64,000 nt of DNA from an uncultured bacterium (GCA_937996235.1 CALKVK010000015.1:29744-93743); one strand, 5' to 3'; positions 1 to 64,000 are shown, counted from the stretch's first letter. Made by a program: numbers and translations. Notes: generated by a model from the sequence alone, not told the origin.

Positions 1-870
1 CGCACGCTTCGGGTCCGTGAGATCCGCCACGTCGTCGGGCGTCGGCGCGCGCGCGGCGCCGATCACGGGCGCGGCGTCGGGATCGCTCTCGCGCGCGATG
101 CGCGGCACCGCGCGCAGTCCGCCGAACTGCTCGGGGTGCAGGTCGATGGCCTCCGCCGCGTCCGCCGGGATGCGCGGCAGGAGCGCGTGGGAGCGCCAGT
201 CCGGATGCCACTCGCGACGGCGCAGCGCGAACACGAGCGCGGCGTCGATGTCGAAGACGTCGCGCTGCACGAGCGCGGCGAGATCGGCGCGGTCGATCGG
301 TGCGAGCTCGTCGCACTGCCCGTCGGCCCGGCACTCGGGACACGTGCTGCGACTCGCCGCGGTGAGCTTGCGCACGTGTCCGCACACGCGGCAGCGCACG
401 CGCGGGCCGCGGGTGCGCGTCGGCAGCTCCGACGTCAGCCGCACGAGATCGCCGGCGAGCTCGTCCCTCGCGGTGCGGCGCTGCTCGCGCTCGCGCACGC
501 GCCGGTGCGCTTCGGCCTCGCGCTCCGCCGCGCTCGCGAGCGCGGCCAGGGCGGCGGCGTCGTCGCGCGCCTCGCGCTCCTCGCGCAGGCGGCGCTCGGC
601 GGCGAACGCCTCGGGCGTCGGGAGCAGCCGGTCGTCCACGGCGCCGAACTCGATCTCGAGCGAGTAGCCCGGCACGCTCCACGCGAGCGGCGAGCCGTCG
701 GCCGCGAGCACGGCGCCGCGCCGCGGCAGGACGCTGAACTCGCGGCCGCCGTCGACCTCGGCGCGGTGGCTCCCGACGTCGAGCACCTGAACCAGGAACG
801 CGCGGCCGGCGATCAGCGCGAACACGAGCGCGAACGCCGCGACGAGCCGCGAGAGCCGCTTCTCATACAC
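1..870 (-). CDS. mrdA: Penicillin-binding protein 2 (elongasome transpeptidase), N-terminal part only; the gene runs off the window start. It is not in the ORF track because no in-window stop exists.
   Basis: A minus-strand ORF starting at GTG ~870 translates to VYEKRLSRLVAAFALVFALIAGRAFLVQVLDVGSHRAEVDGGREFSVLPRRGAVLAADGSPLAWSVPGYSLEIE... This is a typical PBP2 N-terminal TM plus pedestal region. It sits directly downstream of mreD, with its GTG overlapping the mreD stop. The frame stays open to position 1. Confidence 0.55.
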   Translation of the reverse strand, partial: MYEKRLSRLVAAFALVFALIAGRAFLVQVLDVGSHRAEVDGGREFSVLPRRGAVLAADGSPLAWSVPGYSLEIEFGAVDDRLLPTPEAFAAERRLREEREARDDAAALAALASAAEREAEAHRRVREREQRRTARDELAGDLVRLTSELPTRTRGPRVRCRVCGHVRKLTAASRSTCPECRADGQCDELAPIDRADLAALVQRDVFDIDAALVFALRRREWHPDWRSHALLPRIPADAAEAIDLHPEQFGGLRAVPRIARESDPDAAPVIGAARAPTPDDVADLTDPKRA

Positions 871-1357
871 GGGCGCTGCGCCTCCACGCCGGACGCAGCA
901 GCCGCGCGGCCCGGAACAGCGCGAACGCGGGCGGGGCCGCGAGGGCCGTGCATCCCGCGGAGACGGCGGCCGGCGCCACGGCGGCCGACAGTCCGTGTGC
1001 GCCCTCCGCCGCCGCGAGCGCGGCCAGGCGCGCGACGAACGCCGCCCCCGCGACGAGCGCGAGCTGCACGGACGCGCGGTCGCGGAAGACGGCCTGGCGC
1101 ACGATCCCGGTCGCGAGGCCCGTCGCCCCGAGCACGAACGCCTGCTGGCCGAGCGGCTCCGACGTCCAGGGACACGCGGCCAGGCCGAGCGCCACGCCGA
1201 CGAACGCCGCAGGGGACGGGCCGGCCTCGAGGGCGACGTACGCCGTCACGAGCACCGCGAGGTCGGGCACGAGTCCGAAGCGCACGAGATCGCTCGGCAC
1301 GAGCAGCGGCACGAGCGCCGCGACGAGCACCGCCCAGGCGACGCGCCAGCGCCTCAT
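863..1357 (-). CDS. mreD: Rod shape-determining protein MreD (164 aa, polytopic membrane protein)
   Basis: This is the in-frame tail of the 863..2281 track ORF, starting at MRRWRVAWAVLVAALVPLLV... It is hydrophobic. Its ATG overlaps the mreC stop (ATGA coupling), giving the mreB-mreC-mreD synteny. Confidence 0.6.
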   Translation of the reverse strand: MRRWRVAWAVLVAALVPLLVPSDLVRFGLVPDLAVLVTAYVALEAGPSPAAFVGVALGLAACPWTSEPLGQQAFVLGATGLATGIVRQAVFRDRASVQLALVAGAAFVARLAALAAAEGAHGLSAAVAPAAVSAGCTALAAPPAFALFRAARLLRPAWRRSARV

Positions 1358-2187
1358 CGCGCCCGCCCTGCCGCGCGGATCGGCTCGGGCAGCTCGGGCC
1401 GCACCAGGACGACGACCGCCTCGAGCCGGTCCAGGTCGCGCAGCGGCCGGACCTCCGCGCGCCACTCGCCGTCGCGGTCGTCGTCCTCGACGCGCACGAT
1501 CTCGCCGACGACGAGCCCGTCGGGGATCCCGAAGCGCCCGGCGCCCGTGACCACGAGATCCCCGACGGCGGCCTCGTCGGCGGCGAGGTGCGACACCACG
1601 ATGCGCCCGGTGCCGCCGCCGTTCGCGACGCCGGCGCCGCGGCGCGTCGGCACTCCTCCGTCGGCAGGCCGCGCGAGCACCACGACGGGCAGCACGACCT
1701 GCGGCGACGTGTCGTCGACCCGCAGCACGCGCGCGTAGTCGTCGGTGACGACCTGGACGATGCCGACGAGCGAGTCGCCGTGGACGACCGCCAGCCCGTT
1801 GTGCAGTCCGGCGGCGGAGCCGGCGTCGATGACGAACGACGCGCGCGCGGCCGACGCGTCGCGGTGCAGCACGCGCGCCGTCAGCGCGCGGACCGGGTCG
1901 CGCTGCGCGCCGGGGGCGAACTCGAGCGCGCCGAGACTCGGCGCGACGCGCGTCGGCCGCGCCTCGTACGCCGCGCGCAGCCGCTCGAGCTCGCGTGCGC
2001 CCGCGGCCGCCGCCTCTTCCCAGACGCGCACGGGAGCGGTCTCGCCCGAGCCCGTGACGCCCGCGGTGGCGGGCACGAGCACGGCCACCCGCACGCGCGC
2101 CGACTCGCAGGCGCGCGGGAACACCAGGGCCGTCACGAGACAGCCGAGGAGCACGAGGAGGGCCCGGCGGAGTGGATCGAGTCGCAC
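1354..2187 (-). CDS. mreC: Rod shape-determining protein MreC
   Basis: 277-aa ORF with an N-terminal TM (LLVLLGCLVTALVF) and a MreC-like beta domain (GLHNGLAVVHGDSLVGIVQVV...GLVVGEIVRVE). It lies immediately downstream of mreB. Confidence 0.8.
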   Translation of the reverse strand: MRLDPLRRALLVLLGCLVTALVFPRACESARVRVAVLVPATAGVTGSGETAPVRVWEEAAAAGARELERLRAAYEARPTRVAPSLGALEFAPGAQRDPVRALTARVLHRDASAARASFVIDAGSAAGLHNGLAVVHGDSLVGIVQVVTDDYARVLRVDDTSPQVVLPVVVLARPADGGVPTRRGAGVANGGGTGRIVVSHLAADEAAVGDLVVTGAGRFGIPDGLVVGEIVRVEDDDRDGEWRAEVRPLRDLDRLEAVVVLVRPELPEPIRAAGRAR

Positions 2188-2323
2188 GCGTCCCGCGAGG
2201 TGCGGGAGAACGCAGGTGCGCGAGGGGGAGCGTCAGTTTCCGGTGCGCTGCGCGCGCGCACCAGAAAACGGTCGGACGCACTGCGCAGATCGCGACCGGT
2301 CGCCGCGCTCCGCGCGCCCGGCG

Positions 2324-3376
2324 TCAGTCCTCTGCCTCGTCGAGCATCGCGCGGAACCCGGCGAGGTTCTCGAGGAAGATCTGCGTGCCGCGCGCCACCG
2401 CCGTGAGCGGGTCCTTCGCCACGCGCACCGGCAGCCCGGTGCGCTCCGAGATCACGCGGTCGATGCCGCGGATGAGCGAGCCGCCGCCGGCGAGCACGAT
2501 GCCGAGGTCGACCAGGTCCGCCGAGATCTCCGGCGGCGTCGCCTCCAGCGTCGAGCGGATGGCGCCCACGATGTGGAGGATCGGCTCGGCCAGCGCCTCG
2601 CGGATCTCCTCGGAGGTCACCATGACCTTGCGCGGCATGCCGCGCTGGAGGTCACGGCCCTTGACCTCCATGCTCATCTCCTTCTTGAGCGGGTACGCGC
2701 TGCCGATCGCGATCTTGATGCGCTCCGCGCTCTGCTCGCCGATGAGCAGTTCGTAGTGCTTGCGCATGTGGTTGATGACGGCCTCGTCGGCCTCGTCGCC
2801 GGCGACGCGCACGGACTCGGAGTGGACGATGCCCGCCAGCGAGATCACCGCGACCTCGGTCGTGCCGCCGCCGATGTCGCAGATCATGCAGCCGGTCGGC
2901 TCGGTGATCGGGAGGCCGACGCCGATCGCGGCTGCGAGGGGCTCGGACACCAGGTAGACCTTGCGCGCGCCCGCGCGCTCGGCGCTGTTGATGACGGCGC
3001 GCCGCTCCACCTGCGTGATGCCGCTCGGAATGGCGATGACCATGCGCGGGCGCACGAACGCGCGCTGGTTGTGCACCTTGCGGATGAAGTACCGCAGCAT
3101 CGCCTCGGTGATCTCGAAGTCGGCGATGACGCCGTCCTTCATGGGGCGGATCGCCTCGATGTGACCGGGCGTCTTCCCGAGCATCTCCTTGGCGGCCCAG
3201 CCGACGGCGGTCCCGCCCGCCGCGATCTCGTTGGTGCCCTTGCGCACGGCGACCACGGACGGCTCGTTCAGGACGATGCCCTCGCCACGCACCGTCACGA
3301 GCGTGTTGGCGGTCCCGAGGTCGATCCCCATGTCGACCGAGACGGACCCGAGGAGGCGGTCCCAGAAGTTCAACAC
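2324..3376 (-). CDS. mreB: Actin-like rod shape-determining protein MreB
   Basis: DMGIDLGTANTLVTVRGEGIVLNEPSVVAV ... ICDIGGGTTEVAVISLAGIV ... LAGGGSLIRGIDRVISERTGLPV are canonical MreB motifs. The likely start is GTG (VLNFWDRLLGS) with GGAGGG 8 nt upstream. The track ORF extends in frame to 3421, so the exact start is uncertain. Confidence 0.9.
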   Translation of the reverse strand: MLNFWDRLLGSVSVDMGIDLGTANTLVTVRGEGIVLNEPSVVAVRKGTNEIAAGGTAVGWAAKEMLGKTPGHIEAIRPMKDGVIADFEITEAMLRYFIRKVHNQRAFVRPRMVIAIPSGITQVERRAVINSAERAGARKVYLVSEPLAAAIGVGLPITEPTGCMICDIGGGTTEVAVISLAGIVHSESVRVAGDEADEAVINHMRKHYELLIGEQSAERIKIAIGSAYPLKKEMSMEVKGRDLQRGMPRKVMVTSEEIREALAEPILHIVGAIRSTLEATPPEISADLVDLGIVLAGGGSLIRGIDRVISERTGLPVRVAKDPLTAVARGTQIFLENLAGFRAMLDEAED

Positions 3377-3587
3377 CGCGCGCCCTCCGCCAGCGCCGGG
3401 GAGCCCGCCGGCCCCCACCACCCAGTCCGCGCCCGCCGTCCCTGCGTCCGCACCGTCACGTACCGCGCCGCCCGTGCGTGCGGCCGTGCCGGGAGGCCGC
3501 GCCGCGGACGCGGCTCCGTCGCCGACGATGCAGGTCGCGGCACAGCGTAGCGCCGCGCGCGACGGGCGTCCCGTCTTCGCGCATCAT

Positions 3588-3622
3588 GGAAAACGGGTCC
3601 GACGCCCGAAGGCGCCGGACCC
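3588..3622 (-). terminator. Rho-independent terminator between the upstream minus-strand genes and mreB
   Basis: 12-bp GC stem GGGTCCGACGCC/GGCGCCGGACCC (one mismatch) with a CGAA tetraloop at 3595..3622. On the minus strand it is followed by GUUUUCC (forward gaaaac at 3589-3594). Confidence 0.5.
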
Positions 3623-3672
3623 GTCTCTTCGTCCGTGGTGGACCCCGGCGGCGCGCCGCCGGAGCCGGCGGC

Positions 3673-3828
3673 TCACTTCGCGAGCCAGCCGACCTGGTAC
3701 TGATCGGCCGAGACCTTGCACATCGCCCAGATCGCGAGGATCAGGACGATGCCGGTCACGACCACGATGCCGTTCGCGATGTTCACGCCGTCGTCGCCGG
3801 CGGGGGCGTCGTACTCGTCGTTCGCCAT
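3673..3828 (-). CDS. Small hypothetical membrane protein (51 aa)
   Basis: ATG preceded by GGAAAGGGAA. The product is MANDEYDAPAGDDGVNIANGIVVVTGIVLILAIWAMCKVSADQYQVGWLAK, with one clear TM helix. It is below the track length cut-off and is co-oriented with the flanking genes. Confidence 0.35.
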   Translation of the reverse strand: MANDEYDAPAGDDGVNIANGIVVVTGIVLILAIWAMCKVSADQYQVGWLAK

Positions 3829-3886
3829 GGGTGGTTCCCTTTCCGTTCGGTCCGTGCGGGGGTGTGTTCCGTGGACTTCCCGGGGG

Positions 3887-4735
3887 TTACAGGCTCGTCG
3901 ACGCCGAGTCGCCCGGATTCGCGTCCTTGCGCTTCATGCCGGCCTTGGTGCGGGCCGAGGCGTAGTTCGCGTAGACCTTGTCGACGACCACCGTGGCGAC
4001 GAACTCGCCGTTCCGGTGCACCGTGAACTCCCAACCCTCGGCGACGCCGTCCTTGGAGCCGACCGAGAGGATGTAGATGTCGTTGGTGTTGTCGACCGAC
4101 TGGACGACCGCGTCGACCGGCTTCATGGGCGGGCCGCCCGGCAGCGGGCCGAAGGCCTTGTTGTAGAGACTGACCGTCGTCCCGAGCGAGTCGATCTTCT
4201 CGGCGTCGGCCTTCTGCTGCTTCTCCATGGCCGCGACGGCCGCGTTGCCGTCGGCCACCGCCTGCTCGAGGCGCGCGATCGTCTCGAGGTGCGTGCGCAC
4301 CTGGTCGGCGAGGTCGGACTTCTCCGAGTTCGCCTGCGCGAGCGACGTGTTCAGGTTGGAGATGATCGTCTGCAGCTCGGAGTTCTTCGTCTGCAGGTCC
4401 TGCTGCGTCGCGGTCAGCGTGTCCAGCGAGGCGCGGAGCTGCTGGTTCTGCGTGTTCAGCGCCTCGTTCGACGCGTCGAGCACGTTCATGCGCGACTCGG
4501 CCGCGGCGCGTGCCGTCTCGGCGGACTCGCGGCGCGTGTTCGCGTCGCCCTCGCGCGCCTTCGCGGCCTCGACCTGCTTCTGCAGGTCGTCCTTGTCCGA
4601 CTCGAGCCGGTCCGTGTCGGCCTTGTGCTTCGCACGCCAGCTGTCCGTCGCGTTGAGGAACGTGCCCGCCGCCGCCAAGAAGACGACCGCGAGGATCAGA
4701 TTGACCACGACCATGATCTTGGCGAAGAGACTCAT
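3887..4735 (-). CDS. Hypothetical membrane-anchored coiled-coil protein with a C-terminal beta domain
   Basis: Start MSLFAKIMVVVNLILAVVFLAAAG (TM), then ~180 aa of Q/N/T/E-rich heptad-like sequence, then YILSVGSKDGVAEGWEFTVHRNGEFVATVVV. No family recognised. The track ORF begins 6 codons upstream. Confidence 0.55.
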   Translation of the reverse strand: MSLFAKIMVVVNLILAVVFLAAAGTFLNATDSWRAKHKADTDRLESDKDDLQKQVEAAKAREGDANTRRESAETARAAAESRMNVLDASNEALNTQNQQLRASLDTLTATQQDLQTKNSELQTIISNLNTSLAQANSEKSDLADQVRTHLETIARLEQAVADGNAAVAAMEKQQKADAEKIDSLGTTVSLYNKAFGPLPGGPPMKPVDAVVQSVDNTNDIYILSVGSKDGVAEGWEFTVHRNGEFVATVVVDKVYANYASARTKAGMKRKDANPGDSASTSL

Positions 4736-4886
4736 CTGAGTTCGGCCTCCCACGACGGCCCCGGATGCCCGCCGGACCCGCCCATCCTGTCCATACCAGC
4801 TGAACTGGCCATGCCCGCTGAACCCGCCCGAGCGACGTCAGCGATTTCGACCGCGGGGGGATGCTAGGCGCGTCGCGCGAAGAGGG

Positions 4887-6578
4887 TCAAGAGGATTTCC
4901 CCACTCCCTCCGCACGCTCCGAACCCGCGTCCCCGCTGCCACTTCCGAACGCCCCGGAGGCCCTGCGCCACGGGCCCCCGCGTCCGGCCAGCCCGAGCGC
5001 GAGCCCGACGAGTCCGAGGCCCCAGGCGGGCCACTCCCCCCACGTCCGGAAGGGCGTCGCGCGGCCTCCGAGCGGCACCTCGGCGACCAGGCACGCGCGC
5101 ACGTCCGTCGTGCGGCCGGCGGCGCCCGTCGCGAACGCGCGCGGGCGCCCGTCGGCGCCGATGACGGTGGAGTGGCCGTTGTTGCTGGAGAGCGCCACCG
5201 GCACCCCCAACTCGGCGGCGCGGAAGCACGCCATCGCCAGAGCCTGGTCCATCTCGGCGGTCCCCTCGAACCAGCCGTAGTTGCTGGCGTTCAGCAGGAA
5301 GTCGGCGCCGTCGCGCACCATCCCCCGGGCGATCTCCGGGAAGACGGACTCGTAGCAGATCAGTACGCCGGCACGTGCAACGCCGGTGCGCCCGCGGACG
5401 GGCAGCAGGGTGTTCCCGTCCCCCGCGACGAGCTCGGGCACGAAGCCGGCGAACTCGCGCAGGCGCGCCTCCAGCCACGCGCGGAACGCGCGCGGGAGGA
5501 GCCCGACGTAGGGCACGTACTCGCCCCCTGGCGTCAGGTGCTGCTTGTCCTGCGCCGCGACGGGTCGCCCCTCTGCGTCGAGCAGCACCACCGAGTTCCA
5601 CTGCCGTCCCAGGTCGTCCTCGAGCACGACGCCCGCGAGCGTCTGCGCGCCGCCCGACAGTTCCGCCAGGCGCTCCCAGAGCGGCGCCGAGCGCGGCAGG
5701 TCGCGCCACGCCACGTACGGCTGCGGCGGGACCATCGTCTCGGGCCAGACGACCACGTCGACCTCGCGTCCGCGCGGGCCCTCGCGGACCTCGTCGGCGA
5801 GTGCCTCGTAGGACTGCCACCACGCGAGCAGGTTCTTGCGCTGGTAGTCCCGGATCTCGGCCGGCGTGGCGTTCGCCAGCACCTGGTGCTTCAGCTTCTG
5901 CGGCACGTTGCCCTGCAGCAGCGCGAGCGTCGGACCCGGCCGCTCCGCAGGCGCAGGGGCCAGCGCGGCGAAGAGCGCGAGGGCGCCCCACCACACGGCC
6001 GCGGGGACGAGCGCGCCGACCGGGCGCGGACGGGCCTCGAGGCGGCGGACGAGCGCCTCCGCGATTCCCCCGCCGAGCAGCAGCACCGCAAGCGTCGCCC
6101 CGTGGACGCCGAGCAGGCCCGCGGAGCCGAGGAGCACCGGGTTGCGCCAGCCCGTGTAGCCCGGCAGGAGCCACGGGAACCCGGAGAGCGCGTACGTGCG
6201 GACGCCGTCGCACGCGAGCTGCACCAGCGCCGCGCCGACGACCCAGCCCGCGCGCTCGCGCGCGAGCCACACGCGACCGACGAACCAGCCGAGGGCGGCC
6301 GGGAAGAGCGCGCACCAGGCCGCGGAGAAGAGCCAGCCGCCGTCCATGAGCGGCTGCATCCAGTGCAGCCCGGGGAGGAAGAGGCAGAGGCCGGCGACGA
6401 AGCCCTGCCGCCCGGCGCGTGCCCCGCGGCGGACGCGCATCGACGCGAGGAGCAGCGCCCAGGCGAGCGGCGCGAGGAACCCGAGGTCGAGCGGCGGGAA
6501 CGCGGCGGCCATCAGCAGGCCCGCGGCGAGCGGCGCCGGCCAGAACCCGGCGAGGAGCGAGCGCAGGAGGCGCGTCAC
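4887..6578 (-). CDS. lnt: Apolipoprotein N-acyltransferase
   Basis: GTG start (VTRLLRSLLAGFW...). There are N-terminal TM helices and a C-terminal nitrilase-like CN-hydrolase domain (VVWPETMVP...GVLICYESVFPE...NASNYGWF). It is the real gene within the spurious 1186-aa track ORF, and its start overlaps the moeA stop. Confidence 0.85.
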   Translation of the reverse strand: MTRLLRSLLAGFWPAPLAAGLLMAAAFPPLDLGFLAPLAWALLLASMRVRRGARAGRQGFVAGLCLFLPGLHWMQPLMDGGWLFSAAWCALFPAALGWFVGRVWLARERAGWVVGAALVQLACDGVRTYALSGFPWLLPGYTGWRNPVLLGSAGLLGVHGATLAVLLLGGGIAEALVRRLEARPRPVGALVPAAVWWGALALFAALAPAPAERPGPTLALLQGNVPQKLKHQVLANATPAEIRDYQRKNLLAWWQSYEALADEVREGPRGREVDVVVWPETMVPPQPYVAWRDLPRSAPLWERLAELSGGAQTLAGVVLEDDLGRQWNSVVLLDAEGRPVAAQDKQHLTPGGEYVPYVGLLPRAFRAWLEARLREFAGFVPELVAGDGNTLLPVRGRTGVARAGVLICYESVFPEIARGMVRDGADFLLNASNYGWFEGTAEMDQALAMACFRAAELGVPVALSSNNGHSTVIGADGRPRAFATGAAGRTTDVRACLVAEVPLGGRATPFRTWGEWPAWGLGLVGLALGLAGRGGPWRRASGAFGSGSGDAGSERAEGVGKSS

Positions 6579-7801
6579 GCGTCGGACCCGGAGAGCCGGA
6601 CGACCTCGACCACGTCCCCCGCCTGCGGCGCGCGCGCGTGCTCCGGGACGACCGCCAGGGCGTCGGCCGCGGCGAACCCGAACACGTCGCCCGAGCCGCG
6701 GTAGCGCACCGGGCGTGCGGTGACGCGCCCGTCGGACGCGTGCGACAGCCGCACGGGGTCGCAGCGGCGCCGCGCCCCGCCGGCCGGGAGCGCACCCTCG
6801 AGGACGGCGTGCGTCGGCCCGGGGAGCGCGGACGGCAACCCGAGCAGCGCGCGCACGGCCGGCCGCACGAAGAGGGTCGCCGTGACGAGCGACGAGACCG
6901 GGTTGCCCGGCAGGCCGAACACGAGCGTCCGCCCCCGGACGCCGAACCAGAGCGGCTTGCCGGGCTGCAGCCGCACGCCGTGCAGGACGCGCTCGACCCC
7001 GGCACGCTCGAGCGTCGCCGGGACGAGGTCGAAGTCGCCGACGCTGACGCCGCCGGTCAGCACGCACACGTCGCCCGCGAGCGCGGTGCGGACGGCCGCG
7101 TCGAGCTCGTCGGCGTCGTCGCGCGCGCGGAGCGGCGCGGCCGGGCGCGCCCCGAACGCCGCGAGCGCCGCGGCGAGCGCGGGCGCGTTGCTGTTGCGGA
7201 TACGGCCCGGCGGCGGGTCGTCCTCGACGGCGACCAGCTCGTCGCCGGTGGCGACGACGTGCGCCGCGGGGACGGCGTGGACCGCCACGTGCGCCGCGCC
7301 CGCCGCGGCGAGGGCTCCCGCGACGGCGGGCGAGACCCGCGTGCCGCGTGCGGCGACGAGCGCGCCCCGCGCGCACTCGTACGCGACGGGCACCACGTGC
7401 TGCCCGGGCGCCGCAGCGCGCCCGACGCGCACGCGCCCCGTCGCGTCGCGCGCGCAGTCCTCCTGCATCACGACCGCGTCCGCGCCGGGCGGCACGGTCG
7501 CGCCCGTGAAGACGCGCGCCGCGGCGCCCGGCGGGAGCGGCGGCGGCGCCACGACGCCCGCGGCGACCTCGTGGGCGGGCGCCAGCTCCGCGCCCTCGTG
7601 CGCCTCGGCCGCCCGCACGGCCCAGCCGTCCACACGGCTGCGCGGGAACGCGGGGAAGTCCTCGCGCGCGGCGACGTCCTCGGCGAGCACGCGCCCGGCG
7701 GCGACGTCGAGCGGCAGCCGCTCGGTGCGAGGCGCGGGGACGCGGGCGAGGACGAGCGCGAGGGCCTCGTCCACGGAGAGCAGCGCGGGCATCGGCGGCA
7801 T
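6575..7801 (-). CDS. moeA: Molybdopterin molybdenumtransferase MoeA
   Basis: Start MPPMPALLSVDEALALVLARV (MoeA N-term). It contains the MoeA/gephyrin fold motifs (GGVSVGDFD, LPGNPVSSLVT). The upstream 66 codons of the track ORF were rejected as non-coding extension. Confidence 0.85.
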   Translation of the reverse strand: MPPMPALLSVDEALALVLARVPAPRTERLPLDVAAGRVLAEDVAAREDFPAFPRSRVDGWAVRAAEAHEGAELAPAHEVAAGVVAPPPLPPGAAARVFTGATVPPGADAVVMQEDCARDATGRVRVGRAAAPGQHVVPVAYECARGALVAARGTRVSPAVAGALAAAGAAHVAVHAVPAAHVVATGDELVAVEDDPPPGRIRNSNAPALAAALAAFGARPAAPLRARDDADELDAAVRTALAGDVCVLTGGVSVGDFDLVPATLERAGVERVLHGVRLQPGKPLWFGVRGRTLVFGLPGNPVSSLVTATLFVRPAVRALLGLPSALPGPTHAVLEGALPAGGARRRCDPVRLSHASDGRVTARPVRYRGSGDVFGFAAADALAVVPEHARAPQAGDVVEVVRLSGSDA

Positions 7802-7919
7802 CGTCCGCGTCGGCACGCGCGCGGGCGGAGAGCTTTCCGGGCGGCGGCACGGGGCGCCCGGAAGTCGGAGGCGCCCCGCGACGCCAGTACAGTGCCGGGC
7901 CGGCGGACGGAGGTCGTGC

Positions 7920-8441
7920 ATGCAGGAGTTCGAAGGGCGCCCGCTCGGCGCGGGGCGGCGCGTCGGGATCGCGGTGTCGCGCTTCAACGCGGAGATCACG
8001 GAGCGCCTGCTCGCGGGCGCGCTCGACGCGCTGCGCGGCGCCGGCGTCGCCGACGACGACGTCGCCGTGGCGCACGTCCCGGGCGCGTTCGAGCTGCCGC
8101 TCGCGTGCGACGCGCTCGCGCGCCGCGGCGGCTTCCACGCACTCGTCGCGCTCGGCGCCGTGATCCGCGGCGAGACCGACCACTACGACTACGTGTGCGA
8201 GGCGGCCGAGCAGGGCCTCGTCGCCGTGTCGCTGCAGCACACGCTGCCCGTGCTGTTCGGCGTGCTCACGTGCGACACCGACGAGCAGGCGCTCGCGCGC
8301 TCGGGCGGCGCGCACGGCAACAAGGGCGCGGACGTCGCGCTCGACGCGCTGCGCATGGCCGACCTGCTCGAGCAGGTGCGCCCCGCGCCCGCGGCGCGGC
8401 CGCCGATCGGCCGGATGCCGCAGCCGGGAGGCGGGCGGTGA
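7920..8441 (+). CDS. ribH: 6,7-dimethyl-8-ribityllumazine synthase
   Basis: MQEFEGRPLGAGRRVGIAVSRFNAEITERLLAGALDAL...VPGAFELP...ALGAVIRGETDHYDYV is a canonical RibH. The upstream RBS is GGACGGAGG. Confidence 0.9.
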   Translation: MQEFEGRPLGAGRRVGIAVSRFNAEITERLLAGALDALRGAGVADDDVAVAHVPGAFELPLACDALARRGGFHALVALGAVIRGETDHYDYVCEAAEQGLVAVSLQHTLPVLFGVLTCDTDEQALARSGGAHGNKGADVALDALRMADLLEQVRPAPAARPPIGRMPQPGGGR

Positions 8442-8848
8442 AGGCACGGCGCAAGGCGCGCGAGATCGCGCTCACGATCCTCTACCAGTGGGACGTGCGC
8501 GGCGACGAGGTGCTGCCCGAGATGGACGACCTGCTCGTGCGCGACCGGCGCGAGGACGACGTCGCCGACTACGTGCGCAAGCTGGTGCGCGGGGTCGTCG
8601 CGGAGCGCGCGGCCATCGACGAGCTGCTCTCCGGTGCCGCCGAGCACTGGGCGCTCCACCGCATGGCCGTCGTGGACCGCAACGTCATGCGCATGGCGGT
8701 GTTCGAGATGCGCTCGACGGGCGGCGACGTGCCGGCGAAGGTGGCGATCAACGAGGCGATCGAGCTGGCGAAGCGCTTCGGCGCGGAGCAGAGCGGCGCG
8801 TTCGTGAACGGCGTGCTCGACCGCGTGCGCCGCACGCTCGGACTCTGA
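8436..8848 (+). CDS. nusB: Transcription antitermination factor NusB
   Basis: GTG start overlapping the ribH stop (GTGA). KARRKAREIALTILYQWDVRGD...AINEAIELAKRFG is NusB. ribH-nusB synteny is conserved. Confidence 0.9.
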
Positions 8849-8893
8849 ACGAAGGGGCCGCGCGGCGGCCCGTCACCGCGGGAGCGAACGTCC

Positions 8894-9805
8894 ATGCCCT
8901 TCGCGAAGCTCCGGGACTCGCTGCGCAAGACGTCGCGCGCGCTCGCCGGGCGCCTCAAGGCGCTCGTGAAGGGGCGCAAGATCGACGCGGCGCTCTGGGA
9001 CGAGATCGAGGAGGTCCTGATCACGAGCGACGTCGGTGTGGCCGCCACCGAGGCGCTGCTCGCGGCGGCGAAGGACGCGGCGCGCCACGGCGAGATCCTC
9101 TCGGGCGACGACGTGATCCCGTGGATGCGGCGGCACATGGCCGAGCGGCTGCGTCCGCGCGAGTCGGGGCTGCGCTGGAACCCCGACGGCACGACGGTCG
9201 TGCTCGTCGCGGGCGTGAACGGCTCCGGCAAGACGACGTCGATCGCGAAGCTGGCGACGTGGGTGCGCGCGCAGCGCCGCACGTGCATGCTCGCGGCCTG
9301 CGACACGTTCCGCGCGGCCGCCGTGGACCAGCTCACCATCTGGAGCGAGCGCATCGGCATCCCGATCGTCCGCCAGAGCCAGGGCGCCGACCCGGCCGCG
9401 GTGGCGTTCGACGCGGCGGAGTCCGCGGCGCAGCGCAAGGTCGACGTGCTGATCGTCGACACGGCGGGCCGCCTGCACACGCAGCGCAACCTCATGGAGG
9501 AGCTCACGAAGATCACGCGCGTGCTCGGACGGCGCATCCCGGGCGCGCCGCACGAGACGCTGCTCGTGCTCGACGGCACGGCCGGCCAGAACGGTCTCGC
9601 GCAGACGCGGCGCTTCCGCGAGCACGCGAACGTCACCGGACTCATCGTCTCGAAGCTCGACGGCACCGCGAAGGGCGGTGTCGTGCTGTCGATCCGCGAC
9701 GAGCTCGACGTGCCCGTGAAGTTCGTCGGCACGGGCGAGACGCCGGAGGACTTCGCGCCGTTCGACGCCGAGGAGTTCGTGGCCGCGCTGTTCGACGCGG
9801 TCTGA
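8894..9805 (+). CDS. ftsY: Signal recognition particle receptor FtsY (short form, NG domain)
   Basis: VLVAGVNGSGKTTSIAKLA ... DTAGR ... GLIVSKLDGTAKGG are SRP-GTPase motifs. Confidence 0.9.
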   Translation: MPFAKLRDSLRKTSRALAGRLKALVKGRKIDAALWDEIEEVLITSDVGVAATEALLAAAKDAARHGEILSGDDVIPWMRRHMAERLRPRESGLRWNPDGTTVVLVAGVNGSGKTTSIAKLATWVRAQRRTCMLAACDTFRAAAVDQLTIWSERIGIPIVRQSQGADPAAVAFDAAESAAQRKVDVLIVDTAGRLHTQRNLMEELTKITRVLGRRIPGAPHETLLVLDGTAGQNGLAQTRRFREHANVTGLIVSKLDGTAKGGVVLSIRDELDVPVKFVGTGETPEDFAPFDAEEFVAALFDAV

Positions 9806-9858
9806 TGCGCGCTCCGCGCGCGGGTCGACACCGTCCGATGCGCGCTCCGCGCGCGGGT
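9804..9858. repeat. Tandem pair of 22-bp palindromic GC hairpins downstream of ftsY (terminator-like)
   Basis: GATGCGCGCTCCGCGCGCGGGT occurs twice, at 9804..9825 and 9837..9858. Each copy contains GCGCGC-TCC-GCGCGC. Confidence 0.4.
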
Positions 9859-9920
9859 TCCGGGCACCGCGCGTCCCCGCGCCGCGCAGGCGCGAGCCGC
9901 GCCGGGCGTCCAACGAGACC

Positions 9921-12308
9921 GTGAGCGACGCGCGGCAGGCGACCGACGACCGCCCCGCCCGACTCGCGGCGTGGCTGCTCGTGCCCGTCGCGTGGGCGTT
10001 CCTGCCGCTCGAGGGGCTGCCGGGCTTCGATGCGCTGAAGCTCGTCGTGCTCCTCGCCGGCGCGGCGCTCATCACGCTGCGGCTCGCCGCGCGACGTGAC
10101 GCGCCGCGCGCCCCGGACGGCGATCCGCTGCTCGCCGTGCCGCTCGCGCTCGCCGCGCTGGCGGCGTGCGTCGCCGTGGCGGCGGGTCCCGTCGGCGCCG
10201 TGGACGGCCCGCTCCTCGCGGTCGGCGCGCTCGCCGCCGCGCGGCTGACCGCGCGCGGTGCGCCGGAGGCGACGTTCCGCGCCCTCGCGCGCGCCGCGTC
10301 CGTCGCGGCCGCGGGTGCGGGGATCTACGCGCTCGTGCAGGCGGCCGGTCTCGATCCGACACCCTGGGGCGCGCGGCGCGAGGTCGTCGCGACGTTCGGG
10401 AACACGTCGTTCGCCGCAGAGTTCCAGGCGGCTGCGCTGCCGCTCGCCCTCGCGCTCGCGCTGACGCGCGGCGCCGGGCGCGGCGACCGCGTGCTCGGCG
10501 CGGCCGCGGTGGCCCTCGCGGGGACGCACCTCGTGCTGGCGCGCTCGCGCATCGACCTCGTCGCGGTCGGCGTCGCGCTCACGGTCCTCGCGCTCGCCGG
10601 GCTCGAGGCGCGTGGGCGACGCCGACTCGCCCGCGGGCTCGCGCTCGGCGCGGGAGTCGCCGCGGTCGCGCTCGCGTGGGCGTTCCGCGCGGCGGCCCTC
10701 GGCGACGGCGCGGCGTTCCTCGGTCGCTCCGACACCGTGCGCGTGCGGCTGCTCGTGTGGCAGGCGTGCCTCGCCATGCTGCGCGGGATCGGCGCGTGGC
10801 TGCCGCAGACGCACCCGTTCACGGATCTGTTCCCCGCGTTCCGGGACCGCGAGGAGTTCGTGCTCTCGCTCGGCCGCGAGGTGGACACGCCGCACAACAC
10901 GTTCCTCGCACTCGCGGTGCCGCTCGGTCTCGTCGGTCTCGCCGTCGCCGTGCTCTGTGCGAGCCGTCTCTGGCGCCGCCTGCGGCGCCCGGACGCCGCG
11001 CAGCCCGCGGCGCGCGGCGCGCTCGCGGCGTGCAGCGCCGCGCTGCTCGTCTCGGGGCTCGCGTCGTCGCCGCTCGAGCACGGCGCGACGGCGCTGCTCG
11101 GCGGGCTGGCGTGGGGCGCGGCGATCGGCATCGAGCCACGCGAGCCGGTCGCGGCCCTGCGTACGCCCGGCGCACGCAGGGCCGCGGACGTCGTCGTCTC
11201 CGCAGCGTTGTTCGCCGCGCTCGTCGGCGCGGTCGCGACGCTGCGCGGCGAGACGTTCCTGGCGCTCGCACGCGGGCACCTCGCGCGCGGCGAGCACGCG
11301 CAGGCGCTGCGCCTGCTCCACGACGCCGCCGACGTCGACGCACGCGCGTTCGCGCCGCGCTTCGAGCTCGGCGTGCTGCTGCTGAACGCGCGCGAGGGCC
11401 GCGCGGCGGCCGACGCGCTGCGCGCCGCCACGGCGCTCCGGCCCGGGAGTCCGACGGCGCACGCCAACCTCGCGCGCGCGCTGCTGCAGGGCGGCGACGA
11501 CGCCGGCGGCCGCGCCGCCCTGGCGCGCGCGCTGGAGCTCTGCCCGTGGCACCCCGACGCCCGGAGCGCGGCGGGACAGCTCGCGCTCGCGGACGGCCGC
11601 GCGCGGGACGCCGTCGCCGACTTCGACGAGGCGCTCGCGTCCGCGCCGAACGACCCTCGCCTCGTCGCGCTCCTCGCCGAGGCGCGGCTGGCGGCGCGCG
11701 AGCGCAACGCCCACGCGGACGCCCTGGCCGCCCTCGACTCCCTCTTCGGCGCCGGCGACGACGCGCAGGTGCGGCGCTCGACCCCCGCGATGCTCCGCCG
11801 CGACCCGGAGTTCGTGTGGGCGCTCCTGCACCACGCCGAAGCGCTCGCCCCGAAGGCGCCCGAGCGCGCGCTGACACTCGTCGTGGCGGCCGGGAGCGTG
11901 CCGGCGCTGCAGTCGGACACCGGCTTCCTCGCGGCGGCGGCGCGCGTGCTGCGGGCGGCGGGCCGCGAGGCGGAGGCGACGACGTTCACCGGCCGGCTGC
12001 TGGGCGTGCGCGCCGCCGCCGCGCTCGCCGTCGGCGACAGCGCCGGCGCGCTGCGCCTCGCGAAGCAGGCTGTCGAGCGCGACCCGGACCCCGAGCACTA
12101 CCTGGTGATGGCGCGCGCCCTCGCGCGCCAGGGCCAGCGCCGGGGCGCGATCGACGCCATCGGCTCGGCCGTCGCCACCGGAGCCGTGGACCCGCACGCC
12201 GTGCGGACCGACCCGGACCTCGGAGCGCTCCTCCCGGACGCGACGCTCGAGACGCTCCTCGAGCGCGCGGCCGCCCGGCAGGCCGGCGCCGCGGAGGCGC
12301 CCAGGTGA
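9921..12308 (+). CDS. O-antigen ligase (WaaL/Wzy_C)-like polytopic membrane protein with C-terminal TPR repeats
   Basis: GTG start. There are ~10 predicted TM segments, including an EVDTPHNTFLALAV-type motif typical of O-antigen ligase family loops. The C-terminal ~350 aa are TPR-like (ALRPGSPTAHANLARALLQGGD...). Confidence 0.6.
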   Translation: MSDARQATDDRPARLAAWLLVPVAWAFLPLEGLPGFDALKLVVLLAGAALITLRLAARRDAPRAPDGDPLLAVPLALAALAACVAVAAGPVGAVDGPLLAVGALAAARLTARGAPEATFRALARAASVAAAGAGIYALVQAAGLDPTPWGARREVVATFGNTSFAAEFQAAALPLALALALTRGAGRGDRVLGAAAVALAGTHLVLARSRIDLVAVGVALTVLALAGLEARGRRRLARGLALGAGVAAVALAWAFRAAALGDGAAFLGRSDTVRVRLLVWQACLAMLRGIGAWLPQTHPFTDLFPAFRDREEFVLSLGREVDTPHNTFLALAVPLGLVGLAVAVLCASRLWRRLRRPDAAQPAARGALAACSAALLVSGLASSPLEHGATALLGGLAWGAAIGIEPREPVAALRTPGARRAADVVVSAALFAALVGAVATLRGETFLALARGHLARGEHAQALRLLHDAADVDARAFAPRFELGVLLLNAREGRAAADALRAATALRPGSPTAHANLARALLQGGDDAGGRAALARALELCPWHPDARSAAGQLALADGRARDAVADFDEALASAPNDPRLVALLAEARLAARERNAHADALAALDSLFGAGDDAQVRRSTPAMLRRDPEFVWALLHHAEALAPKAPERALTLVVAAGSVPALQSDTGFLAAAARVLRAAGREAEATTFTGRLLGVRAAAALAVGDSAGALRLAKQAVERDPDPEHYLVMARALARQGQRRGAIDAIGSAVATGAVDPHAVRTDPDLGALLPDATLETLLERAAARQAGAAEAPR

Positions 12309-12402
12309 GACGCCCTTTCTCGGCTGCCTCACACGTCCGAAGGTACTCTGGACCGTTCCCGAGACCGCCCGCCCCGCGCAGAGGGGCGCACGGAGATCCC
12401 CG

Positions 12403-14106
12403 ATGAAATCCTCCAACCTGTTGCTCGTCGCGTGGTGCGCGCTCGTCGCCGTGGTGGCGTTCTTCCTCGTGCGCGCGATCCTCCCGGGCGACACGCCGCC
12501 GAACCCGGACGAGGCCGTCGTCGGTCCGCTGAGCCCGGGTCCGGAGACGGGCTCGAAGACCCCTGGACCGCGTCATCCGGACGGCGGACCCGCCGGCCCC
12601 CGCGACACGCCGCAGCGCCGCAAGAACCCCGTCGTCCTCGGCCGCGTCGTCGACGGCGACGGCAACGCCGTGCCCGACGCGACCGTGCGCATCGCGCTGC
12701 CCGTGGAGAGCGTCCCGGCGGCGGAGACCTCGTCGCCCGAGGACATCGCGTTCCTCTACTCGCTGCTCATCGTCATGGACGAGGACATCGAGCGCCCGCG
12801 GCCGTTCGCCGCGTTCGGCAAGAGCCTCTCGGGCGCCGCGGGGGCGCGCGCCGGCGCGGCGGAGCTCGCGCACGTGACCACGGGCGCCGACGGCCGGTTC
12901 GAGTGCCCGGTGCCCGGCGGCGGCGGACGCGGCCCGTTCCGCGTGACCGTCGAGTCCGCGCTCGGCAAGGCGTCGGCGCAGGGCGTGCAGCCGGACGACG
13001 AGATCGAGCTGACGGTCGGCCCGGTGGCCGCCGTCACCGGCACGGTCACGAGCGGCGGCAGCAACGTCGGGGTGGCGGGCGCGATCATCGTGCTCGACGA
13101 CGGCGAGGGCCGGCACACGGCCACCTCCGCCGCCGACGGCAGCTTCCGCATCGAGGGCGTGGGCCCCGGCAGCTACCTCGCGAACGTGGCCGCGACGGGT
13201 CAGCCGCCGCTCATGGACGCCACCGTGAAGGTGCTCCCGGGCCGGCCGCTCGAGCTGCGCCTGCCGCGCGGCACCACGCTGCACGTCGTCGCGGTCCTGA
13301 CCGCGCTCGACCCGGAGGACGTCCAGGGCGACCGGCCGCTGGCGGACGCGCAGATCGCCGTGCTCCACCAGGACACGCTGCAGTACGTCCTCGGGAAGAC
13401 CGACGCGAACGGCGTCGTCGACTTCGACGGACTGCCGCCCGGCACGTACTCCGTGAGCGGCCGCGGTGCGCGCGCGATCCCGTTCGGCGAGGAGATCGTG
13501 AACGTCACCGGCGAGCAGCTCCGGCAGGAGGTCGAGCTGTCGTTCGACCCCGCCGTGGACACGGAGGTGACGGTCGTCGACGAGGGCGGCGCGCCGCTCG
13601 CGGGGATGACGTTCTACACCGCCAACGTGGACGAGATGTACGACGCCGTCCGCTCGGTGCGCGTGCCGGGCCAGACCGACGCCCAGGGACGGTTCACGTT
13701 CCCGTTCGAGTTCGAGGGACCGCGCGCGCTGCTCTTCGGGTTCAAGAAGGGCTTCGCGATGGTGCGCGTCTACCCCGAGAGCCACGACGAGGGCGCACCC
13801 ATGCGCGTCGTCGCGCACCCGGCCGTGCGCGTCCACGGCCTCGTGAGGACCCCCGAGGGCACGCCGGTGCCGGACGCGCTCGTGCTGCTCGACGTCGAGC
13901 CCGACGACGTCGACGGGTTCGACGACGACCTGAGCGTGCAGATCCGCTCGGGCCCGGACGGCCGCTACGACTTCCCCTACCTGCCGCGCGGCGCCGTCTA
14001 TCTCTCGGCGGAGCTCGGCGAAGAGGCGTGGAGCGACGACATCGAGATCGAGATGGTCGACGGGAAGTCCGAGTACGAGCAGGACATCGAGCTGGAGGTC
14101 GAGTAG
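12403..14106 (+). CDS. Secreted/anchored protein with repeated carboxypeptidase-regulatory-like (CarbopepD_reg/Ig-like) domains
   Basis: N-terminal TM/signal (LLLVAWCALVAVVAFFLV). There are repeated segments of the form TGADGRFE / SAADGSFRIEGVGPGSY / KTDANGVVDFDGLPPGTYSV / TDAQGRFTF. Confidence 0.6.
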   Translation: MKSSNLLLVAWCALVAVVAFFLVRAILPGDTPPNPDEAVVGPLSPGPETGSKTPGPRHPDGGPAGPRDTPQRRKNPVVLGRVVDGDGNAVPDATVRIALPVESVPAAETSSPEDIAFLYSLLIVMDEDIERPRPFAAFGKSLSGAAGARAGAAELAHVTTGADGRFECPVPGGGGRGPFRVTVESALGKASAQGVQPDDEIELTVGPVAAVTGTVTSGGSNVGVAGAIIVLDDGEGRHTATSAADGSFRIEGVGPGSYLANVAATGQPPLMDATVKVLPGRPLELRLPRGTTLHVVAVLTALDPEDVQGDRPLADAQIAVLHQDTLQYVLGKTDANGVVDFDGLPPGTYSVSGRGARAIPFGEEIVNVTGEQLRQEVELSFDPAVDTEVTVVDEGGAPLAGMTFYTANVDEMYDAVRSVRVPGQTDAQGRFTFPFEFEGPRALLFGFKKGFAMVRVYPESHDEGAPMRVVAHPAVRVHGLVRTPEGTPVPDALVLLDVEPDDVDGFDDDLSVQIRSGPDGRYDFPYLPRGAVYLSAELGEEAWSDDIEIEMVDGKSEYEQDIELEVE

Positions 14107-14124
14107 CCCGCGCGGCGCGCCGCG

Positions 14125-15024
14125 ATGTCCTGGTGCGATCTCCATCTGCACTCCACGGCCTCGGACGGGACGGAGCGGCCCGCCGAGGTCGTGCGCCTCG
14201 CGCGGCGCGCGCGCCTCGCCGCGATGGCGCTCACGGACCACGACACGTTCGACGGCCTCGACGAGGCGCTCGACGCCGGGCGCAAGCAGGGCGTGGAGGT
14301 GGTCGCGGGCGTCGAGCTGAGCCTCCCCCACGACCGCGGCAGCTTCCACCTGATCGCGCTCGACGTGGACCCGTCGCACGCCGCGATCCGCGACGTCGCC
14401 GCGCGCCTGAAGGACGCGCGCGGCCCGCGCAACGCCGGCGTGATCGCGCGGCTCCGGGCCCTCGGCGTGGACATCACGCTCGACGAGGTCGTCGCCGAGG
14501 CGGGCGGCCCCGACCAGGTCGTCGCGCGGCCGCACATCGCACGCGTGCTGGTGCGCAAGGGTGCCGTGCGCGACGTGCAGGAGGCGTTCGACCGCTTCCT
14601 CGGGCGCGGCGCGCCCGCCTACGTCGAGCGCGAGCGCGTCGCGCTCGAGGAGTGCGTCGCCGCGACGCGCGCGGCCGGCGGTGCCACGGTCGTGTGCCAC
14701 CCGTTCACGCTCGGCTTCGCCGTGCCCGGCCTGCCCGAGGCCGAGCAGCGCTTCCACGCGTTCCTCGCAGACGCCGCCGCACGCGGCGTGGACGCGGTCG
14801 AGGCGCGCTACGGCAGCTACACGCGCCGCCAGGAGCGCTTCTTCGAGGCGGCGACCGAGGCGGCGGGGCTGCTCCCGTCGGGCGGCTCGGACTTCCACGG
14901 CTCCATGAAGCCGGGGCTGCGCGTCGGCTCGGGCCGCGGGCGCATGCGCGTCCCCCTCGCGTGGCTCGACGCGCTCAGGGAGCGCGCGGCGTCGCGGCGC
15001 GACGTGCGTCGCGCAGCTCGCTGA
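14125..15024 (+). CDS. PHP-domain metal-dependent phosphoesterase (TrpH/YciV-like)
   Basis: CDLHLHSTASDG...MALTDHDTFDG...GVEL... is the PHP fold His/Asp signature. Confidence 0.75.
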   Translation: MSWCDLHLHSTASDGTERPAEVVRLARRARLAAMALTDHDTFDGLDEALDAGRKQGVEVVAGVELSLPHDRGSFHLIALDVDPSHAAIRDVAARLKDARGPRNAGVIARLRALGVDITLDEVVAEAGGPDQVVARPHIARVLVRKGAVRDVQEAFDRFLGRGAPAYVERERVALEECVAATRAAGGATVVCHPFTLGFAVPGLPEAEQRFHAFLADAAARGVDAVEARYGSYTRRQERFFEAATEAAGLLPSGGSDFHGSMKPGLRVGSGRGRMRVPLAWLDALRERAASRRDVRRAAR

Positions 15025-16222
15025 GCCAGCGCTCGGTGCGGACGACGCACAGCTCGAGCGGGTAGAGCCGCTCGACGCGCTCGCGCGCCGCGGCCCCGAT
15101 GCGCCGCGCCGCGCCGCGGTCGCGCAGCACGTCTGCGAGCGCCCGCGCGAGCGCCGGGACGTCGCGGCGCGGGACGAGCCGTCCGGTGCGGCCGTCCTCG
15201 ACCTGCTCGTCGATCGAGCCGACGCGTGTCGCGACCACGGGCCGCGCGGCCGCCATCGCCTCGAGCACGACCATCGGCAGGCCCTCGTCGTCGCTGCTCA
15301 GGACGAGCGTGTCGGCGGCCGTGAGCAGCGCCGCCACGTCGCGCCGGAAGCCGATGAGGTGCGCGCTGCGCTCGAGGCCGAGAGCTGCGCGCTGCGTCTC
15401 GAGCGCCGACTGCAGCTTGCCCGTGCCCGCGATCACGAGGTGCGCCTCGGGCAGCTCGTCGCGGACGGCGCGGAACGCCTCGAGCAGCAGGTCGAAGCGC
15501 TTCTGGTCGTTCAGGCGGCCGATCGCGACCGCGACCGGCGCGTCGGCCGGCAGGCCGAGCTCCGCCCGCAGGGCCGCGGCGCGCTCGGCGTCGACGCGGT
15601 AGCGCTCGGGGCGCACGCCGTACGGGATGGCGCGGACGCTCTCCGGGTCGAGACCGCCGGCGGCGACGATCTCGTCGCGCATGCGCTGCGAGAGCGTGAC
15701 GACGCCGTCGAGGAACAGCTCGTACGTCAGCCGGTAGCGCAGCCCGGGGCGCGTCTCGACGAGCCCCATGAACGCGACGACGGGCGGCGCGCCCGCGAGC
15801 TTCGCCGCGAAGCCCGCCGCGCGGATGCCGCGGTGCAGCTTCGTCGCGACCACGTCCACGCCCTGGTCGAGCATGAAGCGCGAGAGCTTGCGCGCCTGGC
15901 CGAGGTGGAAGTCGGCGCGGAGCGGCACGGCGAGCGACGGGACGTCGTTGTCCGCGCAGCGGGCCAGCCACGCGCTGCCCGGACGCCCCGCCGCGCTGAC
16001 GGCGTGCCCCCGGCCCCGCAGGCCGAGCGCCACGTCCATCAGCCAGCGCTCCACGCCGCCCCAGCCGTCGCCGCCCATCGGGTTGACCATCAGCAGCGAC
16101 AGCGGCCGCGGCGGCGCGGACGCGTCGGGCGCGTCCACCTCGAACGTCAAAGCTCCTCCTCGCCCTTCGAGAGCAGCGGTCCCGTGCGCGGCTGCGCCCC
16201 GCGCACGCCGCGTCAGCGTCAC
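14975..16222 (-). CDS. Glycosyltransferase family 4 (GT-B); the true start is probably ~45 codons downstream of the track start
   Basis: LLMVNPMGGDGWGGVERW (GT4 N-domain glycine motif) ... EGLPMVVLEAMAAARPVVATRVGSIDE (GT1/GT4 C-domain E-x7-E region). Confidence 0.7.
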   Translation of the reverse strand: MTLTRRARGAAAHGTAALEGRGGALTFEVDAPDASAPPRPLSLLMVNPMGGDGWGGVERWLMDVALGLRGRGHAVSAAGRPGSAWLARCADNDVPSLAVPLRADFHLGQARKLSRFMLDQGVDVVATKLHRGIRAAGFAAKLAGAPPVVAFMGLVETRPGLRYRLTYELFLDGVVTLSQRMRDEIVAAGGLDPESVRAIPYGVRPERYRVDAERAAALRAELGLPADAPVAVAIGRLNDQKRFDLLLEAFRAVRDELPEAHLVIAGTGKLQSALETQRAALGLERSAHLIGFRRDVAALLTAADTLVLSSDDEGLPMVVLEAMAAARPVVATRVGSIDEQVEDGRTGRLVPRRDVPALARALADVLRDRGAARRIGAAARERVERLYPLELCVVRTERWLSELRDARRAATPRAP

Positions 16223-16256
16223 CCGCGGAGCGTGGCGCGCCTACGTGAAAACCGGA

Positions 16257-16871
16257 TCAACTCCCCGTGCAGGGGCGCACGAGTCCGAGCTCCTCGAGCC
16301 GCCGCAGCACGAGCGCTGTGCTCTCCTCGAGGGTCTGGTGCGCCGTCTCGCACACGATCTCGGGCGCGAGCGGCTCCTCGTACGGGTCGTCGATGCCGGT
16401 GAAGCCGCGGATCTCGCCCGCGCGCGCCTTCGCGTAGAGGCCCTTCACGTCGCGCGACTCCGCGACCTCGAGCGGCACCTTCACGTGCACCTCGACGAAG
16501 CGGGGCGACTGCGCGCGCAGCTCCTCGCGGATCGCACGGTACGGGCTGATGACCGCGCACACGGCCGCGCAGCCGTGCTTCGCCAGCGTGTTCGCGACCC
16601 AGCCGATGCGCCGCACGTTGGTGTCGCGGTCCTCCTTCGAGAACCCGAGCCCCTTCGTCAGGTGCGTGCGGATGACGTCGCCGTCGAGCAGCTCGTGCTC
16701 GACGCCGCGGCGCACGAACTCGGCCACGACGGCGTTCGCGAGCGTGCTCTTGCCCGCTCCCGACAGCCCGGTGAACCACAGCACGAAGCCCGGATCCCGC
16801 ACGCGACGCACCTCCCGCGAACTCGGCCCGAACCTACCCCGGCGCGCCGCCGCGGGAAGACGATTCGGCAT
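16257..16871 (-). CDS. cysC: Adenylyl-sulfate (APS) kinase
   Basis: [17 protein letters not shown]-loop ... ISPYRAIRE...[25 protein letters not shown] are canonical CysC. The ATG at track codon 18 gives the usual ~30-aa N-term before the P-loop. Confidence 0.8.
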
Positions 16872-17649
16872 CGGGCTCGAAGAACCAGCGCGGACCGAGG
16901 CGCCGCCGCAGCCAGACGGCCGCACGGTGCGGCCGCGTGGGCGCGAGCCCCGCGCGCACGTACATCTCCGCGACGTCCACGCGCCGCCACGGGTGCTCCT
17001 CGCCCGACGCGATCACGCTCTTGTGGCCGTGGTGGACGAGGAACGGCGGCTCGTTCGCGCAGCGCCGGTAGATCCAGCCGCGCGCGAACGCGCGCGCGCA
17101 CCAGTCGTACGGCGCGCCGTTCCACGGATAGCGCTCGGCGTCGAGCAGTCCGACGGCGTCGAACGCCTCGCGCCGCATGAAGAAGACGGAGCCGTCCACG
17201 CAGCCGTAGACGGGGCCGATGCGCTTCCAGTTGAGCGCCGTGCCCGTGACGGCGACGCGCGGGTCGCGCTCGAGCACGGCCGCGAGCCGCCGCACCCAGT
17301 CGTCGGCGAGGACCTCGCAGTCCGGATTGAGCAGCAGCACGTAGCGCGAGCGCGGATCGACGAGCCGCAGCCCCTGGTTGCAGGCCGGCGCCCACAGCAC
17401 GTTCTCCTCGTTCTGGACGAGGCGCAGCCGCCCCGCGCGCTCCTCGGCGACGTTCAGCGCGCGCGTCTCGGCGCCGGACGCGTTGTCCACGACGATCAGC
17501 TCGTACGGCTCCGCGGTGCGCGCGGCGAGCGACGCGTAGAGCCGCGCCGCCCACTCGGGCGCGTTCCACGTCACCGTCACGACGGAGAGCACGGGTGCGT
17601 CTCCGCCAGGGGTCACCGCCGGCATCCGGCGGAGGGTAGCCCGGACCAT
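16834..17649 (-). CDS. Glycosyltransferase family 2
   Basis: [22 protein letters not shown]...[14 protein letters not shown]...LNPDCEV is a GT-A fold DxD region. The upstream 160 codons of the track ORF were rejected, as they overlap the divergent + gene. The alternative start is 17625. Confidence 0.7.
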
Positions 17650-17758
17650 TCGCCAGCCTCGCGCAGTTCGCAGCGACCGCCGGCGCGCGCGACGGCCGAC
17701 GGCACGGGAACTGCTACACTCCGGCGCCGCGCGCCCCGGCGCGCCGTCCCGTGGAGGA

Positions 17759-18727
17759 GTGAGTCCGATGCGCACGTGTTCCCCGATCGTCCTCGCAGCC
17801 CTGGTCGCCGCCGTCGGCGCGTCGCACGTCGCGCGTGCGGACGGCGAGGGCGCGCAGCGCCCTGCCGCGCCCGCACCCGCCGACGCGGCCGAGACGCCGC
17901 GCAAGGTGGACGCCGACGCGCTCGCGCAGCTCGAGCGCTGGGACGGCGCGATGCACGTCCCCACGCGCGACGTGAAGAAGGAGCTCACCGCGAAGGCCGA
18001 GGGCAAGATCCCGGACGTCCTCGGGAAGGGGCAGCTCGAGGCCACGCTGTCGTGGACGCCGGAGGGCGGGATCGACCTCGACGTCACGCTGCCGCGCGAG
18101 TTCGCGGAGCGCCAGCCGCCGCAGGCGGTGACCATGCTGCGCGAGATGCTGCGCGCGCGCGCGAAGGAGTCGCTGCGGCCCGCGCTCGAGAAGCCGTCGG
18201 CGATGGCGACGGACTACGACGTCGCGCTGACGAAGAAGAAGGCGAAGGACGCGGAGATCCGCGGCGTGGAGCTGCTCGCGCACGCGAAGGCCGCGCGCTT
18301 CGAGCGGCGGCGCATGTGGTTCGACGCGGACGGCCGCTGCGAGTCCGAGACGATGGTCCTGCGCATCGACCCGGCGACGCAGGACATCATCGAGCAGTCG
18401 CTGATCGGCGCCGAGGTCGAGACGACGTACGGCTACGAGAAGCACGGCGAGCGCAGCGTGCTGACCCGCATGAACACGCTCATGCCGATCGGCGAGATGA
18501 CCGTGAAGTACGACTACTTCGACGTCCCCGGCGGCACGCCGCTCCTGCGCGCCATCACGCTCGAGCTCCCGGGCATGCTGCAGCACCCGATCGAGGTCAC
18601 GTTCCACGACTACGTGGTGGACGGCACGGCCGTCGAGGCGACGAAGCCGGCCGACGCGCCCGCGGTGACGCCGAAGGACGCGCCCGGCGCGGGCGACGAG
18701 GGCGGGAAGGGCGACGAGTCGAAGTAG
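17759..18727 (+). CDS. Hypothetical secreted protein
   Basis: Signal peptide MRTCSPIVLAALVAAVGASHVARA. The composition is K/E-rich and normal, and no family was recognised. Confidence 0.5.
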   Translation: MSPMRTCSPIVLAALVAAVGASHVARADGEGAQRPAAPAPADAAETPRKVDADALAQLERWDGAMHVPTRDVKKELTAKAEGKIPDVLGKGQLEATLSWTPEGGIDLDVTLPREFAERQPPQAVTMLREMLRARAKESLRPALEKPSAMATDYDVALTKKKAKDAEIRGVELLAHAKAARFERRRMWFDADGRCESETMVLRIDPATQDIIEQSLIGAEVETTYGYEKHGERSVLTRMNTLMPIGEMTVKYDYFDVPGGTPLLRAITLELPGMLQHPIEVTFHDYVVDGTAVEATKPADAPAVTPKDAPGAGDEGGKGDESK

Positions 18728-18736
18728 CGCCCGTCG

Positions 18737-19294
18737 CTACCGTCCGGGGTTGCGCTGCTTCGTGGGCGGGCTGCCGCCCGCGGCGTCCGCCGCGAACCCG
18801 GACTCGAGCCGGTAGACGATCAGGTTCGCGCGCTCGCGGTCGGCGGGCTGGTCCTTCCACACGGCGCGCGCGGGCTGCGTGGGGTCCACGAGGTCCTCGT
18901 TGCGCTGCACGAGCACCGCACAGCGCGCGACGTACCGGCCGGGCGCGGTCTCGTCGAAGCGCAGGTGCACACGGCGCCGCACGCCCTGGAAGCGCGCCGG
19001 GGCGAGCAGCGTGCGCCAGGCGGTCACCATCGAGCGCTCCGAGCGGCGGCTCCGCAGCGAGTCCGGCGCGTAGCCGTCGGCCTGCAGGTCGAACTTCGCG
19101 CGCTCCCACAGGAACTCGAACTCGGGCGCGGTGAGCGGCTTGCTGGAGACGTACGCGTCGTCGTCCGGGAGCGCGGCGTCCGGATCGCCCGAGAACGGCG
19201 AGTGCATGCCCTCGCAGCCGCCGAGACCGAGGGCGGCGGGGCAGAGGAGGAGCAGGAGCGCGGCGACGCGCGCGCGGCGAGCGGGGGTGCGCAT
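18737..19294 (-). CDS. Hypothetical lipoprotein
   Basis: Signal peptide plus lipobox RVAALLLLLCPAALGLGGC. No family recognised. Confidence 0.55.
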   Translation of the reverse strand: MRTPARRARVAALLLLLCPAALGLGGCEGMHSPFSGDPDAALPDDDAYVSSKPLTAPEFEFLWERAKFDLQADGYAPDSLRSRRSERSMVTAWRTLLAPARFQGVRRRVHLRFDETAPGRYVARCAVLVQRNEDLVDPTQPARAVWKDQPADRERANLIVYRLESGFAADAAGGSPPTKQRNPGR

Positions 19295-19405
19295 CGGCGA
19301 GACGATAGCGATCCCGCGTCAGGATCGCGCCACATCCCGCCGACACCCGCCGGTCCGGGGGTCCTCCCCGCCGCGAGGCCGCGTGCGGTACCGTGCGCGG
19401 TTCCC

Positions 19406-20749
19406 ATGCCGCTACCGGCCATCGCGATCGTCGGACGTCCCAACGTCGGCAAGAGCACGCTCCTGAACGCGTTCGCCGGCCGGCGCGTGTCCGTCGTCGA
19501 CCCGACCGAGGGCGTGACGCGCGACCGAGTCGCCGCTCCGCTGCTGCGCGGGGAGCGCGCGTTCGAGGTGCTCGACACGGGCGGCATCGGGATCGTGGAC
19601 CGCCAGGACCTCGAGGCGGATGTCGAGCGCCAGATCGGCGCGGCGCTCGAGGCCGCGTGCGCCGTGATCTTCGTGGTGGACGCGCGCGCCGGGCTGACGT
19701 CGCTCGACCGCGAGATCGGGCGGCGCCTGCACGCCATCGGCAAGCCCGTGGTGTTCGTCGCCAACAAGGCGGAGTCGGTGGCGCTCGAGCAGGGGCTCGA
19801 CGAGTTCCGCGCCCTCGGCTTCGGGCCGCCGCTCGCCATCTCGGCGCAGAACGGCGAGAGCACCGAGGAGGCGCTCGAGCGCGCGCTGGCGTTCCTGCCC
19901 GAGGACACGCCCGCGGAGCTGCCCGGCGCAGCCGTGAAGGTCGCGATCGTCGGGCGCCGCAACGCCGGCAAGAGCACGCTCGTGAACGCGATCGCGCGGC
20001 AGGAGCGCGTGATCGTCTCGGAGAAGCCCGGCACGACGCGCGACGCCGTGGACGTGTGGATCGAGCGCGACGGCGCGCAGTGGGTGATCGTCGACACGGC
20101 GGGCTTCACGCAGCACGCGCGCGACGGGCGCGACCCGATCCAGTTCTACGGCGAGCACCGCGCGCTCCGCGCGGTGCGCTACTGCGACGTCGCCGTGCTG
20201 CTGCTCGACGTGACGACGAAGATCAGCGGTCTCGAGAAGCGCCTCGCCGACGCCATCGCGGAGGCCGGGCGGCCGTGCTACCTCGTCGCGAACAAGTGGG
20301 ACCTCGTGGACGGCGTGCCGACCGGCGAGTTCGACACGTACTACCGCGGCGTGCTCTCGGGCCTCTCGCGCGCGCCGCTCGCGTTCATCTCGGCGCAGAC
20401 CGGGCGCAACGTCGAGCGCATGCTCGACGTCGTGCTCGAGCTCCACGCGCAGGCGGGGTTCGAGATCGGCACCGGCGAGCTGAACCGCTTCGTGCAGGCC
20501 GCCCTCGACACGCGCCCGCCGCGCATCCGCTCGGGCCGCCGCGCGCGCGTCTACTACGCGACGCAGGTCGGTGTGCGTCCACCGACGTTCGCGCTCTACG
20601 TCAACGACCCGGGCCTCTTCGATCCGGCCTTCCGGCGCTACCTGGAGAACCGCTTCCGCGACACGTACCCGGTGCACGAGGTGCCGGTGCGCTTCGACTT
20701 CCGGCGCCGCGAGCGCAAGTCGCTCGGCGAACTCAAGGGCGGCGCCTGA
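19406..20749 (+). CDS. der: Ribosome-associated GTPase Der/EngA (tandem GTPase domains + KH-like)
   Basis: Two G domains: IAIVGRPNVGKSTLLN and VAIVGRRNAGKSTLVN, with DTGG/DTAG and NKAE/NKWD motifs. The real start is the ATG at track codon 147. Confidence 0.9.
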   Translation: MPLPAIAIVGRPNVGKSTLLNAFAGRRVSVVDPTEGVTRDRVAAPLLRGERAFEVLDTGGIGIVDRQDLEADVERQIGAALEAACAVIFVVDARAGLTSLDREIGRRLHAIGKPVVFVANKAESVALEQGLDEFRALGFGPPLAISAQNGESTEEALERALAFLPEDTPAELPGAAVKVAIVGRRNAGKSTLVNAIARQERVIVSEKPGTTRDAVDVWIERDGAQWVIVDTAGFTQHARDGRDPIQFYGEHRALRAVRYCDVAVLLLDVTTKISGLEKRLADAIAEAGRPCYLVANKWDLVDGVPTGEFDTYYRGVLSGLSRAPLAFISAQTGRNVERMLDVVLELHAQAGFEIGTGELNRFVQAALDTRPPRIRSGRRARVYYATQVGVRPPTFALYVNDPGLFDPAFRRYLENRFRDTYPVHEVPVRFDFRRRERKSLGELKGGA

Positions 20750-20843
20750 GAGCGCGCGCCGGAATGCGGCGGACGCCCCGCCAGAGGCCGCGGGCGCCGC
20801 GCGGCGCACTGCGCTACGATCCCGGTCCAGGCGGAGGACGGAC

Positions 20844-22463
20844 ATGAGGCGATGGACCCTCGCCCTCTTGCTCGCGCTCGCGGCGTGCAACGGCGACTCG
20901 CAGGACGGCACCGGCTCGGGCGGCGGCATCGGACGCGTGGACGCGTCCGCGCTCGTGACGATCGTGACGGCGGACGACGCGAAGGTGCTCGATCCGCACT
21001 GCACGTCGGACGGCGGCAACTCGAAGGTCATCCACCAGGTGTTCGAGACGCTGGTGCGCATCGACCCGGCCGACGTCAACCGGCTGATCCCCGCGCTCGC
21101 CACGCAGTGGGAGACGGCGCCCGACGGGCTCGCGGTCACGTTCACGCTGCGCGAGGGCGTCACGTTCCACGACGACGCGCCCTTCGACGCCGCCGCCGCG
21201 AAGCTGAGCCTCGACCGCCTGCGCGAGGTCGGCTTCAAGCTGTCGTCGGCGCCGTACGCGCCCGAGTTCCAGGACGTCGCGAGCTTCGACGTGGACGGCG
21301 CGCGGCTCGTCATGCGCCTGCGCGCGCCCGTCGCGCGCGTCGCCCTGCGCAACCTCTCGATGTTCTGCTCGAGCATCGTGAGCCCGCGCGTGATCGAGGC
21401 GACGCGCGGCCTCGACCCCGACGCGGCGACGGCGTACGTCACGTCGCACCCGATGGGCACGGGCGCGTACCGCATCGAGACGTTCGACCCCGCCGCGAAG
21501 CAGGCGACGCTGACCGCGAACGACGCGTACTGGGGCGGCGCCCCCACCGTGCGGCGCCTGCTGTTCAAGCCCGTCTCCGACGAGAGCATGCGCACGGAGT
21601 ACCTCACGAAGGCGGCGGGCCACGTGCTCGTCGACGACGTGCCGCGCCAGCACTGGGACGCGGTGCAGGCATCGGGGACCATGCAGCTCCAGGCGTGGTG
21701 GGCGCTGAACGTCTGCTACCTGGGCGTGAACGCCGACCACGACGCGACGCGCGAGCTCGACGTGCGGCGCGCGATCCAGCTCGCGGTGGAACGCGAGCCC
21801 GTGGTCGCGCACTACGACGGCACCGCGCGGCCCACCTTCGGACTCGTGGCGCAGCCCATGGCGGAGTACGACCCGGCGCTGCGCCCGCCGGGCTGGAGCG
21901 ACGACCCGGCGGAGCGCCGCAAGGCCGCCGCGGCGCTGATCGAGAAGGCGCGCGCCGAGGGCCGCGTGGTCACCGTCTACCACCCGCAGCAGCCGCGTCC
22001 CTACCTGCCGCGTCCGCAGGACATCGCGGACACCGTGCGCCAGCAGCTCAAGGCGATCGGCCTCGACGCGCGCATCCAGAGCGAGGACAAGAGCGTGCTG
22101 TTCCCCGGCGTCGCGACCGGGAAGTACGAGCTCGTGCTGATCGGCTGGACGACCGACAACGGCGACCCCGACAACTTCTACGGGCCACTCGCGGACGGAC
22201 TCGACGGCCGGCCGGGCGAGAGCAACACGAGCCGCGTCGTGAACGCGGACGTGCACGCGAAGCTGCTCGCGGCGCGGCAGTACGACGAGCCCGCGCGGCG
22301 CGTCGCGGCGTACCGCGAGATCGAGCGCATCCTGCAGACCGACGTCGCCGGCTACGTGCCGCTCGTCAACACGCAGCAGGCGGTCGCGTTCTCGAAGACG
22401 ATCCACGGCCTCGAGGTGGACGCGACCGGGCACTATCGCTTCGACCGCGCGACGCTCGAGTAG
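20844..22463 (+). CDS. ABC transporter substrate-binding lipoprotein, family 5 (peptide/nickel/opine type)
   Basis: Lipoprotein signal MRRWTLALLLALAACNG with RBS GGAGGACGG. It has the SBP_bac_5 fold (TLVRIDP...YRIETFDP...IGWTTDNGDPDNFY). Confidence 0.85.
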   Translation: MRRWTLALLLALAACNGDSQDGTGSGGGIGRVDASALVTIVTADDAKVLDPHCTSDGGNSKVIHQVFETLVRIDPADVNRLIPALATQWETAPDGLAVTFTLREGVTFHDDAPFDAAAAKLSLDRLREVGFKLSSAPYAPEFQDVASFDVDGARLVMRLRAPVARVALRNLSMFCSSIVSPRVIEATRGLDPDAATAYVTSHPMGTGAYRIETFDPAAKQATLTANDAYWGGAPTVRRLLFKPVSDESMRTEYLTKAAGHVLVDDVPRQHWDAVQASGTMQLQAWWALNVCYLGVNADHDATRELDVRRAIQLAVEREPVVAHYDGTARPTFGLVAQPMAEYDPALRPPGWSDDPAERRKAAAALIEKARAEGRVVTVYHPQQPRPYLPRPQDIADTVRQQLKAIGLDARIQSEDKSVLFPGVATGKYELVLIGWTTDNGDPDNFYGPLADGLDGRPGESNTSRVVNADVHAKLLAARQYDEPARRVAAYREIERILQTDVAGYVPLVNTQQAVAFSKTIHGLEVDATGHYRFDRATLE

Positions 22464-22469
22464 CCGCGC

Positions 22470-23537
22470 GTGTTCGCGTACGTCCTGCGCCGGCTGGGAC
22501 TCTCCGTGGTCCTGCTCGCGGTGGTCGTGCTCGCCACGTTCCTGCTGCACCACGCGCTGCCCGGCGACCCCGCGGCGGCGGTGCTCGGCAAGCAGTACAC
22601 GCAGGCGGCCGCGTTCGAGATGCGCGAGCGGCTCGGCCTGAACGATCCGCTCCCGTGGCAGTTCCTGCACTACGTCGAGGCCGTCGTGGCCGGCGATCTC
22701 GGTCGCTCGCACGTCTCGAACCAGTTGGTGACGCGCGAGCTCGCGCGCGTGCTGCCCGCGACGCTCGAGCTGTCGGTCGCAGCGCTCCTCGTCGCGTCGT
22801 TCGTCGGCGTCGGACTCGGCGTGTTCACGGCCACGCGACCGCGCACGTGGTGGGACGTGGCCGGACTGACCGCGGCGCTCGCGGGCGTCTCGCTGCCGAT
22901 CTTCTGGCTCGGGTTCCTCGCGCTGCAGGGCGTCGGCGAGGGCGGACTCCTCGCGCACGCGACCGGACTGCGCGGGCTGCCGCTCGGCGGGCGCTTCTCC
23001 CCCGCCGAGTACAGCCTCGGGCCGTGGCTCGAGTCGCACGAGGGCGCGACCGGCTTCCTGCTGTGGGACACGCTCTTCGTGGCGCGCGACCCGCAGGTCT
23101 TCCTGCACGTCGCGAAGCACCTGCTGCTGCCGACGCTCGTGCTCTCCACCGTGCCGATGTCGGTGATCGCGCGCATCACGCGCGCGTCGGTCGGCGAGGC
23201 GCTGCTGCAGGACTACGTGCGCACGGCGCGCGCGAAGGGACTGCCGGCGCGCACGGTCGTGCTGCGCCACGCGCTGCGCAACGCGGCGATCCCGGTGGTC
23301 ACGTCGATCGGCACGCAGCTCGGCTACCTGCTCGGCGGCGCGGTGCTCACCGAGACGATCTTCCAGTGGCCGGGCATGGGCACGTACGTCGTGCAGGCGA
23401 TCCTGAACCTCGACGTGAAGCCGCTCCAGGCGTGCGTGCTCGTCGTCGCCGTCGGCTTCGTGTTCGTGAACCTGATCGTCGACGTCAGCTACGCCGCGCT
23501 CGACCCGCGCATCCGCGCGGGCGGAGGCGGCGCGTGA
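22470..23537 (+). CDS. ABC transporter permease (DppB/OppB family)
   Basis: GTG start. There are 6 TMs and the EAA-type loop LLQDYVRTARAKGLPARTVVLRHALRNA. Confidence 0.85.
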   Translation: MFAYVLRRLGLSVVLLAVVVLATFLLHHALPGDPAAAVLGKQYTQAAAFEMRERLGLNDPLPWQFLHYVEAVVAGDLGRSHVSNQLVTRELARVLPATLELSVAALLVASFVGVGLGVFTATRPRTWWDVAGLTAALAGVSLPIFWLGFLALQGVGEGGLLAHATGLRGLPLGGRFSPAEYSLGPWLESHEGATGFLLWDTLFVARDPQVFLHVAKHLLLPTLVLSTVPMSVIARITRASVGEALLQDYVRTARAKGLPARTVVLRHALRNAAIPVVTSIGTQLGYLLGGAVLTETIFQWPGMGTYVVQAILNLDVKPLQACVLVVAVGFVFVNLIVDVSYAALDPRIRAGGGGA

Positions 23538-24376
23538 GCGGCGGCGGCGCGCGCGCCGTCGCGTTCCTGCGGCACCATCGGCCCGCGCTGGTCGGGACGG
23601 TGCTCGTCGCCCTCGTGCTCCTCACGGCCGCGGGCGGCCCCGCCGTGATCCCCCACGCACCGGGCGACGTGTTCGAGCGCTTCGCTGAGCCCGGCGGCTC
23701 GCACCCGCTCGGCACCGACAGCCAGGGCTACGACCTGCTCGCGCGCATGGTCTACGGTGCACGCACGACGCTGGTCATCGCGGTGGCGTCGATGACGCTC
23801 TCGCTGGTGCTCGGCACGCTGGTCGGCGCGGTGGCGGGCTTCGCCGGCGGCGTCGCCGACATGCTGCTGATGCGCGGCGTGGACGTCGCGATGAGCTTCC
23901 CGAGCTTCCTGCTCGCGATGGTCACCGTCGCCGTGCTCGGCCCGCGGCTCGAGAACGTGATCGTCGCCGTGGGTCTCGTCGGGGCGCCGGTGTTCGCGCG
24001 CCAGGTGCGCGCCGAGGTGCTGCGCGTGGTGTCCGAGGAGTACGTCGTCGCCGCGCGCTCGCTCGGGCTGCCCGCGACGCGCGTGCTGTTCACGCACGTT
24101 CTGCCGAACAGCCTCGGGCCCGTCATCGTGCTCGGCACCCTCGGCACCGGCAGCGCGATCCTCTCCGTCGCGGGCCTCAACTTCCTCGGGCTCGGCGGCG
24201 ACCCCTACCGCGTCCCGGAGTGGGGTCTCATCCTCACGCAGGGCTGGAACAAGCGGCCCGACGCGAACCTGCAGGTGGCCGTCGCGGGCCTCGCGATCTT
24301 CGTGACGGTGCTCGGCTTCAACCTGCTCGGAGACGGCCTGAAGGACGAGCTCGACCCGCGCACGCGCCGCCGCTGA
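23534..24376 (+). CDS. ABC transporter permease (DppC/OppC family)
   Basis: GTG start overlapping the upstream stop. It has LGTDSQGYDLLARMVYGARTTLV and YVVAARSLGLPATRVLFTHVLPN. No ATPase genes follow. Confidence 0.85.
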   Translation: MSGGGARAVAFLRHHRPALVGTVLVALVLLTAAGGPAVIPHAPGDVFERFAEPGGSHPLGTDSQGYDLLARMVYGARTTLVIAVASMTLSLVLGTLVGAVAGFAGGVADMLLMRGVDVAMSFPSFLLAMVTVAVLGPRLENVIVAVGLVGAPVFARQVRAEVLRVVSEEYVVAARSLGLPATRVLFTHVLPNSLGPVIVLGTLGTGSAILSVAGLNFLGLGGDPYRVPEWGLILTQGWNKRPDANLQVAVAGLAIFVTVLGFNLLGDGLKDELDPRTRRR

Positions 24377-24521
24377 CCCGCCGCCGGGCGAATCCCGCGT
24401 CCCCTCGTGACGCGCGAACGTAGCCTGCGCGGTCCCGCCGCGGAGCCGTGCGGGGAGGCACTCCGACAGCGAGGTGCACGTGGGGACGAACGGCAGCCGG
24501 CGACGCCGGACGACGCGACCG

Positions 24522-26411
<1,890 letters not shown>

Positions 26412-26462
26412 CTCGGCCTGACGTAGCGCCGACCGACGCGGCGCCGCACCACGCGCGGCGTC

Positions 26463-26651
26463 TCAGTCCGTCTGCTCGATGTCCTGCTCGCGGATCTCGC
26501 GCGCGACGCGCCACTCCTCGTCGAACCAGCGGCCGAGGTCGATCAGGCGGCAGCGCTCGGTGCAGAACGGGAAGTTCGCCGGCAGCGGCTCGGCGTCGTC
26601 GACGACGATCCGCGTCCCGCAGCGACGGCACGCGACGGCGAGGCGCGCCAA
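26463..26651 (-). CDS. yacG: DNA gyrase inhibitor YacG-like zinc-ribbon protein
   Basis: CRRCGTRIV ... PFCTERCRLIDLGRWFDEE matches the YacG family signature. Confidence 0.7.
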   Translation of the reverse strand: MARLAVACRRCGTRIVVDDAEPLPANFPFCTERCRLIDLGRWFDEEWRVAREIREQDIEQTD

Positions 26652-26699
26652 CGCGTCAGCCCCGGCGTCCGCGCGACGGGCGGGCCGACCCGCGCACCG

Positions 26700-27020
26700 T
26701 CAGTCGTCCGAGCTCGTGCACGGGCCGGCGCACGACGCGGGGTGCGCGGTGCAGGCGCCCGGCTCGGACTTCGAGGCGGCCGTGTCCTTCGACGCCGGCG
26801 CCTCGTCCTTGGAGGCGGCCGCTCCGCCGCCGCCCTTGCGCTTGTAGTCCGTCTCGTAGAAGCCGCCGCCCTTGAAGATCACGCCCGCGCCCGAGCCGAT
26901 CAGGCGGCGCAGCTTGCGCTTCCTGCACGACGGGCACACGCGCAGGGGCGACGACGTCATGCTCTGCAGGTGCTCGAACGCGTGCCCGCAGGCGTCGCAG
27001 ACGTAGTCGTAGGTGGGCAT
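26700..27020 (-). CDS. FmdB-family zinc-ribbon putative regulatory protein
   Basis: MPTYDYVCDACGHAFE...CPSCRKRKLRRLIGSGAGVIFKGGGFY is the classic FmdB Zn-ribbon N-terminus. It is followed by a G/A/S-rich tail and sits 5 bp downstream of grpE. Confidence 0.7.
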   Translation of the reverse strand: MPTYDYVCDACGHAFEHLQSMTSSPLRVCPSCRKRKLRRLIGSGAGVIFKGGGFYETDYKRKGGGGAAASKDEAPASKDTAASKSEPGACTAHPASCAGPCTSSDD

Positions 27021-27024
27021 CCGG

Positions 27025-27633
27025 TCACTCCTCCGCCGCGACGACGGTGCGCGCCGGGCGCAGCAGCCGCGGCCCCAGCTTGTACCCGCGCTCGAACACG
27101 GTCACAACGCTGCCCGCGGCCTGCTCCGGCGCGGGGCGCCGCATGACCGCCTCGTGCACACGCGGGTCGAAGGCCTCGCCCGCCGCCGGGTCGATGACCT
27201 CGATGCCGCAGCGCGCGAGCGCGCCGCGCAGCTGGCGGTGCGTGACGTCGAGCCCCGCCTGCACGTCGGCGAGCTCGCCGGTCGCGCTCTCGCGGGCCTT
27301 GTCGAAGCTGTCGAACACGGGGAGCAGGTCCTTCACGAACGCCTCGAGCGCGTCCGCCATCCACTGCTCCTTCTCGCGCTGCGTGCGGCGGCGGAAGTTG
27401 TCGTACTCGGCCGCGAGCCGCAGGTGGCGGTCGCTCGCCTCCGCGAGCAGGCGCTCGACGTCGCGCCGCGTGTAGAGGACCTCGGGCTCCTCCTCCTCGG
27501 GCGCTCCGGTCTCCGGCTCCGCGCGGCCGGACTCCGGCGGCGCGGCGTCCTCGGGCGGCGTCGCGGGCGCGTCCACGGCGGACGCGGCCGCTTCGACGTC
27601 GTCGGTCGGGAAGTCGTTCTTCTCGTCGCTCAT
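27025..27633 (-). CDS. grpE: Nucleotide exchange factor GrpE
   Basis: [19 protein letters not shown]...[21 protein letters not shown]...[24 protein letters not shown] is GrpE. Its ATG overlaps the dnaJ stop. Confidence 0.9.
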
Positions 27634-28775
27634 AGCACGAACAGGTCCGCGAGGTGGTCGAGGAAGCTCTTGCGCTTCGGACCGGGGTTCTCGTTCTCGA
27701 TCTTGCGGAACTCCTCCAGGAGCTCGCGCTGCCGCGCCGTGAGGCCGCGCGGCACCTCGATCTCGACCGTGGCGACGAGATCGCCGCGGTGGCGCCCGTC
27801 GTGCATGTTCGGCAGGCCCTTGCCGCGCACGCGCAGCGTCTCGCCGCTCTGGGTGCCGGGCCGCAGCCGCACGGTCTCCTTGCCGTCGAGGGTCGGCACG
27901 GCGACCTCGGCGCCGAGCGCCGCGTCGGCGAACGAGACCGGCAGGTCCACGAGCAGGTCGTCGTCGTGGCGCCGAAACACGTCGTGGGGCCGCACGCGCA
28001 CGACGACGAACAGGTCGCCCGCGGGACCGCCGCGCGGGCCCGACTCGCCCTCGCCGCGCAGCCGCATCTGCGTGCCGTCCTCGATGCCGGCCGGGAACGT
28101 CACCGTGATGTCGGTCTTCTTCAGCTCGCGCCCGGAGCCCGAGCACGGGCCGCACGGGCGGTCGAGCGTCGAGCCCTCGCCGCCGCAGCGCGGGCACGTC
28201 TGCGCGACGTGCATGAACCCGCCGAACGCCGCCTGCCGCACCTGGCCGACGCCGCCGCACTGCGCGCAGCGCGTCCGCCCCGAGCCGGCCGCGGCGCCGG
28301 AGCCGGAGCACGTCGCGCAGGTCTGGTGGCGGCGCAGCGTGATCGTCTTGCGCGCGCCGCGCGCGGCCTCCTCGAACGCGAGGTCCACGTCCACGCGCAG
28401 GTGGCTGCCGCGCGGCGGCCCGGCCCGGCGTCCGCCGCCGCCGCCGAACAGCTCGTCGAAGATCGAGCCGCCGCGGCCGCCGAAGACCTGCTCGAAGATG
28501 TCGAACGGGTCGGCTCCGCCGGCCGCGCCGCCCGCGAAACCGCCCGGCTGCGGCGCGGAGTGGCCGAAGCGGTCGTAGTGCGCCCGCTTCTGCTCGTCCG
28601 AGAGCACCTCGTAGGCCTCGGCGGCCTCCTTGAAGCGCGCCTCGGCCTCCGCATCACCCGGGTTGCGGTCCGGGTGGTACTTGAGGGCGAGCTTGCGGTA
28701 CGCCTTCTTGACGTCGTCCGCGGGAGCGTCGCGGGCGACTCCGAGCACCTCGTAGTAGTCGCGCTTGTCCGCCAC
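27630..28775 (-). CDS. dnaJ: Chaperone DnaJ (J domain, G/F region, 4x CxxCxGxG zinc finger, C-terminal domains)
   Basis: GTG start ([13 protein letters not shown]...[16 protein letters not shown]) with GGGAGA SD. The zinc-finger motifs are [24 protein letters not shown] and CGPCSGSG. Confidence 0.9.
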
Positions 28776-28861
28776 GTCCGTCTCCCGTGCCGTCTTGCAC
28801 CGACGGCCGCACCGGTCCACCCGGCGCGGCCGCCGCAGCAGCACCGCCAGAGGGCGGTGCG

Positions 28862-30475
28862 TCAGGCGATCGCGCCGGCGACCGCCTTCTTGCGATCCTT
28901 GCCCTTCAGCTCCGTCACCATCACGCGCGTCGTGAGCATGGTGCCCGCGACGCTGACCGCGTGCGTGAGAGCGGACTTCGTGACCTTCGTCGGGTCCACG
29001 ATGCCCGCACGGAACATGTCGACGAGCTTGCCGCTCTTCGCGTCGAAGCCGCGCGTCTCGCTCGACTCGGCGAGCACGTCGGCGACGACGACGGCGCCGT
29101 CGCCGCCCGCGTTCTGCACGATGCAGCGCGTCGGCGCCTCGAGCGCGCGGCGCAGGATGCGCGCCGCGAACTTCTCGTCGCCCTTCAGCTTGACGCCCTC
29201 GAGCGCCGCCGCCGCGCGCAGGAGCGCGGTGCCGCCGCCGGGAACGATGCCCTCGTCGACGGCCGCACGCGTGGCGTGCAGCGCGTCCTCGACGCGCGCC
29301 TTCTTCTCCTTCGACTCGGCCTCGGTGGCCGCGCCGACCTTCACGATGGCCACGCCGCCCGCCAGCTTCGCGAGGCGCTCCTGGAGCTTCTCGCGGTCGT
29401 AGTCCGACGTGCTCGCGTCGATCTGGCGACGGATCTGCGCGACGCGCTCGCGCACGGCCGCCTGCGCGCCGGCGCCCTCGATGATCGTGGTGTCGTTCTT
29501 CGTGATCTCGATCTTCTTCGCGCTGCCGAGCTCGGAGAGCTGCACGTCCTCGAGCTTGCGGCCGAGGTCCGCGGCGAAGAACTCGCCGCCGGTCAGCACG
29601 GCGATGTCGCCGAGCATGGCCTTGCGCCGGTCGCCGAAACCCGGCGCCTTCACGGCGCAGACGTTCAGCACGCCGCGCAGCCGGTTCACGACGAGCGCCG
29701 CGAGGACCTCGTTCTCGACGTCCTCCGCCACGATCAGCAGCGGCTTGCCCGTGCGCGCGACCTGCTCGAGCAGCGGGATCAGCTCGCGCAGCGTGGAGAT
29801 CTTCTTCTCGTGCACGAGCACGAGCGCGTTCTCCATCACGCAGCGCATCTTCTGCGTGTCGGTGACGAAGTACGGGCTCACGTAGCCCTTGTCGAACTGC
29901 ATGCCGTCCACGAAGTCGAGCTTCGTGTCCATGCTCTTCGCTTCCTCGACGGTGATCACGCCGTCCTTGCCGCAGCGCTCGACGGCGTCGGCGATCAGCG
30001 CGCCGATCGCCTCGTCCTGGTTCGCGGAGATCGTGGCGACCTGCGCCATCTCCTCGCGCTTCGCGACGGGACGCGACTGACGCCCGATCGCGTCGTTCAG
30101 CGCGACCAGGCACTTGTCGAGTCCGCGCTTGAGCGCCATCGGGTCGGCGCCGGCCGAGAGCACCTTCACGCCCTCGTCGATGATCGCCTGGGCGAGCACC
30201 GTCGCGGTGGTGGTGCCGTCGCCGGCGACGTCGCTCGTCTTGCTGGCGACCTCGTTGACGAGCTTCGCGCCCATGTTCTCGAAGGGGTCCGGCAGCTCGA
30301 TCTCCTTCGAGACCGTGACGCCGTCCTTCGTGACGCCGGGGCTGCCCCACTTCTTGTCGAGGATCACCGTGCGGCCGGCCGGTCCGAGCGTCACCTTCAC
30401 GGTGTTCGCCAGCTGGGCCACGCCCTTCTGGACCTTCTTCCAGGCCTCCTCGTCGAAGAGCAGTTGCTTCGCCAT
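28862..30475 (-). CDS. groEL: Chaperonin GroEL copy 1, with an atypical C-terminus that lacks GGM repeats
   Basis: [19 protein letters not shown]...[17 protein letters not shown]...[11 protein letters not shown]...[12 protein letters not shown]. It ends ...[13 protein letters not shown]. Confidence 0.95.
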
Positions 30476-30583
30476 GTGTCGCTCCTGATCGTCGTTCCGT
30501 GCTGAGGTTCGTTCAGCGCCGAGTTGGGGTGTCCGTGGGTGCGGGGCGCGCCGCGCGCGCCGCCACGAGTCGACCGCGAGCCG

Positions 30584-30871
30584 CTACGACTCGACGGCGA
30601 GGATGTCGGACTCGCGCAGGATCTTGAGCTCCTGCCCGCCGACCTTGACCTCGGTGCCCGAGTACTTGCCGTAGTAGACGACGGCGCCGACCGCCACCGC
30701 GGGCGGCATGCGCTCGCCGTCGTCGCGCTGCTTGCCGGGGCCGACGGCCACGATCTTGCCCTTGTTCGGCTTCTCCTTGGCGCTGTCGGGCAGGATCACG
30801 CCGCCCGTCGTGCGCTCCTCGGCGGAGAGCGGGCTCACGACCACACGATCATCGAGGGGCTTCAACTTCAC
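30584..30871 (-). CDS. groES: Co-chaperonin GroES
   Basis: GTG start with GGAGG 8 nt upstream. [46 protein letters not shown]...[11 protein letters not shown]. Confidence 0.9.
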
Positions 30872-30926
30872 GGCTCGTTCCTCCGGTGCGATTGCGGTTC
30901 CGCGCGCGTCTGCGGCGCGGCAGGTC

Positions 30927-32552
<1,626 letters not shown>

Positions 32553-32745
32553 CCGGACGTCTCCTTCTCGCTCGATCGTCTGCCGCGGTCCGCGCCGCGC
32601 CGTGTTCGGCCGGGCGCCCGCGCCGGGTGGGGCCGTACTCCCGCCCCATCGCGCCTCCGCATCCACCGTGCCGCGCCGCCCGGGCTCGCGCAGGCTCGCC
32701 TCCCGATGACACGCTGGCAGAACCCACGCACGCCCGTGCGCCCGC

Positions 32746-32760
32746 CTGTCACGATGACAG
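32746..32760. promoter_or_regulatory. Perfect palindrome CTGTCACGATGACAG in the groEL2 / NPCBM-gene divergent intergenic region (candidate operator)
   Basis: CTGT-N7-ACAG dyad. A second ATGACACG half-like site lies at 32704..32712. No CIRCE was found. Confidence 0.3.
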
Positions 32761-32833
32761 CAGGCTCGCGCGGGAGCCTGCCCCCCGGCCGCATCTCCCC
32801 TGCGCCGGTGCGGGTACTGCTACGATCGCGGCC

Positions 32834-34105
32834 ATGTCGCGCCGCACTCTCCGCACCGCCGTGGTCCTCCTCGCCGGGCTCGCCGCGGCGGGTCCGGTCG
32901 CGGCGCCTGCCGCGGAGTCCGCGGCGCGCGTCCGCGTCACGCGCGTGCACGGCGACCCGCTCGTCGCCGACGCCTGGACCGCCGCCGACGGCGAGGAGCT
33001 CGTCTTCGCGCAGGGCGACGCGGCGGCGCGGGTGGCCGTCGGCGACGTCGTCGAGGTCTCGCTCGGCAACGCCCTCGAGGAGCAGCGCACCCCCGCCGCC
33101 GACGAGGTCGCGCTCGAGCTCTGGAGCGGCGAGGAGCTGCGCGGGCGGATCGTCGGGGGCGACGACCTCGGCATCGATCTCGAGACCCCGCTGATCGGGC
33201 GGGTGCGGGTGAACGTCGACCACGTCGCCGGCGCGCGCTTCCTGCAGCGGCTCGCGCAGGCCGCCGACCCGCCCGACCTCGCGCAGCGGCACGACGGCGA
33301 CGTCGTGCATCTGGTCGGCGGCGACCGCGTGGACTGCACGATCTCGTCGTTCACGGCCGACGCCCTGCACTGCGCGACGGCGACCAGCGACGACGTGGCG
33401 GTGCCGTACGCGCGCATCGTGGCGCTCCGGCTCGTCGCCGCCGGCGCCGCGCCCCCCGAGCGCGCCCGCTTCACGGCGGTGCTGCGCGACGGGACCCGGG
33501 CGGCCGCGGCGGCGGTCGCCGTGGACGCGGGGCGGCTCGTGCTGAGGAGCGTGAGCGGCTTCGACGTGCGCGTGTCGCTGCGCGAGGTCGTCACGGTGCT
33601 CGTGCGCAGCGCGTCGATCGCCTACCTGAGCGACCTGCCCGGGCGCACGCTCGTCGTGAAGCCCTTCTGGGAGCCGGTGGCCGGCGACCCGCAGTCGCTC
33701 TACGCCCCGCGCGACGACCGCGCGTTCTCGGGCGGTCCGCTGCGCGCGGACGGCCGCACGTGGACGAAGGGCATCGGCGCGTACTCCGGCACCGAGCTGA
33801 CCTGGCAGCTCGACGGCACCTGGCGCGAGTTCCGGACGCAGGTCGCGATCGACGACGCCGCCGGGCGCCTCGGAGGGGCGGTGTTCGAGGTCGTCGTGGA
33901 CGGCACCTCGCGCTGGAAGAGCCCCCTCGTGCGTCCGGCCCGCGACGCCGCGGGGGAGCACGGCACGCCCGGCCCCGTGGACGCCGGGCGCATCGACGTC
34001 GGCGGCGCGAAGTCGCTCACGCTGCGCGTGCTCGCGGGCGACGCGCAGGATCCCTACCCGATCCAGGACGAGGCCGACTGGCTGGGGGCGATGCTCGTCA
34101 GGTGA
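32834..34105 (+). CDS. Secreted protein with a C-terminal NPCBM/NEW2-like (glycan-binding, F5/8-C-like) domain
   Basis: Signal MSRRTLRTAVVLLAGLAAAGPVAAPAAES. The C-terminal segment is TWTKGIGAYSGTELTWQLDGTWREFRTQVAIDDAAG...LTLRVLAGDAQDPYPIQDEADW. The start is at track codon 69. Confidence 0.6.
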   Translation: MSRRTLRTAVVLLAGLAAAGPVAAPAAESAARVRVTRVHGDPLVADAWTAADGEELVFAQGDAAARVAVGDVVEVSLGNALEEQRTPAADEVALELWSGEELRGRIVGGDDLGIDLETPLIGRVRVNVDHVAGARFLQRLAQAADPPDLAQRHDGDVVHLVGGDRVDCTISSFTADALHCATATSDDVAVPYARIVALRLVAAGAAPPERARFTAVLRDGTRAAAAAVAVDAGRLVLRSVSGFDVRVSLREVVTVLVRSASIAYLSDLPGRTLVVKPFWEPVAGDPQSLYAPRDDRAFSGGPLRADGRTWTKGIGAYSGTELTWQLDGTWREFRTQVAIDDAAGRLGGAVFEVVVDGTSRWKSPLVRPARDAAGEHGTPGPVDAGRIDVGGAKSLTLRVLAGDAQDPYPIQDEADWLGAMLVR

Positions 34106-36690
34106 GCGCCCTCCGCTGGGACGCGGCGTCGGGCGCTGCCGTGGTCGCGGCACTCGGACTCGTCGTGGCCGTGGCGCTCCTCCAGGCGCGCCGCCTGCTG
34201 CGCCGTCCGGGGGCCCGCCCCCTGCCCGCCGTGCTGTGCGCCGTGGCGCGCGCGGGCGCCGTCGCGGCGGGTCTCGTCGCGGCCGCCGGGCCGCACCTCG
34301 TCCACGCCGTGCCGCGCTCCGGCGCGGTCCTCGTCGCCGCGCCCGACGCGGCGCGCCCCTCACGCCACCCCTCCGCCGTGCTCACGTGGCCGACCGACGC
34401 GCCCGACGCCGCGGCGGCGCTGAGCGCGCTGCGCGCGGCCGCCCCACCGGACCTGCCCGCGGACGTCGTGCTCGTCGCGCCGCGCGGACTGCGCGCGAGT
34501 CCGGCCCTCGTCGCGGCTCTGCAGCCGAGCGCGGCACTGCGCACGGCGGTCCTCGGTGTGGACGACGGCGACGCGCCCACGTCGGCCGCGCCGCCGCTGC
34601 CCGCGCCCCGCCTGCTCGCACCGGCGGGGGCGTGCGAGGGCGTGGACGTCGTGCTCGTCGCGGAGGCCGTCGGGAGCCCGTTCACGCGCGGCAGCGGGCG
34701 CGTGGCCGCCGCCGGGCGCGAGCTCCCGGCGGATCTCGAGGAGGGCGCGACGCGCGCGGCCCTGCCGGCACTGCGGCTCGACGCGGGCGAGCACCGCGTC
34801 GTCTTCCGCGCCCCCGGTCGTCTGCCGGCCGTGGCGTTCGTACACGTGCGGCGCGCGCCGCGGGTGGTCGTCGTCGGCGACGAGAGCGTGCGGGCGGGCC
34901 CGCTCGCGGCGCACCTCGCCGTGCAGGGCCTGCCGACGCGCGTGCTCACGCCGCAGGAGGTCGCGGCCGCGGGCTTCGGCGTGGCCGACGTGTTCGTCGT
35001 CGCGGCGGGCGCCGCCGGCGGCACGCTCGAGACGCGCCTCGGCGCGCGGCTCGACGAGGGCGCGGGGCTCCTCGTGCTCGGCGGCCCCGGTGCCGGGGGG
35101 CTGCGCCGCTTCGCGGACGGCCCCCTCGCCGCCCGCCTGCCGGTCTCGCTGCCGCCGCCGCCTCCGCCTCCCCCTCCCGCGCCCCCGGCGCCGCCGCCTC
35201 CCGCACCCCCGCCGCCGGACCCGGAGCGGCCGCACACCGAGCTCGAGGACGGGCCCAAGCAGGCGCTGCGCGTCGCGCTCCTCCTGGTCGTGGACCGCTC
35301 GGGGAGCATGGCGGGCGCCAAGCTGCAGCTCGCGCAGAACGCCGCGCGCGCCGCGGCCCGCAGCCTGGCGCCCGGGGACCGCGTGGGCGTGATCGCGTTC
35401 GACGACGCCGCCGAGTGGATCGCGCCGTTCCAGGACGCGGGCGACACGGCGACGCTGGCGCGCCGCGTCGCCGGGCTGCGGGCCGACGGCGGCACGCACT
35501 TCTTCCCGGCGCTCCGCGACGGCTTCGAGGCGATCACGCGCGAGGACGCGGGCATCCGCCACGTCATCCTCCTGACCGACGGCGTCACGCGCGACGCCGT
35601 GTTCCGTCCGCTCGTGGAGCAGGCCGCGCAGCGCGCCGTGACGCTCAGCACGGTCGCGGTCGGCGACGACGCCGACACGAACCTGCTCGCGCTGCTCGCC
35701 GGCTGGGGCCACGGGCGCATGTACCTCGCGAACGATCCGCGGCGGCTGCCGGAGATCGTCACGGTGGACACGCGCCGCTTCACCGTCGAGGAGCGCGAGC
35801 GCCGCGCCGTCGAGGACGCGTCGCGGCGCGCCCCGGAGGGACTGCCGCCGACTCCGCCGGACGCGCCGGACGCCCCCCCCGCCGAGGCCCGGCCGCCGCA
35901 GCCGCCCACTGCCGAGACCACGCCGCCGGAGCCGCCGCGCGCCCCGCCGACACGCCGCCCCCACGTCGTCGGACGCGCGCCCGCGCTCGCGGGTCTCGGC
36001 GGCGCCGTGTGGCCCGAGCTGGCCCACGCGGAGGCGCCGGGGGTGCGCACCCCGGCGCAGGTCGTGCTGGCGTGGGACGACGACGCGCCGGCGCTGGTCC
36101 TCGGGCGCTCGGGCGCCGCCCGCGTCGCCGTGCTGGCGGCCGACGCCGCGACGCTCGACGCGCGCGCCCTGTTCGCCTGGGAGGAGGGCGGGCGCTTCCT
36201 CGCGCAGCTCGTGCGCTCGCTCGCCCCGCCGGAGGACACGCCCGCCGCGGGGCTCGTGGCGGAGGTCGTCCCCGTCGCGGACGGCGGCGCGCGCATCGTG
36301 CTGCCCGGCGGCGTCGGCGGGGAGCTCCACGCGGTCCCGATCGAGGCCGGAGCACCCGCGGATGCCGTGGACGGCACGTGCGGCGGAGCGGGCGGGAGCA
36401 CGGCCGAGCTGCGCCTGGCGCGGATGCCCGCCCAGGGGCTGTGGGCCGGCAGCCTCACGCCCGCGGACGGCGGCCCGCGCCCGGTCGCCTTCGTGTCGCC
36501 GGGCGCCGCGCGGGCACCCGAAGGCGGCGCAGAGGCGCTCGCGCGCGCTGCGGACGTGCCGCTGGTGGCGTCGCTCCCGGCGCCGCGCGCCGCAGTCCCC
36601 GGCGAGCGGCGCGAGGAGCACGACGCGCCGTGGCTCGCCGCGTGCGGCGTGCTGCTCGTCGCGGAGGCCGCGCTGCGGCGCCTCGCATGA
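34102..36690 (+). CDS. Large membrane protein with a von Willebrand factor A domain (BatA-like), a poly-proline linker and a C-terminal unknown domain
   Basis: GTG start overlapping the upstream stop (GTGA). There are N-terminal TMs and a 22-residue P/A tract (PPPPPPPPPAPPAPPPPAPPPP). The vWA MIDAS motif is LLVVDRSGSMAG...IAFDD...THFFPAL...VILLTDG. Confidence 0.7.
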   Translation: MSALRWDAASGAAVVAALGLVVAVALLQARRLLRRPGARPLPAVLCAVARAGAVAAGLVAAAGPHLVHAVPRSGAVLVAAPDAARPSRHPSAVLTWPTDAPDAAAALSALRAAAPPDLPADVVLVAPRGLRASPALVAALQPSAALRTAVLGVDDGDAPTSAAPPLPAPRLLAPAGACEGVDVVLVAEAVGSPFTRGSGRVAAAGRELPADLEEGATRAALPALRLDAGEHRVVFRAPGRLPAVAFVHVRRAPRVVVVGDESVRAGPLAAHLAVQGLPTRVLTPQEVAAAGFGVADVFVVAAGAAGGTLETRLGARLDEGAGLLVLGGPGAGGLRRFADGPLAARLPVSLPPPPPPPPPAPPAPPPPAPPPPDPERPHTELEDGPKQALRVALLLVVDRSGSMAGAKLQLAQNAARAAARSLAPGDRVGVIAFDDAAEWIAPFQDAGDTATLARRVAGLRADGGTHFFPALRDGFEAITREDAGIRHVILLTDGVTRDAVFRPLVEQAAQRAVTLSTVAVGDDADTNLLALLAGWGHGRMYLANDPRRLPEIVTVDTRRFTVEERERRAVEDASRRAPEGLPPTPPDAPDAPPAEARPPQPPTAETTPPEPPRAPPTRRPHVVGRAPALAGLGGAVWPELAHAEAPGVRTPAQVVLAWDDDAPALVLGRSGAARVAVLAADAATLDARALFAWEEGGRFLAQLVRSLAPPEDTPAAGLVAEVVPVADGGARIVLPGGVGGELHAVPIEAGAPADAVDGTCGGAGGSTAELRLARMPAQGLWAGSLTPADGGPRPVAFVSPGAARAPEGGAEALARAADVPLVASLPAPRAAVPGERREEHDAPWLAACGVLLVAEAALRRLA

Positions 36691-37631
36691 GCACGCCCGC
36701 CACCCGCACGCGCCTAGCCGTCACGCTCGGCGACCCGCTCGGCATCGGCCCCGAGGTCGTGCTGCGCGCCCTCGCCGCCGAGGCCGCCCCGCACGCGGAC
36801 GTCACGCTGCTCGGCGACGCCGACGCCCTCGCGCGCACGGCGCGCGCCCTCGGACTGGCCGTGCGCGGGGTCGTGGTCCCGGCCCCCGTCGGCGGTCCCG
36901 CGTCGGCGCTCTGGGCGCTCGAGGAGGCCTGCCGGCTGGCGTGCGCAGGGGCCGTCGACGCGCTGCTCACGGCACCGGTCACGAAGGCCGACATCGCCGC
37001 GTTCGCACCCGGCTTCCGCGGCCAGACGGAGTTCCTCGGCGAGCGTCTGGGCGTCCCGCGTCCGACGATGATGCTCGCCGGCGCGAACCTGCGCGTGGCG
37101 CTCGTGACCACCCACCTGCCGCTGCGCGAGGTGCCCGACGCCGTCACGGCGGAGGCGGTCGAGCGCGCGGTGCGGCGCACGCACGCCGGGCTGCGGACGT
37201 GGTTCGGGATCGCCGCCCCGCGCATCGCGGTGCTCGGGGTGAACCCGCATGCCGGCGAGGGCGGGCTGCTCGGCGACGAGGACGCCGCCGCCGTCGCGCC
37301 GGCGGTCGCGCGCTGCCGCGGCGACGGCATCGACTGCGTCGGCCCGCTCCCGGGCGACGGGACGTTCGCGCCGCGGGCGCGGGCCGCGTTCGATGCGTTC
37401 GTCGCGGCGTACCACGACCAGGGGCTCGCCGCGCTGAAGGCGGTCGAGGGTGGTCACGCCGTCAACCTGAGCCTGGGGCTGCCCCTCCCGCGCACCTCTC
37501 CCGACCACGGATCCGCCCGCGACATCGCCGGCCGCGGCGTCGCGGACCCCGCGTCCACGGTCGCCGCGCTGCGGCTCGCGCTCCGTGCCGCGGCGCGCGG
37601 CGGCGGAAATCCTTCCCCCGCCGCGGCGTGA
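36687..37631 (+). CDS. pdxA: 4-hydroxythreonine-4-phosphate dehydrogenase
   Basis: LAVTLGDPLGIGPEV...LLTAPVTK...VLGVNPHAGEGG...AYHDQGL. The ATG overlaps the upstream stop. Confidence 0.85.
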   Translation: MSTPATRTRLAVTLGDPLGIGPEVVLRALAAEAAPHADVTLLGDADALARTARALGLAVRGVVVPAPVGGPASALWALEEACRLACAGAVDALLTAPVTKADIAAFAPGFRGQTEFLGERLGVPRPTMMLAGANLRVALVTTHLPLREVPDAVTAEAVERAVRRTHAGLRTWFGIAAPRIAVLGVNPHAGEGGLLGDEDAAAVAPAVARCRGDGIDCVGPLPGDGTFAPRARAAFDAFVAAYHDQGLAALKAVEGGHAVNLSLGLPLPRTSPDHGSARDIAGRGVADPASTVAALRLALRAAARGGGNPSPAAA

Positions 37632-37636
37632 CGCCG

Positions 37637-37882
37637 ATGATCCGCGGCTTCCCACGCGACCGAGGGTCGGAGGTTCCCGTGTCCATCGACAACAGCCTGA
37701 AGGTGAAGGCCGGCCTCCTGCGCCAGCGCAACGTGTGGACGCGCGCCGAGCGCATCGACGCGCTCCGCAAGGTGCGGCGCTGGGCCGACGGCGACGCCGT
37801 CCTGGGCCTCCCGAAGGTGCGCACCGCCCTCAAGTCGAAGGCGAAGAAGAAGGCCGAGAAGAAGGACGACGACGCCAAGTAG
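37637..37882 (+). CDS. Small basic hypothetical protein (81 aa)
   Basis: MIRGFPRDRGSEVPVSIDNSLKVKAGLLRQRNVWTRAERIDALRKVRRWADGD... with a K-rich tail. It is followed by a strong terminator. Confidence 0.5.
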   Translation: MIRGFPRDRGSEVPVSIDNSLKVKAGLLRQRNVWTRAERIDALRKVRRWADGDAVLGLPKVRTALKSKAKKKAEKKDDDAK

Positions 37883-37942
37883 GCGCCGTCGCCGCGCGCC
37901 GCGGCACCGCACGCAGCGGGAGCCGGCGCCGATCGGAACGCA

Positions 37943-37985
37943 GAAGGGCCGGCCGCGAGATGCGGCCGGCCCTTCTCGTCTTCGC
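37943..37985. terminator. Bidirectional intrinsic terminator between convergent genes
   Basis: Perfect 14-bp stem GAAGGGCCGGCCGC / GCGGCCGGCCCTTC with a GAGAT loop, then TCGTCTTCG. A 14-bp tandem repeat ggtctcgtcttcgc x3 follows. Confidence 0.6.
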
Positions 37986-38052
37986 GGTCTCGTCTTCGCG
38001 GTCTCGTCTTCGCGCGCCCGTGTTCCCGGGTCGGCGCCGCGCGACCGCGCGC

Positions 38053-39321
38053 TCAGCGGCCCGTGTCGGCGCCGCCCGACGGCTGCGCCGCCGAGGCGAG
38101 CGCGGCGCGCCCGTCCTTCTCGTACCACGCCTCCCAGGCCGCGACGTCCTCGCCGTGGTCCACGCCCGTCGCCTGCCGCAGCGAGCGGTAGAAGACGCGG
38201 CGCTCGACGGCCGTGAACTCCTCGTTGACGCCGAGCACGCGCGTGTCGAGCGAGACGCCCTCGCGGATCGTGCCGACGATCGGGTCGCCGATCTGCGCGG
38301 CCTGCGCGATCTCGACGTCGAAGTCGGAGATGTACGAGAGCTGGCGACCGATGAAGATCGAGTTGCGGCCCCCGGGGCCGCCGCTCGTCTTCAGCCGGCG
38401 GATGAGCCACTCGACCGACTGGCCGCCGCCGAACGCGCCGAGCGCCTCGGCGGCGTTGGTGCGCACGAGCGGCAGCGGGCTCCAGAGCGCACGCGCGAGC
38501 GGGCGCACCGTGTCCGGGTGACCGATCTCGCGCAGCGCCGCGACCGCGGCGTCGCGCACGCTCTTCTCGCGGTCCAACACGGCCGCGTGCAGCAGCGGTC
38601 GCAGCGCGTCGACGTCGCCCCAGCGCGCGAGCAGGCGCGCGGCGAGGCGGCGCTCCGCGGGCTCGCCCCGGCGCAGCGCGCGCAGTGCGGGACGGGCGAG
38701 GGCCTCCGCCGACATGCCGTCGAGCGCCTCGAGCGCGAACTTCTGGGCGCGCTCCGGTCCGGACGCCGCGCGATGGATGAGCTCGTCCGCGCGCTTCTCG
38801 TCGTCGCTCAGCTCGCGCACGGGCGTCGCGCGGCGGTCCGCGGCCTCCGCCTCCTCCTTCAGCACCCACGCGCCGTCGCGGCGCACGAAACCCTTCGCGG
38901 CGAGCAGCCGCTCGCCCGAGAGCCACGCGCCGTCGACCTGCTCCTGCGCGAGCAGCGCCCGCGCCCCGGTGTGCTCCGGATCCAGTTCGGCGACGCGCGC
39001 GGCGCACGCGCGCGACTCGTCGACGAGACCCGCGCGCTCCGCCCACAGCGCCAGCTCGTAGAGCGCGCCGGCGTCGTCCTTCGCGAGCGCGGCGCGGCGC
39101 TCCGCGAACTCGTCGGCCGGTGTGGTGTCGCGGCGCACGACGTCGACGTCGCGCCAGCGCAGCGACACGACGCCGTCGCCGGTCGTGACCTCGATGCGGT
39201 CGCCGCGGTCCGCGACGTCGCCCGCGACGACGTCGCCGGACTGCAGCCGGACGGTGTCCGCGGCAGCGCCGGCGGAGAGCGAGACGAGAATGGCGAGACA
39301 GGCCAGAGAGAGTGCACGCAC
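38053..39321 (-). CDS. Secreted HEAT-repeat (PBS-lyase type) protein that carries a short secretin-domain-derived segment
   Basis: GTG start with GGAGG 7 nt upstream. Signal peptide VRALSLACLAILVSLSAGAAA. The HEAT repeats are ALRALRRGEPAERRLAARLLARWGDVDALRPLLHAAVLDREKSVRDAAVAALREIGHPDTVRPLARAL. The segment SYISDFDVEIAQAAQIGDPIV is nearly identical at nucleotide level to part of secretin 1. The upstream 595 codons of the track ORF were rejected as antisense to the next gene. Confidence 0.65.
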   Translation of the reverse strand: MRALSLACLAILVSLSAGAAADTVRLQSGDVVAGDVADRGDRIEVTTGDGVVSLRWRDVDVVRRDTTPADEFAERRAALAKDDAGALYELALWAERAGLVDESRACAARVAELDPEHTGARALLAQEQVDGAWLSGERLLAAKGFVRRDGAWVLKEEAEAADRRATPVRELSDDEKRADELIHRAASGPERAQKFALEALDGMSAEALARPALRALRRGEPAERRLAARLLARWGDVDALRPLLHAAVLDREKSVRDAAVAALREIGHPDTVRPLARALWSPLPLVRTNAAEALGAFGGGQSVEWLIRRLKTSGGPGGRNSIFIGRQLSYISDFDVEIAQAAQIGDPIVGTIREGVSLDTRVLGVNEEFTAVERRVFYRSLRQATGVDHGEDVAAWEAWYEKDGRAALASAAQPSGGADTGR

Positions 39322-39438
39322 GCGACGACCTCCGCGCCGGACGGCGCCCGGCGATCGTCCACCCGATCCGCGCTTTACGCTAGCCACGGCGGACGACGTG
39401 TCAACCGCAGCACCGGTTCGTGCCGATGCATCCCCCGG

Positions 39439-41100
39439 ATGCAGGACCTCGTAGACCGCCTCGTCCGCCGCCCGTGCCTCCAGCAGGCACGGCTCGCGGG
39501 CAACTCCGTTCGCAACGCGTACCACCGCAACCCCGACGACGTGATGGCGGGGCTGGCGTCGTGGAGCGCGCACCCGAGTCCGTTCGTGCGCATCGCCTCC
39601 GGCGTGGCGTACGGGGTGATCGGGGCCCGCGACCGCGACTCGCTCACGCGCATCCTGCCGTTCGTGGAGCGGCTCGCGAACGACGCCGACCCCGAGGTGC
39701 GCGAGCACGGCGCGGAGGGCGCCCTCGAGGAGCTCTGGCTGGCCCACGCCGACGCGCTCTGGACCGTGCTCGAGCAGTGGCTCCAGGGCAAGAACGACCG
39801 TGTCCGCGAGGTCGTGATCCGCACGGTCGCGCGCATCGCGGTCGGCGGGAAGATCTCGCGGCCGAGCCTGCTGCGGCGCTTCATCGAGCGCGGGCTCGAG
39901 CTCTACGACGCGCTCGTGCCCGGCGCGTCCCCCACCGTCGTGGCCACGCTCACGACCGCGGTGGACGGCATGGGCTGCCTCGCGCCCGAGGTGGTGACGC
40001 CGTTCGTGCGGCGCTGCGCCGAGCGCGACGACGCGTCGTCGCTCTCGCTCGTGCTCGACGTCGCGCGCACGCCGTTCGGCTCGCTGTGCGAGGGCGTCGA
40101 CTTCGAGGACGCGGGCATGCGCCTCGGCCGCATGCGCCACGCGGCGGAGACGGATGTCGCCGGACTCGTCAACCAGGGCGTCGGCGACGTGGAGCACCTC
40201 TCGCTCATGGGCACGTCGTTCCTCGTGCGGCAGATGAGCGACCACCTGCCCTGGACGTGGATCGCCGACCCGTACCGCGGCTGCCAGATGCGCTGCACGT
40301 TCTGCAACGCGCGCACCGGCGACGAGTGGAGCGGCGACTCGGCGGAGAAGTTCCGGCGCCGCGTGACCGTCGTGCAGAACGCGCCGCAGCTCGCGGCGAT
40401 GGAGCTGCGCAACGAGGAGCTCGCACCGCGCGTCGGCAACGTGCTCGGCATCGGCGTCACGTCCGACCCGTACCAGCCGGGCGAGGAGCGCCACCAGGTC
40501 ACGCGCGAGCTGCTGAAGGCGTGCCTCGAGAGCGGCCACCCGGTCGTCGTGCAGACGCGCCAGGCGCTGATCCTGCGCGACGTGGACCTGCTCGAGATGC
40601 TCGCGAAGCGCGACCTCGTGAACGTCTACGTCGCGCTGCAGGCCGCCGAGGACGACGTGCGCGCGCGCATGGAGCCCGACGGCGCAACGGTGGCGGAGCG
40701 CCTGCGCGTCATGCGCGTGCTCTCGAGCCGCGGCGTGCCCGTCGCGCTGCTGCTCTCGCCCGTGATGCCCGAGGTCACCGACGACCTCGAGCTGCTCGGG
40801 GACACGCTGCGCCGCGCGAAGGACGCGGGCGCGTCGTGGGTCACCGCGGAGGTGCTGAACCTGCACGGCTCCGCGCGCGCGAAGGTGCGCCTCTTCCTCG
40901 AGTCGCAGTCGCCGGCGATGGTGGACACCTACCGCGCGCTCTACACGGCCGGTGCACGGCCGGGCGATCCCGATCCGGCGTACGAGCGCTGCCTGCTCGA
41001 GGAGACGCTGCCCGAGCTCGCGCGGCAGCACGGTCTCGTCCAGACGGCGCGCATGCTGACGTCCGGACGCGACCCGCAGCTCTGCCTCGTGCGCCGCTGA
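39439..41100 (+). CDS. Fusion protein: N-terminal DNA-alkylation-repair (AlkD-like HEAT-like) domain plus a C-terminal radical SAM domain (SplB / DNA-photolyase-like)
   Basis: AYHRNPDDVMAGLASWSAHPSPFVRIASGVAYGV... is AlkD-like. IADPYRGCQMRCTFCNA is the CxxxCxxC radical SAM cluster motif, followed by TIM-barrel-like sequence. This is the real gene inside the 1171-aa track ORF. Confidence 0.75.
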   Translation: MQDLVDRLVRRPCLQQARLAGNSVRNAYHRNPDDVMAGLASWSAHPSPFVRIASGVAYGVIGARDRDSLTRILPFVERLANDADPEVREHGAEGALEELWLAHADALWTVLEQWLQGKNDRVREVVIRTVARIAVGGKISRPSLLRRFIERGLELYDALVPGASPTVVATLTTAVDGMGCLAPEVVTPFVRRCAERDDASSLSLVLDVARTPFGSLCEGVDFEDAGMRLGRMRHAAETDVAGLVNQGVGDVEHLSLMGTSFLVRQMSDHLPWTWIADPYRGCQMRCTFCNARTGDEWSGDSAEKFRRRVTVVQNAPQLAAMELRNEELAPRVGNVLGIGVTSDPYQPGEERHQVTRELLKACLESGHPVVVQTRQALILRDVDLLEMLAKRDLVNVYVALQAAEDDVRARMEPDGATVAERLRVMRVLSSRGVPVALLLSPVMPEVTDDLELLGDTLRRAKDAGASWVTAEVLNLHGSARAKVRLFLESQSPAMVDTYRALYTAGARPGDPDPAYERCLLEETLPELARQHGLVQTARMLTSGRDPQLCLVRR

Positions 41101-41132
41101 GCGCACGCGGGCGGACGCCCGCTGCGCGCCGC

Positions 41133-41582
41133 TCAGCGCGTGCCGGCGGAGCCCGGCGCGCGGCAGTCGGGACAGCGGCCGAACAGGCGCAGCGAGTGGC
41201 TCACGAGTTCGAAGCCGTGCGCCTCCGCGACCTGCCGCTGCAGCGCCTCGATCGCCTCGTTCTCGAACTCGACGATGCGACCGCAGCGCGAGCAGATCAG
41301 GTGGTCGTGGTGGTGCTGCCCCACCATCACCTCGTACATGAGCTGGCCGCGCTGGAACTCACGGCTCTCGACGAACTCGCCCTCGCAGAGCAGCGCCAGC
41401 GTGCGGTACACGGACGCGCGGCTCACGCGGTGACCGCGCGCGCGCAGCCGGTCGAGCAGGTCGTCGGCGGTGAAGTGGTCGTCGGTGTCGAGCAGCACCT
41501 CGACGATGCGACGACGCGCGTCGGTGCTGCGCAGCCCGCGGCTGCGCAGGTAGCGGATCACGCGCTCGACTCCCTCCGTCAT
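41133..41582 (-). CDS. fur: Ferric uptake regulator family transcription factor
   Basis: RSRGLRSTDARRRIVEVLLDTDDHFTADDL...HHHDHLICSRCGRIVEF...CPDC shows the Fur DNA-binding helix plus HHHDH and CxxC metal sites. Confidence 0.8.
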   Translation of the reverse strand: MTEGVERVIRYLRSRGLRSTDARRRIVEVLLDTDDHFTADDLLDRLRARGHRVSRASVYRTLALLCEGEFVESREFQRGQLMYEVMVGQHHHDHLICSRCGRIVEFENEAIEALQRQVAEAHGFELVSHSLRLFGRCPDCRAPGSAGTR

Positions 41583-41659
41583 CGCGCGCAGTTGTAGCGG
41601 ACGCCGCGCTCCCCGTCGCGTGACGACTTCGCGCGCGGCGCCCGGCGCCGCCGCGGCGC

Positions 41660-42409
41660 TCAGCGCGCCGCGCGCAGGAGCGCGAGGAAGCGCGCGATCT
41701 CGCGCTGCACCTTCGGGTACTGGCGCACGACGAGCTTGTCCTTGAGCACGGCGATCGAGACGCCCTCGTCGTCCCACGTGTCCGCGGCGACGTACTCCTT
41801 CACCATCTCCGCGACCTTGTCGCCGTCGGCGAACGGGTTCTCGACCTCCGAGACCTCCTCGTCCTCGAACTCGGCGCCGGACGGGTGCAGGTTGATGTCC
41901 GGTCCGGGGAAGTTCATGAGCGGCGCCGTCAGCTCCCCGATCGGGTAGATGCGCAGCACCGGCTTCCCGCGCGCGGCGGCCTTCGTCGTCACGCGCAGGA
42001 TCCCGCCGTCGAACGCGAGCGCCGTGTCCGTGAACCGCAGCGTCAGGTCCACGACCTGGAGCAGCGAGACGCGCTCGAGCTTCATCGTGAGGTGCGGCAG
42101 GGCGTCGAGTCCGTCGCGCTGGAGCTCCGGCGCGACGATCACGTTGAAGCCCGCCACGCGCGCGACGAACGCGACCACGTCGGCGAGCTCCATCTCGCGG
42201 AAGTCGACGCTCACGCGCTGCGCGTCGAGCCGCCGGCGCGCCTCCTCGAGGGAGCGCGGCGCCGGGCGCTGCACGAGCGGCGTGCCCGCCGCGGGAGCCG
42301 GCGCCTTCGCGGTCACGCCGGCGGCAGGGGCAGCCGGGCGGTCCCCGGCGGCGGCGGGCGCCGCGAGCACGGCGAGGCCGAGTGCGAGGCAGGCGAGCAG
42401 TGAGCGCAT
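41660..42409 (-). CDS. Secreted paralog of the N-terminal (STN-like) region of the TPR-secretins, with no secretin C-domain
   Basis: Signal MRSLLACLALGLAVLAAPAAAG with GGAGG RBS. VSVDFREMELADVVAFVARVAGFNVIV...IYPIGELTAPLMNFPGPDINLHPSG aligns with ISFTDATLDEAVEYLGRVSGTNIVV...MYDIKDLATPIANFPGDEINLDPQG of secretin 1. Confidence 0.65.
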   Translation of the reverse strand: MRSLLACLALGLAVLAAPAAAGDRPAAPAAGVTAKAPAPAAGTPLVQRPAPRSLEEARRRLDAQRVSVDFREMELADVVAFVARVAGFNVIVAPELQRDGLDALPHLTMKLERVSLLQVVDLTLRFTDTALAFDGGILRVTTKAAARGKPVLRIYPIGELTAPLMNFPGPDINLHPSGAEFEDEEVSEVENPFADGDKVAEMVKEYVAADTWDDEGVSIAVLKDKLVVRQYPKVQREIARFLALLRAAR

Positions 42410-42509
42410 GCGAGGAACCTCCGACCGCGACCCCGCCGCCATGCTAGCGGTCGCCGCCGGGGCGGGAAGGGGCCGCGCCGCAGCCGGCCCGCGGCGACGC
42501 GGCGGCCCG

Positions 42510-43787
42510 TCAGCGGCCGAGCGCGCGCGACGCGATGTCGCGGCGGAACTGCATGCCGTCGAAGCGGATGCGCTCGACCGCCTCGTACGCGCGGTCGCGC
42601 GCCGCCTCGACGTTCGCGCCGAGCGCGGTGACGCCGAGCACGCGGCCGCCGTTCGTGACGACGTCGTCGCCCACGCGCTTCGTCCCGGCGTGGAACACGA
42701 GCACGTCGTCGAGCTCCCCCGCCTCGCGCAGGCCGTGGATCGCGTCGCCCTTGCGCGCGGACTCCGGGTAGCCCGCCGACGCGAGCACCACGCACACGGC
42801 CGGTCGCGGGTCCCAGTCGAGGTCCTCGACCTGGTTCAGGCGCCCTTCGGCGCACGCGGCGAGCAGCGGCACGAGGTCCGAGCGCAGCCGCGGCAGCACG
42901 ACCTGCGTCTCGGGGTCGCCGAAGCGGCTGTTGAACTCGATGACGCGCGGACCGCCGCGGGTCGCCATCAGCCCCGCGTACAGGACGCCGCGGTAGTCGA
43001 CGTGCTCCCGCGCGAGCGCATGGACGATGCGGACGAGGATCTCGCGCGTGACGACGTCGAGCAGCGCGCGCGTCGCGACGGGCGCAGGGCTGTACGCGCC
43101 CATGCCGCCCGTGTTCGGGCCGCGGTCGCCGTCGAAGATGCGCTTGTGGTCCTGCGCCGACTCGAGCACGGCGAGCGTGCGCCCGTCGGTCAGCGCGTGG
43201 ACGCTCACCTCCTCGCCGCGCAGGTGCTCCTCGATCACGACGGTGCGCCCCGCGTCGCCGAAGCGCCCCCCCTCGAGCATCGCGTGGACGGCGTCGAGCG
43301 CCTCCTCCAGCGTCTCGGCCACCACGACGCCCTTGCCCGCCGCGAGGCCGTCGGCCTTGAGCACGATCGGGAAGTGGCGCTGCGCCTCGATGTACTCGAC
43401 GGCCTCGTCGAGACGGTCGAACGTGCGCGCCGACGCCGTCGGCAGGACGTAGCGGTGCATGAGCTGCTTCGCGTACGACTTCGACGCCTCGAGACGGGCG
43501 CCCGCCGCGCCGGGCCCGAAGACGAGCACGTCGGCCGCGCGCAGGCGGTCGGCGAGCCCGGCCGCGAGCGGCGCCTCGGGCCCGACCACGACCAGCCCGA
43601 TGCGCTCCTTGCGGCACAGCGCGGCGATGCCGTCGTGGTCGCCGTCGGCGATGTCCGCCGTCTCGGCGACCGTCGACGTGCCGGCGTTGCCGGGCGTCAC
43701 GATCAGCCGCTCGACGAGCGGGCTCTGCCGGATCTTCCACGCGAGCGCGTGCTCGCGCCCGCCGCCGCCCACCACCAGGACTCGCAT
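42510..43787 (-). CDS. purD: Phosphoribosylamine--glycine ligase
   Basis: MRVLVVGGGGREHALAWKI...ATP-grasp motifs...PurD C-domain. Confidence 0.9.
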   Translation of the reverse strand: MRVLVVGGGGREHALAWKIRQSPLVERLIVTPGNAGTSTVAETADIADGDHDGIAALCRKERIGLVVVGPEAPLAAGLADRLRAADVLVFGPGAAGARLEASKSYAKQLMHRYVLPTASARTFDRLDEAVEYIEAQRHFPIVLKADGLAAGKGVVVAETLEEALDAVHAMLEGGRFGDAGRTVVIEEHLRGEEVSVHALTDGRTLAVLESAQDHKRIFDGDRGPNTGGMGAYSPAPVATRALLDVVTREILVRIVHALAREHVDYRGVLYAGLMATRGGPRVIEFNSRFGDPETQVVLPRLRSDLVPLLAACAEGRLNQVEDLDWDPRPAVCVVLASAGYPESARKGDAIHGLREAGELDDVLVFHAGTKRVGDDVVTNGGRVLGVTALGANVEAARDRAYEAVERIRFDGMQFRRDIASRALGR

Positions 43788-44076
43788 CGTGCCTCCCGTG
43801 CCGTCGCCGCGGCGGCATTCTGGACGAGACGTGGGCGCCTCCGAAGCGCTGCCGGGCGGCGCGATTTCCCTACCGTCGCGCGCCCGCGCCGTCCTACGCT
43901 CCCCGGCCCTTCGCGCGGGCCCGACCTGCGCGCCGTTCCGCCCCCGCGGCGGAGCCTGACACGACGGACGGCAGACGTCCCCCGGGCGCCGCTCGCGGCG
44001 TGCGGGGACGGTTCCCGCGGCGCGCGTGCGACGCGGCGCCGGCGGGGCAGCGCCGCGGACGGGCCGCAGCCGCGGA

Positions 44077-44154
44077 CGGGGCGTAGCTCAGCCTGGCTAG
44101 AGCGCCTGCTTTGGGAGCAGGAGGCCGGAGGTTCGAATCCTCTCGCCCCGACCA
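44077..44154 (+). tRNA. tRNA-Pro (anticodon TGG)
   Basis: CGGGGCGTAGCTCAGCCTGGCTAGAGCGC...anticodon loop CTTTGGGAG...GGTTCGAATCC...CGCCCCGACCA. This is a cloverleaf with an encoded CCA. Confidence 0.85.
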
Positions 44155-44186
44155 GAGCCCGCCCGCGCGGCCCGGCGGCGACGCAC

Positions 44187-44238
44187 ACACGGCACGCACG
44201 GCACGCACGGCACGCACGGCACGCACGGCACCGCACGC
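44187..44238. repeat. Microsatellite: 9-bp unit ACGGCACGC x ~5
   Basis: acggcacgc is repeated in tandem between tRNA-Pro and tRNA-Arg. It is followed by two imperfect ~24-bp direct repeats GCG(C/T)CTGCGACG(T/C)GCGCG(A/G)ACAC at ~44250..44300. Confidence 0.6.
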
Positions 44239-44304
44239 GCGCCGCACACGACGCGCCTGCGACGTGCGCGAACACGGCGCGTCTGCGACGCGCGCGGACA
44301 CAGC

Positions 44305-44381
44305 GCGCCGATAGCTCAGTTGGACAGAGCAGCGGATTTCTAATCCGCCGGTCGCAGGTTCGAGTCCTGCTCGGCGCGCCA
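44305..44381 (+). tRNA. tRNA-Arg (anticodon TCT)
   Basis: GCGCCGATAGCTCAGTTGGACAGAGCAGCGGATTTCTAATCCGC...GGTTCGAGTCCTGCTCGGCGCGCCA. Confidence 0.85.
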
Positions 44382-44457
44382 GCGCCGCGCGCGGCCCGGA
44401 CGGCGCATCGGCCGGACGAGACGCTGGCCGGACGACACGGTGGCCGGACGACACGGT

Positions 44458-44535
44458 GGTGGGTGTAGCTCAGTTGGTTAGAGCGCCTGACTGTGGCTCA
44501 GGAGGTCGCGGGTTCAAATCCCGTCACTCACCCCA
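44458..44535 (+). tRNA. tRNA-His (anticodon GTG) with a G-1
   Basis: G-GTGGGTGTAGCTCAGTTGGTTAGAGCGCCTGACTGTGGCTCAGG...GGTTCAAATCCCGTCACTCACCCCA. It is preceded by a 16-bp tandem duplication CCGGACGACACGGTGG x2. Confidence 0.85.
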
Positions 44536-44626
44536 TCCGGCAGCGTCCGGCAACCCGTCCGGCACCCGCTGCGGCAGCCCGTCGGGGCCGCGGTGACGGA
44601 CGCCACGCCGCTCCCGTCGCGGCAAC

Positions 44627-44655
44627 TTGCGGACGGCGCCGGGCCGCGCTATGAC
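44627..44655 (+). promoter_or_regulatory. Sigma-70-type promoter for tRNA-Lys
   Basis: TTGCGG - 17 bp - TATGAC, ending ~75 bp upstream of the tRNA 5' end. Confidence 0.4.
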
Positions 44656-44731
44656 TTGCCCTCCCGTGCCGGGCGCCGCTCGCGCGCGCCACGGCGGGGA
44701 CGTCGGCGGGCTCCCGCCGGCGGCGGAACGT

Positions 44732-44808
44732 GCCTCCTTAGCTCAGTTGGTTAGAGCAACGGATTCTTAATCCGTGGGTCCTAGGTTCGAGTCCTAGAGG
44801 GGGCACCA
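44732..44808 (+). tRNA. tRNA-Lys (anticodon CTT)
   Basis: GCCTCCTTAGCTCAGTTGGTTAGAGCAACGGATTCTTAATCCGT...GGTTCGAGTCCTAGAGGGGGCACCA. Confidence 0.85.
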
Positions 44809-44866
44809 GCACCCGCGCGCGGCGCCGCGCGCCCGGCCGGCGACGCCCGGCCGCCCGCTCTCCGCC

Positions 44867-45817
44867 GTGACGAGGGACGCCGTCCGCACCGTGGCCGCGC
44901 TCGCCGTCGGGACGCTCGCCGTCTCCGCCGCGGCGCCGCTCATCCGCCTCGCCGCCCTGCCCGCCGTGGCGCTGGCCGCGTGGCGCACGGCGACGTGCGG
45001 CGCGCTGTACGCGGCGCTCCGTCCGCGCGACCTCGCGGCGCTGCGCGGTCTCGGCTCGCGCGAGTGGCTCCTGCTCGCCGCGGCGAGCTCGCTGCTCGCG
45101 CTGCACTTCGGCCTCTGGATCTCCGCGTTCGAGCACACGTCGTACGCGTCGACGGTGCTGCTGCTCGTCACGCAGCCGCTCTTCGGCGCGCTCGTCGGTC
45201 GCGTCGCGTACGGGGAGCGGCTCGGCGCCGCCACGTGGTTCGCGCTCGCGGGCGCGGCCGGCGGGCTGGCGCTGCTCGTGCACGCCGACGTGCGCGGCGC
45301 CGCGGAGACGCCGCCCGCCGACGCGCTGCTCGGCGACGCGCTCGCGGTGCTCGGCAGTCTCGCGATCGCGCTCTACTACGTGGCCGTGCGCCCGCTGCGG
45401 CGCGCGCTCCCGTTCGCGCCGTTCATGGCGGCGACGTACGGCGGCGCCGGCCTGCTGCTCGCCGGCGCCGCGCTCGCGCTCGGCGTGCCGCTCCACGGCT
45501 ACGCGACGGCGTCGTGGGGCTGGCTCGCCGTCCTGGTCCTGCTCCCCACCGCCGTCGGCCACGCCTGCTTCAATTGGGCCGTCCCGCGCGTGCGCTTCTT
45601 CACGCTGAACCTGCTCATCGTGCTGGAGCCGGCGCTCGCCCTCGCGTTCGGCGTGGCGTTCCTCGCCGAACGCGTCACGGCGCCGCAGGTCGTGGGCGGG
45701 GGCGTGCTCGGCGCGGCGGTGCTGGTCGGGCTCCGGCGCCCGCCGCAGCCGCCGCGCGCGGACGCGTCGACGGACGCGGCGACCGATACGGCGACCGATG
45801 CGGAGGACGGCCCGTGA
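44867..45817 (+). CDS. EamA/DMT-superfamily 10-TM transporter
   Basis: GTG start. Two EamA-like halves of hydrophobic helices, with an A/D/T-rich C-terminal tail. Confidence 0.7.
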   Translation: MTRDAVRTVAALAVGTLAVSAAAPLIRLAALPAVALAAWRTATCGALYAALRPRDLAALRGLGSREWLLLAAASSLLALHFGLWISAFEHTSYASTVLLLVTQPLFGALVGRVAYGERLGAATWFALAGAAGGLALLVHADVRGAAETPPADALLGDALAVLGSLAIALYYVAVRPLRRALPFAPFMAATYGGAGLLLAGAALALGVPLHGYATASWGWLAVLVLLPTAVGHACFNWAVPRVRFFTLNLLIVLEPALALAFGVAFLAERVTAPQVVGGGVLGAAVLVGLRRPPQPPRADASTDAATDTATDAEDGP

Positions 45818-46674
45818 GCGTGACGAGCACCGAAGCCGACGACCTGCGCGCCGAGCTGGCCCGCCTCACGCGGGCGGCGCGCGCGCTCGTCGCGGCCGAG
45901 CGCGAGGCCGGTCACGTCGCGCTCCCCGGGCTGCCCGAGCCGCCCCCCGCGCCGGCGGCCGCGCCCGTCGAGCGCGCGCCGTCCGCCGCCCCGGCTCCGT
46001 CGCGCGCGACGGAGCCCGCCGGCGCGTCGCGCGCGCCGGCGGCACCTCGCGCGGCCCCGGCGCCCGACGACGCGTTCACGCCGCGCGTCCGCCCGCTCGA
46101 GCTTCCGGAGAGCGCGCTCGCGCCGTTCGGCGACCTGCCCGCGCGCGTCGACGCGTGTCGGCGCTGCGGCCTCGGCGCGCAGCGGACGCGCTGCGTCTTC
46201 GGCGAGGGCACGGCGCCGACCGACCTCGTGTTCTGCGGCGAGGCACCGGGCTTCGAGGAGGACCGCAGCGGACGCCCGTTCGTGGGCGCCGCGGGCGAGC
46301 TCCTCACCGCCATGATCGAGCGCGGCATGGGGCGGCGACGCGAGGACGTGTTCGTGTTGAACACGCTCAAGTGCCGCCCGCCGCGCAACCGGCCGCCGGC
46401 TCCCGACGAGGTCGCGGCCTGCCGCCCGTTCCTCGAGGAGCAGCTCGCGGTGCTGCGCCCGCGCGTCATCGTGGCGCTCGGCAACCACGCCGTGCACGCC
46501 CTGCTCGACGAGACGCGCGGCATCACGCGCCTGCGCGGCCAGGTGATCGAACGCTACGGCGCGCGCGTCGTGCCGACGTTCCATCCCGCGTACCTGCTGC
46601 GCAACCCGGCCGCGAAACGCGAGACGTGGGAGGACCTCAAGCTGGTCCTGCGGCTGCTGGCGGAACCCGCGTGA
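45814..46674 (+). CDS. Uracil-DNA glycosylase family 4 (with an N-terminal ~130-aa A/P-rich extension)
   Basis: GTG overlapping the upstream stop. CRRCGLGAQRTRCVFGEGTAPTDLVFCGEAPGFEEDRSGRPFVGAAGELL...NTLKCRPPRNR...HPAYLLRNP is the UDG family-4 signature. Confidence 0.8.
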   Translation: MSVTSTEADDLRAELARLTRAARALVAAEREAGHVALPGLPEPPPAPAAAPVERAPSAAPAPSRATEPAGASRAPAAPRAAPAPDDAFTPRVRPLELPESALAPFGDLPARVDACRRCGLGAQRTRCVFGEGTAPTDLVFCGEAPGFEEDRSGRPFVGAAGELLTAMIERGMGRRREDVFVLNTLKCRPPRNRPPAPDEVAACRPFLEEQLAVLRPRVIVALGNHAVHALLDETRGITRLRGQVIERYGARVVPTFHPAYLLRNPAAKRETWEDLKLVLRLLAEPA

Positions 46675-46741
46675 CCTGTGGGCGCGCCGCCGCGCGCGCA
46701 GTAGCATCGCGAGGCCGCGCGACGCCGCGGCGCGACCGGTC

Positions 46742-47806
46742 GTGAGCGCACCGAATCCTCTCTGGGGCATCCACGTGACGCGCGGCGCCGTGTGCGGCGC
46801 GTTCGTCCTGCGCGGCGACGACGGGCGCCACGAGGTGCTCGACGGCTTCGTCGAGACGACCGCGGACGCGCCGCGCGACGCGGTGCGTCGGGCGCTCGCG
46901 CGGCGCGAGGTGCGCGGGCGTCCCGCGTGGATCGCCGTCGGCGACGAGAGCTGCGCCGTGGGCACCGGCGAGATCGACCGCTCCGAGCTCGAGATGACGG
47001 ACGAGGAGGTCGTGTTCACGCTGCACGACTTCGCGCCGTTCGAGCCGGGCGAGGGCCAGCTCCTCTACCACCGCGTCGGCAGCGGCGAGGAGCGCCGCTA
47101 CATGGTGGCGGCGGTGCCCGCGGCCACGTCCGCCGCGTTCGCCTCCGTGGCCGCGGAGCTCGATCCCGCGCGGCACGGCCTCGGCCTCGCCTCGCCCGCG
47201 CTGGCGCGCGGCGTGCGCGCGCTCGGACTGGTCGGGCGTTCGGGGTACGCGGTGGACGTGCAGGACGACGTCACCCGCGTGCTGGCGTTCGACGGCGACC
47301 GCGTGCGCCGCTACCTCGTGGCGGCCGGGCTGCGCGAGCTCGCGCGCGACGGCGGCGCGGTGGCGCTCGCCCACGACCTCGTGCGCCTCGCGGACTACCA
47401 CCGCGAGCTCTCGCGCCGCGGCCCCGGCGGGCCGCGGCCGGACTTCGCGCTCGTCGGCGCCGGCGCCTCCCGCGCGCGCGCCGCGCTCGCGGCCGCGCTC
47501 GGGGAGCGCCTCGCGCCCGCCGCGTTCCGCTCGGAGCCGACCCACGCCCTCGACGGCGCGGGGGGCGGCGCGCTCGACGACGCGCGCGCAGTCGAGCTCG
47601 TCGGAGCGGTCGGCGCGGCGCTCGAGGCGCTCGGCGCGCCGACCGCGCGACTGCCGCTCGCCGACGTGCCCGCCGACGTGCCCGACCCGCCCGCCGGACC
47701 GTCACCGACCGTCCAGGCGCTGCTCGTGGCCGCGGCCGTCGTCGCCGTCGGCACGGCCGCACTCGGCGTGTGGATCGCCCTCGGACGCCCCGGCGCGCGG
47801 GGGTGA
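46742..47806 (+). CDS. Hypothetical cytoplasmic protein with a C-terminal TM anchor; possibly PilM/GspL-like (speculative)
   Basis: GTG start. ~320-aa soluble region (WGIHVTRGAVCGAFVLRGDDG...RRYMVAAVP) followed by a single TM helix VQALLVAAAVVAVGTAALGVWIAL at the C-terminus. Confidence 0.45.
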   Translation: MSAPNPLWGIHVTRGAVCGAFVLRGDDGRHEVLDGFVETTADAPRDAVRRALARREVRGRPAWIAVGDESCAVGTGEIDRSELEMTDEEVVFTLHDFAPFEPGEGQLLYHRVGSGEERRYMVAAVPAATSAAFASVAAELDPARHGLGLASPALARGVRALGLVGRSGYAVDVQDDVTRVLAFDGDRVRRYLVAAGLRELARDGGAVALAHDLVRLADYHRELSRRGPGGPRPDFALVGAGASRARAALAAALGERLAPAAFRSEPTHALDGAGGGALDDARAVELVGAVGAALEALGAPTARLPLADVPADVPDPPAGPSPTVQALLVAAAVVAVGTAALGVWIALGRPGARG

Positions 47807-48056
47807 GAGCGCCCCGCGGAGGGCGGCCCGCAGGCCGCGCGCGACGCGGCGACGCCGCCCGCGAGAGGCTTGGAAAAATGACAGACGGGTGACGCGCCCC
47901 ATCTAGTAGAACTCCCCGTCTAGGAAGACGTCGCGCGCTCGGGCCGTGCTCCGGGGGGTCGGGTTCACCCCCCGCGGGCGCGGCGCGAGAGCGCGTTGGG
48001 AAAACCCCACGGAAGGGCCCCGTCGCGAACGGGTCCAGCACAGGGAGGGGCTACGA

Positions 48057-50696
48057 ATGAAGACGCCTCGAGTTGCCGCAGCGCTTGCGCTCGCGGGCGC
48101 GGCGCTGTCTCTGGGGGCTTGCAAGAGCGGCGAGTTCCCCTTCTTCGGTAAGAAGAAGGCCGCCGCCCAGCCGGCCGCCAAGAAGGCGGACGACGCGCAG
48201 CAGCCCGCCGCGGCCTCGGCCACGGCCGTCGCCAAGCCTGCGTCGGACGGCGCGCCGTCGCTCGACGAGGTGCGCAAGGACCGGAGCGTCCGCGAGCAGG
48301 CCCGGCAGACGCTCGTCCAGAACTTCCTCAAGATGGGCGACGACGCCTTCGCGGCTTCGCGCTTCGAGGACGCCGAGTCGCACTACAACTCGGTGCTCGA
48401 CCTCGACCCGTCGAACGAGCACGCCCGCCGGCGCATGCAGCAGATCGGTGCGGCGCTCGGCAAGCGCGGCGTGACCGAGGGCGAGGCGATGGAGGGCGCC
48501 CGGGACCTGAAGACGGTCCAGGTGCAGCAGGCCAAGGCCGAGGTCGCCCGCCTGGTCGCCGAGGGCAAGGCGAAGGCGGCGGCCGGCGACATGGCCGGCG
48601 CGGTCACCCGGTACGAGCGCGCGCTCGTGATCGAGCAGCTCTACCCGCGCACGGTCGACTTCAGCCCGACGCCGGACGGACTGCGCGCCATGCTGCGCTC
48701 CGCACGCGAGTCGGCCGAGGCCTCGGCCGACGCCGCGCGCCGCAAGGTGCTCCAGGAGGCGCACGACCAGGCGCGCCTCGAGGCCGCGCGCCAGCGCGCC
48801 GCCCAGCAGTCGCGCGTCAACAACCTGCTCAAGCAGGCGAACGAGGCGATGGAGCGCCGCAACTACCAGCTCGCCGAGAACCTGTCGGCCGAGATCCTGA
48901 CCTCCGACCCGCTCAACGCGTCGGCGAAGCGCCTGCGCGAGATCGCCCGCGACGCCCGCATGGCGGACGCCGACGAGCGCCTCCAGGCGACGCTCCTGAA
49001 CGAGTGGAAGTACACGTTCGCCGACCTGCGCGAGGCGACGACGCCGCAGGTCGAGGAGTACACCTTCCCCGACACGTGGAACGAGGTGCAGGGGCTGCGC
49101 ACGGCGCCCTCGCTCTCGGTCTCCGCGGCCGGCGAGGAGGACGCGCGCTCGCGCGAGGTGCGCAACCGCCTCGCCGCGGCCCGCACGACGATCAGCTTCA
49201 CGGACGCGACGCTCGACGAGGCGGTCGAGTACCTCGGCCGCGTCTCGGGCACGAACATCGTCGTCATGAACGAGGCCCGCGAGGGCCGCTCCGACGACGA
49301 GCTCGCGATCACGCTCAAGCTCGACTCGGCCGAGTCGGTCGACAAGATCCTCGAGCTGATCGCGCAGTTCAAGGGCCTCGCCTGGACGGTCGAGAACGGC
49401 ATCGCCCAGATCACGACGCCCGAGGCCGCGCGCGGCAAGTCGATCGTCCAGATGTACGACATCAAGGACCTCGCGACGCCGATCGCGAACTTCCCCGGCG
49501 ACGAGATCAACCTCGACCCGCAGGGTGAGCACGAGGTCGAGGAGGAGGTCCCGGAGCCGGTCGCCGAGTTCACCGGCGACGCGATCAAGGACCTGATCGA
49601 GCAGAACGTCGACAAGACGGTCTGGGAGGAGGGCGGCTCGATCGACCTCCTCGAGCCGGGCACGCTGGTCGTCAAGGCCCCGGCCACGACGCACGCGAAG
49701 ATCCAGAGCCTGCTCGGCGGCCTGCGCGGCGCCGGCGGCCTCGAGGTCTCGATCGAGACGCGCTTCGTCACGGTCGAGGACAACTTCCTGCAGGAGGTCG
49801 GCGTCGACCTGCGCGGCCTGGGCGACCAGTCCGGCGGCATCGGCGTGGCCGGCAAGGGCGGTCTCGCCGGACCGGGCGGCATCTCGGTGCCCGTCACGTT
49901 CGACGACCTGTTCTTCGGCTCGGCCGGCAACCCGTCCGGCATCGGCACGGGCGGCGACACCGGCATCTTCTACAACCTCAACAGCGACGGCGACATCCGC
50001 GGTCGCTTCGAGAACCTGTTCGACGTCGCGCTGGGCCGCCAGGGCGTCCTGACGAACCTGGGCGGCTTCTCGTTCCAGGGCACGCTGATCGACGACACGC
50101 AGCTCGAGGTCATCCTCCGCGCCGTCGAGAAGAGCAGCCGGAACACGCTCGTCGTGGCGCCGCGCCTCACGGCCTACAACGGCCAGCGCGCGAACGTCAC
50201 GGTCCTGAACCAGATCTCGTACATCTCCGACTTCGACGTCGAGATCGCCCAGGCCGCGCAGATCGGCGACCCGATCGTGCAGACCCTGCGCGACGGCGTC
50301 ATCCTCGACCTGCGTCCGGTCGTCTCCTCGGACCGCCGCTTCATCACCATGGAGCTGCGCCCGACGATCGCGCTGCTGCAGCGCCCGATCGCGACCTTCC
50401 AGACCACGCTGGCGAACGGCCCGCCGGTCACGATCCAGCTCCCCGAGATCCAGATCCAGCGCGTCCGCACGACGGTCACCATGCCCGACAACGGCACGCT
50501 GCTCCTGGGCGGCATGAAGTTCTTCACCGAGCAGCGGCTGGACTCCAGCGTCCCGTGGCTCTCGGACATCCCGATCGTCAGCTTCTTCGTCTCGCGCAAG
50601 GCGACGTACCTCGAGAAGCGCAACCTGCTCGTGCTGATCCGCGCGCGCATCCTGCGTCCCGAGGAGAACGAGCCCGGCTCGACCGTCGGTCGCTGA
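48057..50696 (+). CDS. Lipoprotein secretin 1: TPR-like N-region plus STN-like domain plus GspD/PilQ-type secretin C-domain
   Basis: RBS AGGGAGGGG. Lipobox MKTPRVAAALALAGAALSLGAC. STN-like ISFTDATLDEAVEYLGRVSGTNIVV. Secretin motifs are RFVTVEDNFLQEVGVDL...VVAPRLTAYNGQRANVTV...LLLGGMKFFTEQRLDSSVPWLSDIPIVSFFVSRKATYLEKRNLLVLIRARIL. Confidence 0.8.
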   Translation: MKTPRVAAALALAGAALSLGACKSGEFPFFGKKKAAAQPAAKKADDAQQPAAASATAVAKPASDGAPSLDEVRKDRSVREQARQTLVQNFLKMGDDAFAASRFEDAESHYNSVLDLDPSNEHARRRMQQIGAALGKRGVTEGEAMEGARDLKTVQVQQAKAEVARLVAEGKAKAAAGDMAGAVTRYERALVIEQLYPRTVDFSPTPDGLRAMLRSARESAEASADAARRKVLQEAHDQARLEAARQRAAQQSRVNNLLKQANEAMERRNYQLAENLSAEILTSDPLNASAKRLREIARDARMADADERLQATLLNEWKYTFADLREATTPQVEEYTFPDTWNEVQGLRTAPSLSVSAAGEEDARSREVRNRLAAARTTISFTDATLDEAVEYLGRVSGTNIVVMNEAREGRSDDELAITLKLDSAESVDKILELIAQFKGLAWTVENGIAQITTPEAARGKSIVQMYDIKDLATPIANFPGDEINLDPQGEHEVEEEVPEPVAEFTGDAIKDLIEQNVDKTVWEEGGSIDLLEPGTLVVKAPATTHAKIQSLLGGLRGAGGLEVSIETRFVTVEDNFLQEVGVDLRGLGDQSGGIGVAGKGGLAGPGGISVPVTFDDLFFGSAGNPSGIGTGGDTGIFYNLNSDGDIRGRFENLFDVALGRQGVLTNLGGFSFQGTLIDDTQLEVILRAVEKSSRNTLVVAPRLTAYNGQRANVTVLNQISYISDFDVEIAQAAQIGDPIVQTLRDGVILDLRPVVSSDRRFITMELRPTIALLQRPIATFQTTLANGPPVTIQLPEIQIQRVRTTVTMPDNGTLLLGGMKFFTEQRLDSSVPWLSDIPIVSFFVSRKATYLEKRNLLVLIRARILRPEENEPGSTVGR

Positions 50697-50758
50697 CACC
50701 GCCGCTCGGCGGACGCGGACGGCGCACGCCGCCGACCGCGGAACGACGAACACCAGAC

Positions 50759-50795
50759 CAGGGGAGGCCGACCGCGGCCTCCCCTGTGTCGTTCC
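50759..50795 (+). terminator. Intrinsic terminator after secretin 1
   Basis: Perfect 12-bp stem CAGGGGAGGCCG / CGGCCTCCCCTG with an ACCG loop, then TGTCGTTCC. Confidence 0.6.
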
Positions 50796-50832
50796 CGGCC
50801 GCGGCGAGTCCGGTTCGGACGCAGGCAGCCCC

Positions 50833-50860
50833 TTGACGCGCGCGCACGCCGCGCTACAGT
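50833..50860 (+). promoter_or_regulatory. Candidate sigma-70 promoter for the large TPR lipoprotein gene
   Basis: TTGACG - 16 bp - TACAGT. A second candidate, TTGCGC - 17 bp - TACGAT, lies at ~50986..51014. Confidence 0.35.
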
Positions 50861-51149
50861 CCATCTGCCTGTTCGTCCCCGCGCGGGGCCCGGACACGAC
50901 ACGAGAGGGCCCGCGCGCATGCAGTTCCCCACACTCCCGGAACTCCTCCTCCGCGCCCGCGCGTCACGCGCCCGCGGATTGGTGACGAATGTTGCGCCGC
51001 CTCCGGCGCATGGCTACGATCCGGCGCCGACTCGTCCGGACTCCCTCCGGGGACGCGGAACCGCGGCGTCCGAGCGGCGCGCGGCGTCGCTCGCCGGGCG
51101 CGCGGCGGCATCGTGGCGCGCCCGTCGCGCCCCATCGACCGAGGTGACC

Positions 51150-54134
51150 ATGCCCCGCCGTTCGCTCCTCCCGCGCTTCGTCCTCGTGGTCGCCGGGCTC
51201 GTCGCGGCCTGCGGCATCGCCCACGCGTACGAGGACGACTTCGAGTTCGCGCAGGCGCTGGCGGACCGCGGCTACACCGACCTCGCGGAGCAGCAGTTCC
51301 GGGCCCTGCTCTCGGACCCGAAGCGCAGCGCGAAGGAGAAGGCCGAGGGGCAGTACGGGCTCGCGATCATCAAGCGCATCGACGCGCTCGCAGCGGCACG
51401 CGAGACGAGCGAGCGGCGCCGCAGGCCGCTGAAGGAGGTCCTCGACCTCTTCCGCCAGGCCGACGCGGCGATCGCCTCGTTCATCGAGGCCAACGCCGCG
51501 CACCAGCGCGTGCTCGAGGCGAAGCTCGACCGCGCGAACCTGATCACCGACCGCGCCAACTACATCAACCTCGCGATCGAGCGCGGCTGGCTGCCGGCGG
51601 ACGTCTCCGAGGGCGATCTGCAGAAGGAGGTCGCGCAGGGCTACGACACGGCGATCTCGCTCCTGCAGGCCGTGCAGGACAAGGCGAAGAAGGACGTCGA
51701 GGGCAAGGCGCTCGGCACCGAGGAGTACGAGGACGCGCAGGAGCGCCTGGGCCTCGTGTGGCTGCACCGCATCGTGGCGCTGTACGGCAAGGGCGCCGCG
51801 CTGCCGCGCGGCGACACGAGCGGCGTCGCCGCGCTGAACGCGGCGATCTCCGAGGTCACCGACTACCTGTGGTCGTTCGACGGCACGCTGCGCGGCCTGT
51901 GGGCCTCGTACTACGGCGGGCTCGCGAACTGGAAGCTCGACCGGACGACGGACGCCGTGCGCGACATGGGCGACGTCACGGGGTACGTGAGCGAGTCCGA
52001 CGGCGTCCCGGCGGCGCGCGGCGTCTCGCTGCAGGCGTACGAGATGCTCGGCACGATCGCGCTCGACGCCGCCGACCGCAAGGGCGAGGAGGAGCTCGCG
52101 CGCACGGCGCTGGCGCGCCTCGACCGCCTGCCCGGACAGTGGCCGACGTACCTCGACGACGCCGCCGGGCAGCGCGCGGCGGTGTCGCGCGCACGTCTCC
52201 TCGCTCGTGCGCAGCGCACGCGCGAGGCGATCGAGCTGCTGCAGAACGTCCTGAAGAAGGCCGACGAGAAGCACACGGGCGTCGACGGCGCCGCGGGCGA
52301 GCTGCTCGCCGAGCTCCTCACGTCGACCGCGTCGGGCGGCGTCAAGCTCGACCCGGCGCTCCTGAACAGGATCGCGATCGCGAAGTGGCGCGACGGCGAC
52401 TACCCCGGTGCGATCCGGGCGTTCCAGGGCGTCATCGGTGCGTGCCGCACGCCCGAGCAGCGCGACGAGTTCGCGTGGGACGCGTGGGACTACATCGGCC
52501 GCTGCTACGGCATCGAGGAGCGCTGGTACGAGGCGTTCCTGGCGTTCGACGCCATCGAGAAGGCGTGGCAGGCGGACCAGAAGAGCGCGAAGCTCGCCGA
52601 GATCACGCAGGAGACCGGCTGGAACCGCGCGCAGGTCGTCGGCAAGCTCGGCATCGTCACGAAGGACGCGGCGGAGTCGGCGCGGCTCAAGGCGTGGGCG
52701 AAGGAGCTCCTCGACGAGTTCGCGCGCAACCACCCGGAGAGCCCGCGCAACCAGGGCGCGGAGCTGCAGGCCGCGACCGAGAAGCTGCGCGACGCGCAGG
52801 GCATGCGGCGCACGGGCGACTACGCCGGCGCCCTCGCCAAGTACGACGAGGCGATCGCCGCCCTCACCGCGACCGACAAGGGCAGCAGCCAGATCGACAA
52901 GGTCGAGGCGCTGATCGCGCAGGCGCGCCGCGAGACCGCGCGCTGCCTGCACGAGCAGAAGGACGACGCCGGCGCGGTCAAGGCGCTCGACGAGGCGCTG
53001 CGGCTGTCGCGCGCGTGGCTCGCGAAGCAGCGCCCCGCGGCCGAGGTCTCGACGGTGCGCCAGGCGCGCGCCGCCGGCGAGTCCATCGCGCTCACGAACA
53101 TCCTGACCGCACTGGCGGAGAAGGCCGACTACGTCGCGCAGGACCAGCGCAAGGCGGTCTTCGAGGAGCTCCTGAAGGAGATCGACGCCAAGGGCGCCGA
53201 CTTCCTGCGGGCCGTGAGCCGCGGCCAGACCCTGCTCGACCAGTGGCGCACGGAGGCGCTGATCGGCACGGACCAGGTCGAGAAGGCGGAGAAGCTGCTG
53301 CAGGACCTGCTCGCCAAGGACCCGGATCTGGCGAACGGCCCCTACCTCGCCGCGCTGGTCGCGCGCGCGCTCGAGACCGAGGCCAACACCTGGCTCGACA
53401 AGGGCGACGAGGGCCGCTACCGCACGCTCATGCTGCGCTCGGCGCGCCTGCGCGAGTACGCGATCACCAAGGCGGGAGACCCGAGCCCCGAGTCGTACCT
53501 CTCCCTCGCCTCCACCTTCCGGAAGTCGGGAGACCTCGAGAAGGCCGAGGAGTACTACCGCAAGGCCCAGGAGGCCTACGCGGGGCGCGGCGACGACGAG
53601 CGCGCCCGCGCCGTGCGGCTCGAGCTGATCAACCTGCTCGTGGACCAGCGCAAGTTCGAGGACGCGATCCGGCCGCTCGAGGTCGAGCTCGTCCCCGACC
53701 AGGGCGCGCGCCTCGCCGTGCTCGACCGCCTCGCGAAGGACGACAGCCTCACGAAGGAGGAGCTCGAGAAGCTCCTCGAGACGATGTCGCGCAACCGGCG
53801 CGTGCTCGACGTGCTGGCGCGCGCGTACGTCGAGGCGGCGCGCGACGACAAGGACCTGCTGCGCTCCGTCAACCTGACGAACGTGCTGCTGTACTGCCAG
53901 CCCGACGAGGACAAGTACGGTCCCGACTGGGTCGAGTACCAGCTCCGCCTCTCCACGGCCTACTTCAAGTACGGCGCGCTGAAGAACGACCCCGAGGCCT
54001 TCAAGAAGGTCGAGCGGCTGATCCAGACGCGGCTGGTCGTGCAGAACCTGCTCGACACGTGCAACCAGCTCGTGCCGGGCTCGAAGAAGAAGTTCGAGGA
54101 CCTGCTCGCCCGCGCGAAGAGCGGGGGCAGGTAG
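51150..54134 (+). CDS. Large (994 aa) all-helical TPR-like lipoprotein
   Basis: Signal plus lipobox MPRRSLLPRFVLVVAGLVAACG. There are many TPR/Sel1-like helical pairs, e.g. YAGALAKYDEAIAAL...LSLASTFRKSGDLEKAEEYYRKAQEAY. The R-rich 77 codons upstream in the track ORF were rejected. Confidence 0.65.
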   Translation: MPRRSLLPRFVLVVAGLVAACGIAHAYEDDFEFAQALADRGYTDLAEQQFRALLSDPKRSAKEKAEGQYGLAIIKRIDALAAARETSERRRRPLKEVLDLFRQADAAIASFIEANAAHQRVLEAKLDRANLITDRANYINLAIERGWLPADVSEGDLQKEVAQGYDTAISLLQAVQDKAKKDVEGKALGTEEYEDAQERLGLVWLHRIVALYGKGAALPRGDTSGVAALNAAISEVTDYLWSFDGTLRGLWASYYGGLANWKLDRTTDAVRDMGDVTGYVSESDGVPAARGVSLQAYEMLGTIALDAADRKGEEELARTALARLDRLPGQWPTYLDDAAGQRAAVSRARLLARAQRTREAIELLQNVLKKADEKHTGVDGAAGELLAELLTSTASGGVKLDPALLNRIAIAKWRDGDYPGAIRAFQGVIGACRTPEQRDEFAWDAWDYIGRCYGIEERWYEAFLAFDAIEKAWQADQKSAKLAEITQETGWNRAQVVGKLGIVTKDAAESARLKAWAKELLDEFARNHPESPRNQGAELQAATEKLRDAQGMRRTGDYAGALAKYDEAIAALTATDKGSSQIDKVEALIAQARRETARCLHEQKDDAGAVKALDEALRLSRAWLAKQRPAAEVSTVRQARAAGESIALTNILTALAEKADYVAQDQRKAVFEELLKEIDAKGADFLRAVSRGQTLLDQWRTEALIGTDQVEKAEKLLQDLLAKDPDLANGPYLAALVARALETEANTWLDKGDEGRYRTLMLRSARLREYAITKAGDPSPESYLSLASTFRKSGDLEKAEEYYRKAQEAYAGRGDDERARAVRLELINLLVDQRKFEDAIRPLEVELVPDQGARLAVLDRLAKDDSLTKEELEKLLETMSRNRRVLDVLARAYVEAARDDKDLLRSVNLTNVLLYCQPDEDKYGPDWVEYQLRLSTAYFKYGALKNDPEAFKKVERLIQTRLVVQNLLDTCNQLVPGSKKKFEDLLARAKSGGR

Positions 54135-54152
54135 CCCGTGAGGGACGCAACG

Positions 54153-55316
54153 ATGCCGACGACCCGGAACACGCTCATCCGCCCTGCCGCCGCCCTGGCG
54201 CTCGCCTTGGCGCTCGGCTCACCGGCGCGCAGCGCGGACGACCACGCGGCCGCCGCCGGTCCGCCGCCGGACACGATCGTGTACGAGGACGGCGGCGAGC
54301 AGAAGTCGCGCACCGACGTCGTCGTCGAGAGCGCCGACTGGGACGCCGTCGCCTACAAGGCCGGCGCGCGCTCCGCGTCGCAGCCGGGCAACACGGTCGT
54401 CGAGGTGCGCTGGGGCGACGCGCCCCCGGAGTACGCCGTCGGCTGGCGCGCCGTCGCAGGTCGCGACGGTGCCGCCGCCCGCGACGCGTTCAACGCGTGC
54501 CTCGCCGCGAAGGCGGCGGGAGTGGTCTCGCGCCCGTGGATCGACGAGTACGCGCAGATCGGCCTCGGCGAGGCGTGCCTCCTGCTCGCCGCCGCCGAGA
54601 AGGGCAAGACGTCGGCGGCCGTCGACGCGTTCACCGCGGCGCAGAAGGCGAACCCCAAGAGCCTGATGGCGGATCGCATCCTGAAGGGGCTGGCCGAGGC
54701 CGCGCTGATCGCGGGCAAGCCGGACGAGGCGCGCAAGCAGAGCGACGCGCTCCTCTCGGCGGGCCGCACCGCGCGGCGCCCGGAGTGGGAGATCGACGCC
54801 CTCTTCCTGCGCGCCGACATCGCGCGTCAGGCGAAGAACCCGGCCGAGGTCTCGCAGGCGTACGAGGAGGCGGCCCGCGTCGCGGAGCAGCAGGCGGGCG
54901 CCGCGCGCGCCCCGGCGGAGCGCCAGCGCTTCGAGCGCCTGCGGCGCCGCGCGGCGGCGTCCGCGGGCTGGGTGCTCGTGGACCAGGCGCTCGAGACCAA
55001 GGCCCCGGCCGACTTCGACCGGGCACGCGACTACTTCCAGGGCCTGCCGGGCAAGCTCGGACAGGTGCCGGAGGTCCTCTCGTCGGTCGAGAACGCGACG
55101 GGCGTGATCAAGCTCGCCGCCGGCGACACGTTCGGTGCGCTCCACCACTTCCAGACCACCGAGGTGCTGCACTTCGGCGTTCCGGACGAGGTGGCGCGGT
55201 CGCTGTGGTACCAGGCCGAGTGCTGGGACAAGCTCGGCGACACCGCACAGAGGGACGCGCGGCTGCGCGACCTTCGCAAGTACTATCCCAAGTCAGAGTG
55301 GGCCCGGAGGAAGTAG
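54153..55316 (+). CDS. Periplasmic TPR-repeat protein (387 aa)
   Basis: Signal MPTTRNTLIRPAAALALALALGSPARSA. It ends in TPR-like helices (...ARSLWYQAECWDKLGDTAQRDARLRDLRKYYPKSEW). Confidence 0.6.
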   Translation: MPTTRNTLIRPAAALALALALGSPARSADDHAAAAGPPPDTIVYEDGGEQKSRTDVVVESADWDAVAYKAGARSASQPGNTVVEVRWGDAPPEYAVGWRAVAGRDGAAARDAFNACLAAKAAGVVSRPWIDEYAQIGLGEACLLLAAAEKGKTSAAVDAFTAAQKANPKSLMADRILKGLAEAALIAGKPDEARKQSDALLSAGRTARRPEWEIDALFLRADIARQAKNPAEVSQAYEEAARVAEQQAGAARAPAERQRFERLRRRAAASAGWVLVDQALETKAPADFDRARDYFQGLPGKLGQVPEVLSSVENATGVIKLAAGDTFGALHHFQTTEVLHFGVPDEVARSLWYQAECWDKLGDTAQRDARLRDLRKYYPKSEWARRK

Positions 55317-55405
55317 GGTCTCGCGCACGCCGACGTGGGGTCCGTCGGCGGGCGGGATCGAGAGACGCCTCCGGAACGAGGGCTTACAGCCAAGGAGTGC
55401 CCTGC

Positions 55406-56140
55406 ATGCGCAAGTGGAAGAGCAACCTGACCGCCGGGCTGGCGGTGACGTTCATGACCGCGCTGCCGGCCGTGACCGCGTTCGCCCAGGACGCGGCCCC
55501 GGTGGTCGCGCCCGAGGACGAGGTGACCATCGGCAAGGTCATCGCGTGGGGCGGCGTCGTCGGCGGCGTGATCATCCTGATCTCGATCACGATGGTCGCG
55601 CTGGTCATCGAGCACTTCGTGTCGATCAAGCGCGACAAGATCGTGCCGCCCGAGATCATCGACGAGATCGAGGCGCTGTTCGAGGAGGAGGAGTACCAGG
55701 AGGCGCTCGAGCTCTGCGAGTCCGAGCCCAACTACCTCACGAACATGCTCGCGGCCGCGCTCCCGAAGATGAACGCCGGCTTCGACACGATGGAGGAGCA
55801 CCTCGACGAGGCGCACAGCCTCGAGGCGATGAAGCTCCACACCAAGATCAGCTACCTGTCGCTGATCGCGAACCTCGCCCCGATGCTCGGCCTGTACGGG
55901 ACGGTGCAGGGAATGGTGGGCGCGTTCAACAAGATCGTGCAGCTCGGACCGGCCGTGACGCCGAAGGACCTCGCCTCGGGCGTGCAGCAGGCGCTCATCA
56001 CGACGCTCTTCGGACTCGTCGTGGCGATCCCGGCGATCGGCTTCTTCTTCTACTTCCGTAACAAGGTCGTGCGGATCACCTACGAGTTCAAGGCGATCGG
56101 CGAGGACCTCATCGAGCGGTTCCGGCCGCAGCAGCGGTAA
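55406..56140 (+). CDS. exbB: MotA/TolQ/ExbB proton-channel protein with a cleavable N-terminal signal peptide
   Basis: RBS AAGGAG. MRKWKSNLTAGLAVTFMTALPAVTAFAQ signal. Three TMs plus the conserved LAPMLGLYGTVQGMVGAF...TTLFGLVVAIPAIGFFFYF motif. Confidence 0.85.
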   Translation: MRKWKSNLTAGLAVTFMTALPAVTAFAQDAAPVVAPEDEVTIGKVIAWGGVVGGVIILISITMVALVIEHFVSIKRDKIVPPEIIDEIEALFEEEEYQEALELCESEPNYLTNMLAAALPKMNAGFDTMEEHLDEAHSLEAMKLHTKISYLSLIANLAPMLGLYGTVQGMVGAFNKIVQLGPAVTPKDLASGVQQALITTLFGLVVAIPAIGFFFYFRNKVVRITYEFKAIGEDLIERFRPQQR

Positions 56141-56146
56141 CGCCAC

Positions 56147-56671
56147 ATGGCGAAGAAGCGCACGACTGCGGAGGCCGGGAAGGACGTCGAGGGCGGGGCC
56201 GAGATGGACATGACCCCGATGATCGACATCACCTTCCAGCTCATCGTCTTCTTCCTCGTCGCGAACGACCTGACCCGCAAGGAGGTCGAGGAGCTCAAGC
56301 TCCCGCAGGCGATCTACGGCAAGGAGGACAAGGCGACCGAGAAGGACCGCCGTGTGATCATCAACATCCTCGCCCCGGAGGACAGGGCGAACCCGCCTGA
56401 CATCCCCGAGGTGAAGGTCAAGGGCAAGCCCTACGGACTCGACGACCTCGAGCGTCTGATGCGCACCGAGGCCGACTCGAAGCGCGAGACGGACGGTCCG
56501 GGTGCGCCGAGTGCGATCTTCGTTCTGATCCGCGCCGACAAGGACACGCCGTGGCAGCACGTCCAGTACGTGATGCAGGTCTGCGCCGACCCGTCGATCC
56601 GCATCTACAAGATGCAGTTCGCGACGACGAAGCGTGACGACGGCAAGGCCACGTCGGCGAGCGGTGAATAG
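56147..56671 (+). CDS. exbD: ExbD/TolR family protein (paralog 1)
   Basis: MDMTPMIDITFQLIVFFLV TM region plus a periplasmic ExbD domain. Confidence 0.85.
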   Translation: MAKKRTTAEAGKDVEGGAEMDMTPMIDITFQLIVFFLVANDLTRKEVEELKLPQAIYGKEDKATEKDRRVIINILAPEDRANPPDIPEVKVKGKPYGLDDLERLMRTEADSKRETDGPGAPSAIFVLIRADKDTPWQHVQYVMQVCADPSIRIYKMQFATTKRDDGKATSASGE

Positions 56672-56680
56672 GAGCATCCC

Positions 56681-57199
56681 ATGAACGAAGAAGAGATGCC
56701 GAAGCCGAACATGACGCCGATGATCGACGTCGTGTTCCAGTTGCTGGTCTTCTTCCTCGTCTCGATGAAGTTCAAGACGCTGGACATGAAGATCGAGGCG
56801 TTCCTGCCGAAGGATCGCGGGCTTTCGCCCGAGATCGCGACGCTCGAGGAGAAGCCCAAGATCACCGCTGTGCTCAAGCGGAAGGTCGAGGGCGGAGGCC
56901 TCGAGAACAGCACGCGCATCCGTGTGCAGAACGCCACCCTCGGAACCGGCGACAAGCAGGAGACCTGGGATCTGCTCACGCAGCAGGCCAAGGCGCTCCT
57001 CGACCGCCACAAGGCGAACGGCGGCGCTGCGGAGGACGTGAAGGGCGAGGTCGATGCCTCGGCCCTCGTGCCCACGGGCGACGTCGTGCGTGCGGTGGAC
57101 GCGTTCCTCGCCGCCGGACTCCAGGACGTGACGTTCATCGGCACGCCCCCCCCGAACTCGAACCTGGCGAAGATCCGCAAGGCCGCGGGCACTCGCTGA
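56681..57199 (+). CDS. exbD: ExbD/TolR family protein (paralog 2)
   Basis: PNMTPMIDVVFQLLVFFLVSMKFKTLDMKIEAFLPK. Confidence 0.85.
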   Translation: MNEEEMPKPNMTPMIDVVFQLLVFFLVSMKFKTLDMKIEAFLPKDRGLSPEIATLEEKPKITAVLKRKVEGGGLENSTRIRVQNATLGTGDKQETWDLLTQQAKALLDRHKANGGAAEDVKGEVDASALVPTGDVVRAVDAFLAAGLQDVTFIGTPPPNSNLAKIRKAAGTR

Positions 57200-57389
57200 G
57201 GGTTCAGGACCCCGTATCGACCCCTTGCGCACACTCCGTGCCGCCCCGGCCCTGCCGGGGCGGCACACCGCGCTGCCTCCCCTGCCTGCCTGATCCCGAG
57301 TCGTGAGCGGGTGCTCGCGCGACGGCGCGACGCCCTCCCCCACCGCCTGTCCCGTCCCCGGCCGCGCGCGCGAGCGCAGGAGGCCGGAC

Positions 57390-57902
57390 GTGAGACGCCG
57401 ACGCGAAACCGACTCGAACCGCGACGCCACGGCGGCGTCGCCGGACCTGACGCCCCTCGTGGACGTCACCTTCCAGCTCCTCGTGTTCCTGCTCGTCGTG
57501 AACGACATCACGGCCCGGCAGAACGAGGAACTCGTGCTGCCGGAAGCGCAGCACGCGACCGAACTGCGCCCCGACGACGCGACGTGCACGGTCAACGTGC
57601 TCGCGCCCACGGACCCCGCGGACGACGCCGCGCCGCCGCGCGTGCGGGTGTCCGGGCGGACGCTCGACCTGCCGGATCTCGTCGACACGCTGCGCGCGTT
57701 CGCGGACCGCGAACGTGACGGCCGCGAGCCGCGCGCGCCGAGCGCGTCGGCCGTCCTGATCCGTGCCGACGCGGGCGCTCCGTGGCGCCACGTCCAGCTC
57801 GTCATGCAGGCCTGCGTCGACGACGACGTGCGCATCGTGCGCGTGCAGTTCGCGACGCGCGGCCCGGCCACCGAACCCAGCCGAGAGGAGGCACGCCGAT
57901 GA
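57390..57902 (+). CDS. exbD: ExbD/TolR family protein (paralog 3, divergent)
   Basis: GTG start with GGAGG 7 nt upstream. DLTPLVDVTFQLLVFLLVVNDI. The C-terminus RADAGAPWRHVQLVMQACVDDDVRIVRVQFAT parallels paralog 1. Confidence 0.7.
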   Translation: MRRRRETDSNRDATAASPDLTPLVDVTFQLLVFLLVVNDITARQNEELVLPEAQHATELRPDDATCTVNVLAPTDPADDAAPPRVRVSGRTLDLPDLVDTLRAFADRERDGREPRAPSASAVLIRADAGAPWRHVQLVMQACVDDDVRIVRVQFATRGPATEPSREEARR

Positions 57903-58354
57903 ACGACGACACACTCCCCCGCCCGAACATGACGCCGATGATCGACGTCGTCTTCCAGCTCCTGGTCTTCTTCCTCGTGTCGATGAAGTTCAAGACGCTC
58001 GACATGAAGATCGAGGCGCAGCTGCCGAAGCAGGTCGGGCTGAGCGACACGTTCGTCGATCCGCCGCCCGTCACACGCGTCTCGGCCCGGCTGGTCCGCA
58101 GCGGCCGGGCGACCGACCTGCGTCTCGACGGGCAGCGCCTCGGCACGGCCGACGATCCCGCGACGTGGGGGCGGCTCGCCGCATCGGCGCGCGGCATCCG
58201 CGCGCGGCACCTCGGCGCCGGTCTCGCGCCCGACGACCTCGTCGCGGAGGTCGACGGCAGCCGCGACGTCGCGACCGGCGACGTCGTGCACGCCATCGAC
58301 ACGCTGTTGGCAGCGGACATCGGGAACGTCCAGTTCCGCGGTGCCCGTCGGTGA
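57899..58354 (+). CDS. exbD: ExbD/TolR family protein (paralog 4)
   Basis: ATG overlapping the upstream stop (ATGA). PNMTPMIDVVFQLLVFFLVSMKFKTLDMKIEAQLPK. The 5' 96 nt are ~94% identical to paralog 2. Confidence 0.8.
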   Translation: MNDDTLPRPNMTPMIDVVFQLLVFFLVSMKFKTLDMKIEAQLPKQVGLSDTFVDPPPVTRVSARLVRSGRATDLRLDGQRLGTADDPATWGRLAASARGIRARHLGAGLAPDDLVAEVDGSRDVATGDVVHAIDTLLAADIGNVQFRGARR

Positions 58355-58391
58355 GAGGCACACCGCGTGCGAAGCACGCGGTGCGCCTCTC
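58353..58391 (+). terminator. Strong intrinsic terminator hairpin after the exbB-exbD x4 operon
   Basis: 18-bp stem GAGAGGCACACCGCGTGC / GCACGCGGTGCGCCTCTC (one mismatch) with a GAA loop. It overlaps the stop codon. Confidence 0.6.
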
Positions 58392-58668
58392 GCTCTAGTG
58401 GGGTGCACGCGGGCGTGCGTCACCTACGCAGGTGACGTCCGCCCCCTCGGTCGCACTGCCCGCGAGCACCATCCCGCCGGCACTGGCGCGTGCGGGGCAC
58501 GCGCGCGCCGGCGGGCGGCGGCCCTCTCGTTGCGAAGGGGACGGTCCTCGCGCAGGCTCGTGACGCAACGGGGAGTTGCGACGGGGACACTCCTGCCGCC
58601 GCGCGCTCGGGCGTCGGACGCGCCCCGCGATGACGATCGGGCGACGGAGCGCTGGTAGTGTCGCCGGG

Positions 58669-60552
58669 ATGCCGTCGCGTTCCGGTCCGCTGGTGGTCGT
58701 CGCGCTCTGCGTGGCGGGCGTCGTGGCGACCGCGCTCGCCTTCGTCTGGCGCGCGGAGCGACGCCCCACCGCCGTCGTCCTCATCAGCATCGACACGCTC
58801 CGCGCCGACCACGTGGGCGCCATCGCGGCGGCGACGGGCACCGACGGTGCTGCGGATCTGACGCCGCACCTCGATGCGCTCGCCGCCCGCGGCGCCGTCT
58901 TCACGCGGGCGTGGACGACCGCGCCCCTGACGGTCCCGGCGCACGCCAGCCTGCTCACGGGGCTCGTGCCGCCCGTGCACGGGCTGCGCACGAACTCCGG
59001 CGCGGCACGCATCCCGCCTGCCGAGACGCGGCGCTACCCGACGGTCGCCGAGGCGCTCCACGAGCAGGGCTGGCGCACCGGTGCGTTCGTCTCGGCGTCC
59101 GTCCTCCGCGCCGACCGCACGGGCCTCGCGGCCGGCTTCGACGTCTACGACGACGTCCCCGCCGCCGCCCCCGGGGCCCTGCACGACGCGGAGCGGCGCG
59201 CCGAGGAGACGGTCGCCGCGGCGCTCGCATGGCTCCGAGGCGGCTCCGGCAGCACGTTCCTGTGGGTGCACCTGTTCGACCCGCACGCTCCCTACGCCGC
59301 ACCGCAGCCCTGGGGCGCCGGCGCCGAGCACTCCGCGGACGCGACGGGGTACGCCGGCGAGGTCCGCTACGTCGATCATGCCGTCGGGCTCCTGCTCGAC
59401 GGACTCGCCGCCGCGGGCTACCGCAACGCCGCCGTCGTCGTCGTCGCGGACCACGGAGAAGCGCTCGGCGAGCACGGCGAGCCGACCCACGGCTTCCTGC
59501 TCCACGAGGCGACGCTGCACGTGCCGCTCCTCGTCGCTGCGCCCGGACTCGTGGCCGCAGGCCTCGTCCGCGAGGACCCGGTCTCGATCGCGGACGTCGC
59601 GCCGACGCTCCTCGGCTTCGCCGACGTGCCGGTGCCTCCGGGGCTCGGCGGGCGGCCGCTGTTCGCCGCCGGCGCACCGGGCGAGCGCCGGGCGCCCTAC
59701 GCCGAGTCGCTCTACGGCTGGGAGACCGCGCGCTGGGCGCAGGTGTTCGCGCTCCGCGACGGCGACCGCAAGCTGGTGGACGCGGGCCCGCACACGCTCG
59801 AGGCCGACCTCGCCCGCGACCCGCGCGAGCTCGCCGTCACCAGGCGCGCGGTCCCGTCGCCCGGGACCCCGCCCGCGGACGCGACGGCGGCCGCCGCGGA
59901 GCGCGACGTCGTCGAGTCCCTCCGGTCGGTCGCCGCCCTGCCGCCCTTGGACGCCCCGTCGGCCGCCGCAGCGCCGGAACTCGCGGGCGGCTCGTACTGG
60001 GCACCCGCCGGCACGGGAGCGACGACGATCCTCTCCCGCGCCGAGAACGCCGCCCTGCCGAGCCCCTACGACCGGATGGACGTCGTCCGCGAGCTCGACG
60101 CCGCCCGCGCGCTCCTCGCCGGGGGCGACCCCGCCCGCGCCGTGACCGCGTTCGCGGCGGTCGTCGCGCTCGACCCGGCGAACCCGCAGGCCCGCCAGTG
60201 GCTCGCACGGGCCCGGCTCGGAGCCGGCGACCCGCTCGGCGCGGCGGCCGACTTCCGGGCGGCGTTCGGGCTGGGCTGGCAGGACGCAGCCTGCGTCGCG
60301 AAGGCGCTGCAGGCCTCGGCGGCCGGCGTCGAGTCCGACCCCGAGGAGGCCGGGCGTGCCCTGAAGTTCCTGGAGGAGGCGCGCGGGAAGGGCCTCCGGA
60401 GCGACGGTCCCGTGTACGTGTTCGAGGCGCTGCTCCTGGCCGCGGCCGGACGGACGGACGCCGCCCGCCGCGCCCTCGCGGCGGCGCGCCGCGAGCCCCC
60501 GACGCCCTGGCTCGAGAAGGCCGTCCGGGAGCTCGGCGAGGCGCTGCGATGA
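58669..60552 (+). CDS. Membrane-anchored sulfatase/alkaline-phosphatase-superfamily protein with a C-terminal TPR domain
   Basis: TM LVVVALCVAGVVATALAFVW. VVLISIDTLRADHVG ... PAHASLLTG ... HLFDPHAPY ... VVVVADHGEALGEHG are sulfatase/LTA-synthase-type metal-site motifs. TPR-like helices follow from ~aa 480. In-frame alternative starts exist at 58576 and 58630. Confidence 0.7.
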   Translation: MPSRSGPLVVVALCVAGVVATALAFVWRAERRPTAVVLISIDTLRADHVGAIAAATGTDGAADLTPHLDALAARGAVFTRAWTTAPLTVPAHASLLTGLVPPVHGLRTNSGAARIPPAETRRYPTVAEALHEQGWRTGAFVSASVLRADRTGLAAGFDVYDDVPAAAPGALHDAERRAEETVAAALAWLRGGSGSTFLWVHLFDPHAPYAAPQPWGAGAEHSADATGYAGEVRYVDHAVGLLLDGLAAAGYRNAAVVVVADHGEALGEHGEPTHGFLLHEATLHVPLLVAAPGLVAAGLVREDPVSIADVAPTLLGFADVPVPPGLGGRPLFAAGAPGERRAPYAESLYGWETARWAQVFALRDGDRKLVDAGPHTLEADLARDPRELAVTRRAVPSPGTPPADATAAAAERDVVESLRSVAALPPLDAPSAAAAPELAGGSYWAPAGTGATTILSRAENAALPSPYDRMDVVRELDAARALLAGGDPARAVTAFAAVVALDPANPQARQWLARARLGAGDPLGAAADFRAAFGLGWQDAACVAKALQASAAGVESDPEEAGRALKFLEEARGKGLRSDGPVYVFEALLLAAAGRTDAARRALAAARREPPTPWLEKAVRELGEALR

Positions 60553-60637
60553 GCGCACTCCGGACACGTCGCGGAACCCCGGATTCGAGGCTGCGGCAGC
60601 GTGACAGACGGGTGACCTGCGAGGCGTAATCCGTGTT

Positions 60638-61062
60638 GGATTGAATGGTTGACCTCGTGTCCGAGCGCTGGCTAGCATCCGCGACTCGGGCACGGCCGGG
60701 CAGGCTCCGGATGCAGATCGGGAGAGGGTCCGGCAGGCTCGCGTGAGGCGGAGCAGCAGAGCGGCCGGATGGGCCGCGAGGCGGCCGTCGGGCGCGGGCC
60801 GGGGCACGTGACCGGACCGAAGGAACGGAAGGGCATGTCCTCCTCGATGGCGAGGAGGGCCGGAGGGAGGCCGCGCAGGCCGCCCCTCGTGGCCCGGCGA
60901 TCCAGCAGGATCGACGGGCGTGCAGGGCAGAGCCGGGTCGCTGATGCGATCCCGGACGGGAAGGACGGGCCCGGACAGGAAGAACGGGCACGGCGCCGTG
61001 CGGCCTCCGGGCTCGCACGTGGGCCGGTGCCTCCGCTGCGGAGGCACGTCACTCAGGTTTTT
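60638..61062 (+). ncRNA. Putative long GGA-rich leader or small RNA upstream of secretin 2
   Basis: Candidate promoter TTGACC - 17 - CTAGCAT (60638..60672). A ~380-nt purine-rich tract carries ~14 GGA motifs, including tandem 16-mers GGAC(G/A)GGAAG(G/A)ACGGG at 60954..60987. It ends with a 9-bp hairpin GTGCCTCCG-CTG-CGGAGGCAC (61027..61047) and TTTTT (61058..61062), ~110 nt before the ATG. Confidence 0.25.
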
Positions 61063-61173
61063 GGGCTGGAGCTTTCAGGGCAACGCGACCGGCGCGTCCG
61101 GCCGCAGTCCCGGGGCGTGCGGACGCGGGGTCCGACGCGCACCGGCACACCTCGACGGGAAGGGCAAGCACCT

Positions 61174-64000
61174 ATGACGGACTCCCGGACTCGTTCTCTG
61201 ACCCTCGTGGCCGCGCTGGCGACGATCGGCATGGTGGTCTCGGCGGCCTCCTGCACCGGTCCTGCGGACAAGAAGGCCGAGAAGCCGAGCAAGGCCTCGC
61301 CGGCGGTCGCGAAGGGCGACAAGACGTCTGCCATGCCGGGCGGCGGCGGCACGACCGCTGCGGGCGCCCCGGCGGCCGCGCCCGCGGACGGCGGCGCGAC
61401 GACGTCCGGGAAGCCGGCGACGCCTCCCGCGGCGCCTGCGGCTCCGGGCGGCACCGCGGCGAAGCCGGCGACCCCGGCGACGACGACGCCCGTCGCCCCG
61501 GCCGCGACGACCGCGCGCGCCGACGGCGGCCCGGTCGCCCCGCCCAAGCCGGGCGCTCCGCTGCCGGCGCCGGTCCCGCCGCGCGGCGGCCGCGACTCCG
61601 GCGCGACCACGCCGGTCCCGCCGGCCCCCACGGCCGAGAAGCCGACGACTCCGCCCGCCCCGCCCGCGCCGACGGCGACCGGCCCGACGCCGCCGCGTCC
61701 CGTGCCGCCGGCTCCGACGACGACCACGCCGCCCGTCGCGCCGCCGCCCGCCCCGCCGGCTGCGCCGACCGCGACCACGCCGAAGCCCGTCGAGCCGAAG
61801 CCCGCACCGGTCGCGACCGCGCAGAGCGAGGCCGATGCGCTCCTCGCGCAGCGCATCAAGGAGCTCGAGCTCGAGCGGCAGAAGAACGCGATCCTCGTCG
61901 AGGACTACGTCGCCCACGCCCGTGAGGCGGCGAAGCGCTTCGACCACGAGTCGACGGCCGACTGGGCGTCCCGCGCGCTCGAGCTCGACCACTCGAACCA
62001 GGAGGCCGAGAGCCTCCTGCGCACGGCGCGCGCCGCGATGGGCGAGCGCGACTCCGACATCGCGAGCCTCGCCGAGCTGCTGTCGCGCACGGCCTCGGTG
62101 AAGCGCGAGCAGGCGCAGTTCCAGGCGCAGCGCTACTGGACCTCCGCACAGGAGGCGAAGAAGGGCGGCGACTTCGCGAAGGCCGAGCAGGACCTCGAGA
62201 GCTGCCTGACGGTCATCGAGCACGATCCCTCGGGCATCAACTGGGGCGCGATGCCGACCTCGGTGCGCAACGAGCTCGCGGACGTGCGGAAGCTGCGCGC
62301 CGACGCCGACAAGGCCGCACGTGCCAGCGCCGCCCGCGACGCCTACAAGTCGGTCAAGGAGGAGGAGGCCCGGCGCCGCCTCGCCGAGGTCGAGAAGCGC
62401 AACGCGCTCTTCGAGGCCGCGATGACGGCGTTCGAGAACGAGCAGTACGCGTCGGCCGAGACGCTCCTGCAGGACTACCTCGCACTGGTGCCCGGCGACA
62501 CCAACGCGCAGCAGCTCCTCGCCACGGCCACGCGCGCGAAGCACGAGCGCGCGTCCGAGGAGTCGCTCAAGCTGCAGCGCGAGCGCTTCCGCGAGTGGCG
62601 TCTCGACATGCGCGAGACGACCGTCCCCTACCACAAGATCCTCAACTGGCCGTCGCAGGAGCACTGGGACCGCATCACGCAGCTCCGCGCGGACGCGGGC
62701 GTGCTCGCCGACCGCGAGCCCGACTCGCCCGACACCGCGGCGACGAAGAACAAGCTGCGCAGCGAGCGCGTCACCTTCCAGTTCCAGGGCGCCGAGTTCG
62801 CGGAGGTCATCCGCTACATCGCCGACACGCGGCAGATGAGCATCGTGATCGACCCGCAGGTCGCGCAGGAACTCGAGGCGATCCCGATCACCCTGAACCT
62901 GCAGGGCGTCGCGGTCGAGGAGGCGCTCAAGACGATCAACCGGATCGCCGGCGGCCTGACCTACGTGGTGAAGGGCGGCGTCGTGGTGATCACGAAGCCG
63001 GAGTTCGCCCGCGAGGACCCGATCGTCCAGGTGCACTCGGTCGGCGACCTGACCGTCGCGCTGACGAACTTCATCGCGCCGAACCTCCAGCTCCGCCCGG
63101 CCGGCGCCGAGGAGAACGAGGACGCGCCGATGTTCGGTGCCGCGCAGGAGGGCGTGACGTCCTTCGGCGACACCGACGCGCTGATGACGCTCATCCAGGG
63201 CAACGTCGCCGACCCCGACTACTGGACGGCCGACGGCGTGAGCATCGCGCCCTCCGGCACCGACAAGCTCGTCGTCGTCGCGGCGCCGAACGTCCAGCGC
63301 GAGGTCTCCGCGTTCCTCGACGACCTGCGGGCCTTCTCCGGCCTCGTCGTGACGATCGAGACGCGCTTCCTGACCGTCACCGACGACTTCCTGCGCGATG
63401 TCGGCATCGACATCCGCGGCATCGGCAACGGCACGCCCGGCCGCCTCGCGCTGCTCGACGACGTCACGAACGGCCTGCTGAACAACGCGTCGGCCGGCTT
63501 CGACAACGGCGGCGTGGGCCTGCCCGCGAACGCGAGCTCGGCTCCGTCGGCCGGCGCCTTCTACAACAACAACTCCGACGGCGACTACCGCGCCCGCACG
63601 GAGAACGTGTTCGACCAGGCGCTCGGCACGCGCATCACCAACATCGGCGGCGCCGTGCTGCAGTACACGCTGGTCGACGACACCGACCTGTCGCTGATCC
63701 TGCGCGCCGTCGAGAAGAGCCAGGAGGGCCGCGTCCTCCAAGCGCCGAGCGTGACGGTGTTCAACACCCAGCGCGCCAACATCACGCTGATCAACCAGCT
63801 CACGTTCGTGCAGGACTTCGACGTCGAGGTCGCCCAGACGGCGTTCATCGCCGACCCGATCATCGGCATCATCCAGGACGGCGTGGTGCTGGACGTGCAG
63901 CCCACGGTCAGCCACGACCGCAAGTACATCACCCTGCAGCTCCGCCCGACGATCGCGAACCTCGTGCGCCCGATCCCGACGTTCACCACGTCGCTCGGCG
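61174..64000 (+). CDS. Lipoprotein secretin 2 (paralog of 48057..50696); 3' end beyond the window
   Basis: Lipobox MTDSRTRSLTLVAALATIGMVVSAASC. ~190-aa P/T/A-rich spacer (…KPVEPKPAPVAT). STN-like VTFQFQGAEFAEVIRYIADTRQMSIVI. Secretin motifs are RFLTVTDDFLRDVGIDI...VLQAPSVTVFNTQRANITLINQ...VLDVQPTVSHDRKYITLQLRPTIANL. The frame is open to the window end, and the gene is not in the track because it has no stop. Confidence 0.8.
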   Translation, partial: MTDSRTRSLTLVAALATIGMVVSAASCTGPADKKAEKPSKASPAVAKGDKTSAMPGGGGTTAAGAPAAAPADGGATTSGKPATPPAAPAAPGGTAAKPATPATTTPVAPAATTARADGGPVAPPKPGAPLPAPVPPRGGRDSGATTPVPPAPTAEKPTTPPAPPAPTATGPTPPRPVPPAPTTTTPPVAPPPAPPAAPTATTPKPVEPKPAPVATAQSEADALLAQRIKELELERQKNAILVEDYVAHAREAAKRFDHESTADWASRALELDHSNQEAESLLRTARAAMGERDSDIASLAELLSRTASVKREQAQFQAQRYWTSAQEAKKGGDFAKAEQDLESCLTVIEHDPSGINWGAMPTSVRNELADVRKLRADADKAARASAARDAYKSVKEEEARRRLAEVEKRNALFEAAMTAFENEQYASAETLLQDYLALVPGDTNAQQLLATATRAKHERASEESLKLQRERFREWRLDMRETTVPYHKILNWPSQEHWDRITQLRADAGVLADREPDSPDTAATKNKLRSERVTFQFQGAEFAEVIRYIADTRQMSIVIDPQVAQELEAIPITLNLQGVAVEEALKTINRIAGGLTYVVKGGVVVITKPEFAREDPIVQVHSVGDLTVALTNFIAPNLQLRPAGAEENEDAPMFGAAQEGVTSFGDTDALMTLIQGNVADPDYWTADGVSIAPSGTDKLVVVAAPNVQREVSAFLDDLRAFSGLVVTIETRFLTVTDDFLRDVGIDIRGIGNGTPGRLALLDDVTNGLLNNASAGFDNGGVGLPANASSAPSAGAFYNNNSDGDYRARTENVFDQALGTRITNIGGAVLQYTLVDDTDLSLILRAVEKSQEGRVLQAPSVTVFNTQRANITLINQLTFVQDFDVEVAQTAFIADPIIGIIQDGVVLDVQPTVSHDRKYITLQLRPTIANLVRPIPTFTTSLG

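Follow-up and report, generated by a model that had tools for sequence, protein, structure and literature searches.

A long secretin mRNA leader with repeated GGGCA motifs, predicted downstream of a conserved promoter in uncultured Planctomycetota

An unusually long gap separates a sulfatase gene from a lipoprotein secretin gene in the 64-kb stretch of DNA that we analysed (64,000 nucleotides from an uncultured bacterium, 74% G+C; hereafter, the window), and the question that this locus raises is what the gap encodes. The original prediction read it as either a GGA-rich, CsrB-like RNA or a long secretin leader with an attenuator. The gap measures 621 nt (60553-61173), in agreement with the ~620 bp first described, and the window's genes have metagenome-assembled Planctomycetota as their nearest public relatives. 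The gap and its flanks include the following features.

58630-60552, plus strand: gene for a membrane-anchored sulfatase with C-terminal TPR repeats (Pfam Sulfatase, 4e-38; stop codon at 60550-60552)
60602-60616, plus strand: direct repeat TGAC-N7-TGAC with an 11-bp period, a candidate transcription-factor site ~70-83 bp upstream of the predicted start
60636-60678, plus strand: promoter block found by promoter scan and conservation, consisting of TTGGATTGAATGG, then a -35 element TTGACC (60649-60654), an 18-nt spacer and a -10 element TAGCAT (60673-60678)
60685-61173, plus strand: predicted 5' UTR (leader) of the secretin mRNA, 489 nt long compared with 167-209 nt in nine of the relatives
61174-64000, plus strand: lipoprotein secretin gene (ATG at 61174-61176), 80% identical to L001 and cut by the window end

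The secretin starts with a signal peptide whose lipobox reads ...SAASC, followed by a long Pro/Ala/Thr linker, and its Pfam Secretin match is interrupted at the window end. Two TPR proteins and three ExbD genes lie 5' of the sulfatase in the window, and the relatives have the same order (TPR, unknown, ExbB, three to four ExbD, sulfatase, secretin). A search of the literature on this secretin/ExbD/sulfatase cluster found nothing relevant.

For comparison we used ten orthologous loci collected through the secretin and the sulfatase (L001, L026-L031 and L039-L041), as well as L036, a near-duplicate of L001. Scanning metagenomes with the promoter pattern gave one true relative (L036), while the five other matches were due to chance, one of them being a CRISPR array. 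The clade secretin-leader family was defined in this analysis and is not a curated one. Motifs and leaders were sampled in 10-17 leaders, all from metagenome-assembled genomes, and since these leaders are phylogenetically related, the motif counts given below are not fully independent.

The promoter is well supported by these comparisons. A consensus scan of 60300-61500 returned a single sigma-70-like site, that of the promoter block, compared with 0 in 50 shuffles. Judging from the position of the -10 element, transcription would start at ~60685, that is, 489 nt before the ATG, which bears out the promoter that had been placed ~490 nt upstream. Window and L001 share 92% identity across the 48 nt of 60636-60683, whereas their adjacent sulfatase proteins are just 57% identical, and this disparity provides strong support for a functional, regulated promoter. 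The block is nearly invariant across the 10 relatives, whose sulfatases are 54-61% identical at the protein level, and a 19-mer taken from it occurs only once in the window. More distant orthologs have TTGAYC-17/18-TAGAAT at the equivalent place. The promoter feature of the clade, TTGGATTGAATGGTTGACC-N18-TAGCATCCGCG plus an upstream TGAC-N7-TGAC, is present in the window. The direct repeat is invariant in 8/8 sequences of alignment A2 and recurs with identical spacing in the distant orthologous loci L006, L007, L008 and L011, a pattern suggesting that it acts as a regulatory site. A sigma-54-like reading of TGGCAC inside GGGCAC was also considered and set aside, as the GC-element spacing did not fit in either of the two leaders checked by eye.

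The most likely identity of the gap is a secretin mRNA leader of unusual length, untranslated and transcribed from this conserved promoter. A leader with its own promoter had been proposed originally, and finding the promoter conserved in 10 related loci adds weight to that proposal. No coding signal, conserved uORF or Pfam match was found in the predicted leader. The transcript region is purine-rich, as had been described, with a purine fraction of 0.58 on the plus strand, a GC skew of up to +0.22 and an AT skew of up to +0.40. The predicted fold of the leader (-290.5 kcal/mol) is better than that of shuffles (z -3.7 to -4.0), mainly because of three strong hairpins specific to the window. 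Downstream of the promoter, the leader contains these elements.

60761-60777, plus strand: hairpin GCGGCC-GGAUG-GGCCGC with GGA in the loop (-17.1 kcal/mol, z -2.9; unpaired probability 0.97), window-specific
60795-60819, plus strand: hairpin with a 9-nt loop, GGCACGUGA, that carries GGGCA copy 3 at 60802-60806 (unpaired probability 0.75)
60837-60860, plus strand: 10-bp hairpin GUCCUCCUCG-AUGG-CGAGGAGGGC (-18.5 kcal/mol, z -3.0), window-specific
60951-60993, plus strand: tandem repeat CCCGGAC(G/A)GGAAG(G/A)ACGGG, 19-nt unit, 2.3 copies (TRF), holding GGGCA copy 6
61027-61047, plus strand: palindromic GC hairpin GUGCCUCCG-CUG-CGGAGGCAC, 9 bp with a 3-nt loop (centroid -17.4 kcal/mol)
61058-61062, plus strand: T5 run starting 10 nt past the stem of the GC hairpin and 111 nt before the ATG, with GGGCU directly after it
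61102-61173, plus strand: 3' section of the leader, with homology to the leaders of the family (sole window match to an nhmmer profile built from the relatives' leaders, at 61102-61194, E 7.7e-14)
61152-61172, plus strand: invariant ribosome-binding block CGACGGGAAGGGCAAGCACCU with GGGCA copy 8, 100% identical to L001 over 61152-61172

Much of this leader is particular to the window. The sulfatase-secretin gaps of the relatives span 299-347 nt compared with 621 nt here, leaving ~270-290 nt of extra sequence, and alignment between window and relatives is confined to the promoter block, the beginning of the leader and its last ~70 nt. Three blocks are nearly invariant in this alignment: TGAC-N7-TGAC (60602-60616 in the window), TTGGATTGAATGGTTGACC-N18-TAGCATCCGCG-N4-GGGCACG (60636-60694) and CGACGGGAAGGGCAAGCACCUAUGA.GGA.UCCCGGACUCG (61152-61193). 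No relative has a counterpart to the tandem repeat, to the CCUCC/GGAGG hairpins or to the hairpin with its T5 run. Among the sulfatase-gene neighbours used to find related loci, there was no closer relative against which the extra 270-290 nt could be compared. We can reject a dispersed repeat, mobile element or MITE as the source of this sequence, because no further copy of the gap sequence turned up in the window or among 25 loci.

The repeats within the leader give some indication of how it grew. The tandem units at 60951-60969 and 60970-60988 are 89% identical to each other, and a third related copy at 60806-60828 is 78% identical; the repeats described originally, including the third copy, are therefore real, with a unit of 19 nt instead of the 16 first given. 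The tandem unit and the ribosome-binding block have the exact 10-mer GACGGGAAGG in common, which suggests that the leader grew by duplicating parts of itself locally. The second tandem unit also weakly resembles the family's AGGCAAGC block (10.9 bits, not significant). The clade's ribosome-binding block, CGACGGGAAGGGCAAGCACCUAUG with GGGCA at -12, is present in the window.

The element that recurs, in the long leader of the window and in the short leaders of the relatives alike, is GGGCA, which is found at eight places in the window leader.

60688-60692, plus strand: copy 1 at the leader 5' end, CUCGGGCACG, nearly invariant in the relatives as UCUGGGCACG
60698-60702, plus strand: copy 2
60802-60806, plus strand: copy 3, in the GGCACGUGA loop
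60831-60835, plus strand: copy 4, GGAAGGGCAUG
60925-60929, plus strand: copy 5
60986-60990, plus strand: copy 6, within the tandem repeat
61078-61082, plus strand: copy 7
61162-61166, plus strand: copy 8, in the ribosome-binding block 12 nt before the AUG

These eight copies compare with 2.1 expected (p = 0.002), and the reverse complement TGCCC does not occur in the leader. In each of nine relatives' leaders, 4-6 copies were counted where ~1 was expected (p <= 0.006). To avoid picking a motif by eye, we scored all 1024 5-mers over 13 leaders from three ortholog groups, two of which are distant and cannot be aligned with group 1. GGGCA ranked first (52 observed, 10.0 expected, z 14.3), with at least two copies in 13/13 leaders, and was followed by the overlapping words TGGGC, GGCAT and GGCAA. 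Over 17 leaders, 71 GGGCA at irregular spacing were counted against 0 TGCCC. The flanks extend the motif to W-GGGCA-H-G, U or A preceding GGGCA in 48/62 instances. The copy nearest to the AUG lies at -12 in 11/17 leaders and between -8 and -16 in three more, while L030, L031 and L041 have a degenerate GGCAA or no motif near the AUG.

GGGCA is absent from all 35 other gene starts that were called and listed in the related loci, and we therefore rejected the idea that it is a general ribosome-binding feature of these genomes. Many of those 35 starts have GGAG/AGGA-type Shine-Dalgarno sequences. A scan of 579 kb found 20 clusters with at least four GGGCA per 200 nt, and 15 of them were secretin leaders. 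Of the other five, four fall within what looks like coding sequence or within a repeat array; the fifth (L026) is situated at the sulfatase-secretin gap and reaches into the L026 leader. On either strand of the 64-kb window, the secretin leader is the only place with at least five GGGCA per 250 nt.

The manner in which the motif is displayed points to the RNA. The group 1 leaders have a hairpin of 5-9 bp, 75-86 nt before the AUG, whose 7-nt loop (NGGGCAU) holds one of the GGGCA copies, and the unpaired probability of this loop is 0.76-1.0 over 10 relatives (>0.95 in 7/10). In an alignment of 11 sequences, compensatory changes were observed in 5/7 pairs of the stem; the covariation score was 0.39 compared with 0.19 for shuffles, none of 500 shuffles reached the observed score, and sliding the partners by 1-3 columns lowered the pairing from 80% to 11-46%. 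The distant groups (L005, L006, L009 and L011) also have GGGCA in hairpin loops, on unrelated stems. Loop display and the complete strand asymmetry are together more readily explained by a motif that acts in the RNA. For most of the GGGCA copies in the window, partial pairing is predicted (unpaired probability 0.20-0.75).

The family hairpin (heptaloop NGGGCAU, ~80 nt before the AUG and after the AGGCAAGC block) could not be recognised in the window leader, where covariance model R1 gave background scores (best 10.9 bits at 60969-61013, E 0.12). The nearest candidate is the window hairpin 60795-60819, 372 nt before the AUG, to which MAFFT assigns the invariant GGGCA column. It is possible that this hairpin is the counterpart of the family's GGGCAU-loop hairpin, with the homology being uncertain given that model R1 has no significant match. 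Two other structures were considered for the leaders and rejected. A hairpin sequestering the Shine-Dalgarno sequence, proposed by RNAalifold (CGGGAAGGG with CCCGGACUCG, codons 4-7), was dropped because its pairs are all invariant and its stability is within that of shuffles (z +0.9). A long-range pairing of 5' UCUGGG with CCCRGG ahead of the ribosome-binding block showed weak covariation and was not evident in the window.

Taken together, we consider it about an even call that the gap is a lineage-expanded 5' leader carrying sites for a post-transcriptional regulator. Such a secretin mRNA leader would be transcribed from a dedicated sigma-70-type promoter, conserved in this uncultured Planctomycetota clade and lying downstream of the conserved TGAC-N7-TGAC site. 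The family leader would be ~170-210 nt long; it carries several sense-strand W-GGGCA, namely at its 5' end, in the covarying hairpin loop and 12 nt before the AUG, where the motif adjoins a weak Shine-Dalgarno sequence. In the window, the leader would have grown to 489 nt by lineage-specific additions, including the 19-nt tandem duplication related to the ribosome-binding block; these additions would have brought in purine-rich, GGA-containing sequence and raised the GGGCA count to eight. A sequence-specific factor, most simply an RNA-binding protein, may bind the GGGCA sites cooperatively and, by occupying the AUG-proximal site, would set the amount of secretin translated, in whichever direction. 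We know of no factor that binds GGGCA.

This arrangement has a parallel in the leaders repressed by CsrA (of the E. coli glgC and B. subtilis hag type), where a dimeric RNA-binding protein links sites and keeps the ribosome from binding. Those leaders likewise have several copies of a short G-rich motif, one in a hairpin loop and another beside the Shine-Dalgarno/AUG region. By this analogy, multi-site binding of a sequence-specific factor is likely to control translation initiation at the secretin gene. The CsrA motif is A(N)GGA, however, whereas the repeated motif here is GGGCA and GGA is unenriched, and this leader greatly exceeds typical CsrA targets in length. A second comparison is offered by specialised NusG paralogs (RfaH with ops/JUMPStart, LoaP, UpxY), which have recruitment sites in long leaders of envelope and secretion genes; their elements are short and conserved, act in the sense orientation only and are found in one or two copies, each longer than GGGCA, with ops being 12 nt long. 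The window leader resembles these in its length, in preceding an envelope/secretion gene and in its short sense-only elements, but differs in its repeated core of 5 nt, with 4-8 copies per leader, among them one at the ribosome-binding site.

A more specific proposal can be made, which we advance tentatively and consider less likely than not. Within this clade, W-GGGCA may be the recognition element of an undescribed post-transcriptional regulator, a protein that binds RNA or else a small RNA carrying UGCCC seeds, that controls the ExbB/ExbD-TPR-sulfatase-linked outer-membrane lipoprotein secretin through multi-site binding, including the loop and the -12 sites. The 489-nt leader with eight sites would then be an amplified version, possibly one that buffers the regulator as a cis-encoded sponge.

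It is also conceivable, although we regard it as unlikely, that the expansion was mostly neutral, with the extra 270-290 nt being slippage or duplication debris and GGGCA serving, downstream of the promoter, as DNA operator sites for a transcription factor or standing idle in the expanded part. The restriction of the extra sequence to the window lineage, the recent tandem duplication within it and the failure to recognise the canonical family hairpin in the window would all be consistent with this account, and the conserved TGAC-N7-TGAC can be counted as showing transcription-factor control at the promoter. Against it, the expanded part holds four further GGGCA (60831, 60925, 60986 and 61078) where ~1 would be expected, and the leader folds better than shuffles (z -3.7). 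For the DNA-level version, the 71:0 strand asymmetry, the irregular spacing and the display in a covarying loop fit RNA better than DNA.

The attenuator reading, in which transcription would halt early at the hairpin (61027-61047) if no factor or alternative structure stepped in, seems improbable to us. The GC hairpin and U5 that it invokes ~110 nt before the ATG are indeed present, and they share with intrinsic-terminator attenuators the order of a GC-rich hairpin and then a U-run within a long leader. The hairpin is strong (9 bp, centroid -17.4 kcal/mol), T5 runs are rare at 74% G+C, and high-G+C bacteria can terminate at hairpins with poor U-tracts. Unlike in such attenuators, however, the stem is not followed within 0-2 nt by a U-tract (stem at 61027-61047, T5 at 61058-61062) and the U5 is short. 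The terminator pattern scan of 60300-61500 reported 0 sites as a consequence of this 10-nt spacer. Moreover, the hairpin is no stabler than its shuffled surroundings (z -0.78), and an unsystematic look at the window identified no alternative antiterminator pairing. Neither hairpin nor U-run is conserved; the orthologous leaders are without the hairpin altogether, so it cannot be a conserved regulatory principle. The region is not a canonical attenuator, and considering that U or A precedes GGGCA in most instances, the T5 directly before GGGCU may itself be a motif flank.

More improbable still is a CsrB/RsmZ-like sponge, that is, a discrete ~380-nt RNA running from the promoter to the hairpin and U5 (61062) and titrating CsrA through GGA. 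Its appeal lies in a general likeness to CsrB, CsrC, RsmY and RsmZ (Rfam), given that the region is purine-rich, a few hundred nucleotides long, rich in GGA, equipped with several hairpins and preceded by a strong promoter. The 17 GGA in 60685-61062 come near in density to the 13-22 GGA quoted for CsrB/CsrC (PMC6546359). In addition, CsrA is reported to be widespread in Planctomycetota (PMC13443453). Our searches with three CsrA sequences (tblastn) found no match in 565 kb made up of the window and the related loci, which cover 64 kb of the genome in question; with so small a sample this negative is uninformative.

The GGA content itself does not carry this reading. The original prediction counted ~14 GGA; we found 21 in 60638-61173, 2.5 times the window average for an interval of that length (8.5 +/- 3.5), so that GGA richness relative to the window stands. 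Dinucleotide shuffles of the same interval, however, contain 17.6 +/- 2.8, and 151/1000 of them reach 21. The richness can therefore be regarded as a by-product of purine-rich composition, and enrichment of GGA over composition was found neither in the window (p 0.12) nor in any relative (p 0.12-0.97 overall). The expectation that GGA would be displayed in loops, for which a structure prediction had been suggested, was not borne out. In the predicted leader fold, only three of 22 GGA (60767, 60822 and 60978) lie in hairpin loops, one of them in the GCGGCC-GGAUG-GGCCGC hairpin at 60761-60777, and the other 19 lie outside; the mean unpaired probability was ~0.42 for GGA and 0.32 overall.

Further findings speak against a sponge. 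Unlike CsrB, CsrC, RsmY and RsmZ, the region is contiguous with the ribosome-binding site of a gene, and its U-run is just 5 nt long, 10 nt from the stem, with no site found by the terminator scan. Rfam searches returned nothing relevant, either at E <= 10 for the window or at E <= 1 for five related loci. The GacA/UvrY box (TGTAAGN6CTTACA, up to three mismatches) matched the window only once, at 55415, which is at chance level. The GGA-rich repeat, the hairpin with its U5 and most GGA are missing from all 10 relatives, so the GGA-rich part is not conserved. Outside the gamma-proteobacteria, to which CsrA sponge RNAs are a characteristic trait, and in Planctomycetes among others, FliW is thought to antagonise CsrA instead of sponge RNAs (PMC4682653). 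We conclude that the region does not belong to the CsrB/Rsm family. Where the sequence is purine-rich and the genome 74% G+C, as here, the number of GGA taken by itself passes for a CsrB signature, and telling the two apart requires composition-matched controls together with orthologous loci.

Lastly, hidden coding sequence would involve the following ORF, a secretin extended from an ATG at 60835, or an ORF on the minus strand (60672-61052).

60920-61177, plus strand: 85-aa ORF, judged non-coding, whose stop is the TGA inside the ATGA of the secretin start

We find this barely credible: the secretin frame is open from ~60675, third-position G+C reaches 0.93 in 60750-60900 and the 85-aa ORF ends within ATGA, but the lipoprotein signal peptide begins at 61174, in line with the starts of all relatives, the N-terminal extension is unconserved, neither the 85-aa ORF nor the small ORFs have Pfam matches, and the gaps among relatives are not multiples of three. 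In L001 and L031 the 85-aa frame is either closed or without a start codon, which led us to reject a conserved uORF or translational coupling through ATGA, and its peptide is conserved across the ribosome-binding block only, not upstream; the impression that it looks non-coding was therefore well founded. The ATG at 60835 comes after a copy of the ribosome-binding motif.

The expanded secretin leader with GGGCA sites thus remains our preferred reading, and the region can be regarded, on comparative evidence from a few related, uncultured genomes, as a candidate cis-regulatory RNA motif absent from Rfam. Post-transcriptional control is, to the best of our knowledge, almost unexplored in Planctomycetota and wholly so in these uncultured high-G+C lineages. 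If the GGGCA motif is genuine, its 5-nt core, start-codon placement and covarying display hairpin would offer a testable handle on a new regulator-target pair. It would also bear on how a conserved envelope machine, composed of the secretin and ExbBD-like motor proteins, is switched on, and the window would show that a leader can grow through duplication of its own binding block.

Two short elements accompany the secretin promoter in the window:

60602-60616, + strand: TGAC-N7-TGAC direct repeat with an 11-bp period, upstream of the secretin promoter, invariant
60640-60648, + strand: A/T-rich 9-mer ATTGAATGG, located at the -35 element or immediately 5' to it

The direct repeat was found with identical spacing upstream of the secretin promoters of four related loci (L006, L007, L008, and L011), and it is retained even in orthologs whose leaders can no longer be aligned. 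Its geometry is similar to that of winged-helix response regulator sites. The A/T-rich 9-mer near -35 is likewise conserved between distant ortholog groups, with CTATTGAACGG as its counterpart in the group-3 loci (a distant group with leaders not alignable to those of group 1), and lies in surrounding DNA of 60-75% G+C. This 9-mer may act as an UP-like element or provide a second site for a protein.

Within the group-3 leaders, (U)CGGCAA was identified as a second recurring word, located 60-110 nt before the ATG (L006, L007, L009, L010, and L011). It is similar to the block AGGCAAGC of the alignable group-1 leaders and to GGGCAAGC of the conserved ribosome-binding block, and the recognition core may be GGCA instead of GGGCA. 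With regard to the gene start, secretin codons 2-7 (A.GGA.UCCCGGACUCG, 61177-61193) are conserved at the nucleotide level in all group-1 relatives, synonymous positions included. These codons are able to pair with CGGGAAGGG of the ribosome-binding block; the pairs of this stem are invariant and so offer no covariation by which to judge it, and the stem stability was not unusual.

Downstream of the lipobox, the secretin carries a low-complexity, Pro/Ala/Thr-rich linker of ~190 residues (61250-61800), whose coding region reaches a G+C content of 0.875 and whose length varies greatly between orthologs. Repeat arrays were observed at two other loci. In the distant relative L012, a tandem array of ~100-nt units with GGGCAAGCAAGGGCACGCC (~12300-12900, minus strand) adjoins an orthologous secretin locus. 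L033 (Ga0194120_10022771), retrieved with the promoter pattern, was rejected as a chance match inside a CRISPR array (minus strand; 37-nt repeat GTCTGGTTGACCCCGCCGCTACCAAGTCGATAGCATC) with no relation to the secretin leader.

The gene order of the cluster is conserved at 50919-64000 and in L026-L031, and recurs in many Planctomycetota MAGs: a large TPR protein, a TPR/unknown protein, ExbB, three to four ExbD paralogs, a membrane sulfatase-TPR protein, and the lipoprotein secretin. This recurring order points to an envelope machine, as yet uncharacterised, in which an ExbBD-type motor would be coupled to a secretin.
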